From the IMG/VR virus record IMGVR_UViG_3300006358_000001: a DNA stretch of 64,000 nucleotides, one strand, 5' to 3'. This document shows, one piece after another, positions 1 through 64,000 of the stretch. The DNA is from an uncultured virus (IMG/VR IMGVR_UViG_3300006358_000001). Its lineage: Duplodnaviria; Heunggongvirae; Uroviricota; Caudoviricetes. The first letter of the stretch is position 1, and the number at the start of each line of letters is the position of its first letter. The translations under genes and the position numbers were made by a program. The notes beneath the pieces were generated by a model, which made no database searches, was not told the DNA's origin, and saw nothing but the letters and a program-made list of their open reading frames with translations.

Positions 1-199
1 TCGGTGCTGGTGATGTCCGACACGGGTAGCGTGTCGGTCACGTCGGAGCACACCGATTGGAATAGCCAGTATGCCTGCGAGCAAACGCTGCAGACAATCT
101 ACGTGGCTCCTCCACCGCAGGACCTTGGCGGTCACAAGGTAACGATGAGGATATCGGCACAGTGCGTGCCGGTAGCTCCGCAGTTCTACAGGTGAACCA

Positions 200-463
200 A
201 TGCAAGCAATGTCTCCACAGGAATACTTCAACGCCATCTCCGACATCGGCATGACGCAAGTCGGTGCCGCGCGGTTCTTCGGCATCGACGGTCGCACCAG
301 TCGCAAGTGGGTGGCTGGTACGAACGCGGTGCCGCCTGCGGTCTCGATGCTTCTGCGCGTGATGCTTCGCTACAATCTCACGCCGCTCCACGTGCAGAAT
401 ATTCCTCCACGTGAGGGACGGAAAGCCACCGTGGTCAAGAAGGTCGCTGTTGCATCTTCCTGA
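200..463 (+). CDS. Small HTH (XRE/Cro-like) DNA-binding protein
   Basis: GMTQVGAARFFGIDGRTSRKW has helix-turn-helix spacing. Confidence 0.65.
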   Translation: MQAMSPQEYFNAISDIGMTQVGAARFFGIDGRTSRKWVAGTNAVPPAVSMLLRVMLRYNLTPLHVQNIPPREGRKATVVKKVAVASS

Positions 464-523
464 CCACGTCGGTTATGGTCTGCCCGTCATCGGCACCTTT
501 GGCGGGTTGCTCCTAACCGAGAG

Positions 524-754
524 CTATGACAACGGAGAGGCGGAGTGCGCAAGCGCTTCGCCTCTTCGCATATCTCGAAGCTCCTCCAGCGTGAGGAGCA
601 CGGCGATCATCACGGTGGTCCGCCTGTCGGCTTCCCCAGCCGTCATCTTCCCCTGATCAATCATGCGGATGTAGGTCCGCTTGCGCATCTCGATCTCGCG
701 TTTAACTTCCGCGATCTGATCCTGCAGTGACGCACTGATCATCTTCCCCTCCAC
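524..754 (-). CDS. Hypothetical phage protein
   Basis: Helical ORF (QIAEVKREIEMRKRTY) at the end of the replication operon. Confidence 0.6.
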   Translation of the reverse strand: MEGKMISASLQDQIAEVKREIEMRKRTYIRMIDQGKMTAGEADRRTTVMIAVLLTLEELRDMRRGEALAHSASPLS

Positions 755-1464
755 ATTGATTCTGCCATCATCCTGTCCATCGATCTCAAGCGCTCAAAGA
801 TAACCAAGCCGCGCCCACGCCATCTCTCCAACCACGGCACGCCCGGCTGCTTCAGCGTCGGGTTGTCCCCATCTTCTTCGTTGACCATCACGTAGTTCAT
901 CCACACTCTCGCGATGCCCTTGGCCAGCGGTTCGGTGACCCGCAGGTTCGCCATCATGTGCTGTTCTGGCGTCCACGGATCGACCCACGGCGGTCGTGGA
1001 TCGGTCGGCTTTGCCTCGAACTGCTTCAGGTAATCGACGCGGCGCTGCGCGTCTCGCGCGTGGATGCGTCGGCGCGTCTCGTCGTCGAACAGTATTGCGG
1101 CTCGCTTGGCTTCTCGCTCAGCTTCGTATGCCTTTCGCCCTTCGCGCTCCCGCTTGTCGCGCTCCCTCATCTCCGCGTGGACCCTGCGAGCTTCCTTCAG
1201 TTGCAGATACACGCTTGGGAATTCGGAGTAGGTGCTTGCGCCATCAGGCTTGTGACTGTGCAGCGGCACCGGATCGTCCATCGTGTCGCGACGGTCTCCA
1301 TCAACAGGATGTAGCTGGATCGCTCGACCAGTCGCGATCTGTTCGCGCAGCGCGATGAGATCAATCTGATCATCGTCGAAGTCGCGGTCGATGATCTGGC
1401 TGTCGAAGAAGTGGCCAGCCACGTAGCTCGCGTAGGGAATGCTTCTGCGTCCTCGTCGCTTCAC
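739..1464 (-). CDS. Hypothetical protein
   Basis: Long ORF; its GTG start overlaps the stop of the upstream gene. Confidence 0.55.
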   Translation of the reverse strand: MKRRGRRSIPYASYVAGHFFDSQIIDRDFDDDQIDLIALREQIATGRAIQLHPVDGDRRDTMDDPVPLHSHKPDGASTYSEFPSVYLQLKEARRVHAEMRERDKREREGRKAYEAEREAKRAAILFDDETRRRIHARDAQRRVDYLKQFEAKPTDPRPPWVDPWTPEQHMMANLRVTEPLAKGIARVWMNYVMVNEEDGDNPTLKQPGVPWLERWRGRGLVIFERLRSMDRMMAESMWRGR

Positions 1465-1652
1465 ATCACTTCCCACTCGACACGCGTCACCCTTGCGCCT
1501 GATCTCGTTTCGGTGGTGACGCGAAAGACCTTGAGCTTCTCACCGTATGCAGCTTCCATCGCCTGTCGCTCGAACTCGATGTCCTCCGGCGTTGCCACGT
1601 GGAGAAACAACGAGCCCAGTGCGAGCACGTCGGCGGCGCGAGTATTGATCAT
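1461..1652 (-). CDS. Hypothetical protein
   Basis: ATGA coupling to the helicase stop codon. Confidence 0.5.
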   Translation of the reverse strand: MINTRAADVLALGSLFLHVATPEDIEFERQAMEAAYGEKLKVFRVTTETRSGARVTRVEWEVM

Positions 1653-3214
1653 GGCTTCATCCTTTCCAGATCGTATGGCGTTGGCTGGTACGGTCGGTCG
1701 CCACGCATGGACTTCGCGTATGCGATCTGTCGGCTCTTGATCCAGTCCAAGGTGGACGGCGGCACGAACATCGCCGGGCTGATTCCCTTGATGCTGTGAT
1801 CTGGCCAGACACCGAACTTCTCAAGGTACTTTCGCGCTGCCCAGCCTTCCTTGTAGCCGTGCTGCAACCCGTAGCGCTTCAACTCCGACAGGAATTCGGC
1901 CTTCGCTTCCATCGTCAGGAAGACGCGCGGCTGCTTCGGCTTCGGCTTCAACTCTCGAAGCTCGCCATTCTCCGGCTCGATCTTGCTCACCACCTTGGCG
2001 ACGAAGCCACACGCCGGGCACTGCGCCATCTTCGGCAGCTTCAGGTATCCGCAGCCCGGACACTCCTTCGGCAAGCGGATGCCGTCGGTGCGGTTCTCGT
2101 GACGCGGTGCTTTGCCGTCGTGGAGTCCGATGTAGCTCTCGTCAATGTCGGTGACGAAGCCCAGTCGTGAGTGATTGTCGGAGTGGTCGAGGACCAACAG
2201 GTGATCCTTACCCGGTGCCGTGCGAAGACCTCGCCCGATGATCTGCGTGAACAGCATGTCGCTCTTCGTCGGTCGGCACAGCGAGATGCAGCGCACATCC
2301 CAGTCGATGCCGGTGGTCAGCGTCTCGACGTTGCACACGACCTTGATGGTGCCGTTGTGGAAGTCGCGGCGCAGTCGAGCGCGGTCGCTGTCGCTCGTGC
2401 CGTGATCCTGATATCCAGCAGGCACGCCGTTCGCCTCGAACTGCAGCTTCAGCTTCATCGCGTGCGCACGATCCACCGCGTAGCACAGCGTCGGTCGGTT
2501 CTCGCCCAGTCGCAGCCACGTCGCCACGGTGTCGGCGACCAGCGGCTGCATCGCGTTGCTGAGTTCGGTCTCGTTGTAGTCGCCGCCAGTGATGCGCACG
2601 CCAGAGAGATCAGGATGATCCGGCGCATAGACCTTGAAGTCCGACAGGTTGCCAGCGTCGATCATCTCGCGGATCGTCGCTGCCTTGTGGAAGAAGTCAA
2701 ACCACGCGCCCATGCCCTTGCGCCACGGCGTCGCGCTGAGCCCGATCACCGGGACGTTCTCCCACTCAGGCACGCGGTTGTCTGGCGTGCCCAGCCACTT
2801 CTCATAGAAATTAAACCACGTGTGGCATTCGTCCATCAGCACGATGTCAACGGTCGGCATCGTCTTGCGCTTCATCAGCGTCTGCACGGAGCAAACCTGA
2901 ATCGGCATGTCCCAGTTCGTCATGTGATGGTTTGCTTGGATCACGCCAACTTCGAGGATGCCCTGCTTCGCGAACATGCTCACGGTCTGGTCGATCAGCG
3001 AGATCGCTGGTACTGTGAACATTACTTTCTTGTTGCGCTGCTGTGCGCTCTCGACCAGTGCCGATGCGAACACGGTCTTGCCCCAGCCGGTTGGTGCTTG
3101 CATGCACAGTCGCCGTTCGCCGGACCTGACTGCATCGCGCAACGTCTGCAATGCATTGTCTTGATCAGGTCGAAGCGTCTTCAATTCCGCACGCTCGTCG
3201 AACAGCGATGTCAT
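1649..3214 (-). CDS. SF2 DEAD/DEAH-box helicase with C-terminal Zn ribbon
   Basis: Motif I APTGWGKT, motif II DECH, motif III SATP, motif VI QIIGRGLR, and CPGC..CPAC; start coupled to the primase stop. Confidence 0.93.
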   Translation of the reverse strand: MTSLFDERAELKTLRPDQDNALQTLRDAVRSGERRLCMQAPTGWGKTVFASALVESAQQRNKKVMFTVPAISLIDQTVSMFAKQGILEVGVIQANHHMTNWDMPIQVCSVQTLMKRKTMPTVDIVLMDECHTWFNFYEKWLGTPDNRVPEWENVPVIGLSATPWRKGMGAWFDFFHKAATIREMIDAGNLSDFKVYAPDHPDLSGVRITGGDYNETELSNAMQPLVADTVATWLRLGENRPTLCYAVDRAHAMKLKLQFEANGVPAGYQDHGTSDSDRARLRRDFHNGTIKVVCNVETLTTGIDWDVRCISLCRPTKSDMLFTQIIGRGLRTAPGKDHLLVLDHSDNHSRLGFVTDIDESYIGLHDGKAPRHENRTDGIRLPKECPGCGYLKLPKMAQCPACGFVAKVVSKIEPENGELRELKPKPKQPRVFLTMEAKAEFLSELKRYGLQHGYKEGWAARKYLEKFGVWPDHSIKGISPAMFVPPSTLDWIKSRQIAYAKSMRGDRPYQPTPYDLERMKP

Positions 3215-4146
3215 CGCTTCCACCTCCCGGTTAACATGTCGAGCCAATCAAAGCTCACCACCGACGGGATCATGACGTGGACCCGTCGCTCGATCTTGTT
3301 CTTCTCAGCTTCCATCACCAGTCGCTTCGCTAGCGAGAACGCCGCAGCCTGCCCGGTGTAGTTCTCATCGTTGTCGGCATAGATCGCGATGTGCTTCGCT
3401 GTCGCTGGCGGTTGCCACTTCTCCAGCATCACCGCCGACGTCGTCGCCCACACCGGCATGCCGTGCATCACTGACGCGGCCAGCGCGGTCTCGATCCCTT
3501 CGGCGACGCCCATCGTCTCCGCCGCATCACCCAGTCGGATCGCGCCGCCCGCAGGCACGTTGCCCGGCATGAACATGCGCACCGGATCGACGTCGGCTTT
3601 GCTGCCGTCTTCGTTCAGGAAGGTTCGATGGATCGTCGCTGGCTTGCCGTGTTCGTCGGAGAACACCGCGATCATTCCCCACGTCACCGTGCTCGATGGC
3701 TTGTGGCGCAGCGTCGTCCAGCGCAGCGCCTTCGGCCACGGTCCCATCAGTCCACGCTTGCGCAGGTATCGAGCAGCGCAGTTGTCGCCACCGTTGAGCG
3801 GCTCGCTGCCAGCGTAGACGTTGCGCAGCGCTGTCGGGTTCGACTTGTTCGGTGTGAACTCCACTTGCTTCGGCGGCAGGTTGCCGATGATCCTGTCCAC
3901 CTCGCTGGCCGCTCGCTTGTAGTCCCAGCCGTTGATCTCCATCAGGAGCTTCATGCCCATGCCAGCGCCGCACTGGCTGCAGTAGAAGTCGCCCTTGCGA
4001 TTGCGGTCGGTGAAGCGGAAGCGATCAGTGCCACCGCACATCGGGCATGGCTGGTGCTTGCCCGACAGGATTGCTGTCGATACGCCAAGCGCTGGAAGTA
4101 TCTCGCGCCATCGGCCTATCGCTGCGTCGAAGGTGTCGATCTTCAT
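3211..4146 (-). CDS. DNA primase (P4-alpha-like Zn-binding domain + TOPRIM)
   Basis: HQPCPMCGGTDRFRF..YCSQCG; TOPRIM motifs AEGIETALA and ADND. Confidence 0.9.
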   Translation of the reverse strand: MKIDTFDAAIGRWREILPALGVSTAILSGKHQPCPMCGGTDRFRFTDRNRKGDFYCSQCGAGMGMKLLMEINGWDYKRAASEVDRIIGNLPPKQVEFTPNKSNPTALRNVYAGSEPLNGGDNCAARYLRKRGLMGPWPKALRWTTLRHKPSSTVTWGMIAVFSDEHGKPATIHRTFLNEDGSKADVDPVRMFMPGNVPAGGAIRLGDAAETMGVAEGIETALAASVMHGMPVWATTSAVMLEKWQPPATAKHIAIYADNDENYTGQAAAFSLAKRLVMEAEKNKIERRVHVMIPSVVSFDWLDMLTGRWKR

Positions 4147-4376
4147 TGATCGTTCTCCACCGCTCGCTCGTACAGGAATGCCTGAAGCGTGGAGACGAAC
4201 GACGCTGCTGTTTGCATTGGGATCGCGACGTCGCAGATGTCGATGCCTTCCTTGTCGAACGCGACGAGGTGCGGACCGCATCCCGGTCTGTTGCGGCATC
4301 GGCATCGGGCCAAGCGGAAGCCGTGCGCCTTCGGCGTGTTCGGCATGGCGCTGCCTAACTTTCGTTTCAGCACCAT
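4143..4376 (-). CDS. Small Cys/His protein, paralog of 12119..12334
   Basis: KAHGF...CGPHLVAFD...ICD(V/I)AIP is shared with the 12119 ORF. Confidence 0.7.
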   Translation of the reverse strand: MVLKRKLGSAMPNTPKAHGFRLARCRCRNRPGCGPHLVAFDKEGIDICDVAIPMQTAASFVSTLQAFLYERAVENDQ

Positions 4377-4585
4377 CACGCATGCCCCTGTACGTTGCAG
4401 GTCACCGTGAACTGGTACGGTCCGTTGCTCTCGTGATCCCAACTCGCGCTGCTGATGTACTCAGAACACTCGATGCACCAGTAGAGTTCTGTCGCCACGC
4501 CGTTGAATGACGAGTGACAGTTGTGCAGAGGCGGTCCGTAGATCAGCACGCCGCCGCACTCGCTGCATTGATTTGGATCGCTCAT
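4376..4585 (-). CDS. Small Zn-ribbon protein
   Basis: CSECGG and CIECS motifs; coupled to both neighbours. Confidence 0.55.
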   Translation of the reverse strand: MSDPNQCSECGGVLIYGPPLHNCHSSFNGVATELYWCIECSEYISSASWDHESNGPYQFTVTCNVQGHA

Positions 4586-4785
4586 CGCTTGCTCCTCTTC
4601 TTGAGACTGGCGTCCAGCTTCTGATTCTTCAGCCACTGAGCCTCCTCCCGACGCGCTCGCTCATCAAGGGAGTCGCGCGGCTTGTCAGCGACGACGTGTC
4701 CATTGTCGAACACTTTGCCGGGTTGATACTTCTCCTCGTAGGCCTTGAATTTGCGCGTCTTGCGCCAGTCCATCCGCTTCGGCAT
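4582..4785 (-). CDS. Small basic hypothetical protein
   Basis: GGAG-type RBS upstream; stop overlaps the next ATG. Confidence 0.55.
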   Translation of the reverse strand: MPKRMDWRKTRKFKAYEEKYQPGKVFDNGHVVADKPRDSLDERARREEAQWLKNQKLDASLKKRSKR

Positions 4786-5154
4786 CTGTTGCTCCGTTTC
4801 CGAATTTGGTCACACCTCTCCACTTTCCTCCAAGGATAACCTGCAGGGTGTATCCCGGCAGGTCGGTCCCGAAGTACTCGTTGTCCTCGCTTGGTTCAGC
4901 CGTCCCAAAGTGGACAAAGGGCCAGCCCAATAGCTGACGTTCCCCACGGCTCAGGGCAGTACGATCACGACCGGGCTGTGTATGGGACCGGGAGCCTCCG
5001 AGCGGACATCCCACAGCAACGGGTTCTTGGCCGATGTGATCGACCGATGGCACTTGCTGGCATTTGGGGAGTTGATGTTCGCGTCGGATCAGATTAAATC
5101 TGGACGCAAGTCATCGACTGCCTTGGCGCAAACAAGGTCGTCGGCTTAACGAGG

Positions 5155-5183
5155 GGCCACCGTTTGCAGCGGTGGCCTTTCTC
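5155..5183 (+). terminator. Putative intrinsic terminator hairpin
   Basis: GGCCACCG-tttgcag-CGGTGGCC followed by TTTCTC. Confidence 0.45.
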
Positions 5184-5387
5184 GTTTCTAGGGTCTCGAC
5201 ACTGGTCGATCTCCTGCGGCGGCGTCAAACAGTTTCAGCATTTCACCTTCGAGAAATATTTGCGGTCGTAATTGAGACAGTCGGTTGACTCCGGATGTCG
5301 CGTGATTCGGTTCGAGCTATCCACAAGATATTGATTGATCTCTCCACGTGAGCGATTGAATTCGATCTCTCACGGTGAGCGCTGGAA

Positions 5388-6503
5388 TTATTTGTCGTGG
5401 TGCACCTCGTAGTCGTGCGTCACGAAGCCGATGGACGAATCACCTCGCTGGTGTTCGGCGATCCAGAGCTTCCGGCCACGGCACCGCGTGCACGTCAAAT
5501 CCTCAGCGAACACGTGCTCGCACAATGGGTGCAGCGGGTTGCGCCAGTCCACGCGCCAGTGCCCGCGCACCTGATGCGCTCGCCGACGCAACAGCGCGTC
5601 GGTCTTCGCGATCAGCGTTCGCCACTGCGTCTCCGGCACGGTGAGGTGAACGATGGAGTGCTTCAGGAATTTCTTGTAGCTGCCTCGCGCGACGAAGCCG
5701 CGACTGGGCTCGACGTGCTCGACGTTCACCGGCAAGTCGTTGATCATTGAGAGCATCATCCACACCGCGCGGCCTTGCGCTCGCATGCTCCAGATCGAGC
5801 GCGGTGTATGGTCCGGCTTGAAGAAGGGGCGCAGGTCAGCGCTCAGACCATCGACGATCCTGATCTGGTCGTTGCGATAGCCAGTCATGCCGCCCAGCAA
5901 TTCGCTGTCCTGCCAGACATAGTCGTCAGGCGCAGGGTTCTCCGATTTGATCGGCTGCTTCGCAAGGTTGTTGTTCGCGTCATCCTGCGCTGCCGTCATC
6001 CACTCGTCGGGAATGTTCGAGCGCCGCCACGGCACCACCGTGGTGTCGTCAGCGCACCACGCCATGTTGAAGATGTTCAGCTTGAGATCGTCTTCGTCAT
6101 CATGCATCGCATACTTCGCGCAATGGAATGCGGTCTCGATATTCGGATGCTGTTGGATCAGCCAGCCCTGACGCATCGCGGTCTTCATGCCGGGCTTTAA
6201 CTGGAGACCGTGCCGCTCCATTGTCCGCGCTCGATACGGTCGCGGGTCATGCTCGATCCACGTCAGCGCGTGCGGCAGGCGCGACAGCAGGCGCATGTTG
6301 TTCAGCATCATCATCCGTCGGCGATACGATCCCTTGCCGATGATCGCCATCTCTGCGTCGGCCCAGTAGCGACTCATCGCATCGTCGATGACGAACTTCC
6401 TCGCTGGCAGCATGGCACGGCATGCCTTCGCCAGCGACGGGTTCAGCTTTGGTCGCATCGAGAACGCGACGAATGCGTCGGCGAGTGTCGGTGGGTTCTT
6501 CAC
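5388..6503 (-). CDS. Hypothetical phage protein with C-terminal HxVRGHWR motif
   Basis: 371-aa ORF ending RRAHQVRGHWR...CTRC...WIAEHQRGD. Confidence 0.75.
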   Translation of the reverse strand: MKNPPTLADAFVAFSMRPKLNPSLAKACRAMLPARKFVIDDAMSRYWADAEMAIIGKGSYRRRMMMLNNMRLLSRLPHALTWIEHDPRPYRARTMERHGLQLKPGMKTAMRQGWLIQQHPNIETAFHCAKYAMHDDEDDLKLNIFNMAWCADDTTVVPWRRSNIPDEWMTAAQDDANNNLAKQPIKSENPAPDDYVWQDSELLGGMTGYRNDQIRIVDGLSADLRPFFKPDHTPRSIWSMRAQGRAVWMMLSMINDLPVNVEHVEPSRGFVARGSYKKFLKHSIVHLTVPETQWRTLIAKTDALLRRRAHQVRGHWRVDWRNPLHPLCEHVFAEDLTCTRCRGRKLWIAEHQRGDSSIGFVTHDYEVHHDK

Positions 6504-7009
6504 CTCGCCACCTCAAACTGGATCAGCTTATGCTGCGGCACCCACCAGCTATCGCCTCTCCAGAATTCATTCGGCGAACCGTCGGCCTTCTCGCGCTTCG
6601 CGTCGGCGACATCAAACCACCCTCGCAGTGTGCCGGTCATGTAGTCCAGCGTCACCAGTGCGGCACGATCTCCGGTGTCCTTCGGCCTGATGATGAGATG
6701 ACCGCGCGGATGATAGGTGCCGCGCACGTGCCACGTGCCAACGTCAGGCAGCTTGAACGTGTTCACCGTCTCCGCCCAGTAGAGCCCGTTGATCTTGGCG
6801 AAGCACTTCTCCGCGATGGCTCCGCAGATGTCTATGTCCCAGTCGCTCTGATCGCTGAAGCGAGTGTTCTGAATCTTGTCGTTGCGCATGCTGGCGATGC
6901 GCCGCGATATCCCGGCGACGCACGCGGTGAACATCTCAGGAAACGCCAGCGCTGCTGTGAGTGTACCTACCTTGGGGATCGTAAGTTCATGTTGCTCCGT
7001 CGAACTCAA
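6500..7009 (-). CDS. Hypothetical protein, possible PD-(D/E)XK nuclease-like fold
   Basis: GAIAE...PDV...VR...LIIRP...GW pattern; TTG start after a GAGGAG RBS. Confidence 0.55.
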   Translation of the reverse strand: MSSTEQHELTIPKVGTLTAALAFPEMFTACVAGISRRIASMRNDKIQNTRFSDQSDWDIDICGAIAEKCFAKINGLYWAETVNTFKLPDVGTWHVRGTYHPRGHLIIRPKDTGDRAALVTLDYMTGTLRGWFDVADAKREKADGSPNEFWRGDSWWVPQHKLIQFEVAR

Positions 7010-7545
7010 TCTCTTCTCCTCTTCTGAAACAGCGGTGATGTCCTCACTCCAACTTCTGGGTCGAGGAACGAGCACTGGAAATTCCACAACGCACACGCGT
7101 CGGCCTCGTCGTGCGTGCTCACCATCCAGCCAAGCTGGCGGCAGCGCTCGACCGTCGCTGGCTTTGCGATTGCGCTCTTCATGTTCTGACCAAGGAAGTG
7201 CGAGCGCACCTGCGCTGTCGTCGCCTCGCGTAGCTCGAACTTGTTGTGCGCCCATTCTTCCAGATGTTCGGCGAGACCGATCAGCATCTTGATCGTCTCG
7301 ATGTTAGTCTTGCCGCCCATGAATTGGACGTTCGCCGACTCGTACACGATCAGATCAGGCTGCGCGTCGCGCACATTCCACTTCCCTTCGAGCCACGCGC
7401 GGAAGCTGCGATAGGCTTGAGCACGTGAGCCGCCCGGCTTGATGAAGCGGATGCTTCCGAACGTCGGGACGCCACGAGGTGGGCCATAGGCCCATCCCGT
7501 AGTCGTCGCGAGATCAAGAGCGAGTACGTTGCCCTTGAAGGTCAT
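7006..7545 (-). CDS. RuvC-like Holliday junction resolvase
   Basis: LALDLATTTGWA, IVYES and HDEADA acidic triad. Confidence 0.8.
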   Translation of the reverse strand: MTFKGNVLALDLATTTGWAYGPPRGVPTFGSIRFIKPGGSRAQAYRSFRAWLEGKWNVRDAQPDLIVYESANVQFMGGKTNIETIKMLIGLAEHLEEWAHNKFELREATTAQVRSHFLGQNMKSAIAKPATVERCRQLGWMVSTHDEADACALWNFQCSFLDPEVGVRTSPLFQKRRRD

Positions 7546-8204
7546 GCGAAACGGAAGGCGTGTTTGCCTTCTGCACGGCGGCGCTTCAGCATGGTCAAGC
7601 CACCGATGCCGAAGAAGCCAGCGATCATCATCGCCCACGTCGATGCTTCCGGTACAGCCTGTGCAATCGGCACGACGCCAACGTCGAGGCGGTAGTGCTC
7701 GAAGTTGGTGATGGTGCCGCCCTGATCAAGCAACGTCAGGCGCGTCATCACCTCGCCATCGCTGGCGCGGAACGTGAAGCCGTTCTGACCATTCTTCAAC
7801 GCGCCAAGGTCGAAGCTGAAGAGAGGCTCTTCAACGCCGAACTTATCGACGGCACGCACGAACGCGAACAGATTGCCGTCACCAGTCACGGAGAAGACCT
7901 GCGTGGTGGTGCCGATCAGAAACGAGTTGGTCTGATCGTGCGCCTCGATCTGAAGATTGTTCGTGCCGTTGATCTTGATGTCGTTGCCGTTCGATGCAGC
8001 TTGGAAGGTGTTCACATCGAGCGCCCTGAACTCGATGATGCCTTGATGCTGGCCGTTCAAGCTACCAAGCGCCACGTTGCCGCTCAGTGAATTGAAGATC
8101 ACGTTGTCGCCCGTGCCACTCAGATTGGACTCGAACGTGATCGAAGCGCTGGCAGGCAATGTCAACGCAGCCAGCGCAGTGCAGGCTAATAGAAACTTTC
8201 TCAT
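7542..8204 (-). CDS. Secreted PEP-CTERM (PEPxxWA-CTERM) sorting-domain protein
   Basis: Signal peptide MRKFLLACTALAALTLPASA; C-terminal VPEASTWAMMIAGFFGIGGLTMLKRRR; GAGGAGG RBS. Confidence 0.9.
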   Translation of the reverse strand: MRKFLLACTALAALTLPASASITFESNLSGTGDNVIFNSLSGNVALGSLNGQHQGIIEFRALDVNTFQAASNGNDIKINGTNNLQIEAHDQTNSFLIGTTTQVFSVTGDGNLFAFVRAVDKFGVEEPLFSFDLGALKNGQNGFTFRASDGEVMTRLTLLDQGGTITNFEHYRLDVGVVPIAQAVPEASTWAMMIAGFFGIGGLTMLKRRRAEGKHAFRFA

Positions 8205-8269
8205 ATAAATCCTCCTCGTAAGATGCGGTGTCGCATCGTGGAGCGCAGTCACCTGCGCTCGTCGATGCG

Positions 8270-9184
8270 TCAGCGTGCGACCTTTGCCAACGCGAGATCG
8301 CGCAACAGGTACGGCGACTTCATGATCGGGTCGCGCTCCTTGACGAGCCACGCTGGCGGTCGTCTTGGATCAGGACTTCCGAGCCGATCCTCCGTCGCCG
8401 CCTCGTGCCCCCAGCACCAGCCGACGATCCGATAGTGCGGATGCTTCTCGCCGCATACAAGCAGATAAGCATTCTCGCGACGGAAGTTCTTCTCCGGGCG
8501 GATCAGTAGCTCACGATCCGACTTTGGCCGATGCTTTACATCGATGAAGTCGGAGAAGTCGATCCGTTGCGAGCCGTCGGTGACTGACTGATTGATTGAC
8601 CACGGCACGCTCGTCCCAAAGAACAGCCGCGCCGCCGCCTCTGCACGATAGCCGTCGCGCTTGTGCCGCCAGATATTCTCTGGCGAGCGACCTTCGTTGT
8701 CCGCTCCGACATCCGCCGCGATCTTCCTTCGCTTCTCCGCGATGCGGTCAACGTAGTCGATCATCTCCGGCGTCAGCGTGAACCAGATTTCACCTACCGG
8801 CCACGACCGCTGCGCTTCGCCATCTTCTTGACGACCTTGGCCACGACCTTCGCGACCTTGCCCTGCTTGTCGATCAGCGCCTTGTTCTTCTCGACGCGGG
8901 CCTCGCGCATCTCGCGAAGCTGTTGCTCGCGCGGACCCATACCGCCCTTCTTGCTGTCGCTTGGCTTCTTGCTTTGCATCTTCCTTCTCCTGTTCTCTCG
9001 CGTAGTAGATTTCACACCATGTATCGATATCGGCTTGCGTGTAGCCGTGCTGATTCATCTGCCCCCAGAACACTTCCTTCGTGATGTTGTTGAGTCCGTA
9101 CTGCAGAAGCAGATTGTTCAGCGTCTCGTACTTCTTCTCCGCCTCCTTCGCTGCGTTCTTCGGGTTCTTCCACTTCACTGCCAT
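8270..9184 (-). CDS. Hypothetical protein; C-terminal half resembles 6500..7009
   Basis: GYRAE...IDF...IDVK...LLIRP...VGW in the C-terminal half; ATG coupled to the MT-A70 stop. Confidence 0.6.
   Translation of the reverse strand: MAVKWKNPKNAAKEAEKKYETLNNLLLQYGLNNITKEVFWGQMNQHGYTQADIDTWCEIYYAREQEKEDAKQEAKRQQEGRYGSARATASRDARGPRREEQGADRQAGQGREGRGQGRQEDGEAQRSWPVGEIWFTLTPEMIDYVDRIAEKRRKIAADVGADNEGRSPENIWRHKRDGYRAEAAARLFFGTSVPWSINQSVTDGSQRIDFSDFIDVKHRPKSDRELLIRPEKNFRRENAYLLVCGEKHPHYRIVGWCWGHEAATEDRLGSPDPRRPPAWLVKERDPIMKSPYLLRDLALAKVAR
8794..8979 (-). CDS. Nested small Lys/Arg-rich protein (alternative frame)
   Basis: AGGAGAAGGAAG directly before the ATG; protein-like sequence MGPREQQLREMREARVEKNK. 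Confidence 0.5.
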   Translation of the reverse strand: MQSKKPSDSKKGGMGPREQQLREMREARVEKNKALIDKQGKVAKVVAKVVKKMAKRSGRGR

Positions 9185-9819
9185 CACTCCTCCTCCGGCA
9201 AGTCTGGTCCCCATGATGTCCAGCCATCGCGGCGGCGGCGTGCGTTCAGTTCGATCTTCGGCAGGTTCGGGAAGTAACTCTCGATGATCTCATAGACCTC
9301 GACCGGCTTCTCGCTGTGCTTGCTGCGCGGTTGCTCGATCACGGACTCCCATTGCTCACCGGGAGCGGGACACGGCACGTCGCCACGCTTGCCCAGCAAC
9401 AGGTGCTCGTGCCTGAACCTGAACCAGTAGCCGGTGCCGATGGATGGCTTCACCCACACCGCGTTGGTGATGTAGCCGAAGCCCCAGTGCTTCAGCACCT
9501 CGATGGCCTGATCGAGCATCGGAGGTGTCGCCCACAGGAAGAGCATGCAGTCCGGTGCCATGATCGACGGCACGTCGCGGGCCTTGATGTTCTCAATCGG
9601 TGATGTCGGATAGTGATTGTCGGCGGCACGATCCATCCCGGTCACGCGCGACCACGGCTCCCAGCGCCACTCAGGATCAGCGTAGATCACGCCGTACTTC
9701 TCTGAAGGCAGCTTCTTGATCTTCTTCGCGAGTTCGCGCTCGCGCTTCGCTCGCAGTTTCTTCTTGCGCTTTGCCCGCGTCGCGGGATCGTCAAACAACA
9801 TTGGCAGGTTGCTCCCCAC
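9184..9819 (-). CDS. MT-A70 family N6-adenine methyltransferase
   Basis: VIYADPEW (DPPW variant), NHYPT, LFLWAT, GTGYWFR..HEHLL, HSEKP, IELNAR. Confidence 0.92.
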   Translation of the reverse strand: MGSNLPMLFDDPATRAKRKKKLRAKRERELAKKIKKLPSEKYGVIYADPEWRWEPWSRVTGMDRAADNHYPTSPIENIKARDVPSIMAPDCMLFLWATPPMLDQAIEVLKHWGFGYITNAVWVKPSIGTGYWFRFRHEHLLLGKRGDVPCPAPGEQWESVIEQPRSKHSEKPVEVYEIIESYFPNLPKIELNARRRRDGWTSWGPDLPEEE

Positions 9820-9848
9820 TTCAACTGGCCCTTGTGGGCCAGTTGGCC

Positions 9849-10319
9849 TCAGTGTATCGGCGCGGTCTCTTGCTGTTGCTGTTCGGCCTGTTCGACGAGA
9901 TCGGTCTGCACTTCCTTCGCCTTCTTCGCTCGCTTCGGCTTCGGCTCTGGCTTGTCCGACTTCACCAGCGTCGGCTTCGGCACATCGCCGAACAACGATA
10001 GCTGCCGCTTGTCGCCAGCCGCCTTCGTCAGCTTCTCGGCGATCTTGCGCTCGTGCATCTCCAGATCAGCGATCCATCCCTCGATCTTCTTCAGGGCGAG
10101 GGCGATCTTGATGTGGATACGCGAGGACTTCTGCGGCACGCCGCGTGCGGCAAGCGACTCGTAGATGCCGTTCATCGCCTCGCGCTCACGGTGCACGATA
10201 ACGCGATGAGCATTGCGAGCTTCATCGACGACATCGAGACGCTCGAAGATATCACTGACGAACTTGGTCGCGACCTTATCGCTGATCTCGATCTCTGCCG
10301 TCTTCGCAGATTTAGCCAT
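9849..10319 (-). CDS. GapR/DUF2312-like DNA-binding protein
   Basis: Helical; IYESLAARGVPQKSSRIHIKI resembles GapR VYAEAKGNGFDVKVLKKVVRI; contains QLSLF. Confidence 0.5.
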   Translation of the reverse strand: MAKSAKTAEIEISDKVATKFVSDIFERLDVVDEARNAHRVIVHREREAMNGIYESLAARGVPQKSSRIHIKIALALKKIEGWIADLEMHERKIAEKLTKAAGDKRQLSLFGDVPKPTLVKSDKPEPKPKRAKKAKEVQTDLVEQAEQQQQETAPIH

Positions 10320-10794
10320 TGGCTTTCCTTTGCTGTGGTGGGTTGGTGTAAATCCGGAGATGGTACGCACAGTAGGGCGACATACTCCCGCCGAATGCAG
10401 TGCGCGGCTTTCCGCAGCACACTTGCAACAGCCACTCTCCGCGTCGTGGCTTGTCCAGAATAGCTTTGCAGCCGTGATCGTTGAGCATGTACTCAACGCC
10501 CTCGTTGGCCTGCATCTCCTCGCGTAGTTGATCCATCGTCTTCTTCACGGTCGTCGCCCTGCCCCTTGATGCCCGACGCAATCGCTTCGGCATCGGTCTC
10601 GTCACTCGTGATTGAGTGTTCGGTGCTCTTCTGAATGGCGACTGCTTCTCCGCCAGCCTGTGCTTCCGCCCGGCTATGGCGTTGCGCGACACATCGTAAC
10701 CGGCCTCGCGCATCTTGTCGGCAACGAACGAGAGCGATCCACCCTCATCCCAAAGGCTAACAAGCATCCGGTCCGTCTCTTCATTCCAGAGCAT
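10312..10794 (-). CDS. gcrA: GcrA cell-cycle regulator homolog
   Basis: WNEE...LWDEGGS...VSRNAIAGRKHRL N-terminal HTH and C-terminal C...CG...SPYCAYH. Confidence 0.88.
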   Translation of the reverse strand: MLWNEETDRMLVSLWDEGGSLSFVADKMREAGYDVSRNAIAGRKHRLAEKQSPFRRAPNTQSRVTRPMPKRLRRASRGRATTVKKTMDQLREEMQANEGVEYMLNDHGCKAILDKPRRGEWLLQVCCGKPRTAFGGSMSPYCAYHLRIYTNPPQQRKANG

Positions 10795-10807
10795 CGTTGC
10801 CCCTTGC

Positions 10808-11104
10808 TCATCTGCGCTTCTTCGGTCCGAAGATGTCGGGCCTGATCTCTTCCGGTGTCATCTTGATCAGCGGTGCCAGCTTCATCACGTGGTGAGGCGG
10901 CACCCGATTCCATGCAGAGACGTTCTGGTGCGTGACGTCGAGGTGTCGAGCGACCACGGTGGCGAAGCCGGGCTCCGAGAAGATCAGCTTCATCACGTGA
11001 TCCCGCTTCGCGTCGCGCGGACTCTCTCGGCGCATTATCTCTCCACGTAATAGTTTCTTCGCGGCGACATGTTCTCGCACGGTCCTGTCCTTCTTCGTTA
11101 CCAT
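10808..11104 (-). CDS. Cro/YdaS-like repressor
   Basis: VARHLDVTHQNVSAWNRVP...EIRPDIF; first gene of the leftward arm. Confidence 0.8.
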   Translation of the reverse strand: MVTKKDRTVREHVAAKKLLRGEIMRRESPRDAKRDHVMKLIFSEPGFATVVARHLDVTHQNVSAWNRVPPHHVMKLAPLIKMTPEEIRPDIFGPKKRR

Positions 11105-11186
11105 ATCCCCTTGAGCCCATACAATGAGTTGTTGATTTCAGCAAGGCTCCCAACTATCTTCGCGATTCCCTGAAGGAGCAACCCAG
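11105..11186. promoter_or_regulatory. Divergent promoter region between the two early arms
   Basis: AT-richer spacer between divergently oriented operons; AAGGAG RBS before 11187. Confidence 0.55.
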
Positions 11187-12122
11187 ATGAAAGTTACGAA
11201 GTGGTCGGGCAAGCCGATCAGCACGCCCGGCTGGTACAGCGGGATTCCCATCGAGCGCTATCACTCACCCGGCATGTGCGACGGACCGGCGGTGTCGTCG
11301 TCGAACCTGCGCACGTGCTGGAGCAAGAGCGAAGCGCACATGTACGCTGAGTGGTGCGAGGCACCGAATTATCAGCCACGGGAAGCGACGCGGCAGATGA
11401 TCCTTGGCGCTGCGGCGCACCATCTCTTCCTTGGCGAGGACGGCTTCAAGATGAAGTTCATCGCTCAGCCGGAGACATATCGCGACACGAAGACCGGCGA
11501 GGAGAAGCCGTGGCACAACGGCGCGAACTGGTGCAAGGACTGGAATGCGAGGGCGGAGGACGCTGGTCGCGTCATCGTCAAGCCGGATGAGTTCACCGCG
11601 ATCAAGGGAATGGCGGCATCGGTCGCGTCGCAGCCGCTGGTGCAGGATGGCTTGCTGAGCGGGCACGTCGAGTGCTCCGGCTTCGTCAAGGACAAGGCGA
11701 CTGGTCTCTGGATCAAGGTGCGGCCCGACGTGATCCCGGTGAGCGGTCCCGACTTCGTCGATCTCAAGACCACGCGCGACGTGACGTCCCACGCGCTGCA
11801 ATACACGATCCGTGAATTCGGATATCATCAGCAGGGCGCACTGATCTGGGAAGTCTGCGAAGCCCTTGGCCTTCCGTTCGCATCGTTCAATCTGCTGTTC
11901 GTCGAGACCAGTGCGCCGCACTGCGCACGCCACGTGCCGCTCGACGACAAGGACCTTGAGTTGGGCAGGCGCATGAACCGCATCGCGATGAAGCGGATCG
12001 CAGCGAGCATGACGCTGAAGCACTGGCCGGGTCCGGGCGAGAACGAAGACCGCCCACTGCCGCTGTCTCACGCTGAGCGCGAGCGCATCGAAGCGAGGCT
12101 GAAGATCGAGGAGACCACATGA
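11187..12122 (+). CDS. RecE/exonuclease VIII-like PD-(D/E)XK exonuclease (DUF3799-like)
   Basis: YH...SSS, LGAAAHHL, KVRPD, VDLKTT, GYHQQGA. Confidence 0.88.
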   Translation: MKVTKWSGKPISTPGWYSGIPIERYHSPGMCDGPAVSSSNLRTCWSKSEAHMYAEWCEAPNYQPREATRQMILGAAAHHLFLGEDGFKMKFIAQPETYRDTKTGEEKPWHNGANWCKDWNARAEDAGRVIVKPDEFTAIKGMAASVASQPLVQDGLLSGHVECSGFVKDKATGLWIKVRPDVIPVSGPDFVDLKTTRDVTSHALQYTIREFGYHQQGALIWEVCEALGLPFASFNLLFVETSAPHCARHVPLDDKDLELGRRMNRIAMKRIAASMTLKHWPGPGENEDRPLPLSHAERERIEARLKIEETT

Positions 12123-12334
12123 GACTTCCTGATGGAGTGAAGGCACACGGCTTCTACATGGCCGCGTGCTCCGATCCGAAGTGCGGACCGCACCTCGTCG
12201 CGTTCGACCGCAACGAGATTCCGATCTGCGATATTGCGATCCCGCTGAGCGGCGTGCCGTCGCTCATTCAAGCACTGCAAGACTTCGCCTATGTGCGCGT
12301 CGTCGAGAAGGACAAAGATCATGGACGTGACTGA
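12119..12334 (+). CDS. Small Cys/His protein, paralog of 4143..4376
   Basis: KAHGF...CGPHLVAFD; ATGA-coupled to RecE. Confidence 0.7.
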   Translation: MRLPDGVKAHGFYMAACSDPKCGPHLVAFDRNEIPICDIAIPLSGVPSLIQALQDFAYVRVVEKDKDHGRD

Positions 12335-13358
12335 AATCGAACGGCGCGTTGATCGCGCAATCGCTGCACCCATCGCGGTGAACATGGATGTCGGCGGCGT
12401 CGCGCTGCAGAACATGGGCGAGGTGATGGAGTTCGCCAAGCTGATGGCGGTCTCCGGCTCTGCGGTGCCGAAGTATCTGCGCGGCAATCCCGGCGGCTGT
12501 CTCGCGATCTGTTCGCGTGCGCTGCGCTGGCAGATGGACCCGTTCGCCGTGGCGGAGAAGTCCTATCAGGTGGTGAACAAGGGCGAGGAGCGCATCGCGT
12601 TCGAGGCGCAGCTTGTGCACGCGGTCATCACCGCACGCGCTCCGCTGAAGACGCGGCTGCGTTACGAGATACTGGGCGAAGGCGATGAGCGCCGCTGCCG
12701 GGTGTGGGGCACGTTCAGGGGCGAGGACTCGCCGCACAGCTACACCAGCGAGACGCTGGCGAAGCTCCGTGATGCGCGTGGCCGCAATGAGTACGGCAAC
12801 ATCAAGGGCTCGCCGCTCTGGGACTCTCAGCCCGAAGTCCAGTTGGCCTACTCCTCCATCAGGCAATGGTGCCGCCTGCATGCGTCTGAGGTGATGCTTG
12901 GCGTGTACACGCCCGACGAACTGGAAGACGGATCGAAGATCAAGGATGTGACGCCGCAGGTCGGCGCGTTGCAGCAGAGGTTGCGTGACGCCAAGAAGGC
13001 TCACGCGCAGGATCGTGGCTTCGACGCGGAGCACATCGCTCGCGAGGTTGCGTTGAGCACGATCATCGAGGAAGACGCCAATCCCGGCGAACAAGAGGTG
13101 ACGAATGAAGACGGAAGTGAAGGAGGTCGCAATGCGACTGGAGATGAAGGAAGGCAAGACGCAGTTGGTGATCGAGGAGACGACGCTGTTCACCAAGGCG
13201 GAAGCGCTGGCGGTGTCGATGCAGATCAGGCGCTGGGCGACAGGCCTGCCGGATCACCAGCCCGGAGCGAAGAAGAAGCGGAGGAAGGCACCTTCCCGCC
13301 AGACCGCATCACAAGCGGCCCGCAGCCCAAGGGCAAAGGCAAAGGCACCAAACGGTGA
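12321..13358 (+). CDS. recT: RecT-family single-strand annealing protein
   Basis: VPKYLRGNPGGCLA, MDPFAVA, SPLW, LGVYTPDEL; lies downstream of RecE. Confidence 0.85.
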   Translation: MDVTEIERRVDRAIAAPIAVNMDVGGVALQNMGEVMEFAKLMAVSGSAVPKYLRGNPGGCLAICSRALRWQMDPFAVAEKSYQVVNKGEERIAFEAQLVHAVITARAPLKTRLRYEILGEGDERRCRVWGTFRGEDSPHSYTSETLAKLRDARGRNEYGNIKGSPLWDSQPEVQLAYSSIRQWCRLHASEVMLGVYTPDELEDGSKIKDVTPQVGALQQRLRDAKKAHAQDRGFDAEHIAREVALSTIIEEDANPGEQEVTNEDGSEGGRNATGDEGRQDAVGDRGDDAVHQGGSAGGVDADQALGDRPAGSPARSEEEAEEGTFPPDRITSGPQPKGKGKGTKR

Positions 13359-13389
13359 CACTGCGTCAGCGGCAACCGCCGCTTCGTGA
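13105..13389 (+). CDS. Possible overprinted small protein within the recT 3' end
   Basis: GAGGTG before ATG 13105 and AGGAGG before ATG 13132. Confidence 0.45.
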   Translation: MKTEVKEVAMRLEMKEGKTQLVIEETTLFTKAEALAVSMQIRRWATGLPDHQPGAKKKRRKAPSRQTASQAARSPRAKAKAPNGDTASAATAAS

Positions 13390-13678
13390 TCCCGGCTATC
13401 TGGCGTGGCTCCGCAAGCAACGGTGCGCATGCTGCAAGCAGGCTCCGCCCTGCGATGCGGCGCACCTGCGGGCCACGTCATTCGTTTACGGCAAGGCTGG
13501 CGGCATCGGCATGAAGCCCGATGACCGCTGGGCCTTGCCGCTGAAGCACAACCATCACATGGCGCAGCACGCGCACGGCAATGAGCTTGAGTGGTGGAAG
13601 GCGCAAGGCGTGGAGAATCCGTTTGATCTCTGCATCACCTACTACAAACGATATCTCTTAACCAAAGGAATAGACTGA
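13355..13678 (+). CDS. DUF968 / HNH-like Zn protein
   Basis: YLAWLRKQRCACC..DAAH..KPDDRWALPL..HH. Confidence 0.75.
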   Translation: MTLRQRQPPLRDPGYLAWLRKQRCACCKQAPPCDAAHLRATSFVYGKAGGIGMKPDDRWALPLKHNHHMAQHAHGNELEWWKAQGVENPFDLCITYYKRYLLTKGID

Positions 13679-14094
13679 TGAACGAACCGCTTCCAATGTC
13701 TCGCCGCCCTCGCGTTAACCTGCAGGCGCTCGACGATGAACTGGGTGAGGTGGCGCGGAGCGTTCGCCGCCCGGAGCGCACGCCGCTCGATCAGGTGCCG
13801 GACAATACGCCGGACATCGGTCGCCTGTCGGCTGACGCTGTGATGGCGACCGCTGAAGCTGCGGCGAAGGAAGTCGAGAGCCTCAAGGCGATGGTGAAGG
13901 AATTGGCACCGGAGCTTGAGAAGTCGATGGCTGAGATGGACAAGAGCCTTGCGACGATTGCCGAAGCTGCGAAGCAGGTGCGTGATCGCGGCGAGCGCAC
14001 GCGTCTGCAGGTGCAAGCGGCGAACGATCTCGCGAAGGACATCGCTGCGAAGTGCGCAGAGTTCACGAAGATGGTCAGCGGTGATGGCAACTGA
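13678..14094 (+). CDS. Coiled-coil hypothetical protein
   Basis: TGATG coupling; heptad-rich sequence. Confidence 0.7.
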   Translation: MNEPLPMSRRPRVNLQALDDELGEVARSVRRPERTPLDQVPDNTPDIGRLSADAVMATAEAAAKEVESLKAMVKELAPELEKSMAEMDKSLATIAEAAKQVRDRGERTRLQVQAANDLAKDIAAKCAEFTKMVSGDGN

Positions 14095-14287
14095 TCGCCA
14101 GTTCACCAACCCGAACTTCGGCACGCAGGCGCGTGTCGAGGTGGTTGGTCGCGAGGTGCGACTGATCTTCGTGGCCAGCGATACGCGCAAGGCGAACGCG
14201 CTCGCCGACAACATGATCGAGCAACTCAAGGCTGGCTCGATCAACATCACGATGATGGGCAAGCCGACGAGCGTCGTGGAGGAATGA
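14084..14287 (+). CDS. Hypothetical protein
   Basis: Overlapping start and stop with neighbours. Confidence 0.6.
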   Translation: MATDRQFTNPNFGTQARVEVVGREVRLIFVASDTRKANALADNMIEQLKAGSINITMMGKPTSVVEE

Positions 14288-14547
14288 TGCACAAGGTCAC
14301 GTGGATCGATATGGAGCGGTGGCCGAAGGTCAAGCCGAACCCGGACTTTCCGAACGGCATCGACGTGGACATGTCGCAGGGTGCCGTGATCGCGTGTCTG
14401 GTCACGCTGCCGTATCCGGCGAAGCGGATCGGCAGCTACGTCATCGAGTGCGAGAAGTGCAAGCTGCGTGTCGCCCTCACGACCGCCGGTCGGCTAGACG
14501 ATCCGCGCTCAGTGAAGCTCGCATGCAAGTGGAAGGAGAAGCGGTGA
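14284..14547 (+). CDS. Hypothetical protein (CxxC)
   Basis: Coupled ORF. Confidence 0.65.
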   Translation: MMHKVTWIDMERWPKVKPNPDFPNGIDVDMSQGAVIACLVTLPYPAKRIGSYVIECEKCKLRVALTTAGRLDDPRSVKLACKWKEKR

Positions 14548-14858
14548 TGCACACGAAGGACATGTTGGCGCAGGCACTGCGCGACGTCGGGCTCGACGCG
14601 ATGGCCGACAAGGCGGCGACCGGCTACTACCACGACTTCCTGTCACCGCTGGCGATGCCGGAGATGCAGTTGTGCAGCGATCTCCAGTTCGAGATTCACT
14701 TCAACCCGGATCATCCGCACCATGCCGGGATCGTCACGCTTCGTCAGCGCGTGGTCAACGGCGACTTCGATGCAAGCAGGGAAGAGAGCGACGCGTGGGC
14801 TGCGAGCGCCGAAGGTCAGGCGGCGTTCGGCGCACTGATCGGGAAGAAGCATCGCTGA
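14547..14858 (+). CDS. Hypothetical protein
   Basis: TGATG coupling; GYYHDF motif. Confidence 0.65.
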   Translation: MHTKDMLAQALRDVGLDAMADKAATGYYHDFLSPLAMPEMQLCSDLQFEIHFNPDHPHHAGIVTLRQRVVNGDFDASREESDAWAASAEGQAAFGALIGKKHR

Positions 14859-15100
14859 TGCTGACGTTCAAAGCCAACGCATCGAAGACGCTGCACGCTG
14901 CACACTCTGGCAGCGTGCGCGTCGGCTACATCGAGCACAGCAGCACCGATGCTGATCGCTGGATATGGTCGCTCAATACGATCCAGCCGAAGGGCGGCAG
15001 AGCATCCGGCATCGAGACCAACGAAGAAGCGGCGAAGACTGCACTCAGCTTGGCGTGGGTCGCGTGGCTCATCGCCGCCGGATTGGAGGTGAAGCGATGA
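14858..15100 (+). CDS. Hypothetical protein
   Basis: TGATG coupling. Confidence 0.6.
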   Translation: MLTFKANASKTLHAAHSGSVRVGYIEHSSTDADRWIWSLNTIQPKGGRASGIETNEEAAKTALSLAWVAWLIAAGLEVKR

Positions 15101-15297
15101 GCGACCTTATCGAGCGCCTGCGCCGCGAAGGCTCTGATGCATTTCACCGACACTACAGCCTTGGCATGTTCAAACTCTGCGACGAAGCCGCTGACCGCAT
15201 CGAGGCGCTGGAAGCGGTGCTGCTGGAGATATTGGCGGGACATCCCGACGCGTTCGATCTCGCCCGCTCCGTCATCAACCAGAAGGCCAGCACATGA
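15097..15297 (+). CDS. Hypothetical protein (MSDLIERLR...AADRIEALE type)
   Basis: GGAGG RBS; motif common in small phage proteins. Confidence 0.65.
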   Translation: MSDLIERLRREGSDAFHRHYSLGMFKLCDEAADRIEALEAVLLEILAGHPDAFDLARSVINQKAST

Positions 15298-15503
15298 CGA
15301 CATACGAACTCAAGCTCTACGCCAACTGGGAATACAAGGGCGCGAAGTACGGCGACGTGGTGATGCGTCTCCAGTACGAGGACTTCGACACGATGGAGAT
15401 GGATTTGGATGCCGCCATCGAACGTCCTGATGTTGCCTACATCGACGTGATCGATGTCGTGAATCAAACGACGACACGGAGGTACACGCGGTGCGCAGTA
15501 TAA
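15294..15503 (+). CDS. Hypothetical protein
   Basis: ATGA coupling. Confidence 0.6.
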   Translation: MTTYELKLYANWEYKGAKYGDVVMRLQYEDFDTMEMDLDAAIERPDVAYIDVIDVVNQTTTRRYTRCAV

Positions 15504-15973
15504 CCGACATCAGAGTTGAGCGGATCATCGGCGTGGCGAGAGTGCCTCGCGCTGTGCCGATTGCGTTCGGGATCGCAGGCGGTCTCGCGATGCTGATGAT
15601 TGCGATCCAGCGCTTGCCCGGCGCTGAGCGGATCATCGTCGAGAAGCCGACCATCGCAGAGCGCTTCGATGCCGTGCCGGTCGAGCCGCTGAAGAAGCAG
15701 GACCGCGTGCGAGAGATCGATCTCGTTCGGCCAGTGGTCGCGATGGCAGAGCCGGTGCCAGTGAAGACGGAAACGATCCGCCCTGATCCTGCGCCCGCTG
15801 TGCCGAAGCTCGTTGCTCTGCCGGAGGACGCGCTCGATGAGACTGGCACGGAGCCGAAGTACAGCAAGCGAGTGAAGCGCACGCGCATCGCTCACGCAGA
15901 GAGCAACGTCTGCACGCGTCACGGCAAGCGCAAGGTGATCACACGAGGTGGCAAGTCATGGCGCTGCCGATGA
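15491..15973 (+). CDS. Putative membrane-anchored protein
   Basis: N-terminal hydrophobic segment, Pro-rich linker, C-terminal C..H...WRC. Confidence 0.6.
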   Translation: MRSITDIRVERIIGVARVPRAVPIAFGIAGGLAMLMIAIQRLPGAERIIVEKPTIAERFDAVPVEPLKKQDRVREIDLVRPVVAMAEPVPVKTETIRPDPAPAVPKLVALPEDALDETGTEPKYSKRVKRTRIAHAESNVCTRHGKRKVITRGGKSWRCR

Positions 15974-16200
15974 GACTCAGCGAGGAGATGTCGGAGAAGT
16001 GGTTCAAACTGCCGATGGCGCTGCGTGTGCGCTGGTGGAATGAAACCGAGTACGGCAAGAAGCCGCCCAGCGAAGAACTGCAGCGAGCGGTTGATGAGGC
16101 AATCAAAGAAGGGGAGAGACATGACGAACGGAGTCAAGCAGCCACGGATATCGCAGACGGAGAAGGAGCGGCTGACGGCGATGGCGAAGCACACGACTGA
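15970..16200 (+). CDS. Hypothetical protein
   Basis: ATGA coupling. Confidence 0.5.
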   Translation: MRLSEEMSEKWFKLPMALRVRWWNETEYGKKPPSEELQRAVDEAIKEGERHDERSQAATDIADGEGAADGDGEAHD

Positions 16201-16414
16201 CGTGCTGCGCAAGCTGAAGATGGGACAGCAGGGGACGATCTCGTGCAGCCGCGAGTATCCGATGGATGACGTGCGCAGCTACATCTACGGCTACGCCTTC
16301 CACAAGAAGAAGTGGTTCGAGGTGAAGACGGACAGCGTCGCCAACTCGCTGGTCGTCACGCGTGCAGAGAGGCCGAAGCCGGTCAAGCAATTCGATGAGG
16401 AGGAAGTGGAATGA
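16121..16414 (+). CDS. Hypothetical protein
   Basis: GGGGAG RBS before ATG 16121. Confidence 0.6.
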   Translation: MTNGVKQPRISQTEKERLTAMAKHTTDVLRKLKMGQQGTISCSREYPMDDVRSYIYGYAFHKKKWFEVKTDSVANSLVVTRAERPKPVKQFDEEEVE

Positions 16415-16764
16415 GCGATCAGATTAACGACGAAGAACAGCAGGCAGCGCAACAGGTGCTGACTGGAATCGAGAAGCTCTCACCGCAGGCGCTGCAGGCG
16501 CTGGCGCTGTCGCTCGATAGAATTCTCAACGGCGAGAAGGTTCTCGGCGCAGAGATGAGCGTGAAGCGCATCAACGGCTTCGTGCTGATGGTGTTTCCGT
16601 TCGGCGACAAGGATGCCCAGTGCCACTACGTCTCGAACGGTGCGAGCCGCGATGACATCATCAAGCTATTCACGGAACAACTGAAGCAACTCACGGCGCA
16701 GCGCGACACGGATCAGAAGAAGGCGACGTTGCTGCCGGGACTCGGCGGAGGGCCGGTGCAGTGA
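16411..16764 (+). CDS. Hypothetical protein
   Basis: GFVLMVFPF...YVSNG motif; coupled to neighbours. Confidence 0.65.
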   Translation: MSDQINDEEQQAAQQVLTGIEKLSPQALQALALSLDRILNGEKVLGAEMSVKRINGFVLMVFPFGDKDAQCHYVSNGASRDDIIKLFTEQLKQLTAQRDTDQKKATLLPGLGGGPVQ

Positions 16765-17153
16765 GGAAATACGTTCCGCTCACGCTGCAGGCGAACAGGG
16801 TGCGTCGCGGTGAATACGCCAGCGACGACACCTACGGAATGATGGGGATGTTCAGGTTGCTCACGCCGACCGGCACGCTGTTGCTCGTGGTGTCGAGCGG
16901 CAATGACAAGGCGAACGGATGGGAGCACGTGTCGGTCTCGACTGAGACGCGAGCGCCGACGTGGGATGAGATGTGCTTCGTGAAGGACATCTTCTGGAGC
17001 GAGGACGAACTGGTGGTGCAGTATCATCCGCCGAAGTCGGAGCACGTCAACTTCCACCCGTTCTGCTTGCACATGTGGAAGAGCCTGCGGTTGCCGATCC
17101 CAGCGCCGCCAACGATCCTCGTGGGACCGATGAAGACGCAAGCCACGCCATAG
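16761..17153 (+). CDS. Conserved phage protein (GWEHVSVS...PTWDEMC...CLH family)
   Basis: WEHVSVS, PTWDEMCFVKDIFW and NFHPFCLHMW motifs. Confidence 0.75.
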   Translation: MRKYVPLTLQANRVRRGEYASDDTYGMMGMFRLLTPTGTLLLVVSSGNDKANGWEHVSVSTETRAPTWDEMCFVKDIFWSEDELVVQYHPPKSEHVNFHPFCLHMWKSLRLPIPAPPTILVGPMKTQATP

Positions 17154-17170
17154 ACTTACGGAATAGCGTG

Positions 17171-17473
17171 ATGGTTCGGATGCGCCTGATCTGCGAGGCC
17201 TGCGGCAGGCATTGGTCGCCCACCGGGAGAGATATTCGCCGGGCGACCTGCCCCAAATGCCACCGCAGCCGGGTCAGCGCCGGGCGGAAACGGGCATGGC
17301 GCGTCAGGAAGCTATTAGGAGCCCGTCCAGTGGCCTTGCCCGAAGAGGCTACAACCCCCCTTCCCAGTCTCGACGAACTGATCAGGGACGCTGACGCCAA
17401 GGCGGCGAAGGCCATCGAAGCGGCCCGGTCCATCGCCGCCCGGTTCAGCAGAAATCGACCCGGCCAGCCTTGA
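17171..17473 (+). CDS. Zn-ribbon hypothetical protein
   Basis: CEACG...CPKC. Confidence 0.5.
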   Translation: MVRMRLICEACGRHWSPTGRDIRRATCPKCHRSRVSAGRKRAWRVRKLLGARPVALPEEATTPLPSLDELIRDADAKAAKAIEAARSIAARFSRNRPGQP

Positions 17474-17750
17474 TGTGGAACCGGGACCGGCACCCGGTCG
17501 TGATCTCGCAGACGATCCGCCCGGACATCGCCGACAGGTCGCGATAGTCGTGGCCGACGAACGACCATGAGCCCTCCGGCTTCCACAGCGTGATGGTGTG
17601 GACGTCGCCGCCGCGATGCCGGGTGAACGCCCAGTGACATGCCGGGCACTTCATCGAGAGGCCTTCGGCCTTCGTGATGTCGTCGGTGTAGTCGTACTCG
17701 AAGCGGTCGCTGCGCTTGACGAAGTGCGGATCGAGATCGGTGAGCTTCAT
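17445..17750 (-). CDS. Hypothetical protein (CxxC)
   Basis: Last gene of the late operon; MKLTDLDPHF...CPAC. Confidence 0.6.
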   Translation of the reverse strand: MKLTDLDPHFVKRSDRFEYDYTDDITKAEGLSMKCPACHWAFTRHRGGDVHTITLWKPEGSWSFVGHDYRDLSAMSGRIVCEITTGCRSRFHIKAGRVDFC

Positions 17751-17854
17751 CAGCCGTCCTTCAAATCACGCCCACCAATTCGAGCGATGGCGAACGTCAT
17801 AACACCAACATTCGCTCCGACAAATATTCCCGCCGCGAACGCGATCCAGCACAT
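17750..17854 (-). CDS. Very small membrane peptide
   Basis: WIAFAAGIFVGANVGVMTFAIA single transmembrane segment; TGATG coupling. Confidence 0.4.
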   Translation of the reverse strand: MCWIAFAAGIFVGANVGVMTFAIARIGGRDLKDG

Positions 17855-17859
17855 GGCGA

Positions 17860-18030
17860 TCACCTGCGCAGCGGTGCGCCGAACACCTGCCAGCCGAGAA
17901 GCACGAACAGCACGAACAGCAGCAAGGTGCCGCCGACCACGCCGTATCCTCCAGCCATGCCGAAGTGCACGAGCAATCCGAACACGAACCAGACCAGCAT
18001 CAGAATCCAATAGGCGAGACCGAGAGTCAT
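17860..18030 (-). CDS. Small two-TM protein, holin candidate
   Basis: Two hydrophobic helices, GAGGAG RBS, near the endolysin. Confidence 0.6.
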   Translation of the reverse strand: MTLGLAYWILMLVWFVFGLLVHFGMAGGYGVVGGTLLLFVLFVLLGWQVFGAPLRR

Positions 18031-18104
18031 GGCAGTCCTCCTCTGAAGGAACATGTTTCAACGCGCGACGTTTCCATCCGCTACCCATTCAACCCAAGGA
18101 GCGA

Positions 18105-18320
18105 ATGATGACTGTATCTCACGACAGCGTGCAACAGATTAACCAGTTGCTCGACCGGATCGTTCAGGTCAAAGACAGCCCGGAAGCAATCTCTCAGGCC
18201 GTCGAGAACGTGAAGGCGAAGGTCTCGCAGTTGGTGTCTGACGCATCGGCGCAAGCCAAGCAGGCTTCACCGACCGGCCAGCATCCGGAGCGAGACGAGA
18301 AGAACGACAAGCGCAAGTAA
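18105..18320 (+). CDS. Small hypothetical protein, opposite strand to the late operon
   Basis: AAGGAG RBS before the ATG. Confidence 0.55.
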   Translation: MMTVSHDSVQQINQLLDRIVQVKDSPEAISQAVENVKAKVSQLVSDASAQAKQASPTGQHPERDEKNDKRK

Positions 18321-18321
18321 G

Positions 18322-19281
18322 CTATCCCTTGAACGGATAGATCACCTCGACCTCGTCGTCGGTCTCGATCCCAAGGTCAGCCATAAGGCCCGGTGAGAGA
18401 TCGGCGGCGCGTCCCGTCTTCTCCTCGTGCGGTCCCCAGTCAGCCGGGAATGCGGTCAACTCGACGCCGGTCTTCAGCGCACGAACGAGCGCGACGTTCT
18501 CCAGTAATGTTTCTTTGGGAGTCCGGTCGTAGTCCCAGCGACAAGCGACATAGTGGACGAACGGATTTAATTTCCGCGCGAGTCCCATGCCCTCGGTGCC
18601 GGGCGTTCCTTCAGGCAGGAAGAGATGCGGAGCGTCCTGCACGTCAAATATAAATGCGAGCCCTTCGTCCTCCGCGACTCCGGTGTCGTCGGGTCCACCG
18701 AATTGGCTGCACGTGCCGATGGCGTGGAAGGATGCATCATCAGGCGGGATCGGTTCGAGATCGGTCTCCTCGCCGCCGAGTTCATCGGCCAGCGCTTTGA
18801 TGATGTCCTCAAATCTCTCCTCGTACACTTCACAGTCGGTCTCGGAATCAACGAAGCAGATTTCCGCCAGTATCGCCGGAGCTTCAGTTGAGTTGAGAAA
18901 TTTCAAATCGGTCCGCTTCTTCGCACCGCGATTGATCAGGCCACACGACGCGACAGCGGCAGACATCTCCGACGCGAGCGCGTGCTGCGTGACGTAGAGC
19001 ATCTCGACTCCACGACCTTGCTCGCAGGGCTCGTAGGCATTGAAGTGGATCGAGATCGCGAGATCGCACTCAATCGAGTTGTGCCAGTCGCAGATGGCCG
19101 ACAAATTCTCTGACTGCGAGTCCGAAGTGTTATCGTGATAGGTGTGCACCTCGATGCCGCGCTCTTCCAGTTCGATGGCGAGCGCATCGACGACGCGGCG
19201 AGCTTCCTCAACTTCGTTCAATATTCCTACGGCACCTTGTACCTTGGCTCCGTGTCCTGAACTCAGAGTGATCGTCGTCAT
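18322..19281 (-). CDS. Endolysin: N-acetylmuramoyl-L-alanine amidase (Amidase_3) plus a second domain
   Basis: SSGHG, E, SIHFNA, PAILAEICFVD; C-terminal DWGP...AADLSPG. Confidence 0.88.
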   Translation of the reverse strand: MTTITLSSGHGAKVQGAVGILNEVEEARRVVDALAIELEERGIEVHTYHDNTSDSQSENLSAICDWHNSIECDLAISIHFNAYEPCEQGRGVEMLYVTQHALASEMSAAVASCGLINRGAKKRTDLKFLNSTEAPAILAEICFVDSETDCEVYEERFEDIIKALADELGGEETDLEPIPPDDASFHAIGTCSQFGGPDDTGVAEDEGLAFIFDVQDAPHLFLPEGTPGTEGMGLARKLNPFVHYVACRWDYDRTPKETLLENVALVRALKTGVELTAFPADWGPHEEKTGRAADLSPGLMADLGIETDDEVEVIYPFKG

Positions 19282-19290
19282 TGCTGACTC

Positions 19291-20844
19291 CTATTGTAAG
19301 CCACCCCATCGATCTTCAAATGATGCTGGCGGTTCTGCGGCTGCTGGTGGCGGCGCTGCATCACCCAACTTTGCGAACTGATCCTTCCACTGCTGCGGCG
19401 GATCGATCTTGCGCTTCTCGTACCACGCCTTCGCTGCGCGGATGTCGCGCTCGCTTGGATCGTTGTTATTCCAGTAGCCCCAGTATTTATCACCCGGCGC
19501 TCGACCGGGAATCATATCGTTCTCTGCACGCGAGGCGATGTACTTCTCATCCTCGCTCCCCTGATCGGCCTTCGCCTTCGCCGCCTTCGCGTCTTCCTCA
19601 GCCTTCTTGTTGGCGGCTTCTTCCTCCGGCGTCTTCCTGTGCCAATTATAATCGCCTTGCACCGGCTGGAAGTGCTGCACGTTGCAGCGCGTGGTGTAGC
19701 CGACGCCTCGCGTGTAGTTGTGCTCAGCTTCCGAGACGTAGTAGGTGCCGTTGACACCCGGTCGAGCACCAGTGAGCGTGAGATTGCAGTGCGCGTGCGC
19801 ACGCGGCTCGCCATTGAGAAGCACCCAGCCTTGGCCGCGCTTCGACTCGCTGTCGCCCTTCATGCCGCCGACGTTCTGCCCGCCCTCGATCTTGCCGATC
19901 ACAGCGCCGACGGTCTGCGCGATGGACTTGGCATCGCCGAACGGTCCGGTGCCGCCGATCTTGCCCTCCGCCTTCTCCCAGTTCGCTGCGTTGAAGTCGA
20001 AGAACCGCGCAGCGCCGCCGCCGTATTGAGGACGACCGGAGAACGGCTTGATGCGCCAGCCGATCAGGTTGACGCCCCACACCGCTTCGATGCCGAACAT
20101 CACGTCGCCATCAGCATTGACGCCCTCGCCCTTGCCGACCAGCGTCGCGATCCCGTTGTTGATCGAGAAGATGCCGCCGGTCTCACGCGCGATGCGCTCG
20201 CCGAAGTTCTGTGCGCTCTCGTTCGCCGCCTGCCAGAAGTCGCGCTTCAGCGCCTTCATGCCGGGCGATAGCTTGAACTGCAGACCGGCGTTGCCGAACA
20301 CCTTGCCAGCGATCTCTTCGAGCTTGTGCTTGCCCTCGCCAGCCTGTTGCGAGTCATCCTTCTTGCCTTCGCCGACTGTGACGTTCTGTTGCTCCTTCGC
20401 CTTTCCCTTGGTATTGCCGCCGGTCCCGCTGATCCACAGCCTGCGACCGCCGCCCTTCCTGCCGAAGCCGCTCTCCACCTCCGACACCCAGCCAGCGAAC
20501 ACGACTTCGAGTCCCGGTCCGCCCCACCGCATCTCCTTCTGAATGAGTTCAGCCGTGATCGCGGGATCGTCCTGCATCGAGTTGGCACCGCGACCGAAGT
20601 CGATCACGCGCGGACCTTCGCCGGACCAGCCCAGCATCACCGTCAGCGGCACGCCATCCGGCGGAATCGCAAGCTCGCAGTTGCGATCATCGACCTCGAT
20701 GTGCGCTTGGCTGTGACCGCCTTCGACGCTGTCGATCACCTGCACGGAGATCAGGTACGGATTGAGTCTCTCAGTCACGTCCTGCATGCCGTGCACGATG
20801 ATCTTGCACGCGGCGTGACGGCGCGGACCTTGATGCTCGACCAT
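19291..20844 (-). CDS. P2 gpD-like baseplate hub / late control protein
   Basis: DVTERL, QAANESAQNF, GARPGVNGTY...EH; follows gpU and gpX. Confidence 0.82.
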   Translation of the reverse strand: MVEHQGPRRHAACKIIVHGMQDVTERLNPYLISVQVIDSVEGGHSQAHIEVDDRNCELAIPPDGVPLTVMLGWSGEGPRVIDFGRGANSMQDDPAITAELIQKEMRWGGPGLEVVFAGWVSEVESGFGRKGGGRRLWISGTGGNTKGKAKEQQNVTVGEGKKDDSQQAGEGKHKLEEIAGKVFGNAGLQFKLSPGMKALKRDFWQAANESAQNFGERIARETGGIFSINNGIATLVGKGEGVNADGDVMFGIEAVWGVNLIGWRIKPFSGRPQYGGGAARFFDFNAANWEKAEGKIGGTGPFGDAKSIAQTVGAVIGKIEGGQNVGGMKGDSESKRGQGWVLLNGEPRAHAHCNLTLTGARPGVNGTYYVSEAEHNYTRGVGYTTRCNVQHFQPVQGDYNWHRKTPEEEAANKKAEEDAKAAKAKADQGSEDEKYIASRAENDMIPGRAPGDKYWGYWNNNDPSERDIRAAKAWYEKRKIDPPQQWKDQFAKLGDAAPPPAAAEPPASFEDRWGGLQ

Positions 20845-21155
20845 TACTCTGGCTCACCTGTAGCGAACGGCGTCGTGCCCTGCGTCATGTGACCTTCAGG
20901 CGTTGTGCCCCACAGCACGATGCTGTTCTTCGGCTGCGGCGATCCGCTCATCGCTTCATAGTCAATCGGGATGCGCACCTGCGTGCCCACCGGGAGAAAT
21001 GGCGAGTAGCGATGCACCTTGGCGAGGTGCGGATTGTGGTCGAGCATTAGCTCGATCATCTTCGATGCGCGGTTGCGATACCTGCGCCACAGGATGATGT
21101 CGGCGGTGATGTAGTCCGACCCGACGGTGACGACGTCGTAACTGGTAACGGTCAT
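20844..21155 (-). CDS. P2 gpX-like tail protein
   Basis: DIILWRRY...NPHLA...LPVGTQVRIP. Confidence 0.85.
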   Translation of the reverse strand: MTVTSYDVVTVGSDYITADIILWRRYRNRASKMIELMLDHNPHLAKVHRYSPFLPVGTQVRIPIDYEAMSGSPQPKNSIVLWGTTPEGHMTQGTTPFATGEPE

Positions 21156-21772
21156 GCCGATGTCATCCCATCGCTGTTGCTGGCGCTGTTTCCGGCAGCA
21201 CCCGAATCATAAATCTGAATGATGCCCATCGCCGGATCGTTCGGGATCGGCACGCGCTGAAACTGCGCCTCGAAGTCGATCTGCTGACCGATGCCGTCGC
21301 GATGGATGTGGCTGTGCGCACGGTTCAGGTTCTCGATGACGTACCAGCCGAAGTGCCAACCGTCACCACGGATCAGGATGTGAGCCTGACCAAGCCTGCG
21401 CATGTTGTCGAGCACGTCGAGATGCATCAAGCCGCCAGCGGATGGGAAGCCGCCGGTCTGTTCTCTCAGCATCGCTGTCTCAGGATCGATGGACGCGCCC
21501 GACGAGTCGTAGACTGGCTGGCGAATGTCGCGACGCCTGCCAGTTGATGGATCGACAGAGCGCCGCATCTGGCGAGCGAACCAGTGCGGAAAGACGCGGC
21601 CCTTCACCGTGATCATCTCCTCACCCTCGCCGACCCACTCTCGATAGAGAGCGGCTCCGGCAATCTCCTTCTTGGCCCATTCTGAAGCCGTGTGGTGCGC
21701 GTAGTCATTCACGCTCAGCGGAAACACCTGAAACTGAATCGGTCCCCACTGGAAGAGAACTGGGTTCGCCAT
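21152..21772 (-). CDS. P2 gpU-like tail protein
   Basis: LFQWGPIQF, EWVGEG, RGDGWHFGWYVIE. Confidence 0.85.
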   Translation of the reverse strand: MANPVLFQWGPIQFQVFPLSVNDYAHHTASEWAKKEIAGAALYREWVGEGEEMITVKGRVFPHWFARQMRRSVDPSTGRRRDIRQPVYDSSGASIDPETAMLREQTGGFPSAGGLMHLDVLDNMRRLGQAHILIRGDGWHFGWYVIENLNRAHSHIHRDGIGQQIDFEAQFQRVPIPNDPAMGIIQIYDSGAAGNSASNSDGMTSA

Positions 21773-24700
21773 TATGCAACTCCGATATCGCCGTGAGAAT
21801 TCTGCCGCGCCTTGCGCATCTCGACGTCAGCCTGACGCTCCATCGACGCGCGAGCGAATTGCATGCTGGCGTCGTTGACCTTGAGGTTCACGTTGACGTC
21901 GCGCTGGGTCATGAGGAGATCATCCGACGGTCGCGTCTTCGGTTTGTCGCCTTCGCCCTTCAGTGCCTTCACCTCGTCGCGGTGATCCTCCATCTTCCGA
22001 TTGTTGTCGGCATCCGGAACGAACGAGCGAGTCTTCGGCTTCTCAGCTTCAGCGACGGCCTTCTTCTCTTGCTCTGCCGACCGCGCTCGCGCCTCTTGCA
22101 CCTCGCGCTGACGCTGGGCAATGCCGACGCTCTGGCCACCGCCAATGCCCCATCGACGACGCCAATCAGCATTGACGCCGCCTTCCCACGAGCCAGCCGC
22201 CATCCTGCCGGGACCGGCCAAGTCCTGATGCATCGTATCCATCGCGCCATAGACGCGATCCTTGCCGGTGCGCGGGTCTTTGCCCAGAGCGCCGGAGAAG
22301 TATCCGCCGAAGCGATGACGCGCAGCGAGATCAGGCCGCGACTTCTGCAGCGCGGTGTGGGTGTCCTGCGCGAACTGTTCGTACTGCTTGAAATACTTCG
22401 GGTCCTGATAGTTCGGCATCGAGTTGCCTTCAGGATCGATCAGGCGGAAGTCGGTCGCCGCTCGACCGGAGTGCGGACCCTTGTTGCGTTCGCCGGAGTA
22501 GGCTTCGACGCGCCAGCCCTTCGGCAGGTTCTTCGATGCCTCTGCAGCAGCCGCGACCAGTGCGGTGCGGTTCGGATCGCGGTTGCGATAGTTGCCGACC
22601 GTCGTCAGCCGCGCCTTCGCATCGGGATCGATACCAGCCGCCGCTGTCTCAGTCGGCTTGCCCTGAAGCTCTGGCGGCAGCACCGTTGCCGACGTGCCCG
22701 GCTGTGCTGGCAAGCCCGGAGGAGTCTGGATGCCGCCCGCTACTTGCGCAGCTTGCGGTTCGACCTGTGGTTTGCCTCGCTGTGCATTAACCCACCCTCC
22801 AGTGCCCGGCTGAACACCAAACATGTTGCCGCCGTACTGGGTCATCGTCTTCGCGTTAAAGTTCGGGTCGCCTTCCATTCCTTGATCGGTGGCGTAATTG
22901 ATTCTGTTGGACCCGCCAGAGAACACGTCCTTGCTGGCCTTGTCCCACGCCTTCTGCTTCTCGTCGGTCCACGCGCCGTAGTAAGCATCACGTTCATGCG
23001 GCTTCAATGGACCTGAACCGGGATCACGGTGGAAGCGACGAAGCGGACCATAGAACTGTCTCTGGCCGTGAGCTTCCACGACCTGTTGCAGGGTCTTGTG
23101 TCTGGACGCTGCGTAGTTCGACATCTGCTCCAAGTTGGCACCGATGTTCTTCATGCCGCCTTCAGCCTGAAGCGTTCGGAATATCTTCTGCTGATTCTTG
23201 GGGTCCTTCATCCATTCGGCATTGGCTTGTTGAATGCGCGTCTTCATCACGTCTGCGTTGACGCGCTTCCCTTTGAAGTCTCCCGATGCTCCCGATGCCG
23301 TAGCACCGCCTATCGGCTGGCCGGTTGTCGTCGTAGTCGGAGCCTGCGTAGAATCCGGCGCTTGGCTGTCATCAGTGCGACCGTTTCCCGTTCGACCTCG
23401 TTGGCCTTCATCGTAAGGTCGTGCGAGGTCTGTGCCGCCGCCGTATCCCGTGCCACCTCCGCCCGTCGGACCAGCCTGATCATAGACACCAGTATTGAGA
23501 CCAGACGAACCGAATCCGCCACCACCCGCGCCGCCGCCACCGCCCGGATGATAAGAGGCCGACAGATACTTCGCATCCATACTGCTTCCATAACCGCCGC
23601 CTTGCTCCTTCGCGATTGCCTTTGCGATCTTCGTTGCGTTGTCTTCTCCGGTGAACGACGCGTTCTGAATGTTCGGATCGCGACGACGTTGAGCGCTGAA
23701 CTCCGTCGAGCCGCTGGTGCCGCCGCGACCCGGCACATAGTTGATCTTCTCTCGCACCGCGCCGCCCGGTCGCTGGCCGACGCTGTAATTCTGTTCGATG
23801 CCGTGAGGAGTGCCGGGCGTCAACGGCATGTTCTCGTAAGGCGTCACCGGCTCCGTCGATAGCGGCACACCTGCTTTCTCTTGGGGATAGTAGTGCTCGC
23901 GAAGTTTCTCGACTCCTTTGCCAGCGAGGGCAGCGCCGGGAAGTGGAGCATGCTTCAGTATGCCGATTCCGATATCGCTCGCGCTACGCGCCATCTCCTC
24001 CTTCGTCTTCGGCCACCACGGCGGCAATTCAAATCGCTTCAGCGACTCGAATAGCGAGATCAAACGCTCCGCAGTCTTCGCGATGCCGCCGAGAATGTCG
24101 GCGAACCTCTGGATGACCCATGTGACACCGAACGCGTCAAGCAGATGGCCGATCTCCTTCACCAGCGCTCCGATTGAATTGGTCAATCGGGCAACGGCAA
24201 CATCGGGACTGTCCAGCATATTCTCCGACTTGGCGAGGCCACCCATCGCGGAGTTCGTCTTGTCGATCTCGCCGCCAAGCTCCAAGAGGTCGCGCTGGAA
24301 TTGGCGAACGACGCGCGAGTCCTTGGAGCCAGCCGCCGCCAATATCTCGTGCTGCTTGGTGGACTTCGCGAACTGGTTCATGATCCAAGCCATCGGACTG
24401 CCTTCCGACTTGGCCTTCTCCAGATTGCGGAGCATCTCTTCGACCGGCATGTTGATGGCGTCGGCGAATCCCTTATCGCCGCGCATCGCCTTCTCCATCA
24501 GGTTGGAGATGATCCTGATCGACTCCTGCGTATTGCTCGTCGCCTTGTTGGCAACGCCGACGTAGGTCGCCATCTCGCCGAAGCCCTTGGCACCGTGATA
24601 GCCCGCCGCAGCCATCGACTCCATGATGCGTGCACCATTCGCGCCCATCACATTCCAATCGATTTGGAATTTGTCGCCGGTGTGAACGATGGACTCCAGT

Positions 24701-25428
24701 ACCTTCTTGTAGTCGCTTGCCGGGATCGACATGATGCGCATGGCATCGCCAGCGACATCAGCCATCTTCATGAGGTCTGCGTTCGCGCCCTTGGCGTAGA
24801 CCGCGATGTCCGGAAACATCTTCTTCGCTTGATCGGGCGGGAGATGACTCTTGTCGAGGAAATTCCTGAATGCTGCGCTCACGACGTTGACGTTGTCGCC
24901 GGTCTTCATGGCGACTTCGTCGAACATCTCGCCGAAGGATTCGATCTCGGAGCGCGTGCCGCCGATAGAGTTCTGCAGACGACGCAGCCCGGTGTCGAAT
25001 TCTGCGAACGCCATGTAGCCGCGACGCATCGTCTCCAGCGCAGCGGCAACGCTCAGACCCTTCACAGCCATCGCAGCCAGTGCGCCAGCGGCTTCACCAG
25101 CCATCGTTGCGATTGGGCCAATGGCAGCGCCGCCCTTGCCGCCAGTTTCTGCAATAGCTTTACCGGCTGCAAGCGCCGCCTTCTGCGCCTTGCTCAAGGC
25201 CTTTGCGGTCTCGTCGAAGTGCTTGATCTCCTCTTCCATGGTGGTGCCATGGGCCTTCGCGAGCTTCTCCAAGTCCTTGACCAGAACAGTAACGCCTCTG
25301 GAGTTCTGGTGGTACTGAGCCTGAACCTCCTTATGAAGGCTGGCGAAGTTCGCCTTCGCCTGATTGATGGCTTGCTCAGTGTCGTCCTCAGCACTGATGA
25401 TCAGTGTCTTCTTGTTCTCGTCGGCCAT
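21772..25428 (-). CDS. Tape measure protein with C-terminal putative cell-wall hydrolase domains
   Basis: 1218 aa, Ala-rich helical N-terminal half; lies between the chaperone and gpU. Confidence 0.85.
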   Translation of the reverse strand: MADENKKTLIISAEDDTEQAINQAKANFASLHKEVQAQYHQNSRGVTVLVKDLEKLAKAHGTTMEEEIKHFDETAKALSKAQKAALAAGKAIAETGGKGGAAIGPIATMAGEAAGALAAMAVKGLSVAAALETMRRGYMAFAEFDTGLRRLQNSIGGTRSEIESFGEMFDEVAMKTGDNVNVVSAAFRNFLDKSHLPPDQAKKMFPDIAVYAKGANADLMKMADVAGDAMRIMSIPASDYKKVLESIVHTGDKFQIDWNVMGANGARIMESMAAAGYHGAKGFGEMATYVGVANKATSNTQESIRIISNLMEKAMRGDKGFADAINMPVEEMLRNLEKAKSEGSPMAWIMNQFAKSTKQHEILAAAGSKDSRVVRQFQRDLLELGGEIDKTNSAMGGLAKSENMLDSPDVAVARLTNSIGALVKEIGHLLDAFGVTWVIQRFADILGGIAKTAERLISLFESLKRFELPPWWPKTKEEMARSASDIGIGILKHAPLPGAALAGKGVEKLREHYYPQEKAGVPLSTEPVTPYENMPLTPGTPHGIEQNYSVGQRPGGAVREKINYVPGRGGTSGSTEFSAQRRRDPNIQNASFTGEDNATKIAKAIAKEQGGGYGSSMDAKYLSASYHPGGGGGAGGGGFGSSGLNTGVYDQAGPTGGGGTGYGGGTDLARPYDEGQRGRTGNGRTDDSQAPDSTQAPTTTTTGQPIGGATASGASGDFKGKRVNADVMKTRIQQANAEWMKDPKNQQKIFRTLQAEGGMKNIGANLEQMSNYAASRHKTLQQVVEAHGQRQFYGPLRRFHRDPGSGPLKPHERDAYYGAWTDEKQKAWDKASKDVFSGGSNRINYATDQGMEGDPNFNAKTMTQYGGNMFGVQPGTGGWVNAQRGKPQVEPQAAQVAGGIQTPPGLPAQPGTSATVLPPELQGKPTETAAAGIDPDAKARLTTVGNYRNRDPNRTALVAAAAEASKNLPKGWRVEAYSGERNKGPHSGRAATDFRLIDPEGNSMPNYQDPKYFKQYEQFAQDTHTALQKSRPDLAARHRFGGYFSGALGKDPRTGKDRVYGAMDTMHQDLAGPGRMAAGSWEGGVNADWRRRWGIGGGQSVGIAQRQREVQEARARSAEQEKKAVAEAEKPKTRSFVPDADNNRKMEDHRDEVKALKGEGDKPKTRPSDDLLMTQRDVNVNLKVNDASMQFARASMERQADVEMRKARQNSHGDIGVA

Positions 25429-25441
25429 TCAGGGAATCCCC

Positions 25442-25864
25442 TTACGGTTCGTCGTCGCCGAGATCAAAGCCGACGTCACTGGGCAGCGGCTCGCCCGGCC
25501 CCTGCGGCGTCTCTTCGTCGGCTGGCACTTCAACCTCCCGCACGATCATGTCTTCCAGCGGTCGCTTCAGCGGCACGTTGCCCTGCACGATGTCGTTGCG
25601 TATTTCCTGCGGGATGTTGGACATGAAGGCTTCCATCACGCGATCCGCATCCGGATATCGAAGCTCGCGCAGCACAGCCTCATCGACACCGGCAAGCTCA
25701 GTCATTAGCTCGACCATGCTTTGCCAGCGGCGATCCTGCCAGAGCAACAGATGCCCGAACTTGAAGGCGCTGAAGGTGATGCTGTCCACCCTCTTGCCGT
25801 TGTACTCGAACGGAATGAACAGATGGACGGTGCGACCGCCCAGTTTATCAGTCGCGATGGCCAT
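25442..25864 (-). CDS. Tail assembly chaperone (gpE-like)
   Basis: Lies between tube and tape measure; LAGVDEAVLRELRYPDADRV. Confidence 0.7.
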   Translation of the reverse strand: MAIATDKLGGRTVHLFIPFEYNGKRVDSITFSAFKFGHLLLWQDRRWQSMVELMTELAGVDEAVLRELRYPDADRVMEAFMSNIPQEIRNDIVQGNVPLKRPLEDMIVREVEVPADEETPQGPGEPLPSDVGFDLGDDEP

Positions 25865-25915
25865 GCGAATCCTCTCCCTGCCGGTAGCGCATCCGGCAGG
25901 AAGATCGCCGTGGCG

Positions 25916-26077
25916 TCAATGGTGTATCCAGATGGTGATGACGTTCTCGCCGCGATCTATCCGCTGATCGACGAACTCGATGTCCTCGTGCCCACCTGCA
26001 CCATCGCGATCAGCGACCACGACGCGCTTCTTCTCGTCGTGGCGCTGAAGCTCTTCGATCAATTCCTTGACCGTCAT
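25916..26077 (-). CDS. Small protein absent from the ORF track (53 aa, MTVKELIEELQRHDEKKRVVV...)
   Basis: Translated by hand; ATG overlaps the tube TGA. Confidence 0.65.
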   Translation of the reverse strand: MTVKELIEELQRHDEKKRVVVADRDGAGGHEDIEFVDQRIDRGENVITIWIHH

Positions 26078-26667
26078 CAGGCGTTGCTAACCGGGTTGGC
26101 CGGGATCGCAAGCAGGCGCACCATATCGTCGGTGAGCATGTTGTCGCCGATGCCGAGCGACGTGGTGAAGAAGTCCCACCAGAAGATTTGCTGGAAGCCG
26201 CCTTCACTGACCATCATGTTCAGTTCGTAGTGCACGATGTTCTTGATCGAATACTCGTGGTGCATCAGCGTGCCCTTCGAGAACGCGGTCGGATTGACGC
26301 GACCGAGACGACCCTCGATCACGGCAACAGCCTGCAGCGCCGCCGACGTGCGCCGATCACGGATCAAGCCGTAAGCGGTGAAGCGGTGGTACTGCACATC
26401 CTCCTGTCCGAGAAACGACATCACGAGCGGGTCCCAACCTGCGAGGTTGAACGTCGCTTCGAGCTTGTTGATGTGCGTCGGAATCTCGATGCCGACCGGC
26501 GCACCGGCTGGCGTGTGATCGACGTAGTTCTCTTCCCACGTCGGCAGCTTCAACTCTTGCAGCACGAGATGGGTGGAGATGCCCGGCATCGTGCTTGCGC
26601 CAGTGCCGACGGCATCGCCGCAAATCAGGTTCGCACTCTCCATCACGTAGATGGTTTGGTTCGCCAT
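26077..26667 (-). CDS. Tail tube protein (P2 FII-like)
   Basis: ELKLP, KLEATF, EGRLG, YEL; follows the sheath. Confidence 0.85.
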   Translation of the reverse strand: MANQTIYVMESANLICGDAVGTGASTMPGISTHLVLQELKLPTWEENYVDHTPAGAPVGIEIPTHINKLEATFNLAGWDPLVMSFLGQEDVQYHRFTAYGLIRDRRTSAALQAVAVIEGRLGRVNPTAFSKGTLMHHEYSIKNIVHYELNMMVSEGGFQQIFWWDFFTTSLGIGDNMLTDDMVRLLAIPANPVSNA

Positions 26668-26765
26668 GTTGAAATCCCTTCTTCAGTTGGTCTTGAAGGA
26701 CCGGCGCTTACAGTCGCCGCTACAGTTTGAAGCACGTCAGTTCGTGCTGTCCGCCAAGCTCCGGG

Positions 26766-28535
26766 TTACGAGGTCGCGAGGTTAAGCTGCTGAGCGAGAT
26801 CAGCGACCATCTCATCGATGGCTTCGCGATAGCGCGAAGACTCGATGGTCAGGTGCTTCAGGACCGGCGGCTCCTCAGCTTTGAAGCCGACGGTGAGGTG
26901 ACCCATCCTGATTTGCTCAGCCGAGTTACCCTCCGTCTTGAAGTTGACCTTGTAGCCGAGAATGTGATTGTCGGCGTGAAGGTCGCGAAGGAAGAACTGC
27001 ATCGTGTTCAGGATCGCCTGCACCGTGTGACCGATGATGTTGTAGCGACCAAGGAAGTAACGCAGCGTCTTCAACATGCCCAAGTGGATGTAGTCTCTGC
27101 CACGCATGACATTGTACATCATCCAGATCGGGTCTTCGCCGACGTTGTCGGTGGAGATCAGAACGAAGCCGCCGCTTGCAATCGCGAAGTCATCGCCGAT
27201 CTCACCACGCACCAGCACGCCGATGTTCGCGGCGAGCAACTCCTGCGCTTCGTTCGCGCTGTCGGTCAGATTGAAGCCGATGTCGCGGTTCGGCGACACG
27301 ATCCCCTGCACCGCTTGGTTGGCGGCAGAGTGGAACGGTGCGCCGGTCTCGTGGTCACGCCGCACCATGATGCCCGCCATGCGAGGTGCGAGCGGCCTGA
27401 TCATGATGTAGCTCGTCACCGGGTCCATCACACGGCAACCACCCGACAGTGCGATCAGGCGATGCGATTGCATCGTCTCACGCCAGTCGAAGTCGTTCTG
27501 CATCGAAGAGCCTGCGGACTCGACGATCATGTGGCCAAGCAACTGATTGCAGATCGGAGTAGCGCCAGCGACGATTGGATTCGCGCCAGTCACGATCTCC
27601 GCCTCATACTCAGCGACGGTGCCCACGACAGTCCATGTCATCGTGAACGTGGCACCAGTGCCAGCGCCAGTGCTCGCCTTGTGCGTGGCGACACCCGGAG
27701 GAATCTCAGTGCCGACGACGAAGCCGGTATTGAGAATATCAACCTGAGTGATCGCGCCGGAGCCGCCGACTTCGTCAATCGCCGCGACAGTGAGCACGAC
27801 GTCGTTGTCCATGATCAACTGTTCGCCGACGGTATAGCCCATGCCGGTCTGAGCAACTTCTGCATCAGTGCAGTTGAAGCCCGGAGGAGGAGCGGTGATC
27901 GTGGGCACCTCTTCGTACCACGCGCCCGGCAGTTCGAGCGTGACCGGACCAAGCGTGCCGTTGCTCATGCCGTAAGCGTGGCCAGTCGCGGTCACCACGT
28001 TGGGACCGCCACCCTCGAACGTCACCGGGTAGAGATGGTCCTGCACGTAGTCCGATCCCGGTGCGGTGCGCGTGATCTCGCCGACGCCGTTGGCCATCTG
28101 CGAGGTGTAGCCCGGCGCGATCAGAATGCGAGGAGTGAAGCCCAGCTTCGACGCCGACTTGAGGAACGCCCACATGCCGGTGCCAGCGATGCTGTCGCCA
28201 GCAATGTAAGAGATCGTCTTCTGCAGAGCGATGGCAGGATCGGAGTCGATGCCCTGCATGGTGCGAACCACGACGATGCGTGCGGCGAACTGCGTCTCGC
28301 CAAGCTGATCGTTGATCGCGCGAACGGCGTCAGCGAGATAGCCAGCATCGCCCAGCTTCTTTGCCTTCTTGTTGTCGTTCGAGTTCAGGAACACCGGAGT
28401 GTCGAGCGGATACGCCACCGCGTCGGCGAGCGGTGCCGGGCCGATAAGTCCGATGGTGGAAAGATCGGCGGCAAAGACGGGACGTGCGCCTTCGTCTACC
28501 TTCCGGATACTAATGCCGAAGACTGGATCAGACAT
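26766..28535 (-). CDS. Contractile tail sheath (P2 FI-like) with an internal insertion
   Basis: PRILIAPGYT, PFHSAANQ, RGRDYIH, EEPPVL. Confidence 0.92.
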   Translation of the reverse strand: MSDPVFGISIRKVDEGARPVFAADLSTIGLIGPAPLADAVAYPLDTPVFLNSNDNKKAKKLGDAGYLADAVRAINDQLGETQFAARIVVVRTMQGIDSDPAIALQKTISYIAGDSIAGTGMWAFLKSASKLGFTPRILIAPGYTSQMANGVGEITRTAPGSDYVQDHLYPVTFEGGGPNVVTATGHAYGMSNGTLGPVTLELPGAWYEEVPTITAPPPGFNCTDAEVAQTGMGYTVGEQLIMDNDVVLTVAAIDEVGGSGAITQVDILNTGFVVGTEIPPGVATHKASTGAGTGATFTMTWTVVGTVAEYEAEIVTGANPIVAGATPICNQLLGHMIVESAGSSMQNDFDWRETMQSHRLIALSGGCRVMDPVTSYIMIRPLAPRMAGIMVRRDHETGAPFHSAANQAVQGIVSPNRDIGFNLTDSANEAQELLAANIGVLVRGEIGDDFAIASGGFVLISTDNVGEDPIWMMYNVMRGRDYIHLGMLKTLRYFLGRYNIIGHTVQAILNTMQFFLRDLHADNHILGYKVNFKTEGNSAEQIRMGHLTVGFKAEEPPVLKHLTIESSRYREAIDEMVADLAQQLNLATS

Positions 28536-28567
28536 TTGATGTCTCCTTTGAGTGAAGCGTTGTTGAA

Positions 28568-28861
28568 TTAGAACGTGCTTGGAGGAGTCAGAATCTCCAA
28601 CTGCTTGACCGACAGCGCGTGCAGTCGGATCGATAGGATCATCTCAGGATCAGCGCCGCCCGCTGGCAGCGACATGATCCGAATCTCCCTGATGTAGTCG
28701 CCGACCTGAAGGTCCTGAATGATCGGCGTGACGATCACCTGCCCAACAGGATTGCAATCCATCTTCGTCGCGAGCATGCGCAACGGCGGCTGCGGCGTGA
28801 CTGAGTGCGCAGCGGGTGGCGGTGTCGTCTGCCTTCCTTCAAAGAATGCTACGTCAGCCAT
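28568..28861 (-). CDS. Hypothetical protein
   Basis: ORF in the tail operon. Confidence 0.6.
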   Translation of the reverse strand: MADVAFFEGRQTTPPPAAHSVTPQPPLRMLATKMDCNPVGQVIVTPIIQDLQVGDYIREIRIMSLPAGGADPEMILSIRLHALSVKQLEILTPPSTF

Positions 28862-29321
28862 GTCGGCTCCTTAGAATTTGCGCGAGTTGATGTTCGTCGA
28901 TCTCAAGCTCTTGCGCCAGCGCATACAGCAGCGGGCGCTTTGTATCTGGCAGCGGCGGCGGGTCCCTGAACTCGCCTTTGTCGAAGTCGAAGCGCTGCTG
29001 ACGCAGCTTCTCATGATCTCCGTCAAACGCAATCTCGATCAGCCGCGTGCCTTCAGGCCAGATGAACTCCGGCTCTTCCCGCGCGGTGGTCATCACGACC
29101 CACTCATCCTTCTGGATCAGCGGATTGAACTGGCGCAGGATCGTCACCAGCACACGATCACCCGACGGATGAACGATGCCCGTCGCCTTGCGATAGTCGT
29201 ACCAGTCCACGCCATCAGTCTTGCGCTTGCAGAACAGCAGCTTGTGGCCATCGACGTGCTGCCGCAGCGGATGGTTCTCCGGCTTGTATGCGACCCACTC
29301 TCCGTGATCGATGAACTTCAT
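28854..29321 (-). CDS. Tail fibre assembly/chaperone-like protein
   Basis: DHGEWVAYKP...DGVDWY; follows the fibre gene; paralog of 51010..51513. Confidence 0.7.
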   Translation of the reverse strand: MKFIDHGEWVAYKPENHPLRQHVDGHKLLFCKRKTDGVDWYDYRKATGIVHPSGDRVLVTILRQFNPLIQKDEWVVMTTAREEPEFIWPEGTRLIEIAFDGDHEKLRQQRFDFDKGEFRDPPPLPDTKRPLLYALAQELEIDEHQLAQILRSRHG

Positions 29322-29331
29322 CGGCGTCCCC

Positions 29332-31188
29332 TTAATAACCTGCGGCGTGCCAGCCGCCAGCGATCAGCATGTGGCACTGGCGATAACGACCGATGACGTA
29401 ATAGGCGGAATAGCAGCCGGTGATCCCGGTGATCACGCCACCGCCCCACGGCTCCTGCAGTTGATTGTAGTAGTGCTGCACGTCGCCGAGATGCGCGAAG
29501 CGGATCGTTGCGACGAGTTGATTGTAGCGCGTGTCAGCGGCATTCCACGCGTACCAGTTCGCCTGCCCGTTGACGTAGTCGTGCACCCATCCCAACGAGG
29601 AGCACCACATCTGCCCGCTGTTGTTGGTGTAGCTGCGCCATCCGCCATCGTGGCCAAGGAAGCCGATCAGTCCATCGTTGTGATGGATGTACGAATTGCC
29701 CCACGTGTTATCCCAGAACCGGATGTAGTTGGCACCACCGCCTTCGATCACCACGTCGCCGCGAACGATCAGCGGTCCATTGATGTCGGCCTGACCGTGA
29801 GAGGTCATGCCCCACGTGGTGAGGTAATGCCCCTGCGTGCTGATGCTGTAGCAATTCAGGTGGTGCATATTGACGCCACCGTGGAAGACACCTCCACCGC
29901 CAGTGAAGACGTGATTGCCGCCATCGAAGTGGTGATAGCCGTTGCCGAAGAAGATCACGCCAGTGCCGTTGCCGCGCAGCGCGTAGAGATCGCCGTTGAT
30001 GTTCAGGTTGCCGTTGATGACGCTGCTGCTTGCAGTCGTGAAGCCAGCGCCGAAGTTGAAGTGAGCGTTCGCGCGATTGATGGAGTACGCGGTGCCGAGC
30101 CACTCGCCCATATCACCGTAGCGATAGAGTGCGAAGTTCGATCCGCTGTAACCACCGCTTTCTTGTTCGGTGTTACCAAGGTCGAGCGCCCACCGGCTCG
30201 TGCCGTTGGCACCGAGACCCCACACGATACGATCCTGCCCGATGCTGGTTGGATACAACGACAACGAAGGAGTGCTGGCCTTGATCGTCAGGTTGCCAAG
30301 CATCGTGCCGCCAGCGCCGAACGCGGAGTCAACGTAGTCCTTGGTTGCCGCTTGCTCTGGCTGCGTCGGATATCCGCTCAGATAAAGCGGGCCGGTCATC
30401 GTGCCGCCGGACTTCCTCACGAGCGGATCGGTGTACTCGACGATGCGCGAGCGCACCCACTGCGTGGTCGGCATGTACGCATCGTTCGCCGTCGGCGGCG
30501 GATGCATGCCGATCTGCAGCGCCTCATAAGGCACGGTGCCGTCGCGACGAATGAACGCGTAGGCATCGAGCCCGGAGTCAGCGAGCGCCTGCGCTGCGGC
30601 CATGATCTCCGCGTGCAGGTGCACCACTTCAGCAGTGTCGGTGACGACCGTCGCGTGCATCGGCTCGATAGCGTCGTGGTAATCCTTGGTCGAGTGCGCC
30701 ATGCCCGGCGTCGATGTCACCATCCACGGCTGCGCAGATGGATCGCCGTGGATCGCAGTGACATCCATTTCCAGAATGCCGCTGGACTGTTCGTAGCTGC
30801 GCAGCTTGGCGATGCAGTAGTTGTTCTTGTCGTCGATGCCTTCGACGATCAGATACGGCGACGGCGTGAACGTGTCGCGCTGCGGACCTTCGTCAACATA
30901 GACGGCCATGTAGCCGATCTTCATCTCGTAGAGAGAGTCGGTGATCGGCGCGAGCAAGAAGCCCAGCTTGGTGACAGCGATGATGTCTTCGGTGGCCGGG
31001 ATCAGAATCTCATTCATGCGCAGCAACGCTGCGGCACGGATGTCTTCACCGATACGCTTCAGCGCTCGATCAACCTCTTCCAAGTCTTGGAAGCGAGCCT
31101 CAAGCGACGGCAGCAAGCGCTTCATATATGGAAGCAGTTGCGTGCCGGGCTTCAGTTCAAATTCTTCATCGAGCCGTTTCAGCGCCAT
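29332..31188 (-). CDS. Tail fibre / receptor-binding protein
   Basis: GGTMTG and AATKDYVD fibre repeats; tip EPWGGGVITG...RYR...W. Confidence 0.8.
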   Translation of the reverse strand: MALKRLDEEFELKPGTQLLPYMKRLLPSLEARFQDLEEVDRALKRIGEDIRAAALLRMNEILIPATEDIIAVTKLGFLLAPITDSLYEMKIGYMAVYVDEGPQRDTFTPSPYLIVEGIDDKNNYCIAKLRSYEQSSGILEMDVTAIHGDPSAQPWMVTSTPGMAHSTKDYHDAIEPMHATVVTDTAEVVHLHAEIMAAAQALADSGLDAYAFIRRDGTVPYEALQIGMHPPPTANDAYMPTTQWVRSRIVEYTDPLVRKSGGTMTGPLYLSGYPTQPEQAATKDYVDSAFGAGGTMLGNLTIKASTPSLSLYPTSIGQDRIVWGLGANGTSRWALDLGNTEQESGGYSGSNFALYRYGDMGEWLGTAYSINRANAHFNFGAGFTTASSSVINGNLNINGDLYALRGNGTGVIFFGNGYHHFDGGNHVFTGGGGVFHGGVNMHHLNCYSISTQGHYLTTWGMTSHGQADINGPLIVRGDVVIEGGGANYIRFWDNTWGNSYIHHNDGLIGFLGHDGGWRSYTNNSGQMWCSSLGWVHDYVNGQANWYAWNAADTRYNQLVATIRFAHLGDVQHYYNQLQEPWGGGVITGITGCYSAYYVIGRYRQCHMLIAGGWHAAGY

Positions 31189-31191
31189 CGG

Positions 31192-31665
31192 TTAAGCCTT
31201 CTTTGCCGGAGCCTTCGCTGATTGCGTCGCTGGCGGTGCCGGGATCGGACCAAGCACCACCGCGTTGACGATGGCTGGCTGGATCGTCGGCAGAGCGCAG
31301 ACAGCGCCGTTCATCGAGTAGAGCTTCGCAGGACTGAGAACGCGCCCGGCATACGGCACGGCAGAGCCCAGCGTCACCTCGTAGACCATCGCGGGATCAA
31401 ACGACGCCGGGACTTCCCTTCCCTCTGGCAGCGGCGGAGGAGTGCCGGAGCCAGCGAACTTCGTCACAGCATGCGGGTTGATCACGCGATCATCGATCCA
31501 TTCGCCCTTGCGCACTTCGCGCTTCGAGCCCTTGCCATCAGCGGGCCTGTAGGTGTCGCCCGGCGCTGACTTGCTGACAGGGAAGCGACTTGATCGCGCC
31601 GCCGCAACGTCTTCCCGATTCATCGGCATCACGACGTTGCGTTGTGGAAATTTCTTGGTAGCCAT
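31192..31665 (-). CDS. Hypothetical tail-region protein
   Basis: GGGAGA RBS; lies in the tail operon. Confidence 0.6.
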   Translation of the reverse strand: MATKKFPQRNVVMPMNREDVAAARSSRFPVSKSAPGDTYRPADGKGSKREVRKGEWIDDRVINPHAVTKFAGSGTPPPLPEGREVPASFDPAMVYEVTLGSAVPYAGRVLSPAKLYSMNGAVCALPTIQPAIVNAVVLGPIPAPPATQSAKAPAKKA

Positions 31666-31686
31666 TCTGGTTTCTCCCTTCGAGAA

Positions 31687-34089
31687 TTACATCAGGTTGA
31701 TGCCGATATCGACACGCTCCGACACGTGGAATGGCGTGAGCACGTTGCGCGTATAGCCAAGGCACCTGATCTTGTATCCCGTGACAGGAGCGCCGCCGAG
31801 AGCGGCGAGGTCCCACGTGCAGCGCTTGATCAGGGCGGTCGGATCATCCGGAGCGACCGAGTCTTCGACCACAGCCGGTGGACGCTGCGTCAAGTAATCA
31901 GCGCCGGTCAGAAGCAGGACCGAGAAGGTGTGCTCGCCCTCGCCTTCCATTCCACTCCCGCGCCATGCATCGAGCCGGAAATCCACGTAGACCGTGTTCA
32001 CCGGGTTCGGCATCGTCCTCGCTGTCGAGACGTGACTGAAGTCATTGCGGCCACGCTCCGTCAGCGAGCGAGAGTTGGCGGCGACACCGATGCCCGGCAT
32101 TTCATCCGTGGTGCCGACCAGCAAGCAGCGGAATTGCAACAGCGGCGGCAGGTTCACCAACGGGTTGTCGTCGTAATAGCCGAGCGGCACCCACACGCCG
32201 TTGTGCTGAATCTCGAACGAGATCGTCGTGCCCGGAGGACGCGTCGAGTCGAAGTTGAGATCGATCTGCGCAATGCCGCCGTTCAACTCCAGCGGTGCAA
32301 GCTGCACGGTGCAGCGCGTTGCCTCGAACTCCGCGAAGTTCAGCCGGAACGTCATGTCCTTCTGCAGATCACCGGATGCCCACGCGCCGTCGGTCGATGT
32401 GAACAGCGAGCCCTGCGCGAACTTGTTGTTGTGGACGCAGGCGACGAAGTGGTTGCCCGCCGTCTGCAGCACAACAGCGTAGCGCTTGCCCTTCGCCAGA
32501 TAGGTCGGCAGCACCGGGACCTTCGTCGCATAGGGATAGATGCGCAGGAGATCGGCAGGATGCGTCGAGCGAGCGATCACCTTCTGATAGTTCGGAGCGC
32601 CGATGTCGTTGCACTCGCAGATCAGCACGTGAACGTCACCGCTGGTGGCAACGCGCGTGAAGAAGATTTCCACCGACGTCAGCCAGCCGCCCTGCGAATT
32701 CAGGAAGCTCTGACCGACGACCGCGCCGTTGAGACCTTCGATGGTGACAATCTGCCGCCAGTAATAGGAGTCGATGATCTCATCCACCCAGAACTGCGCG
32801 ATGCGCAGCACGGTGTGCGTCGAGACGTCCTGCACGTCGAGGATTTGAAACGTCTCGGTGCCGCGCGTCAGGATGTTGCGGATCGGATCATAGATCAGGT
32901 CGGTGTTCGGCGTCATGCCGGTCGAACCGCCGAAGCCGTTCGCCCACTCACCCATGCCGATTGACGTCTGCCAGTCCTGACCAGACGGAGCGAACCACCA
33001 GCAACCGTTGTAGCAAACATACATCGGCGTGCCGAAGCGGATACGCGTGCGCGTGCGCGTGCACAATTCCCAACTGATGGTCTGGAATTGATACTGCGAG
33101 ATCGACAGTTCGCTGTCGTTGCCCAGCACTTCGAGCCGCGCCTTCTCGTGATAGACCGGCAGCACGAAGTTGTTCTGATTGATCACCGCCGGATCGAGCG
33201 GGTTCAGCATCGCGAATTGCGAGTCGCGCTGCGCAGCCCACGCGAAGCGAATGCCCTCCTCGACCTTGCAGAGCACGTCAGGATTCGGCGGATCAGTGTG
33301 GACGTCGGTCTCGTCGTTGGTCAGGAAGTGATCCGCGCCCCACGAGGTGTAGCTGTCGGGCAGGTTAAGTTCTTCCTTCACGCGAGCGATGTCTGCGGCG
33401 AGACGCAGCGCCAGTTGCATCGACGCGGTGCCAGCGAGACGCGCAGCCAGTGCTGCAAGGTCGGTCGCCAGCGTATCGAGCCGCGATGACGTGCGGATGC
33501 GCCAGCCATCGTTCTCGTTCATCCGGTTGTCGAGATCGCGCAGGTTCGGTGCGCGGTTCTCTTCTTCCATCTGGATCGCGAGGATGCCGGTCGAGTCCAA
33601 CAGTATCCAGCAAACCGCCAGCGTGTTCGATGCAATCGCTGGCTTCTGCGGGTCAGGACTCTCAGCGCCGACCACCGTCGAGATGTTGGCCCAGCGGCGC
33701 GACTCCGTGGAGACCACACGAGCGACAGTCGCACGCGTTACCGGATCGGTAAGGAACGTGCGCGGCTCAGTGTCGGTCTGAATCTCTTGGCCCCAAGTGA
33801 CGACGCCGACCCAGCGGCGCGTGACCACCGGGAGAACGCCGAGAAGATCGAGCGAGGTGCCGCCTTCGTTGTCGTTATAGAACACGAGACCGGCGTGATA
33901 GAGCCGACCAGCGCCGACGGTCACGACCGCTGGTGCAGTCTGCACGACAGTGAAGCCGGTGAAGGCCATGTCGGGAATGATCGTGTCGAAGACGATGTGA
34001 TCGAAGGACGCGCGAGGAAACAGGCCGAAGTTGTTGAAGTCCTCGACGGTGACCTTCTGCCAATCTTGAATATTAACTTTACGTTCCAT
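31687..34089 (-). CDS. Large baseplate / proximal fibre protein
   Basis: 800 aa, beta-rich, directly after gpI. Confidence 0.7.
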   Translation of the reverse strand: MERKVNIQDWQKVTVEDFNNFGLFPRASFDHIVFDTIIPDMAFTGFTVVQTAPAVVTVGAGRLYHAGLVFYNDNEGGTSLDLLGVLPVVTRRWVGVVTWGQEIQTDTEPRTFLTDPVTRATVARVVSTESRRWANISTVVGAESPDPQKPAIASNTLAVCWILLDSTGILAIQMEEENRAPNLRDLDNRMNENDGWRIRTSSRLDTLATDLAALAARLAGTASMQLALRLAADIARVKEELNLPDSYTSWGADHFLTNDETDVHTDPPNPDVLCKVEEGIRFAWAAQRDSQFAMLNPLDPAVINQNNFVLPVYHEKARLEVLGNDSELSISQYQFQTISWELCTRTRTRIRFGTPMYVCYNGCWWFAPSGQDWQTSIGMGEWANGFGGSTGMTPNTDLIYDPIRNILTRGTETFQILDVQDVSTHTVLRIAQFWVDEIIDSYYWRQIVTIEGLNGAVVGQSFLNSQGGWLTSVEIFFTRVATSGDVHVLICECNDIGAPNYQKVIARSTHPADLLRIYPYATKVPVLPTYLAKGKRYAVVLQTAGNHFVACVHNNKFAQGSLFTSTDGAWASGDLQKDMTFRLNFAEFEATRCTVQLAPLELNGGIAQIDLNFDSTRPPGTTISFEIQHNGVWVPLGYYDDNPLVNLPPLLQFRCLLVGTTDEMPGIGVAANSRSLTERGRNDFSHVSTARTMPNPVNTVYVDFRLDAWRGSGMEGEGEHTFSVLLLTGADYLTQRPPAVVEDSVAPDDPTALIKRCTWDLAALGGAPVTGYKIRCLGYTRNVLTPFHVSERVDIGINLM

Positions 34090-34098
34090 TTGCCTCTC

Positions 34099-35565
34099 CT
34101 AGAGAAGGTTGATGACCTGATGGTCTACCGTTGTTTCCGTCCAAGCTCTCTCGCGTAGTTCGATCAGTCGTGTCGGATCGAATGCAGTGCGCACCCGATC
34201 CCGCAGCGCCTGCGATACGACGACCGCGCGACAAGCCCGGTCAAAGTCTGCCATGTCCACTGTACTCGCAAAGTAATTGTCGTCGTTGGTGTGGCCTTCG
34301 TCAGCGAACCAACTCCAGAAGTCATCGTGCATGTGCAGGTCGATCATCAAGTCGGCAGTGTACGCAGGCCACGAGACGTAATCGACGCCGACATACGAGA
34401 TGCCGCCAGTGATGACGCCCATGATCTCCGGGTCGTGAAGGAAGACGCGATCCGCAAGCATGCGTGCTGCGTCGTATCCTGCATCGGCGTAATAGACAAT
34501 CGGGACCGGCTGCGTCGGGATCGGCGGCGGCTGCGTCGGCAGACCTGACTCCGGATACGTTATCGGATGCTCCGGCTTCGGCGGCGGCGGCAGCACCGCT
34601 GGATGTTCTGGCGTCGGCGGCTTCGGCTCATTCTCCGGCAGCGTATTGCGGTGATCGGACCAGTCGCCGACGAAGAAGAAACTGTTGCCCCAGCCGATGT
34701 CGCTCTCGCGCTCGTAGCGAACGTCGATGGGCTCCATGCCCGGCACCACCGTGTCGAGATGCAGCACGCTCTGTTCGTGATCGTAACTGCCGTCGATCCG
34801 CACCGTCACCAGTTGCGGCACCAGCGTTTCAGCGCAGACATATTGATCGTCGTTGACGAAGTCGCCTTGCAGGTAGGCCGGACCGGCGATGCCGGGAATG
34901 CAAACGCGCTCGTAGTCGATGGAGACCTCGCTGTTGATCTCCTTCGTGAAGGTGTAAATCTCCAGCGGGATATCTTTGCCGCGCACGCGCAGGAAGGCCT
35001 TACGACCATGCAGCGCCTCACCATCATCAAGCCCGACGAACCAGCCAGCGCCACCGTCACCGCAGAACAGGACGTCTTCGCCATCCCAGCCAACGCCCTC
35101 GTAGAACGTGATGCGCAACTCCGGCATCAGGTGAATCCAGTAGTCGAACGCTTCCTTGCTCATGGAAGGCGACGCCCAGAATCCCTGCGGCGGTCGTAGC
35201 ATCTCCTGAATCGTGTAGCCGGTCGGCGGCGAGAAATCGCGGCCCGAATACTTCAGCGCCATCGCGATGCCGTCAGGCGTGCCGCGCAGACTCTTGTACT
35301 CGAACTGACGCTCCACCCACTCGCGCTGCGTGGACTCGCTCCAGCCTTCTTCCCACAGCAACGCGCCCATCGCATATGCGAGATAGGGCAGATTGTTCAG
35401 CGAGATCGCATACGGGTCCCACTGGTCGTGAATGATCTCAGCGTAGGTGCCGATCAGCCGCTCACCGTCAACGTCGGCCATCGCTTTCTCAAAGCCGGTC
35501 GCGTTGCGATAAAGCAACTTTGCTCCGGGCGCTGAGATGATGCCTTCGGTGACGATATCGTTCAC
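34099..35565 (-). CDS. P2 gpI-like baseplate protein with C-terminal extension
   Basis: WDPY...LPYLAYAMG...W...KSLRGT. Confidence 0.8.
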   Translation of the reverse strand: MNDIVTEGIISAPGAKLLYRNATGFEKAMADVDGERLIGTYAEIIHDQWDPYAISLNNLPYLAYAMGALLWEEGWSESTQREWVERQFEYKSLRGTPDGIAMALKYSGRDFSPPTGYTIQEMLRPPQGFWASPSMSKEAFDYWIHLMPELRITFYEGVGWDGEDVLFCGDGGAGWFVGLDDGEALHGRKAFLRVRGKDIPLEIYTFTKEINSEVSIDYERVCIPGIAGPAYLQGDFVNDDQYVCAETLVPQLVTVRIDGSYDHEQSVLHLDTVVPGMEPIDVRYERESDIGWGNSFFFVGDWSDHRNTLPENEPKPPTPEHPAVLPPPPKPEHPITYPESGLPTQPPPIPTQPVPIVYYADAGYDAARMLADRVFLHDPEIMGVITGGISYVGVDYVSWPAYTADLMIDLHMHDDFWSWFADEGHTNDDNYFASTVDMADFDRACRAVVVSQALRDRVRTAFDPTRLIELRERAWTETTVDHQVINLL

Positions 35566-36524
35566 AGCGTGCGACCTGCCATCTTGACTTCGATCTTGTT
35601 GACGCGGACCACCCAGTCGAGCGGCACGAAGATGTCTTCCGTCGGTTCGACGATATCGACATGGTGCACGCCGGGCATTGCGCAGCAAGCATTGATCGCC
35701 ATCAGAGAGTGATCGTGCCCAAGCCAGTATTGCTCAGTCACCAGCGTCGAGAGGTTCGCCTCGATCTTCTCCATGCATTGATCCTGCAGCGTGCCGGGAT
35801 AGAGCCACACCGCGATCCGATAATTGATGTCCTTGATCTTCGGCTTGTTCACCGAGATCACATCGGTCAATCCCATGCGCGACAGCGTCTGGATGTACGC
35901 GCGGATGCGGACCAGCGCTTCATCAGCAGGAGCGGGATCGGCAGGCGGCTGCATCAGGCACGTGATCAGAATTGTCGGATAGTAATCGTGCGTCACCTTG
36001 CGCTGTGCCGTGACGTCGCGCAGCGCTGGATACGCGGTCAGCGCCCAGAATTCATACGCCTCTGCGGTGCCGTGCGGGCTCAGCGTGTTCGGGCTCAGCC
36101 AGATACGCCGACGATATCGATCATCGGGCTCGCCCTCCTGACGCGGTACGCCACCGGGATAGCGCGATGCAATGGCGTCGAGATCGGTGCCGATGGCATA
36201 GGCCAGCGTGATCGAGCGAGCGGCCTGATTGACGCGATCTCTCAGCATCAACTCGAAGTAGGTGCACGCCTCTTGATTGATCTTGATCGGATCGAATTCG
36301 AGATTCTCGACATCGTACTGCGCAGCCATCGGCGGATCGTACTTCGCCCACAACTGCTTGAAGCGGATCATCCGCGTCTCAAGGATGTCTTCGGTGCTGA
36401 TCTTCTCCAGCACGATCATGGGCTGCAGGTTGGCCGGGATCAGGACGGAGATGCGCTCGCTCAGACGCGAAGCAATCGCCTGCCCTGCCTTCGTGCCGCT
36501 GCCCATGTCATAGATGTCGCTCAT
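35562..36524 (-). CDS. Baseplate J-like protein
   Basis: RDRVNQAA, AIGTDLD, EPDDRYRRRI, AYEFWAL. Confidence 0.92.
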   Translation of the reverse strand: MSDIYDMGSGTKAGQAIASRLSERISVLIPANLQPMIVLEKISTEDILETRMIRFKQLWAKYDPPMAAQYDVENLEFDPIKINQEACTYFELMLRDRVNQAARSITLAYAIGTDLDAIASRYPGGVPRQEGEPDDRYRRRIWLSPNTLSPHGTAEAYEFWALTAYPALRDVTAQRKVTHDYYPTILITCLMQPPADPAPADEALVRIRAYIQTLSRMGLTDVISVNKPKIKDINYRIAVWLYPGTLQDQCMEKIEANLSTLVTEQYWLGHDHSLMAINACCAMPGVHHVDIVEPTEDIFVPLDWVVRVNKIEVKMAGRTL

Positions 36525-37084
36525 TCCTTCGCTCCCGGTATCGTCGGCGTCGTCCCGATGCCGCCTTCAGGCGCACCGCCGATGTTGCCGACTCGCCCTT
36601 CCCACAGATTGTAACCACGTGACACCAGACCAACGCCACGACGAACTTGCGGCTGGCTGTTGCCGAGATGGCCGCGCGGTCGATAGGTGCCTTCCATCGA
36701 CGTCTGCAGCTTGCCGGTGCGAAGCTCCTCCGGCGACGTCATCAGCGAGCCGTCGGAGCGGTTGGCGACGCGCACGCGGTTGATGCGGTAGTTCGGCTCC
36801 CACAGATCGATGCCTGTGCAGATCGCGAAGTAGAAGCGAGCGATGGTTGGCTCATCCGCATTCTGACCAATCAGGTGAGGTACGAATGAGCCACACCACC
36901 GACGCAGAACACGCTCGTGATACTTCGTTGAGAAGATCAGCAGCATGCTTTGGATCACGTGATCCCACCCGGTCAGCATCTTGCCGGTGTAGCGATCCAC
37001 ACCAATGCGGACCGGGCTTAGGACGATGTGGCCGTACTTGAGGTCCGGCCACATGTCCAAGTTGGGATCGTAGACGTAGGCCAT
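36521..37084 (-). CDS. Baseplate wedge gpW/gp25-like protein
   Basis: GVDRYTG...HVIQS...RVLRRWCGS...WEP. Confidence 0.88.
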   Translation of the reverse strand: MAYVYDPNLDMWPDLKYGHIVLSPVRIGVDRYTGKMLTGWDHVIQSMLLIFSTKYHERVLRRWCGSFVPHLIGQNADEPTIARFYFAICTGIDLWEPNYRINRVRVANRSDGSLMTSPEELRTGKLQTSMEGTYRPRGHLGNSQPQVRRGVGLVSRGYNLWEGRVGNIGGAPEGGIGTTPTIPGAKE

Positions 37085-37087
37085 GCG

Positions 37088-37564
37088 CTACTCCGCCGGG
37101 CGGCTGAAGTAGCTGCCGGGAGTCTTGTCATCCGTCTTCGGCGGCTCCGGCTTCTTCGGCTCCGGCTTCTTCGGCGCAGCCTTCTTGTTGCTCTTCTCAT
37201 CCTTCTTCCGCGCCTTCAGCATTGCGTTGCGACGCTGCGTTGACAGCGGCACCTTCAACGCCATGCCCGGAGCGCCGGACTGAATCTGCCGGTCGTACTT
37301 CGGCAGCTTCTTCGGGTCCTCATCGGACTCGCTCCGACCGCGCGTGACCTGCGCGATGAACTTCTTGCCAGCATCACTCACTTCGTTGAGCGGCAGGAGA
37401 CCGGCGATCCCCTGATCAATCCAGTATTGCATCGTCATCTGCGGAGCCATGACGTGCAAACCCTTGTCGTCCTCGACGACACGCAGACGACCAAGCTCGT
37501 CGCCAGCGTGAAGGCCGGGATCGTAGACGTAGAACTTCCGAAGAACTGCAGATGTAGGTGCCAT
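37088..37564 (-). CDS. Hypothetical protein with a K/P-rich tail
   Basis: AGGAG RBS; lies between gpV and gpW. Confidence 0.65.
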   Translation of the reverse strand: MAPTSAVLRKFYVYDPGLHAGDELGRLRVVEDDKGLHVMAPQMTMQYWIDQGIAGLLPLNEVSDAGKKFIAQVTRGRSESDEDPKKLPKYDRQIQSGAPGMALKVPLSTQRRNAMLKARKKDEKSNKKAAPKKPEPKKPEPPKTDDKTPGSYFSRPAE

Positions 37565-37583
37565 GTGACTTCTCCTTTGAAGA

Positions 37584-38282
37584 TTACTTGTTGTCGTTCG
37601 GGATCGGGTCCCTGCCGAGAATCGGTGGCCTACTGAAGATGATCTGACCCTTCTTGACCACCACCCAGTCTGACGAGGCGCGTATCTTCGCACCTTCCTT
37701 GTGCGAAGCAACTCTGACGTCCTTGCCGACGCGCAGCGTGTGCCCACCGTCTTTGTTCATGCGCGACTTGATCGTGGCCTTGTCGCCGCCGACGTGTCCC
37801 TTCTTCTTCTGCTTGCCACCGCCACCACCGCCGCCGCCTTGCTGTCCGCCGCCCTGTTGCTGCTGATCCTTCTCGTCGTCAGGCTGCAGCCAGTGATCGT
37901 GACCTTCCTTCGTGGTCTTGCCGCGATAGTCGTCCTGCTGATAGCTCTCCTCATCCTGCCCGCTGCTGTCGGCGTGCTCCGGCGTCTTGAAGTTCTTGCT
38001 TGGCGCATACGGCGCGATCATGCCCTGACCGATGTCGCCATTCGGGCAGACCAGCGACAGCGTCTGACCCTTCTTGAAGAAGCGTTGCTCGCGTGCGCCA
38101 CCGCGCATGTTGTTCGTGTTCAGCCAAGGCGACAGCACTTCCTTGCCGTCCTTGTCCTTGCCCATCATCACGCGCACCTTGGTGCCGTCCACCTCGTGCA
38201 CGGTGCCGGTCTGATGCGTGTTCGCGATCTGCCGACGCAGGTTCGCAACTTCCTGAAGCAGCCTCTGATAATCATCAGCCAT
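37584..38282 (-). CDS. Baseplate spike gpV-like protein
   Basis: GTVHEVD...SPWL...GQ...PNGD OB-fold pattern. Confidence 0.8.
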   Translation of the reverse strand: MADDYQRLLQEVANLRRQIANTHQTGTVHEVDGTKVRVMMGKDKDGKEVLSPWLNTNNMRGGAREQRFFKKGQTLSLVCPNGDIGQGMIAPYAPSKNFKTPEHADSSGQDEESYQQDDYRGKTTKEGHDHWLQPDDEKDQQQQGGGQQGGGGGGGGKQKKKGHVGGDKATIKSRMNKDGGHTLRVGKDVRVASHKEGAKIRASSDWVVVKKGQIIFSRPPILGRDPIPNDNK

Positions 38283-38291
38283 AGCAGCGCC

Positions 38292-38918
38292 TCATGACAG
38301 TTCGATCTTGATCTTGTTCGATGTGCCGTCGAGAATCTTCTGCGCCATCTGCCGCAAAGTCAGATCGACATCCAGCGACTGCTGCGACATCCGCTTGCTT
38401 GCGCTGGTGCCAGACAGCGACGTCATCGTCACCGGCATGCGCTTTCCCTTCTGAATGTACGGCAGGATGATGCAGCGGCAGTGCGGATGCTTCGGCACGT
38501 GCTGCTGAGCGACCGACATCGGCATCGGACCGGCGGCGGCAAGCTCTTCGCAATCCATGCAAACCAGTTCGTCCTGCTTCGAGACCACGATCACCATCAT
38601 GTTCGGATTGGTCTTGCCCAAGAAGTCGGTCCGCTCGCGACCGCCCTCCATCATCGGCTCGCCTTCCATCAAATCAGGATCGACCTTGATCTCGTAATTC
38701 ATATTACTGCGCGACGCCCGGCGAATGTCCATCACGCCGCGAACCTGTTCGAGCGGAAGACCGCTTTGCTTCGACAAGCTCTGCGCGATCAGCGCCGACA
38801 GGCTGTCGCCGACTTCGTTGAGGCCTGCCGCGATGAGTGGCGTGGTCACCTTCTGCGCCCTCGACAGCGCATCGACGAAATCGATAAGCTCTCTCGTATC
38901 GACGTTAATCTTCAGCAT
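38292..38918 (-). CDS. Tail completion (lambda gpZ-like) protein with a MuF-type Cys/His C-terminal motif
   Basis: AAGLNEVG N-terminal helix; DELVCMDC...HPHCRC. Confidence 0.6.
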   Translation of the reverse strand: MLKINVDTRELIDFVDALSRAQKVTTPLIAAGLNEVGDSLSALIAQSLSKQSGLPLEQVRGVMDIRRASRSNMNYEIKVDPDLMEGEPMMEGGRERTDFLGKTNPNMMVIVVSKQDELVCMDCEELAAAGPMPMSVAQQHVPKHPHCRCIILPYIQKGKRMPVTMTSLSGTSASKRMSQQSLDVDLTLRQMAQKILDGTSNKIKIELS

Positions 38919-39834
38919 CGCCCATCTCGACCTTGTCCTTCTTCTCCTTCGGCTCGACGGTGCCGACGTTGGTCGAGATCGTCTTCTCTTCCGTGAGGCC
39001 AATCTCCGGATTGGGCTCCCAGTCGAAGTCGTCAGCGCCAATGCTGCGCAGGATCGGTGCCTCGCCCTTCTTGTCGGTGAGATCGGGACCATGCATCGTC
39101 GCGAAGCGAGACAGCGGACCAGCCGACAGCGGCGCGAGACCAGCCGCGCGAAGACCGATGCGCCTGACGCCGAACACTGCCTGCACTTGCTCCCACTTTG
39201 GCGCGACCCGTGCGCCAACCAGAGCCCTGCAGATTTCCGCGATAGGCTCCATCCCTGCATCCGGATAATCGCTCGACGTGCGAATGAACAACTGGATCGG
39301 ATGATCGTGCGGCACCGGCACACCGTGTGGAATATCGCTCACCACGTCGCAGACAAACGACAACTGACGCGCCGCCCACCTGCGATCTCGATCAGCGCTT
39401 GCACCACGCTGGCCAGCGACACGCTGCACCCGCATGACCAAGCTCTTCAGTAGTTCGGACCAGCCGGACTGCGCGTCGCCGAACAGCGCAGCAATCGCCT
39501 GCTCCTCGACCATGTCGAGCGCGATCTCCATGCCTTCATCAGTCAACGGTGTCTTGATCGTCTCTTCGCCGGTCTGCCCTTCGACCTTCGACGCAACGCC
39601 GATCTCCAGCACCAGATTGAGTTCACGCGTCATGCCATAGACGTCGGTGCCGTTCTGATCCACTCGGCTGTCGCTGTCGGTATAGACAACGATGTAAGGC
39701 TTCGCCGCAGCGTTCAGCGTGAGCGCTTGGCTCAGCGGCGTATTGTCGGAGTCGAACACGCGATCATCTGCCCACGTCGATCCACGCAGCGCAGCAACAG
39801 CGGACATCCGTGTCAGCATGCGCGTGATGCTCAA
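38905..39834 (-). CDS. Tail terminator-like neck protein
   Basis: TWADDRVFDS, PYIVVYTD; position in the neck cluster. Confidence 0.65.
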   Translation of the reverse strand: MSITRMLTRMSAVAALRGSTWADDRVFDSDNTPLSQALTLNAAAKPYIVVYTDSDSRVDQNGTDVYGMTRELNLVLEIGVASKVEGQTGEETIKTPLTDEGMEIALDMVEEQAIAALFGDAQSGWSELLKSLVMRVQRVAGQRGASADRDRRWAARQLSFVCDVVSDIPHGVPVPHDHPIQLFIRTSSDYPDAGMEPIAEICRALVGARVAPKWEQVQAVFGVRRIGLRAAGLAPLSAGPLSRFATMHGPDLTDKKGEAPILRSIGADDFDWEPNPEIGLTEEKTISTNVGTVEPKEKKDKVEMGDAED

Positions 39835-40232
39835 GGGTTGATCTCCGCTACATCTTCGAGCACGCGGACCAGATGCACATCTGGGCGACCGCCGGGATCA
39901 GGATGGATGAACGTCACGTCGTACATCTCCTTGCGATCCGGAAAGTAGACCCGGTCGCCCTTGCGAAGCTGCACGCGTTGAATGTGCTCGTCTCGGATCG
40001 ATAGCGAGACGTCCACCGTCGCCTGACGATGGATCGCTCCGCCGCCTGTCGGCTCCTCAGCGCCGCGTGTCGAGTCGTAGATGCCGACCGCGATTGTCTC
40101 GATGCGATCAGGATCAGGGATCGCTTCGCGCATGCCACGGCTCTGCGTCTTCATCGGCTTCAGCACGACGGGCTCGCCGAAGACGCTGTCAACGCGATTG
40201 TCGAGCGGCTTGGTGTCGTTGTAGGTGCTCAT
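39831..40232 (-). CDS. Head-tail joining (closure) protein
   Basis: VDSVFGEPV...RKGDRV...PDPGG. Confidence 0.7.
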   Translation of the reverse strand: MSTYNDTKPLDNRVDSVFGEPVVLKPMKTQSRGMREAIPDPDRIETIAVGIYDSTRGAEEPTGGGAIHRQATVDVSLSIRDEHIQRVQLRKGDRVYFPDRKEMYDVTFIHPDPGGRPDVHLVRVLEDVAEINP

Positions 40233-40612
40233 CCGTGCTCAATCGTTGCGTAGACGATGGTGACCTGCTTGCCGATTTCCAGCACGTTATTGTCGAGGAT
40301 GATCTCGAAGTCGTGCACCTCGTCTTCGGTGACATCGACGCCGATGCTCATCTCGTCGATCACGAGATTGCCGCTGCCATCGCTGATGGTGCCGATCACC
40401 GCGATGCCTTGTATCGCGACGAACGCTGTCGTCGGTGCTGCCAACTGCAGATCAGCGCCGACCAGATAGAACGACGGCTTCGTAAGGAGGAGCGTCGCGA
40501 GGATCACGCGCTCATCGTTGCGAAGCTCGATGGTGCCCGGACCATTGCCGCCGTCGATTGCGTCGAGCACCTGCATCATGCGGGCGCGTTTAACTGGGAG
40601 CGTGTATTCCAT
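40229..40612 (-). CDS. Putative virion structural protein
   Basis: Beta-rich ORF in the neck cluster. Confidence 0.6.
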   Translation of the reverse strand: MEYTLPVKRARMMQVLDAIDGGNGPGTIELRNDERVILATLLLTKPSFYLVGADLQLAAPTTAFVAIQGIAVIGTISDGSGNLVIDEMSIGVDVTEDEVHDFEIILDNNVLEIGKQVTIVYATIEHG

Positions 40613-41073
40613 CAGATCACCGCCACATGTGGTGCGTTGCGCCGCAAGAATGAAAGATACAGTTGACCGTATGGCGTGGACTTCCAGAAGTCCGTGGCCG
40701 ACGACTGGCCCGGACCAGCGCTGCTACTCTCGCTGCTGTCGGTGCCGACGCGATCATAGGTGACAGAGCGATCACGGAAGCGAACACTCTTCACCCAGAT
40801 CAGGCCGACGTCAGGGTCGGTGACGCTGCCGCCACCGCCCGTCCCGCCGCCGCCTGTGATCATGCCGCCGGTCGCCCTGTCGTTGAGCGTCAGGTAGTGA
40901 GCGGCGGCATACATCACAGCCATCTTCATATCAGGCCAGAACCACCAGACATCGACCCAAGTCATGCCGGTGTCGATGGCCATTTGAATCTGATCATCGG
41001 TCGCCGTCGAGAACTGCGGAAACGCTTTCCGGAATTCTTCGACGGTCGGCGGCATGTTGGTTGCGATGGCCAT
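40612..41073 (-). CDS. DUF4054-like head-tail adaptor
   Basis: FRKAFPQF, YAAAHYL, STPYGQLY. Confidence 0.85.
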   Translation of the reverse strand: MAIATNMPPTVEEFRKAFPQFSTATDDQIQMAIDTGMTWVDVWWFWPDMKMAVMYAAAHYLTLNDRATGGMITGGGGTGGGGSVTDPDVGLIWVKSVRFRDRSVTYDRVGTDSSESSSAGPGQSSATDFWKSTPYGQLYLSFLRRNAPHVAVI

Positions 41074-41078
41074 AGGTC

Positions 41079-41354
41079 TCAGCCCTTTCTCGCTTCAGCC
41101 TTCGGAGGTTCAGCCTTCGGAGGTTCGTTCTTCGGTGGCTCATCCTTCTTCGCTTCCTTCGGCGGCTTCCCACCAGCGCCACCCGTAAGCTCGTAAGGCT
41201 TCGGGTCGCACTTCGCGAGGATCGCTTCCAGCTTCGCGTAGTAAGGTTCGGTCATGGGGATATCGGCCTCAGCCCCACGCTGAACGACGACGTTGTTTCC
41301 AGCGTCGTCGAAGAAGCCCATAGGCTGCTTGCCGATGTTCTTGATGTGAGCCAT
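41079..41354 (-). CDS. Small capsid-adjacent protein with an EPPK repeat tail
   Basis: GGGAG RBS; 15-bp tandem repeats at 41094-41138. Confidence 0.65.
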   Translation of the reverse strand: MAHIKNIGKQPMGFFDDAGNNVVVQRGAEADIPMTEPYYAKLEAILAKCDPKPYELTGGAGGKPPKEAKKDEPPKNEPPKAEPPKAEARKG

Positions 41355-41386
41355 GTAGTCTCCCTGATGTTGCGACTGCTGAGGAC

Positions 41387-42343
41387 TCAGCAGCCGTCGC
41401 TGTACCGCATCGCTGCGGGCATACGCACCTCGACTCCGCCGAGACGGAAGATGCCGGGCACGTCGAACACCAACGGCCCACGCTGCCACACCGGCAGGAA
41501 GTGATGAGCCATCGGAATCCACATCTTCAGCACCTGCGGATCGCGACGATAGGTCACCATGCGCGAGATGCCGCCGACGCCTGCGGTCTCAAGACCGCGA
41601 ACGCCCATCAGCGTGATCGGTGCGCCGGTCTGCACCGTGAGCACGTTGTACTGCTTGATCCATTCAAGCAGCGTGACGTTCGTGTACTGGATCACGCGAC
41701 CTGCGAGACCGAGTAGCACGGCAGGCGGAAGCAGCACCGTGTCGGCGTAGTAGAGCCAGTTGGTGCCCTGCGCGATTCCCATCATCGCGCTGTTGATGTC
41801 GCGGATGACCTGTTCGTTGGTCTTATCCGCGAACTCGGTGCCACCTGTCAGACCGTCGGCAGGCAGCGTCGTTGCTGCGACCTGCGTCGAGTTGATCAGG
41901 CCCTGCATGTTCTTCGCTGGCGCACCGCGCAATGCGATGTTGTCAACGAACTCCTCGTAGGCGCGACGGCAAGCGACCGCCTTGTCTGCGGTGAGGTTGA
42001 GGCCCGGCGTGTTCATTGCCGTTGCGACCTCTTCGAGAGTGTAGCGATAACCAATCGCTGCCATCTCGATCCCGCGCTCGAACTTGTCGCGGGTCAGTTC
42101 AGCCAGCGGCACGTCGAGTGCGGTGTGGTGAAACCAATCCGCAGCACCAACCATGTCTTGGCTGTAATAAGTTATAGATTTAACCCACTCGTTGCCGGTG
42201 GTGGTGTCCACCGGCACGAGGTCCGGATACTGCACCTCCGGATACTGAATCTTGACGACCTGCGTTTCAATCGCAGACGTCTGGTTCACAACAAAGTTGT
42301 AAGCACTTTGCTGTGCGTCTCTCGTAAACATGTTGAAGTTCAT
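41387..42343 (-). CDS. Major capsid protein (DUF2184-type, HK97 fold)
   Basis: YPEVQYPDLVPV, IGYRYTLEE, GGVEVRMP; AGGAGG RBS. Confidence 0.92.
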   Translation of the reverse strand: MNFNMFTRDAQQSAYNFVVNQTSAIETQVVKIQYPEVQYPDLVPVDTTTGNEWVKSITYYSQDMVGAADWFHHTALDVPLAELTRDKFERGIEMAAIGYRYTLEEVATAMNTPGLNLTADKAVACRRAYEEFVDNIALRGAPAKNMQGLINSTQVAATTLPADGLTGGTEFADKTNEQVIRDINSAMMGIAQGTNWLYYADTVLLPPAVLLGLAGRVIQYTNVTLLEWIKQYNVLTVQTGAPITLMGVRGLETAGVGGISRMVTYRRDPQVLKMWIPMAHHFLPVWQRGPLVFDVPGIFRLGGVEVRMPAAMRYSDGC

Positions 42344-42397
42344 CTCCGCCTCCTTGACGGTTGAAAGTCTGTGAAGAGCAAACGTCGAAAGAAGACG

Positions 42398-43003
42398 TTA
42401 GGTCTGGATGCCCAACTGGACGACGTTAAGTTCGCCAGCCGCGCGAGTGTACTTCCAGCGACCGCCGGGCACCGGACCGGCACCGACACTCGCGAGAATT
42501 CCGTCAGCCGCTCCGTAGAACAGCGGATCGCCGGACAGGACGGCGGTGTCGCAGATCGCGAACATCTCGCCCTTCGTCAGCACGCCCATGTTCGAGTAGG
42601 GCGGATAAGCGTCCTGCGGAACGCCGACCACCGTGAGCGGGACGATCACCGTCGGATCGAGGATCGTGATGCCGACGAACTGCTGAACCGCACCGCCGAG
42701 CGTCGCGCCGATGTCAGACGACTGCGACTGGCAAACAGCGCGGCAAGCCGGGATCGGCACTTGCTCTGCCGAACGCGTCACCGCGTTGTAGTCCACCATC
42801 CGGTTGATCATGCCGGGAATGCCAGCACGCATGTGCTCCGGAAACTCAGACTGCACCACGCGGTGCGCGGGAGCGAGTTGACTCTCCGCGCCGACGCCAG
42901 CCTTCGTCTGCGGCAGCTTCGCGTCAGCCACCTTCGTATCACCGGGATGCCCGGTCGCTGCACGCGGAGGCGTCGCAGTCTGATTAGCTTGATGTTCTGC
43001 CAT
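42398..43003 (-). CDS. Capsid decoration/cement protein
   Basis: Lies between DUF2213 and the major capsid gene; GIPGM, FVGIT, GVLTKGEM. Confidence 0.75.
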   Translation of the reverse strand: MAEHQANQTATPPRAATGHPGDTKVADAKLPQTKAGVGAESQLAPAHRVVQSEFPEHMRAGIPGMINRMVDYNAVTRSAEQVPIPACRAVCQSQSSDIGATLGGAVQQFVGITILDPTVIVPLTVVGVPQDAYPPYSNMGVLTKGEMFAICDTAVLSGDPLFYGAADGILASVGAGPVPGGRWKYTRAAGELNVVQLGIQT

Positions 43004-43053
43004 TGAAGTAACTCCTGTTGAGAATTGAACGGAGAGAGAAGGTGAAGGCGCGA

Positions 43054-44241
43054 TTACGCCTTCTGCCTGCCCGCAGTCTTCCAGCGATTCTGGATGTTCT
43101 CGTCGTACTCGCTGTACGCCTTCGCACGCGGATCACCGATGCCGGTGTCGTTGGTGCGCATCACGCCGATGACGTGATTGAGGCTGTTGTGCCCGCCGCT
43201 GTCAGGCAGCACCGCCAGCGTATTGAACGAGGCAGTGATCATGTCGTCGTTCCAGTCCTTGGCGGTGTCGCCCATCTTGGCGGCGACGACCTGACGACGC
43301 ATGTCGGCATCGGTCTTGCCGTCGATGACGAGCGCATCGCCGATGATCGCCTTCGCACGCGTCACCGTGGCGGCGCGATCCGACACCAGCTTGTCGATCT
43401 GGGCCGGTGTCAGCTTCGCATCGCCAAGCTGCTTCTTCAGCGTCTCGATCTCGGCGAGCTTGGTCTGCACTTCGGCCTTCGCGTTCGCCGCTTCGGTCCG
43501 TGCAGTGGCGACGTCGTTCTGCGACGTTGTCTGCGCCGCCGCTAGTGCGGTCTGTGCAGCGGCGACTTCAGCTTGCAGATTAGCAATCCGACGCTCGACG
43601 ACCTGCACGTCACGCTCTTCCATTTCAACCGAGATGCCGTCCACTTGAATCGTTCTGGTAGCCATGTTCGTTCTCCTTTGATGATCAACATTGTCGCCCA
43701 TACGCAGCTTGGGTCCACCTCGTGCGGTATGGGTGATCGCAACGTGGTTGGCACGAATCGCTGTTTGCGTGACATCGTACTTCTCACCATCCTTGGTCAC
43801 ACCGTCGGCCCACTGTAGCTGCGCACTGTAGCCGACCGACAGTTGAGACTTCCCGGCCTTCACGACCTCGATGGCTTCAGCATCCATCAGGATCAGCGGC
43901 ACGCGGATGAACTCGCCATCACGCACGATCTCATCGTCGAGACGACCGACGGCATACTTGCGCCAGTTCTTTGCGGTGACGGGTTCGGATGGATGCTCGA
44001 CGGTGACCGGCTTGTGAGCCAGCGACGACATTGCATCAGCGGAGAACACTTCGGTCTCAGGTCGATAGACCCGGACCTCCTTGAGATCGGGACGACCGAC
44101 TTCGCGGCCCTGATAAATCTGGATGCCGGTGCGTGCGATGCGCGGGCGGCAGATCATGTAGCCGTCGCCGGTCTCGCGAAGACCGTTCTCGTCGGCGAAC
44201 ATCTTGGAGTCTAGCGCGAACGTCTCGGTGAAATCAGGCAT
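43054..44241 (-). CDS. DUF2213 prohead protease/scaffold
   Basis: IARTGIQIY, PVTVEHP, LSVGY, NHVAI...ARGG; coiled-coil C-terminal half. Confidence 0.9.
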   Translation of the reverse strand: MPDFTETFALDSKMFADENGLRETGDGYMICRPRIARTGIQIYQGREVGRPDLKEVRVYRPETEVFSADAMSSLAHKPVTVEHPSEPVTAKNWRKYAVGRLDDEIVRDGEFIRVPLILMDAEAIEVVKAGKSQLSVGYSAQLQWADGVTKDGEKYDVTQTAIRANHVAITHTARGGPKLRMGDNVDHQRRTNMATRTIQVDGISVEMEERDVQVVERRIANLQAEVAAAQTALAAAQTTSQNDVATARTEAANAKAEVQTKLAEIETLKKQLGDAKLTPAQIDKLVSDRAATVTRAKAIIGDALVIDGKTDADMRRQVVAAKMGDTAKDWNDDMITASFNTLAVLPDSGGHNSLNHVIGVMRTNDTGIGDPRAKAYSEYDENIQNRWKTAGRQKA

Positions 44242-44243
44242 GC

Positions 44244-44669
44244 TTACTTGTCCTTCTGTGGCGCGTTCAATTCTTCCTTGCGCCTGAACTCTTTGATCTC
44301 TTCGGCCAGCACCGTAACGCGGTTGCACATCTCTGTCAGTTCAGGATGACTCAATTCCGCTGGCGCACGTAGCCCCAACAGTTTCTCGTTGCGACCGTCG
44401 AGACCGTAGACAATGAACACGCTGTGCCGCGCCTGCGCACCATAGCGGTGACCTTCGAGCACAATACACGGCGCGTGCGCATCGAGGATGATCGCCGACG
44501 ACATGAACTCGCGCCTGAACGCGATGTCGGTCATGAACTTGTAGGCGAAGTATGCCGGGATCGCGATCAGCACGGTCAGCAACAGCATCAGGATGTTCGT
44601 CAGGCTCATCGACCTGATGACGCCGAACGCCCGCTCCAGTATGCCGGTCTGGCCTTGCTCCACTTCCAT
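44244..44669 (-). CDS. Membrane protein
   Basis: Hydrophobic segment LTNILMLLLTVLIAIPAYFAY. Confidence 0.65.
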   Translation of the reverse strand: MEVEQGQTGILERAFGVIRSMSLTNILMLLLTVLIAIPAYFAYKFMTDIAFRREFMSSAIILDAHAPCIVLEGHRYGAQARHSVFIVYGLDGRNEKLLGLRAPAELSHPELTEMCNRVTVLAEEIKEFRRKEELNAPQKDK

Positions 44670-44675
44670 CTCCTG

Positions 44676-45098
44676 TCACGTCGGCTTCGGCGGCGGCAGT
44701 TGATCCGGACCAGTGATCGGCAAGCCGCGATAGTCCGGCACGTTCGTCGGCGCTTCGCCCTTCTGCGGGATCATGCGTGCCGGAGGATTCTGGATGTCTT
44801 CGGTGCGCCACTTCTCGACGAAGAGCGGCAAGGCTTCGAGGATCGTGCGCCAACTGATCGAGGTGCCACCGGCAACCTCGACCGTCGCGTCCATCACGTC
44901 CTCGTTGTTGCGCGTGACGCTGTCGCCCGGAATGGCTCCGTAGGCTTTCCCGGTGCCAAACAGGCTGGTGCCGCCGGGCTCAGCGATCAGAACCTCGCCG
45001 TTGCCTCTCACGGTGCCACCACTCCTGTGGTCGTGAGGCGTGTCGATCTCGACACGCCCGACCCGCCACGTCGCATCGACGCTGGTCGTAATGGTCAT
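44676..45098 (-). CDS. Hypothetical protein
   Basis: Coupled ORF. Confidence 0.6.
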   Translation of the reverse strand: MTITTSVDATWRVGRVEIDTPHDHRSGGTVRGNGEVLIAEPGGTSLFGTGKAYGAIPGDSVTRNNEDVMDATVEVAGGTSISWRTILEALPLFVEKWRTEDIQNPPARMIPQKGEAPTNVPDYRGLPITGPDQLPPPKPT

Positions 45099-45415
45099 TG
45101 GCGCAACTCACGATGACCGTTGAGCGAACGCGCATCCGTGGCCGGATCAGGCACGGGAGAGCGCGACGGCGACGGCGGCGGGACGTCAGGCGACGGACCG
45201 GGATTAGCGGGATCGTTCGGCCCGCGCGTCGGGTTCGGCTGCGGCACCGGCCTGTCGTCAGGCTGCGGCACCGGCTGTTGCTGCCCGCCGCTCTGCTGCA
45301 TCTCCAGCATGCTCTTGAGCACGATGGTCTGCATCAGGAGTTCGCCCAGTTGCTGGCGGACTTCCTTCTCGACCCTCTGGCTTAGCTGCTGTGCTCGATC
45401 TTGTGCACGATCCAT
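45095..45415 (-). CDS. Pro-rich hypothetical protein
   Basis: GGGAGA RBS; helical N-terminus and Pro-rich tail. Confidence 0.55.
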   Translation of the reverse strand: MDRAQDRAQQLSQRVEKEVRQQLGELLMQTIVLKSMLEMQQSGGQQQPVPQPDDRPVPQPNPTRGPNDPANPGPSPDVPPPSPSRSPVPDPATDARSLNGHRELRQ

Positions 45416-45459
45416 TTACTTCTTCTCCCTTTATTTCACGCACCATGCGTGGCCTTCAC

Positions 45460-46470
45460 TCATAGCGTGCTGCTCAACTCCATCAAGCCCGCAGTCGTCG
45501 GCAGTAACGGATAGATGCGGATTGCCTGCAGGTCGGTGCCGTTCTCATAGATGCTCTCCCACGGAGCCGGTCGATCCGCCGCGATCAATGTGCCTTCGAC
45601 CTGACCGAAGCCGTTGCACGCCACCTCGATCCGCGTCTGCGTGATCGTGACAGCGATCCGGTTCAGCATGCTGGTGTAGTAGACGCTGGGCAATGTCAGA
45701 GCGAGGCCAGTCGGCGTCTGGATCAGTATGTTCGACCCGCTCGCCTTGATGTCCAGCCCACTGAGTCCGTCGGCTGACCTGATCGTGAATTGTGGAGGAA
45801 GATCGCCAGTCGGCGCTGGCATGAAGTCCACGGTGAACGTGACGTCGGCGAGCAATGCCGTCTTCAGTGCGCCGATGTAGGCTGGCACCATCGCGCTCGT
45901 GGCATCTCGATAATCATAGCCGGTCGCGGACAGTCCAGTCGGATCGTAGCCGGAGTTCATCACCAGAGGATCAGCGCCGATCATGCTGCCGATGCCGGTG
46001 GCGCTGCCATCGCCTTCGGTCGTGCCATCCCATGATCGACCCGGCGCGATGAAGTCGATGGCGAGTAGCGCATCCGCTGGCACCCATTCTGGTTTGCCAG
46101 CGGGAGGAGGAGCGGCAGAGAACACGATGGGGACCGACGTCGAGACGTTCGCGCCGTTGCGCACGTAGACCATCTTGGTGCCATCGACCGCAGGCGGCGT
46201 GACGGCTTGAGCCACCAGTATCGTTGCGTCAACGAATGTCGTCGGCACATCGGACCCGCCGTAATTGATGACGCTGTCCGCGAGGAAGTTGGTGCCGACC
46301 ACCGTCAGCACGAATGCCGCGCTGCCTGTCACCACCTCAGTCGGATCAATGGCGGTGATCGTCGGCGGCGGCGGCGGCAGTAGACCGCAAGTCCATCGCC
46401 CTCCGTCCCACGTCCACTTGCTGTAGACTTGGCCGTAGACTGGTGCGCTGGGGAAATCGAGTACCGCCAT
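45460..46470 (-). CDS. Fibre-associated protein: N-terminal FPxxP/WDG motif + IPT/TIG-like Ig domain + beta-rich C-terminal domain
   Basis: LDFPSAP...WTWDGGRW; PTITAIDP...LTVVGTNF...TTFVDAT. Confidence 0.75.
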   Translation of the reverse strand: MAVLDFPSAPVYGQVYSKWTWDGGRWTCGLLPPPPPTITAIDPTEVVTGSAAFVLTVVGTNFLADSVINYGGSDVPTTFVDATILVAQAVTPPAVDGTKMVYVRNGANVSTSVPIVFSAAPPPAGKPEWVPADALLAIDFIAPGRSWDGTTEGDGSATGIGSMIGADPLVMNSGYDPTGLSATGYDYRDATSAMVPAYIGALKTALLADVTFTVDFMPAPTGDLPPQFTIRSADGLSGLDIKASGSNILIQTPTGLALTLPSVYYTSMLNRIAVTITQTRIEVACNGFGQVEGTLIAADRPAPWESIYENGTDLQAIRIYPLLPTTAGLMELSSTL

Positions 46471-46471
46471 A

Positions 46472-46888
46472 TTAAATCCTCACCGCTCTGAGCGTTATGC
46501 TGGCGTGCGCCAACGTAACATCAACCACGCTTGGTGCCATCACCTGAAGAAGATCGCCGGGATCGAGAAGCGCCGTCACGTATCCGGAGAACATGACGTG
46601 GAATAGCTGCGTCGCCTTGAACACCGCCACGCCGATCACTGTCATCTTGCCCATCGGATCGATCCGCCTGATCTGGAATTGCGCGTCGGCAGTTGGTGCC
46701 GACTCACAGAAGCCACGTGATCCTACGAAGTCGATCTCCACCGCGTCCACCATTGGCACATTGATGCGCCACGTCGGCGAGCCCGGAAACTGAAACACTA
46801 TCGGCGCAGTCGGCACCAGCGCAGGATCGCGCCGCAGATGCCGCTCCGGCTTGATCAGTGTCGAGACGATCCGGACCGGCCCGCTCAT
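46472..46888 (-). CDS. Putative virion structural protein
   Basis: Beta-rich ORF coupled within the fibre cluster. Confidence 0.6.
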   Translation of the reverse strand: MSGPVRIVSTLIKPERHLRRDPALVPTAPIVFQFPGSPTWRINVPMVDAVEIDFVGSRGFCESAPTADAQFQIRRIDPMGKMTVIGVAVFKATQLFHVMFSGYVTALLDPGDLLQVMAPSVVDVTLAHASITLRAVRI

Positions 46889-49764
46889 GCCCTTGCCTCA
46901 AGCTGAGCGATGCGATCCTTCAGGCTGTTCAACTCTTGCAGCAAATCCACACCGCCAGCCGACATGTCAACGAACCCGTAAGCGGTGACGGGACCTGTTG
47001 AGGTGATCGGGCTGTTGACCTGCAGCGAATTGTTGAGCGTCAGCGTATTGCTGATCGTCACCGGCATCGAGAACGATGCTGCGCCGTAGCAGGTGAAGCC
47101 GTTGTTCGCCTGCAACGTCGCAGCCATCACCGTGCCAGTAGAGACAGTGAGGTTGGCACCATTGATGACGAGATCGCCGGTCATCACACCGCCGGTCGTC
47201 TTCAGCATGTAGTAAGGATCAGGGACCGCCTGCACCCATTGATAGGTGTAGTCGATGTCGTAGACCTGAATGTAAAGCTGGCCCTCGACGTTGTCCCACC
47301 ACAGCACGTTCTCTTGCACGACAGGCTTCACGTCTTTGACGTGAACCATACCCATGTGAATATCGACGTAGTTCTTCGTCGCGACACCAAGCGACGTTAT
47401 CGGATCGCGACCGGCGCGGGCTTCGCCAGTGTAGCGATCAATCGTGAAGTTGATGTCGCGGTTGCGACCGAAGTTGTCGTAGCTCGCGATCTCGAAGTTC
47501 GAGCCCTCCCAGTTGTCATTCGGGAAGCCATCAGGGTCTGCGTTGCCAAGCGTAATGTCCCAGCGCAGAACGCCTGATTTCTTGCCAATGATCTGCGCAG
47601 TCAGACCATCCTGCCATCTATCGACCGCGATCCACCCACCAGTCGAATAGTCATCCGGCCCATCAACGGTGACCGTCTTGCCGTAGACAGTCGGTGAAGA
47701 TAGCTGGCCAGTCACAGCAAGATCGCCAGTGATCATGCCGCCGGTCAGCGGGAGATACGCTCCACCACCGCCGCCGCCAGCGACGGCGTCAACGTACTGC
47801 TTCGTCGCGGCGTGAAGCGGCAATGTCGGATCGCGGCCAAGCGTTGCATCGAACATGACCGTCAGGTTCGGAGTATTGATGTCGGCCCGCGCTTCGAGCC
47901 TCGAATAGATATTGAAGATGCCAGTGTCGTGCTCAATGGAGAAAGCAGGATTCGTGCTCCCGCTGAAGCTGCGATAAAGACTGAAATCGTTGTCGCCAAT
48001 GATGCCAAGCGTCATCGTCCAGTAATCGACGCCGCTCACCTTGCTGATGATCTGGGCGCTCGACAGCGTGTCGGGACGTTCGAGCACCAGCACCGGATCG
48101 ATCTTCGAGATCGCGAGATCGCCAGTGATCTCGCCGCCGCTCAGCGGAAGATAGTCTCCGGTCGCACCGCCACCACCGCCCGCAGCAACCTGCGCATCAA
48201 CGTATTGCTTCGTCGCGGCATGAAGTGGCTGTTGAGGATCGGCCTGCAATAGGAGCGGCTTGTATAACGCCACCCCAGAAGTCTTGCTGGCGATGAAGAT
48301 CGTGGACATCCCATCGCTGCCTTTGAAGCTATGGGAGTCAGCGAAGTATTCGTTGGCAGAAACGCCAAGCCGCAGCGTCTCCTTGGCGGCGTTGGTGCCC
48401 CACACCGTCACCCGATTGGCTGCGGTGTCCACCGTTGCGAACTTGTTGAGTCCAAGCAGATAGCCGGTCGCGGAGAGATCGCCGGTCAGTGTGCCGCCGG
48501 TCAGCGGAAGATAATCGCCAGTCGCACCACCGCCGCCTGCGACGACAGTCCACGCCGCATCCTGCCTCGCATACTGTTGACCATCGACTGGTGCATCGAC
48601 GAACGAACCACCAGCCATCGCGATGCCGTCAACGTACTGCTTCGTCGCAGCCTCAAGCGGCTGCGTTGGATCGCGAGCGAGCCACACGCCCTCGCTGACA
48701 GTCAGGTTCGTCGCTTGGATTCCGGCCTGCGCTTGCAGCACCGTGCTAAGCGTGACCCAGCCAGCGGCAGACTCGATGTGAAATACCTTGCCGCCGCTTA
48801 CGCCATCAGAGTCGAATTTCTCGATGTAGAAGTCGTAGTTGATGTTGTCGCCAAGCACGACGCGCCACTCCGGCACGCCGCCTCGCTTGGCTTCAATGAT
48901 GTTGTTGGTCGTGGCGTCTGCGCGATCAAGCGTCAGAGTTGGTGACGCCGTCGCGATTGTGAGATCGCCGGTCAAGATGCCGCCAGCGAGCGGGAGATAA
49001 GCGCCGCCCTCGCCACCACCTCCGCCGCCAAGCGCTATCGCTTCATCGACGTACTTCTTGTTCGCGGCGTGATACTGGTCAGTCGGTTGCTGCGTCAGGA
49101 TGATTGGCCTGAACGCGGTGACACCAGTGCTCTCAGCCCGCAGCAACTCGATGGCCTCTGCGCCGATGCTGATCTTGGTGTTTGTGCCCCAGAAGCCGGT
49201 GCTCTTCTCACCGAAGTGCATCGATGTGTTTGTCTGGTTGCCGCCCGGCATCAATATGATCTGGGAGTCCCAGTTCGTCATGATGATGTCGCCGGTCATC
49301 GTGCCGCCGGTTAGCGGAAGATACGCGCCGCCTTCACCACCGCCGCCACCAGCGATGGCAGCGATCTGCGCATCGACGTATTTCTTGTTGGTCGCCTGCA
49401 ATTCGTTGATCGGGTCGGCGTACAGTGTGATGCCGCCGGTTGCGCGAACATCCAAGCCAGTCTGGTCGAAGGAATACTTCTCCACACCACCGAAGATCAG
49501 ATACAGCGCATTCTCGCTGCCCTTGAGTCCAGTGGACGGATCAGCGCCGAAGTAAATCTCCGTGAACGACACATCGACGGTGGATCGTGGAAATCCGACG
49601 CTTCCCGTCATCGTGCCGCCAGCGAGCGGCAAATAGTCGCCGGTCACTTCGCCACCTCCGCCACCGTCTCCGGTGCCGATGGTCACCCACTTCTCGCCGT
49701 CCCATTCGTAGGGGCCGAAGATGTCGCCGACTACAGGAGAGTCTGGGAAATTCATTGCCATCAT
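46885..49764 (-). CDS. Modular repeat fibre protein
   Basis: N-terminal NFPDSP...WDGEKW; six YLPLxGGxxTG...KxYVD modules; foldon-like motif; C-terminal coiled coil. Confidence 0.8.
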   Translation of the reverse strand: MMAMNFPDSPVVGDIFGPYEWDGEKWVTIGTGDGGGGGEVTGDYLPLAGGTMTGSVGFPRSTVDVSFTEIYFGADPSTGLKGSENALYLIFGGVEKYSFDQTGLDVRATGGITLYADPINELQATNKKYVDAQIAAIAGGGGGEGGAYLPLTGGTMTGDIIMTNWDSQIILMPGGNQTNTSMHFGEKSTGFWGTNTKISIGAEAIELLRAESTGVTAFRPIILTQQPTDQYHAANKKYVDEAIALGGGGGGEGGAYLPLAGGILTGDLTIATASPTLTLDRADATTNNIIEAKRGGVPEWRVVLGDNINYDFYIEKFDSDGVSGGKVFHIESAAGWVTLSTVLQAQAGIQATNLTVSEGVWLARDPTQPLEAATKQYVDGIAMAGGSFVDAPVDGQQYARQDAAWTVVAGGGGATGDYLPLTGGTLTGDLSATGYLLGLNKFATVDTAANRVTVWGTNAAKETLRLGVSANEYFADSHSFKGSDGMSTIFIASKTSGVALYKPLLLQADPQQPLHAATKQYVDAQVAAGGGGGATGDYLPLSGGEITGDLAISKIDPVLVLERPDTLSSAQIISKVSGVDYWTMTLGIIGDNDFSLYRSFSGSTNPAFSIEHDTGIFNIYSRLEARADINTPNLTVMFDATLGRDPTLPLHAATKQYVDAVAGGGGGGAYLPLTGGMITGDLAVTGQLSSPTVYGKTVTVDGPDDYSTGGWIAVDRWQDGLTAQIIGKKSGVLRWDITLGNADPDGFPNDNWEGSNFEIASYDNFGRNRDINFTIDRYTGEARAGRDPITSLGVATKNYVDIHMGMVHVKDVKPVVQENVLWWDNVEGQLYIQVYDIDYTYQWVQAVPDPYYMLKTTGGVMTGDLVINGANLTVSTGTVMAATLQANNGFTCYGAASFSMPVTISNTLTLNNSLQVNSPITSTGPVTAYGFVDMSAGGVDLLQELNSLKDRIAQLEARA

Positions 49765-51008
49765 GCGTATCCTATTGTCCACCAGCCGGTGTTGCAGAGT
49801 TGCATGTATCGGAATCGATAGATGATGCTGTTGGTGCCTGTGACGACCGCGCCGCCATATGGTTCTTGAAACGCGCCGTAGATCGTGACGTCACCAGCCA
49901 TCGCAAGTCGTCCATCTCGAACAGGCTGTCCGCCGTTGATGTTGCAGATGCCGCTCGCGAGATCGACGGTGATCGGTCGATGACCATTCCACGATCCCCA
50001 CGCGTCCCACGCGTTGGTCAACATCAGGTAGAGCGTCGCACCATCGTTGCGCCAGAACGTGCCATACGCGCTGTAAGCGATGCGATAGGAGTCCGGGTTG
50101 GTGCTCTCAATCGCAGGGACGCGCACGTGGTGACTGGATTGAAAGTGAGCACCATTGAACGTGATGTAGATGCCGGTGTTTCCATAGTAGTAGGTGCCGC
50201 TGCTTCCGCTGCCCGCGAGCATCCACGCTGTCGCCTGCACTGTGCTTGCCGCGATAAGAGAGTCGGAAGTCCAGATCGTCCCGGCGTGAATTGTATTGTT
50301 GACGTACAGCGGAGCGCCGTTGATGACCAAGCTCGCGCCGTCGTAGCCGTAGTAGATGCCACCGTTCTTCGTGCACATGAAGTAGCCGGTGTAATTCAAT
50401 CGGTCAGCGTAGATGTCCCCATTGCCATAGAGCGGACCGTTGATGGTCGCAGCGCCGTGGCTGGTGAAGCCGTTCGCCGTGATCGGACCAGTGACAGTCA
50501 TTCCGCTTGCGGCTTCAAACGTGACGGTGCCCTGACCTGCTGTCGCGTTGCCGCCGTTGTAGACGACGCGCACATCGTAATCCGATGCAGTCGGTCCGCT
50601 CGAATGAAAGTCGAAGTAGACCGGCGTCGCGGCAGCGAGCGAGCCCCACTCGTTGAACGTCTCACTGAGCGACGTCGAGCCCATCGTGAGGCTTGGCACC
50701 GCGAGGTTGCCCGACATTGTGTCACCAGTCTTCGCGACGTAGCCGCTCAGATCAGGCGGTGTCGGCACGTTGGTGGCGATTGCCGTATCGACGTAGCTCT
50801 TGGTCGATGCATGCAGTGGCACCGTCGGATCGGCAGGCAACAGCAGCGGGCCGACCATCGTGTCGCCGAGCAGTTTCACATAGAGCGAGTCGGCTTCGTC
50901 TTGCGTGAAGCTATTGCCTGCGCTCGTGCGCATCCACTTCACGCCATCGAACGCGAAAGGTCCGTGGACTTCTCCAGCTATCGGCGCGTCTGGGAAGTTG
51001 TAGCCCAT
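49761..51008 (-). CDS. Fibre / receptor-binding protein
   Basis: N-terminal NFPDAP...FDGVKW; tip EPYGGAVVTG...RFRYMQ...WWTIGYA. Confidence 0.8.
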   Translation of the reverse strand: MGYNFPDAPIAGEVHGPFAFDGVKWMRTSAGNSFTQDEADSLYVKLLGDTMVGPLLLPADPTVPLHASTKSYVDTAIATNVPTPPDLSGYVAKTGDTMSGNLAVPSLTMGSTSLSETFNEWGSLAAATPVYFDFHSSGPTASDYDVRVVYNGGNATAGQGTVTFEAASGMTVTGPITANGFTSHGAATINGPLYGNGDIYADRLNYTGYFMCTKNGGIYYGYDGASLVINGAPLYVNNTIHAGTIWTSDSLIAASTVQATAWMLAGSGSSGTYYYGNTGIYITFNGAHFQSSHHVRVPAIESTNPDSYRIAYSAYGTFWRNDGATLYLMLTNAWDAWGSWNGHRPITVDLASGICNINGGQPVRDGRLAMAGDVTIYGAFQEPYGGAVVTGTNSIIYRFRYMQLCNTGWWTIGYA

Positions 51009-51009
51009 C

Positions 51010-51513
51010 TCACTTCCGCCCCTTCTTGCTCTCCAGCCTCTCCAGTCGAGCGATGATATCCTTCAGTGTGATCGAGATCGCCCGCATGTCAACGAAGTCG
51101 CCTTGCTCCGGCGGCGGCGGCGTGGTGAACGTGCCTGCGACTGGATCATAAATCTTGCCGCCCAAATCTGTCTGCGGGTCCGTGCCGGTGTAATCAGTTA
51201 TTTCACCAAGCAGACCACCGGCAGGAAACAACATCAGCGGATCGAAGACCGCAGCGCCGACGATGTACGCGTTGTGAGCTTCCTGAAACATCGCGGTGAA
51301 TTTCACCGTCTCCAGTTGGAAGTTCTCGACGTTGAACAGCGACGCCATGTTGATCGGATTGATCGTCGGCTCATCTGGCGGCTTTGCGTGAACGTACTTG
51401 TACCAGTCTTGATCGTCGCTGACGCGCTTCGCGAACATCGCGCCGTTCGGTGCCGCTTCGGGTATCTGGTCCGGCCTGTAAGTGACCCACTCACCGTGAT
51501 CGATAATGTTCAT
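51010..51513 (-). CDS. Fibre assembly/chaperone-like protein
   Basis: IDHGEWVTYRP...DWY; paralog of 28854..29321. Confidence 0.7.
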   Translation of the reverse strand: MNIIDHGEWVTYRPDQIPEAAPNGAMFAKRVSDDQDWYKYVHAKPPDEPTINPINMASLFNVENFQLETVKFTAMFQEAHNAYIVGAAVFDPLMLFPAGGLLGEITDYTGTDPQTDLGGKIYDPVAGTFTTPPPPEQGDFVDMRAISITLKDIIARLERLESKKGRK

Positions 51514-52550
51514 GCGTAGCCCACCGTCCACCATCCAGTCGTCAGCACCTGCCAGTAGCGGTGCCGCTTGTACCAAGCGCCGCTTGGCTGATGCCCTGAC
51601 ATGCCCGTCACTATCGATCCGCCCCAAGGCTCGTATAGCGCCTGCGATGGAGGATAGTTCGCATCACCTGCGTGCACCATTCGCTCGTTCGAGATCGGAA
51701 AGCCGCCGAAGTCTCGCGTCGTCCAGAACCTGTAGGCGACGCCACCACCGAAGCTCCATCCGCCGTACCAGAAATTATGATCGCTGCCGAGACCGAAGTT
51801 GCACGCGAACGCGCCGGGCCGATGGAATGTGAGGCAGGCGTCGTGACCTCCGCCGCTCTGAATCTCAAGGGACCCGCCACCTCCGCCCTGCGTAAGCGAG
51901 CCCGGAGAGAGGTTCGGATAAAGCAAGCCAGACATCGAGCCGCCAGCAAGAGGAAGATAAGCGCCACCAGCGCCCGCTGCCCTCCCATCGACGTACTGCT
52001 TGCTCGCGGCTTCCATCGGAGATGTCGGATCGCGACCAAGCACCGCCGTGCCATTGAGCCAGATGTGCCCGGCATTATCGAACCTTGCATCGTTGCTGAT
52101 CGGATTGCCTGCGCCATCCATGCTGCCGAACGCGAGATAGTTTCCGCTGTCCAAGAAGTAGCCCTTCGCCACGCCTCGACCGCCCGTCGATCCAATCGAG
52201 TGCACGCACACCGATGGCTGCGAGTAGATGCCGCCGCCCATCTGCGGGACGATGCGACCGCCCTCTGCCCTGATGCTCCCGGTGACGTGCGCTTCGCTCG
52301 CGACTGTGATGGCATCCGCTGTAACGCCGCCGCTGAACGAAGGACTGACCGTCGGCGCACGCGATGAGTCAATCGGGTGAACGTGATCGCCTCTCGTGTA
52401 CTCGCTGGCGACGCCGGGCGTGCCGGGACCGTTCATCGCTGGCACAGCGCTCGATGGCGGAGCACCTGCGATGCGGTCCCACTTCACGCCATCAAAGATG
52501 AAGGGCGGAAATGCTTGGCCTGCTACTGGCGCATCGGGAAAGTTAAGCAT
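51510..52550 (-). CDS. Fibre / receptor-binding protein (tandem paralog 3)
   Basis: NFPDAP, RGDHVHP, FACNFG, YRFWTTRDFGG, WWTVGYA. Confidence 0.82.
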   Translation of the reverse strand: MLNFPDAPVAGQAFPPFIFDGVKWDRIAGAPPSSAVPAMNGPGTPGVASEYTRGDHVHPIDSSRAPTVSPSFSGGVTADAITVASEAHVTGSIRAEGGRIVPQMGGGIYSQPSVCVHSIGSTGGRGVAKGYFLDSGNYLAFGSMDGAGNPISNDARFDNAGHIWLNGTAVLGRDPTSPMEAASKQYVDGRAAGAGGAYLPLAGGSMSGLLYPNLSPGSLTQGGGGGSLEIQSGGGHDACLTFHRPGAFACNFGLGSDHNFWYGGWSFGGGVAYRFWTTRDFGGFPISNERMVHAGDANYPPSQALYEPWGGSIVTGMSGHQPSGAWYKRHRYWQVLTTGWWTVGYA

Positions 52551-53583
52551 AGCCGACCGTCCACCAGCTACTCGTGAGCGCCTGCAGATATCGATACCGC
52601 GCCCACACGTGGCCGACGTAAGCCTGCATCGCGCCCTGCCCGGTGATCACAGCGCCGCCCCAGTTCTCAGCCAGTGCCGAATACATGGTGTGCGTGTGAT
52701 CGGTGCAGAACGCGAACCGCGTGTCAGTGACAGGAAGCCCGCCGAAGTCGCGCGTTGTCCAGAACCGATATGCAACGCCAGCGCCGAACGACCAGCCGCC
52801 CATCCAGAAATTCCAGTCGCTCGACATGCCGAAGTTGCAAGCGAAGTAACCGGCGCGATGAAACGTCATGTAGGCGTCGCAGTTGTTGCCGCGTATCTCA
52901 ATCGATGGCGCGGGATTTCCCATCAGCGATCCCCACGTTGGATTCGCATAGAATTGTCCGCTCATCTGCGCACCGGACAACGGCATGTAGGCTCCGCTGA
53001 TCGAGCGCGTGTCCACGTAGTTCTTCGTTGCGACATCGAGACCGCCAGTCGGATCGCGCGAGACCAGCATCGTCGTCGCGAGATACAGATTGCCGTAGAT
53101 GTCGAGGTTCGCCGGATTGCTGACCGGCAGGCCATCGCCCCACATGTTCGCGACGGCGATGCGATTGTTGGTGTCGAGCATCAGCCCCATGACGTAGCCG
53201 CGATCCCACGAGTAGCAGCCGATTGACGGCTGTCCGCCTTCAGCGGATATCTGCGAGATGATGCTGCCGCCGTTGGCGTAGGTGTTCGCGTTGCTGCCGA
53301 AGTTGTTGGCCACGACGCTGTCGGCCCACATGCCGCCAGTGAAAGCCGGGTTCACTGTTGGCGCACGCGATCCATCAGTCGGATGTGCGTGGTCGCCTCT
53401 CTGGTAGAGCGTCAATGCGCCGGGCGTCGCAGCACCATCAACCAGCGGTGCACCGTTCGATGGCGACATCGTTGTAACGTCAGCGACGCCAACCCACTTG
53501 ATGCCGTCCCACTGAAACGCAGGACTCCCGCTCGCCGGATATCTCTCGCCAATGATCGGTGCATCAGGGAAGCTGATCATCAC
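52543..53583 (-). CDS. Fibre / receptor-binding protein (tandem paralog 2)
   Basis: Same motifs as 51510..52550. Confidence 0.82.
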   Translation of the reverse strand: MMISFPDAPIIGERYPASGSPAFQWDGIKWVGVADVTTMSPSNGAPLVDGAATPGALTLYQRGDHAHPTDGSRAPTVNPAFTGGMWADSVVANNFGSNANTYANGGSIISQISAEGGQPSIGCYSWDRGYVMGLMLDTNNRIAVANMWGDGLPVSNPANLDIYGNLYLATTMLVSRDPTGGLDVATKNYVDTRSISGAYMPLSGAQMSGQFYANPTWGSLMGNPAPSIEIRGNNCDAYMTFHRAGYFACNFGMSSDWNFWMGGWSFGAGVAYRFWTTRDFGGLPVTDTRFAFCTDHTHTMYSALAENWGGAVITGQGAMQAYVGHVWARYRYLQALTSSWWTVGYA

Positions 53584-54613
53584 ACATATCCAATCGTGTA
53601 CCAGCCGGTCGTGAACATCTGCAGGTAACGATAACGCACAGTCTGGTTTAGCGGCGTGAACAGCGAGACGCCTGTGCCACCTGTCACTGCAGCACCGCCA
53701 TATGGCTCAACAGTCGGGACCGTCATCGGCGTGTAGTAGTCGCCAGCGTGCGGCATCCGCGCATTGCTCGCCGGGTATCCGCCAAAGTCGCGCGTCGTCC
53801 AGAAGCGATACGCCGTCCATCCGTGCGACCAGCCGCCGAACCACATGTTGGCGTCGCTTGAGAGTCCGAAGTTGCAGGCGAACGCTCCCATCCAATGGAA
53901 TGAGATGAACGCATCAGACCCGGCGTCACCGCTCCTCACCTCCACCGTGCCAACGCCGCCTGCCGTGCCGACACCAGTCCACGCTTGTGCGCTGGTGAAT
54001 TGCCCGGACATCGAGCCGCCCGTTGTCGGCAGATACGCGCCACCGTAGTTGCGAGCATCGGCGTACTGCTTCGTCGAGACGTCATTCCAGTTGATCGGGT
54101 CGCGACCGAGAACGATGGTGCCGCCGAGCCAGAAATTTCCACCGCCATCGAACCGCGCGACGTTGCTGTTCGGCACGCCGTTGCCGTCCATGCCGCCGAA
54201 CGCGATGTTGTTGTTGGTGTCGAGAAACATTCCCATCGCCCAGCCGCGATGCGTCGAGTACAGGCAGACCGATGGCTGATCGTAAAGTCCCGGCATCTGC
54301 GAGACGATGCGACCGTTGCTCGTCGTGATCGAGCCCCTGATCGCCATCCACCCGGAGACATACAGCGAGTCGGTGTTCAGCGTGCCAGCGAATGACGGAC
54401 TCACAGTCGGCGCACGCGTCGTGTCGGTCGGATGCTGATGATCTCCGCGCGAGTACGCTTCGAGCGCACCGGGAGAAGCAACGCCATCCATCAGCGGCAG
54501 CGCACCGGATGCAGCGACACCACCTCCGCCAGCCGCAGACGTCGTCCACTTCACACCGTCCCACGTGAAGGGACCGAACACCTCGTTGAGCGCTGGCGCG
54601 TCTGGGAAGTTGA

Positions 54614-54617
<4 letters not shown>
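53580..54617 (-). CDS. Fibre / receptor-binding protein (tandem paralog 1)
   Basis: Same motifs as 51510..52550. Confidence 0.82.
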
Positions 54618-56984
<2,367 letters not shown>

Positions 56985-56995
<11 letters not shown>

Positions 56996-59900
56996 CGACT
57001 CTCGCCTCCAGTGCAGTGATGCGTTCGAGCGCAGCCTGCAAAGCCTTCGTCAGCATCGCAATGTCAGCCGCAGGATTTGCAACGGCCTGCACCCACGCTG
57101 TGCTGTCCCCATCATTGAAGCGCACGTAGAGCACGCCATTGCTTGAGCGCCACCAGAACGAACCATCCGGCGCATCGACCGGCGCACTGTCGGAGATCAG
57201 CGCGTAGGTCGGCGGACCATCCGCGCCTGCAGGTCCTTGCGGGCCTGCTGATCCATCTGCGCCTGCAGGACCTTGCGGTCCCGCTTCGCCCGCAGGTCCC
57301 GGTGCTCCATCAACTCCGTCAGCGCCCGGTGCGCCGTCAGCACCAGCCGGTCCAACTTCGCCCTGCGGTCCAGCAGGTCCCGCAACGCCTGCAGGTCCGG
57401 TCTCACCTACTTCACCCTGCGGGCCTTGCGCACCTGCCGGTCCCTGCGGGCCAGCCGGGCCTTCATCGCCTTGAGGGCCTGCAACTCCATCTGCACCGTC
57501 AGCACCCGGAGCGCCCGCAGGTCCGATCTCACCTTGAACACCTTGCGGCCCTTGTGGTCCCACTCCGCCATCTGCACCTGCAGGACCAGCCGGTCCCGCT
57601 GGACCTTGAGGACCTTGAGCGCCTGCTGCATTCGAGATCACCCACTGCGATGACGATCCATCATCTTCAACGTAGTAGACGAACATCTGACCGACGCGCG
57701 TGTCGAACCAGAGATCGCCATCGATCGGATTCGCTGGCGGCGTGTCCGATGTCGTGACGCTTGCGCCACCACCTCCACCACTACCAATCCTCGCATCGAC
57801 GTATTGCTTCGTCGCCGCTTCCATGGCGGTGACAGGATCAGCGGGCAGCACCACCGGCACCGTCGCGCGGATGTAGTCTTCGTTGACCTCGAACTTGCTG
57901 ACTCGCTTGATCGAGATGCCGATGGTCTCAGCACCTTCGACAGGCTCTGATCCGTACAAGCCGGAGCCGTACATCGCAGAGAACGTGTAGCCCGGTGACT
58001 GCGGCCTATCGCGCGGCAACTGCAACTGGTTCGAGAACTGATGCGGGCCGTTGGTCTGGAAGGTGGCGACCGGCCATCCATCCAAGAACACCATCAGCGC
58101 TTGCCAGTCCGGAATCTCATCGACCGCAGCGAAGCCGAAGCCGGTGTTCTTCCTCGCACCGAACGTCAGCGTCGGCGTGCTGTCATCCGGAATATTCTCC
58201 GGCAGATGCAGCTTGCCGGTGAGCGTGCCGCCCGTCAGCGGCAAGTAATCTCCAGTTACTTCACCGCCGCCAGTGTTCGATCCGATCTGCACCCACTGCG
58301 ATGATGTGCCGTCGTTCAGTCGAACGAAGAGCGTGCACGTGCGCGTGTCGAACCACAGCGTGTTATCGCGCACGCCTTGCGGCGGAGAGTCCGACGAGAT
58401 GACAGGCCACTGCGCTTCGACAATCCACGCAGCACTCGTGCCGTCGTCGTAGTAGATGAACATCGTGCCCGACGATGACTGCCACCACAGATCACCGTGC
58501 ACAGCCGTCGTCGGCACTGTATCGGAGATCGTGACACGTGCACTGCCACCTCCACCGCCTTCGCCGTGGATGACCTCCTGCCACGTCGCGTTGATGCGCC
58601 CGTAGATTCTCCCGTCGATGGGTGCCTCTTGCACCTCACCGGGTTGACCCATCGCACCTTGCGGACCCTGCGGACCGATGTCGCCCTGCGGTCCAATCGG
58701 GCCAGCCGGGCCGGTCTCGCCTTGTTCGCCTTGCGATCCTGATTCGCCCTTCTCGCCCGGAACGCCTTGCGCACCTGTCGGACCCGGCTCGCCCTGTTCG
58801 CCTTGCTCACCCTGCGGACCGATTGCGCCGGGCATTCCCTGAATGCCTTGCGGTCCTCGATCACCAACTGGCCCTTGTGGGCCAGTCGGGCCTTCAGGAC
58901 CCGGCACCGTTGACGCAGCGCCTTCAGGACCCGGAGGACCTTCAGGACCTTGCACACCTTGCGGCCCCTGCGATCCGGCCATGCCGGGCGGGCCTTGGAT
59001 GCCTTGCGGACCGCGCGGACCTTCGAGCCCGTCCTCGCCATCGACGCCATCGCGACCGGGCGGACCCTGCGCACCATCGACGCCATCGACGCCGTCGGCA
59101 CCTGCCGGACCCGCGACACCTTGCGGACCCGGTGCACCGTCAGCGCCGGGCGGTCCCTGTTGTCCCTGATCGCCCTTCGGCCCCTGCGGTCCGGGCACCG
59201 TGCTATCGGCACCAGCGACGCCCGCAGCGCCTTGAGGACCCTGCGGCCCTTGCGGTCCCTGCGCTCCCGTCTCTCCCGGTGAGCCATCGACACCAGCGAC
59301 ACCAGCCGGACCTTCGGGACCACGCGGACCGTTCGCGCCTTGCGGGCCGGGCGGTCCCATCGCTCCCGGTGCGCCATCAATTCCATTCGTGCCGTCGGCA
59401 CCCGGCGCACCGTCGGCACCAGCCGGGCCTTGCGCACCAGCGACGCCTTGCTCGCCTTGCGGTCCCTGCACGCCATCGACGCCGGGCGGACCTTGCGGAC
59501 CGGGCGGACCCATCGGGCCGACCTCGCCGCCGCCCTCGCCTGTGCCGGGCGGACCCTGCGGACCTACCGGGCCTTGCTCACCCTGCGGGCCTGCAGGACC
59601 CTGCACGCCCTGCACACCTTGCGGTCCACTCGGACCAGCGATGCCTTGCTCGCCTTGTGCACCTGCATCACCCTTCGGACCCGCAGGACCCGGCACGGTT
59701 GAAGGCGGACCGACCGGACCCTGCGGACCCTCTGCACCGGCAGGACCCGGCACACCTTGAATGCCTTGCTCACCTTGTGCGCCAGCGACACCTTGATCGC
59801 CCTTCGCTCCCGCAGGACCTTCGACGCCTTGCGGTCCTGCAGGACCGGGCACCGTCGATGCGTCGCCAGTGTCGCCCTTCTCTCCAGTCAGGCCTTGCGG

Positions 59901-60752
59901 CCCTGCAGGTCCTTGCTCGCCCTGCGGTCCCATCGGACCAGCGACACCTTGCGGGCCAACTGGACCGGGCACTGTCGAGTCTGCACCCGGCAAACCTTGC
60001 GGGCCTTGCTCACCTGCAGGACCTGTCGCGCCGGGCGGACCGGGCACTGTCGATGCTGCGCCGGGCGGACCTGCAGGACCTATCGGACCTTGCGGGCCTT
60101 CAGCGCCAGCGGGACCGGGCACTGTCGATGCAGGACCTTGCGGGCCTTGCGGACCCATCGGACCTTGAACACCTGCAGCGCCGGGCGGTCCCGGTACAGT
60201 TGAGTCTTCACCTTGCGGGCCGGGCTCTCCCGGCAAACCCTTCGGGCCAGTCGCGCCGGGAGGACCCGGCACTGTTGAGTCCGCGCCCTTCTCACCCTTC
60301 GGTCCCTGATAGCCGCGATCACCTTGCGGTCCGACAGGACCACGCGGGCCGGTCGCACCATCGAGACCGGGATCGCCCTTGTCGCCCTTCTCTCCCTTCG
60401 GACCTTGCGCACCCTGCGGGCCTTGCGGACCAATCGGGCCTTGCGGTCCTTGCTCTCCTCCGGGCGTGCCGCTGAGCACACCATCGATCAACGTCAGGGG
60501 GGAAGCGACGACGATGCGCTCAGCGGGTCCTCTCGCTGGGGAGGTGCGACCAACGAGAGTGTTCGGATCAGACTCGATGACGATGTCGTCGTTGTAGTTC
60601 GAGAAGATGCCTTCCTGAACTCGATCACCGTTCTCATCACGGTGCAGACGATTGATCAGCCAGACGCGCGGATCGGCAGGCGTCTCGTGGGGAAGCTGAC
60701 TCGCATCCCCAACGAAGCCACGCATCTTTGCGCGTGAGTTGCCATCAGCCAT
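56985..60752 (-). CDS. Large collagen-like fibre/scaffold protein
   Basis: About 600-aa Gly-X-Y tract plus a shorter second tract, foldon-like motif, four WW/WF modules. Confidence 0.88.
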
Positions 60753-60930
60753 TATCCGGTTCTTCCGGTATCACTGTTGCCGGTGGCACGAGTGGCACGC
60801 CGCTGAGTTGATACCACGTCGGCAGATGATGCACGCCCCACAACGCTGGAGTCGCAACCTCTGCTTCAGGATACGGTGGATTGACCGGATGCTGGCGATC
60901 CTTGCCTTCGTCGATTGGCCCTCGATACAT
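60745..60930 (-). CDS. Small Pro-rich hypothetical protein
   Basis: Fills the gap between the MuF gene and the collagen gene; GAGG RBS. Confidence 0.5.
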
Positions 60931-60933
60931 TCC

Positions 60934-61836
60934 TCACCACTCCTCATCCTGTTCTTCGATTGGAGCGTATCGATTATCATCGAACGGCACGAACGCGCAT
61001 CTGCAATTCGGGTGACTCGGTATCAAGCCTTGCGCAGTGTCGATGTCGTATGGTCCCTCTTCAGCGATATCGTTGCAGTCGTCGCACACCTTGTCGTCGC
61101 CTGATGTGAGTACGTTGACCAGAAACGGTTCGCCCCAGATGCCCTTCTTCCGCTTCGCTGCCTTCTTCTTCTTCGCTGGCTTCTTCTTCGCGTCGTGCAT
61201 GTGAGGCACTGGCATCCATTCCGGATTGACGCCGACCTGCTTGACGCCCTGATCCTTGTAGGCAACGAGCTTGCCCGCGTTCACCGCGCGGACCACTGCG
61301 GTGTTCACCAGCATGTTGAGCCGCAGCTTCGTGACCTTCTCCAGCACGATGCGCAGATCGCGCATCAGGATATCCGGTGACGTCTTGCGCTCCACGGCAT
61401 CGCTCACGTGGCGCAACGTGCGTCGGATCGTTTCGTTCGCGATGCCCGTAACCTCGCTCATTACAGCGAATCCGTGCACGGCGTTGACGTCGTCGAGATC
61501 GAGGTGATCAAGCTCAGTGCGCAATTCCTGCGCCGCCTGTTCAACGCCCTTCTGCACAGCACGCTCGATCAGACTGCCGAGCCAGTCCGGCGGATTGAGC
61601 AACGCGCTATCGACCGTCGCCTGTATCACCGACTCCGTGCGCTGCAGCCGATGCGACGATGCCTCGCCCCAGTTGATCAGCGACATCATCGGTTCACGCT
61701 CTCGAAGCCCTGCGATGTCGCTGTCCACGATAGCCTGACGCATGCCGCGATGAAGCTCGAACACCTTGCGCGTGACCTTGCCTCGTCCTTCGCTGCGCAG
61801 GCTCAAGCTGCGTGTGGGATCGCGCGATCCTGTCAT
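60934..61836 (-). CDS. Phage head morphogenesis (MuF/SPP1 gp7-like) protein
   Basis: RDPTRS, LVNTAVVRAVN, GDDKVCDDC...IPSHPNCRC. Confidence 0.85.
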   Translation of the reverse strand: MTGSRDPTRSLSLRSEGRGKVTRKVFELHRGMRQAIVDSDIAGLREREPMMSLINWGEASSHRLQRTESVIQATVDSALLNPPDWLGSLIERAVQKGVEQAAQELRTELDHLDLDDVNAVHGFAVMSEVTGIANETIRRTLRHVSDAVERKTSPDILMRDLRIVLEKVTKLRLNMLVNTAVVRAVNAGKLVAYKDQGVKQVGVNPEWMPVPHMHDAKKKPAKKKKAAKRKKGIWGEPFLVNVLTSGDDKVCDDCNDIAEEGPYDIDTAQGLIPSHPNCRCAFVPFDDNRYAPIEEQDEEW

Positions 61837-62345
61837 TGCTCTGCCGCCACCCACTGCGACGAATTCCCGTCGAAGTATTTCACGTAGAGACGCTTCGCAG
61901 CACTGGGACCTTCGGCGGAATTCCACCAGATCGATCCATCGGCAACGCCCTCCGGTGCGGTCTCTCCCGTGTAGGCACCACCGCCAGAGAACACGACGCT
62001 GGTCGATGGCGTGATCGATATCATGACTGAGACGTCAGCCGCCTGATCGGTTGCGTTGGCCTTCGATCCCGCTCTCACCTTGAGCCAGCCCAGCGCCTGC
62101 GTCCACACCTGCGCTACGTGGATCGATGTGCCGCGCCTCGCCGTGATCGTGATCTGCTGACCTTCGTCATTGACCAGATCGAAGTAGTTCACACCATCGA
62201 CCGAAGTTTGAAACGTCATCACTGGCGTTGCGTGTTCGGTGTAGTCGTCGGGAATGGTGATGCGCACGACGCGACCGCCGGAGCAATCGACGCCTTCGGA
62301 CAAGCTCTCACCGGCTGCGATGTTGGCTGAAAGGTTGGCGAGCAT
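61833..62345 (-). CDS. Virion protein: beta-sandwich + C-terminal WW module
   Basis: IAAGESLS...TFQTSVDGVNY...LKVRAG; GSIWWNS...YFDGNSSQWV. Confidence 0.7.
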   Translation of the reverse strand: MLANLSANIAAGESLSEGVDCSGGRVVRITIPDDYTEHATPVMTFQTSVDGVNYFDLVNDEGQQITITARRGTSIHVAQVWTQALGWLKVRAGSKANATDQAADVSVMISITPSTSVVFSGGGAYTGETAPEGVADGSIWWNSAEGPSAAKRLYVKYFDGNSSQWVAAEQ

Positions 62346-62557
62346 CACTTGTTCTCCCACTTGCTTTCGACGGAGTCATAGACCCACTCACCCGTGCGAT
62401 AGATGCCGTCCTTCTCATCCTGATACTTCTGGATGCGAAGCTGCATGTCCTTGTAGTCCTCGAACTCCCAGTAGCCGGGACCGAACTGGCTGTAGTCCGG
62501 CGGATCAGGATCGTCGATCCACGGCGCGAAGTTCGGCTCGCTGCGAATGCGGCTCAT
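62345..62557 (-). CDS. Small hypothetical protein
   Basis: Coupled to both neighbours. Confidence 0.55.
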   Translation of the reverse strand: MSRIRSEPNFAPWIDDPDPPDYSQFGPGYWEFEDYKDMQLRIQKYQDEKDGIYRTGEWVYDSVESKWENK

Positions 62558-63999
62558 AGCTTGATGCCCTTCTTCTTCGCGAGATTGATCAGGCTCTTCT
62601 CGTAATCGGAGTCACGCTCCTTCGGCATCACGCCCATTTGCTCCCACAAATCTTTCTCAGGCCACCACCATGTCGCCTGCGCACCTGCGGGTGTGAGCCG
62701 ATAGCCGTCTTCCTTGTTCAGCTTGTCGATTGCGCCGTGCATGATCTCGGTGATCCACTTGCGCTGAGCACCCGATGCAGGTTGCTCGTTGAGCTTGCCC
62801 TTGTCGTACAGCACGAGCCGCTCAGCAGCGCCGACCAGTTCGCTCTTCTTGTACTTCTCGCCGGGCTTCTTCGTCTCCTGCCACTTCTTGTACGCCTTCT
62901 CGTGACGCGCCTCGACTTCGTATGCACGCGCGATCAATTCCTTCTTCGATAGTTCGCCATCACCACCGTGAGCGAGCACGCGCTGCATGCGCTCAAGCTG
63001 TCCGCTCATGTCATCGTTGACGCCTGTGCCAGTGAGACGTCCCCACGAGCGCATCAGCCACAAGTCCATCGTGATCGGATTAAAGTTGCCGTTGAGGTTC
63101 TGATAGAAGCCGTTGCCGATCTTCGGTCCGAGATACGCGGAGCCGAGCACCATGTCGTCCTTGTTGGTCGCGCCGGGCTCGACGCCCTTCTTCGTGCCAA
63201 GGATCACGCCAGTGCGCTTCTCCAGATCACGCGCCGTCATCTCCTCGTTGAAGAACTCGATGGTCTTATCGATCCCGATCTGATCGATCATCTTGTTGAC
63301 CTTGATCAGGTTGTTCGAGATGTTCGGATCAGCAGCGCTGATGTCGAGCGGGAAGCGACCGTTGCCCGGCGACTTCTCTTCCTGTTCGAGATAGCTGGTG
63401 TAAGCCTGATCGGCGAGATCGGCAGAACGGGAAACGATCTCACCCTGCGATGTGATCGCGAGCGCCACCGTGTACATGAACTTCTGACGCGGATCGTCGG
63501 CCATGCCGGGATATATCTTCTCGGCAACGCTCATCGCCCGCTTCATCGTGTCGTCGTACCAATACTCGCCACCCTTGCCGTTGATCAGCGCATCGCGCAT
63601 TTCAAGCGCAACGAGATCGGTCAGGAATTTGTCGCTCTCCGGCGTGCGGTTCTCGACGGTCAATTCCTTGACGCCGAACTTCTCTTCGATGATCCCCTGC
63701 GCACGCTTCATGATCATCTTCGCGGCGTCGCCGACGTTGACCTCGCCACGCTTGATGTTCGGATGCTCCGACGTCAGCGACATCGATGTCAGTCGGTATC
63801 CCGGCGTGTCGGTTCGCTGGCTCCAATGATCGCTGACACCCTTCCAGATGTCTTTTGCTCCCGGTACTTGGGATTCTGCAATGACGCTTTCGTATACTTC
63901 TCGGCTGCGGTCTCTTTGCTGTCGCTCCGTGCCGTCTTCTGGGAGTGTTTCTGGTGGGACGAATTCTCCGTGTCCCTTCTCGTAGTCGATGGGGTTGTC
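62554..63999 (-). CDS. C-terminal part of a large protein with an HhH-GPD glycosylase-like domain (5'-truncated by the window edge)
   Basis: The frame is open from 63999 to ATG 63783; YWY, LAITS, GPKIGNGFYQNL...TMDLWLMR, AQATWW. Confidence 0.65.
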   Translation of the reverse strand, partial: DNPIDYEKGHGEFVPPETLPEDGTERQQRDRSREVYESVIAESQVPGAKDIWKGVSDHWSQRTDTPGYRLTSMSLTSEHPNIKRGEVNVGDAAKMIMKRAQGIIEEKFGVKELTVENRTPESDKFLTDLVALEMRDALINGKGGEYWYDDTMKRAMSVAEKIYPGMADDPRQKFMYTVALAITSQGEIVSRSADLADQAYTSYLEQEEKSPGNGRFPLDISAADPNISNNLIKVNKMIDQIGIDKTIEFFNEEMTARDLEKRTGVILGTKKGVEPGATNKDDMVLGSAYLGPKIGNGFYQNLNGNFNPITMDLWLMRSWGRLTGTGVNDDMSGQLERMQRVLAHGGDGELSKKELIARAYEVEARHEKAYKKWQETKKPGEKYKKSELVGAAERLVLYDKGKLNEQPASGAQRKWITEIMHGAIDKLNKEDGYRLTPAGAQATWWWPEKDLWEQMGVMPKERDSDYEKSLINLAKKKGIKL

Positions 64000-64000
64000 A

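Follow-up and report, generated by a model that had tools for sequence, protein, structure and literature searches.

In the branched tailspike complexes of phages CBA120 and G7C, which contain T4 gp10-like XD domains, several receptor-binding proteins (RBPs) are hung together via N-terminal modules. Anchor-branch RBP systems are also known in podophages of Klebsiella (KP32, K11, and KP34), and the pairing of the KP32 branching domain with its docking peptide is reported to have been validated experimentally (PMC13352976). Here, we describe a cluster of fibre genes in a 64,000-nucleotide stretch of DNA from an uncultured member of the Caudoviricetes (IMG/VR record IMGVR_UViG_3300006358_000001; the whole stretch is referred to below as the window). 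We tentatively read this cluster, at somewhat less than even confidence, as a leader-on-node anchor-branch kit, that is, the multi-fibre receptor-binding system of a myovirus with an E217/Pam3-type head. Its two short modules are an N-terminal motif of 25 to 37 residues (N-motif) and an internal module of about 40 residues (WW); no published description of this pair was found in full-text literature outside subscription journals.

The original prediction held that seven genes of the cluster open with the N-motif (FPxxP…WDGxxW) and that WW occurs eight times, and both counts were borne out. A regex search of the six-frame translation of the window returned exactly seven N-motif matches, all at the starts of ORFs (46470, 49764, 51008, 52550, ~53580, 54617, and 56995), and none across 30 shuffles of the window, a crude control since the shuffling was mononucleotide. 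For WW, a first regex found seven copies, and a relaxed regex and an HMM each found eight at the claimed sites: four in p1255, two in p793, and one each in p965 and at the C-terminus of p175 (Table 1). With HMMs built from the window copies, no further window ORF of at least 60 aa was matched at a domain E value below 0.05. The hierarchy that had been proposed also holds: p1255 has four WW modules and lacks the N-motif, both modules are present in p793 and p965, and five proteins (p345, p346b, p346a, p415, and p336) have the N-motif without WW. All cluster genes are on the minus strand, and our annotations of Collagen PF01391 (p1255 and p793), the MuF-like and DUF2213 genes, and the Ig-like repeat (p336) agree with the earlier ones. 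A third short motif, EAPxDGxxYGRxxxxW, which the prediction did not include, is present in p1255 and p965 and is termed the foldon-like motif below.

Table 1. Features of the fibre gene cluster and neighbouring genes in the window.
Feature	Position	Strand	Content or evidence
DUF2213 gene	43054-44328		
p336	45460..46470	-	N-motif, Ig-like (IPT/CoaZ) repeat NF058597 (E 3.5e-15), C-terminal domain
p138, small protein inside cluster	46472..46888	-	PHROGs 11585, 22757 (unknown function)
p965, repeat fibre	46885..49764	-	N-motif, WW, foldon-like motif
WW module of p965	47224..47340	-	HMM E 1e-16
Foldon-like motif of p965	48541-48594	-	
p415	49761..51008	-	N-motif, gp34-trimer-like stretch (PF21446, E 5.1e-14), tip-type C-terminus (WWTIGYA)
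p205, ORF of up to 205 aa (start uncertain), between tip genes	51010..51627	-	
p346a, tip protein paralogue	51510..52550	-	N-motif (regex and HMM)
p346b, tip protein paralogue	52543..53583	-	N-motif (regex and HMM)
p345, tip protein	53580..54617	-	N-motif, GDHxHP region, C-terminal tip domain ending WYTIGYV
p793	54614..56995	-	Collagen (E 5e-32), Peptidase_S74 (E 5.3e-9), N-motif (E 1e-13), 2 WW
WW module 2 of p793	55535..55651	-	HMM
WW module 1 of p793	56270..56386	-	HMM
N-motif of p793	56885..56995	-	Long type with 10-residue insert
p1255, putative trunk fibre	56985..60752	-	Collagen (E 1.4e-100, 15 stretches), 4 WW (E 8e-21 to 6e-19)
WW4 of p1255	57081..57197	-	HMM; between second collagen run (adjoining) and coiled coil
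WW3 of p1255	57630..57752	-	HMM; immediately ahead of second collagen run
WW2 of p1255	58281..58394	-	HMM; in tandem with WW1
WW1 of p1255	58410..58529	-	HMM
Foldon-like motif of p1255 (19 residues)	58569..58625	-	End of first collagen run
MuF-like head morphogenesis gene, between p175 and p1255	60934..61926	-	phrog_758 (E 1.5e-13); PF04233 below cut-off
p175 (170 aa from Met)	61833..62345	-	Jelly roll at aa 1-113, then a linker and a WW module (61836-61970) at the C-terminus

p1255 opens with a 95-aa domain of its own and closes with a coiled coil. Between them lie, in order, a collagen run of about 620 aa, the foldon-like motif, the tandem pair WW1 and WW2, and, past a globular stretch, WW3, a second collagen run (about 150 aa), and WW4. 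The 95-aa domain, which lacks the N-motif, also occurs in two other sequences (L021 and P0026) and gave no match in PHROGs or Pfam, and aa 735-1045 of p1255 gave no PDB match by sequence. Gly-X-Y runs of the PF01391 type, a feature of the collagen triple helix, are present in both p1255 and p793. In p793, the N-motif leads into a shaft domain; next come the first WW, a collagen run of about 210 aa, the second WW, a short collagen run, and a C-terminal domain that includes an S74 intramolecular chaperone. In p965, the N-motif is followed by repeated xQYVD shaft units, the foldon-like motif, a single WW near the C-terminal part, and a coiled coil. Alignment of 21 sequences of the p345 family showed F4, P5, G21, and W24 to be invariant, and the C-terminus of p415 is of the same tip type as that of p345. 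The database record nearest to the window (G001) is without a tip gene. p205 gave no family match in Pfam or PHROGs; a role in chaperoning fibre assembly is possible, judged by gene position alone.

As the sole conserved element ahead of the seven shafts, the N-motif is read as the mounting end of seven further fibres or adhesins, and its behaviour as a shared mounting leader is supported by its placement at protein starts and its co-occurrence with WW fibre genes. WW is a small beta-rich knot built into the fibre shafts and is taken as the likeliest node for the leader to dock on, which would give an anchor-branch design like that of the KP32 pair with an unrelated pair of modules. p1255 would then be the trunk, with its own N-terminal anchor domain, and p793 and p965, which have both modules, could extend the tree. 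We infer leader binding, WW as the partner, the branching order, and the site of the trunk on the virion; WW appears to be the only detected element common to the carriers that could partner the leader.

An anchor-branch layout is found in cyanophage S-TIP28, where the tail fibre RBP1 combines a Phage_T7_tail anchor (aa 6-103), WW (about aa 130-172), and a beta-helix, and the adjoining gene encodes RBP2, with an N-motif (aa 1-33), a foldon-like motif, and a pectin-lyase beta-helix. This is exactly the KP32 layout on a T7-type anchor: a first protein in which a virion anchor is followed by a small internal module, the gene order RBP1 then RBP2, and later proteins that open with a short conserved peptide and differ elsewhere. 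Of nine T7-like loci related to the S-TIP28 fibre, one combines a WW-bearing fibre with an adjoining N-motif gene, eight have neither, and none is discordant. However, the resemblance to KP32 is one of layout only; the N-motif (A2) and WW (A3) profiles gave no match in KP32 bases 30,000-41,119 (gp37 and gp38), and no T4gp10-like domain, the type to which the branching domain of the KP32 system belongs, was found by Pfam in the S-TIP28 fibre or the window proteins, which places the locus outside the KP32-type system. It also differs in having up to 7-10 leader-bearing proteins per genome and a node that is repeated many times per protein, and in that node and leader may be mutually related. Unlike in CBA120 and G7C, no T4 gp10-like XD domain was detected by Pfam in the cluster proteins. 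In the long tail fibre of T4, separate fibre proteins (gp34-gp35-gp36-gp37) are joined end to end by their termini; profiles of the N-motif, WW, the foldon-like motif (A4), and the intermediate repeat described below gave no significant match to gp34-gp38 (best domain E 41 or worse), and the NFPxxPxGD resemblance in gp36 scores -1 bit; the gp36 N-terminus was rejected as a leader equivalent. The cellulosome analogy drawn in the original prediction, with the N-motif as dockerin and WW as cohesin, fails at the level of fold, as neither the dockerin domain (PF00404) nor the cohesin domain (PF00963) was found by Pfam in any cluster protein. What is left is a likeness of idea, many proteins with one small docking module fitting repeated sites on a scaffold, whereas here the proteins are trimeric fibres and both modules are tiny (~30 and ~40 residues) and perhaps related to each other.

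It had also been proposed that the two motifs be checked for co-occurrence and correlated copy numbers across phage genomes; the first stood, as the N-motif and WW travel together across tail types, but their copy numbers are uncoupled. HMM counts in 18 records (N-motif threshold E ≤ 1e-5) placed both modules in 12 (the window, G002-G006, S-TIP28, MA10, P-SSM2, S-CRM01, S-CAM7, and S-B68), WW without the N-motif in one (Bacillus phage Thrax3), the N-motif without WW in none, and neither in five (P-SSP7, Syn5, T4, RHEph04, and Silvergun); this 2x2 table is not a fair sample, since the records were chosen via WW or tip-family matches and are mutually related. P-SSP7 and Syn5 each have one weak, partial N-motif match (E 2.6e-3 and 2.6e-4, respectively). 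The tails of the carriers are unrelated, comprising a podovirus type (T7-like) and three myovirus types (T4-like, P2-like, and E217/Pam3-like). At the same threshold, WW copies equal or exceed N-motif copies in 10 of the 12 co-occurring records, by a wide margin in S-B68 (2 N-motifs, 10 WW) and S-CRM01 (5 and 10), and a close relative has six WW and just three N-motifs; the reverse is seen in G004, a 100% complete record (2 N-motifs, 1 WW), and in S-CAM7 (3 and 1). Counts ranging from 3/1 to 2/10 rule out a strict stoichiometry of one socket per plug.

The placement of the modules is consistent: in every cluster, a WW-bearing protein without the N-motif is followed by N-motif genes, as in L009 (collagen-WW-RBD, N-WW-RBD, N-WW-RBD, N-RBD), with similar orders in L006, L010, L011, and L013. 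A search of genome contigs with the L009 fibre found no relative. In cyanophage MA10, 10 of 11 N-motif matches are at annotated CDS starts. The leader profile matched 7,220 cluster representatives among 1.84 billion proteins (E ≤ 0.001); among the best 150 of these matches, 113 have the full N-motif within the first 25 residues, and about a quarter are internal repeats, not leaders. A tblastn search of 50,697 phage records with a lenient cut-off (E ≤ 1) gave WW-like stretches in 482, the weakest groups of which may be chance, and just 147 of the 482 reach at least 80% coverage of the WW query. tblastn is too weak for the N-motif, which HMMs detect readily; against phages, the p793 leader gave no match and the p346a leader matched once (E = 2), where the pectin-lyase gene of S-TIP28 begins.

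Since the N-motif and WW resemble two versions of a single repeat, their co-occurrence could reflect a single pool of modules among recombining fibre genes. A possible alternative, to which we give appreciable but limited weight, is that there is no plug or socket and that a small beta-hairpin knot, which keeps trimeric shafts in register, comes in several versions, namely the N-motif, WW, and perhaps the foldon-like motif; the N-terminal copy would be the first knot, and N-motif fibres would be mounted on a virion protein other than WW. Both signatures begin with PxxPxxG-aromatic and finish with aromatic-x-aromatic-[DN]GxxW, and 14 of the best 150 N-profile matches contain near-full-length internal tandem copies of an intermediate form, which in P0144 alternate with collagen runs. 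An HMM of 47 such intermediate units matched the window N-termini (1.8e-8 to 0.07) and, weakly, the exact WW positions (full-sequence E 1.2e-4 for p1255 and 1.8e-4 for p793; 3,181 ORFs), and one MA10 site was matched by both the N-motif and WW HMMs. Tandem WW modules (WW1-WW2 in p1255 and 3-4 consecutive copies in MA10), the four of eight window WW modules that adjoin collagen, and the uncoupled copy numbers also favour repeated knots. Its match to T4 fibritin marks the foldon-like motif as a bona fide trimerisation unit: a member from L015 matched T4 fibritin foldon tags, including the collagen-foldon constructs 1nay and 9gfr, at E 2e-10 to 5e-4 (best 2.4e-10; tags in 565 PDB sequences with E no higher than 10), and the p1255 and p965 copies align with it in one 14-member family in which P7, D9, G10, Y13, R15, and W20 are invariant. 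At the collagen end in p1255, it resembles these engineered fusions, but in the present fibres it lies within the protein and not at the C-terminus. Of the three motifs, it alone matched the ~27-residue foldon; the N profile found no foldon in the PDB, and the WW profile found neither a foldon nor any other PDB match by sequence. The best fold matches of the WW model are collagen XV/XVIII trimerisation domains (3n3f_B, Z 4.1, rmsd 5.5, 46 aa; 9bnb_A, Z 3.6; Foldseek E 0.42), all weak and below meaningful levels. hhalign probabilities were 0.4% for the N-motif against WW, 7% for the foldon-like motif against WW, and 20% for the foldon-like motif against the N-motif, with very short profiles, and homology among the three is therefore not claimed. 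Furthermore, out of 36 distinct WW modules, just 11 are found no more than 40 aa from collagen, and MA10 contributes none of these; collagen nucleation or registration is therefore ruled out as the general role of WW. A family of knots gives no account of how fibres are attached by a 30-residue leader to podovirus, T4-like, P2-like, and E217-like tails, which have no tail protein in common, and it is compatible with the knots serving as docking nodes.

The original prediction placed the collagen tree not on the baseplate but on the capsid or neck, in which case p175 could be a capsid-decoration protein presenting a WW node; we consider this unlikely. The gene order on which it drew was recovered, the cluster being flanked by the MuF and DUF2213 scaffold genes in all three members of the lineage (the window, L062, and L021), and separate fibre-sized genes (p800 and p618) belong to the tail module, where they come after the baseplate J-like gene and have neither motif. 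However, gene position is weak evidence on virion location, and carriers outside this lineage have the modules in tail-fibre loci: the N-motif and WW genes come after the baseplate J/I genes in P2-like relatives and are among baseplate and tail-fibre genes in MA10, and in S-TIP28, WW is part of the tail fibre itself. The best fold match of the p175 N-domain, a predicted jelly roll (AF2 pLDDT 86.8), comes from the capsid of Agrobacterium phage 7-7-1 (chain 9hz8_G, rmsd 3.1, 104 aa), a middling match whose Z of 7.6, being below 8, may mirror no more than the common jelly-roll arrangement. Other capsid or cement chains gave Z 5.8 (GP4) and 5.4 (KHP40), unrelated jelly rolls gave Z 6.8-7.0, and discoidin domains and YomS/XepA score similarly. 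Foldseek returned nothing for this model at E ≤ 0.001, neither p175 nor its family profile had a sequence match in the PDB, and the 481-aa ORF upstream of p175 had no Pfam match. p175, whose jelly roll is confidently predicted, or its stand-alone homologues would also be candidates for a separate small adaptor on which the leader would dock, WW being incidental; P0133 and P0134 are homologues that lack the WW tail, and the nearest look-alikes of the domain are uncharacterised phage proteins of ~110-130 aa, some from cyanophages, but we regard this as highly improbable. It is also quite improbable that leader and node represent a single foldon-sized beta-hairpin unit in two versions that associate like with like, with the tree hung from the capsid via p175 as a jelly-roll decoration protein presenting the node; any leader fibre could then hang on any node fibre, both in podoviruses and in myoviruses of three kinds.

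If our preferred reading of a leader docking on WW is true, the leader-node pairing would be a second anchor-branch joint beside that of the Klebsiella phages, unrelated to it in sequence and far more widespread, with the model cyanophages P-SSM2 and S-TIP28 among its carriers. Such a pairing would supply naturally occurring parts with which receptor-binding proteins could be exchanged in phage-host pairs kept in the laboratory. A like-with-like joint, if true, would account for T4-like cyanophages mounting ten or more different adhesins. A true leader-node pairing would also give a testable rule for how fibres are mounted on fibres and a handle on the host-range modules of marine and soil phages.

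The window holds most of a myovirus-type phage genome derived from a metagenome. Read along the minus strand from position 64,000 downward, its genes run from an ORF of at least 481 aa through p175 (a jelly-roll protein) and a MuF-like gene to the fibre cluster, three small ORFs, and a DUF2213 scaffold/protease; a cement protein, the major capsid protein, and head-tail joining genes come next, and then baseplate genes, sheath, tape measure, and endolysin. The gene annotation bears out the original prediction that the fibre cluster lies among head genes, between the MuF-like gene and DUF2213. Pfam, PHROGs, and NCBIfam scans of the first ORF returned no match. The 800-aa protein listed in the table is probably the ordinary tail fibre of the phage or a baseplate-distal protein.

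Positions of features in the window and in two related viral loci (L013 and L015)
Feature	Position	Strand	Context or basis
Fibre cluster	45,460-60,752	minus	between MuF-like gene and three small ORFs preceding DUF2213
Cement protein	downstream of DUF2213	minus	E217 gp24 / Pam3 gp6 family
Major capsid protein	after cement gene	minus	PF09950; best PDB match 8hdt_A, E 2e-78
ORF of at least 481 aa	62554-63999	minus	ahead of p175 and MuF, in a position that would suit a portal gene
800-aa protein	31687-34089	minus	after baseplate J-like gene; PHROG 17470 (unknown function), E 3.5e-172
Foldon-like motif EAPxDGxxYGRxxxxW	58569-58625 (p1255), 48541-48594 (p965)	minus	sequence motif
Foldon-like motif EAPxDGxxYGRxxxxW	L013:3942-4022, L015:2481-2561		sequence motif
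Tip-protein stop codons	p345 53580-53582, p346a 51510-51512, p346b 52543-52545, p415 49761-49763	minus	C-terminal motif just upstream

Two recurring elements had been described in the cluster, a leader (FPxxP…WDGxxW) at the start of seven genes and a module of about 40 aa, WW, in eight copies, and both counts held. A regular expression matched the leader seven times in the window, each time at an ORF start, and never in 30 shuffles; HMMs built from the window copies recovered the seven leaders and eight WW modules and, in the same scan of the window, nothing further. The hierarchy was also as described: the collagen trunk fibre p1255 has four WW modules and no leader, the collagen fibre p793 and the repeat fibre p965 have a leader plus WW, the tip proteins p345, p346b, p346a, and p415 and the Ig-like-repeat protein p336 have a leader without WW, and p175 ends in WW. 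The tip-protein family (21 aligned members) retains the leader, with F4, P5, G21, and W24 invariant. The leader very probably serves to mount the seven different fibres that bear it. A further motif, foldon-like and missed by the original prediction, was found in p1255 and p965; the L015 member of its family matches the T4 fibritin foldon tag in many PDB constructs, including the collagen-foldon fusions 1nay and 9gfr, and the motif ends small proteins in L013, L015, L019, and L020, as the foldon ends fibritin.

All four tip proteins share a C-terminal end, RYRYxQxxTTGW[WY]T[VI]GY[AV]. Another segment, PLMDGxAxPGxxxxYSRGDHxHPxD at about residues 40 to 65 of p345 (53580-54617) and its paralogues, recurs at 55-76% identity in some 100 proteins that are otherwise unrelated and about 500 aa long; many of these come from contigs of about 13 kb. 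In a close relative, locus L062 on contig G002 (p175 82% identical to that of the window), the p793-like and p965-like genes are present without the intervening three tip genes, p205 ORF, and p415 (49761-54617 in the window); since the tip block is absent between conserved flanks, the tips behave as an insertable cassette.

Profile searches showed that related viral contigs hold both modules. The clearest case is L009, where four consecutive genes encode collagen-WW-RBD, leader-WW-RBD, leader-WW-RBD, and leader-RBD; in each of L006, L010, L011, and L013, a WW-bearing protein without a leader is followed by leader genes. The clusters of L006, L009, and L011 come after P2-type baseplate genes (hub, W, J, and I), the usual tail-fibre site. 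With one WW module as the query, tblastn gave 482 phage records at E<=1; 147 of them reached a query coverage of at least 80%, and every strong match was to a cyanophage. With the leader, tblastn against phages gave almost no matches, but profile searches of whole records did find leaders. HMMs matched the leader 11 times in MA10, a T4-like cyanophage (10 of the matches at annotated CDS starts in the baseplate/fibre region), and WW 15 times across six ORFs. Leader/WW counts over whole records were 5/4 in P-SSM2, 5/10 in S-CRM01, 3/1 in S-CAM7, 2/10 in S-B68, and 0/1 in Bacillus phage Thrax3, and five viral contigs, each counted whole, gave 3/6, 3/3, 2/1, 1/1, and 1/1 (the 2/1 contig has a completeness rating of 100%). 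Five records picked irrespective of WW (P-SSP7, Syn5, T4, RHEph04, and Silvergun) had no WW by HMM; T4, RHEph04, and Silvergun had no leader match, and P-SSP7 and Syn5 had one each that was weak and partial (E 2.6e-3 and 2.6e-4). In a sample of 18 records that is small, phylogenetically clumped, and selected via WW or tip matches, 12 held both modules, one WW only, none the leader only, and five neither (leader threshold 1e-5). The copy numbers of the two modules did not track each other closely: at this strict leader threshold WW was at least as numerous as the leader in 10 of the 12 co-occurring records, and leader/WW ratios ranged from 3/1 to 2/10. L062/G002 keeps four trunk nodes but three leader genes only. 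Stoichiometry is therefore loose, an argument against simple plug-and-socket pairing.

Of the available candidates for the partner into which the leader was proposed to dock, WW is the strongest, and we put this pairing forward tentatively, as quite possible. The main rival, only slightly less probable, is that both are merely knots of one repeat family. They are alike at the start (PxxPxxG-x-x-aromatic) and at the end (aromatic-x-aromatic-[DN]GxxW), WW having an extra hairpin in between, and WW also acts as a shaft element, occurring in tandem and, in four of the eight window copies, abutting collagen. At E<=0.001 the leader profile matched 7,220 cluster representatives; among the best 150 of these, the motif lay in the first 25 residues in 113, another 14 had an intermediate form (FPxxPxxGDxFYRTDxxxLYRWDGxxW) repeated internally in tandem, and the remaining 23 had partial WDGxxW-type repeats only. 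An HMM of 47 intermediate units matched the window leaders and also, weakly, the window WW modules at their exact positions; profile-profile comparison of leader and WW gave no support for homology (probability 0.4%). A common origin of the two is likely. Several long database proteins (P0202, P0137, P0141, P0143, P0144, and P0215) consist of 40-residue units in tandem, intermediate in appearance between leader and WW, and in P0144 these units alternate with collagen runs. In confident AF2 models WW forms a small beta unit: pLDDT is ~80 for the copy in p175 and 88-95 over both modules of the natural leader-WW tandem of L009. The best fold matches of the WW model, though weak, were the trimerisation domains of collagens XV and XVIII; collagen registration was rejected as a general role for WW because only 11 of 36 distinct modules lie near collagen.

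The proposed mounting of the fibre tree on the capsid or neck is, for this lineage, unlikely. The window, L062, and L021 all keep the cluster among the head genes, and the tail module has fibre-sized genes of its own bearing neither motif, both of which speak for such a site; yet leader and WW sit in tail-fibre loci in every carrier outside the lineage whose context was examined. The jelly-roll N-domain of p175 has a phage 7-7-1 capsid chain as its top structural match, but at Z 7.6 against 6.8-7.0 for unrelated jelly rolls. Two p175 homologues are without the WW tail.

The candidate pairing of leader with WW has a counterpart in layout. The tail fibre of the podovirus S-TIP28 consists of a Phage_T7_tail anchor (aa 6-103), WW (~aa 130-172), and an endosialidase-type beta-helix, and the next gene, annotated as pectin lyase, encodes a leader, then a foldon-like motif, then a beta-helix. 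Of nine viral loci whose T7-type fibre is related, L053 alone, near-identical to S-TIP28, has WW in the fibre and an adjoining leader gene; the other eight have neither. Small structural proteins of T7-like cyanophages starting with a weak partial leader were also observed, in the S-TIP28 record (38268-38360; L024:9594-9941; E 5e-4) and in Syn5 (37638-37709; E 2.6e-4), which is without WW. An anchor-module fibre followed by a leader-bearing gene is the same layout as in the dual-RBP systems of KP32, K11, and KP34, where experiments have shown the branching domain of RBP1 to pair with a conserved peptide at the RBP2 N-terminus (PMC13352976). The sequences are, however, unrelated, and neither the leader nor the WW profile matches KP32 gp37-gp38. 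No description of the leader/WW pair was found in the searchable full-text literature, a coverage outside which subscription journals lie, and within it the pair appears to be undescribed; the design principle is already known from Klebsiella phages.
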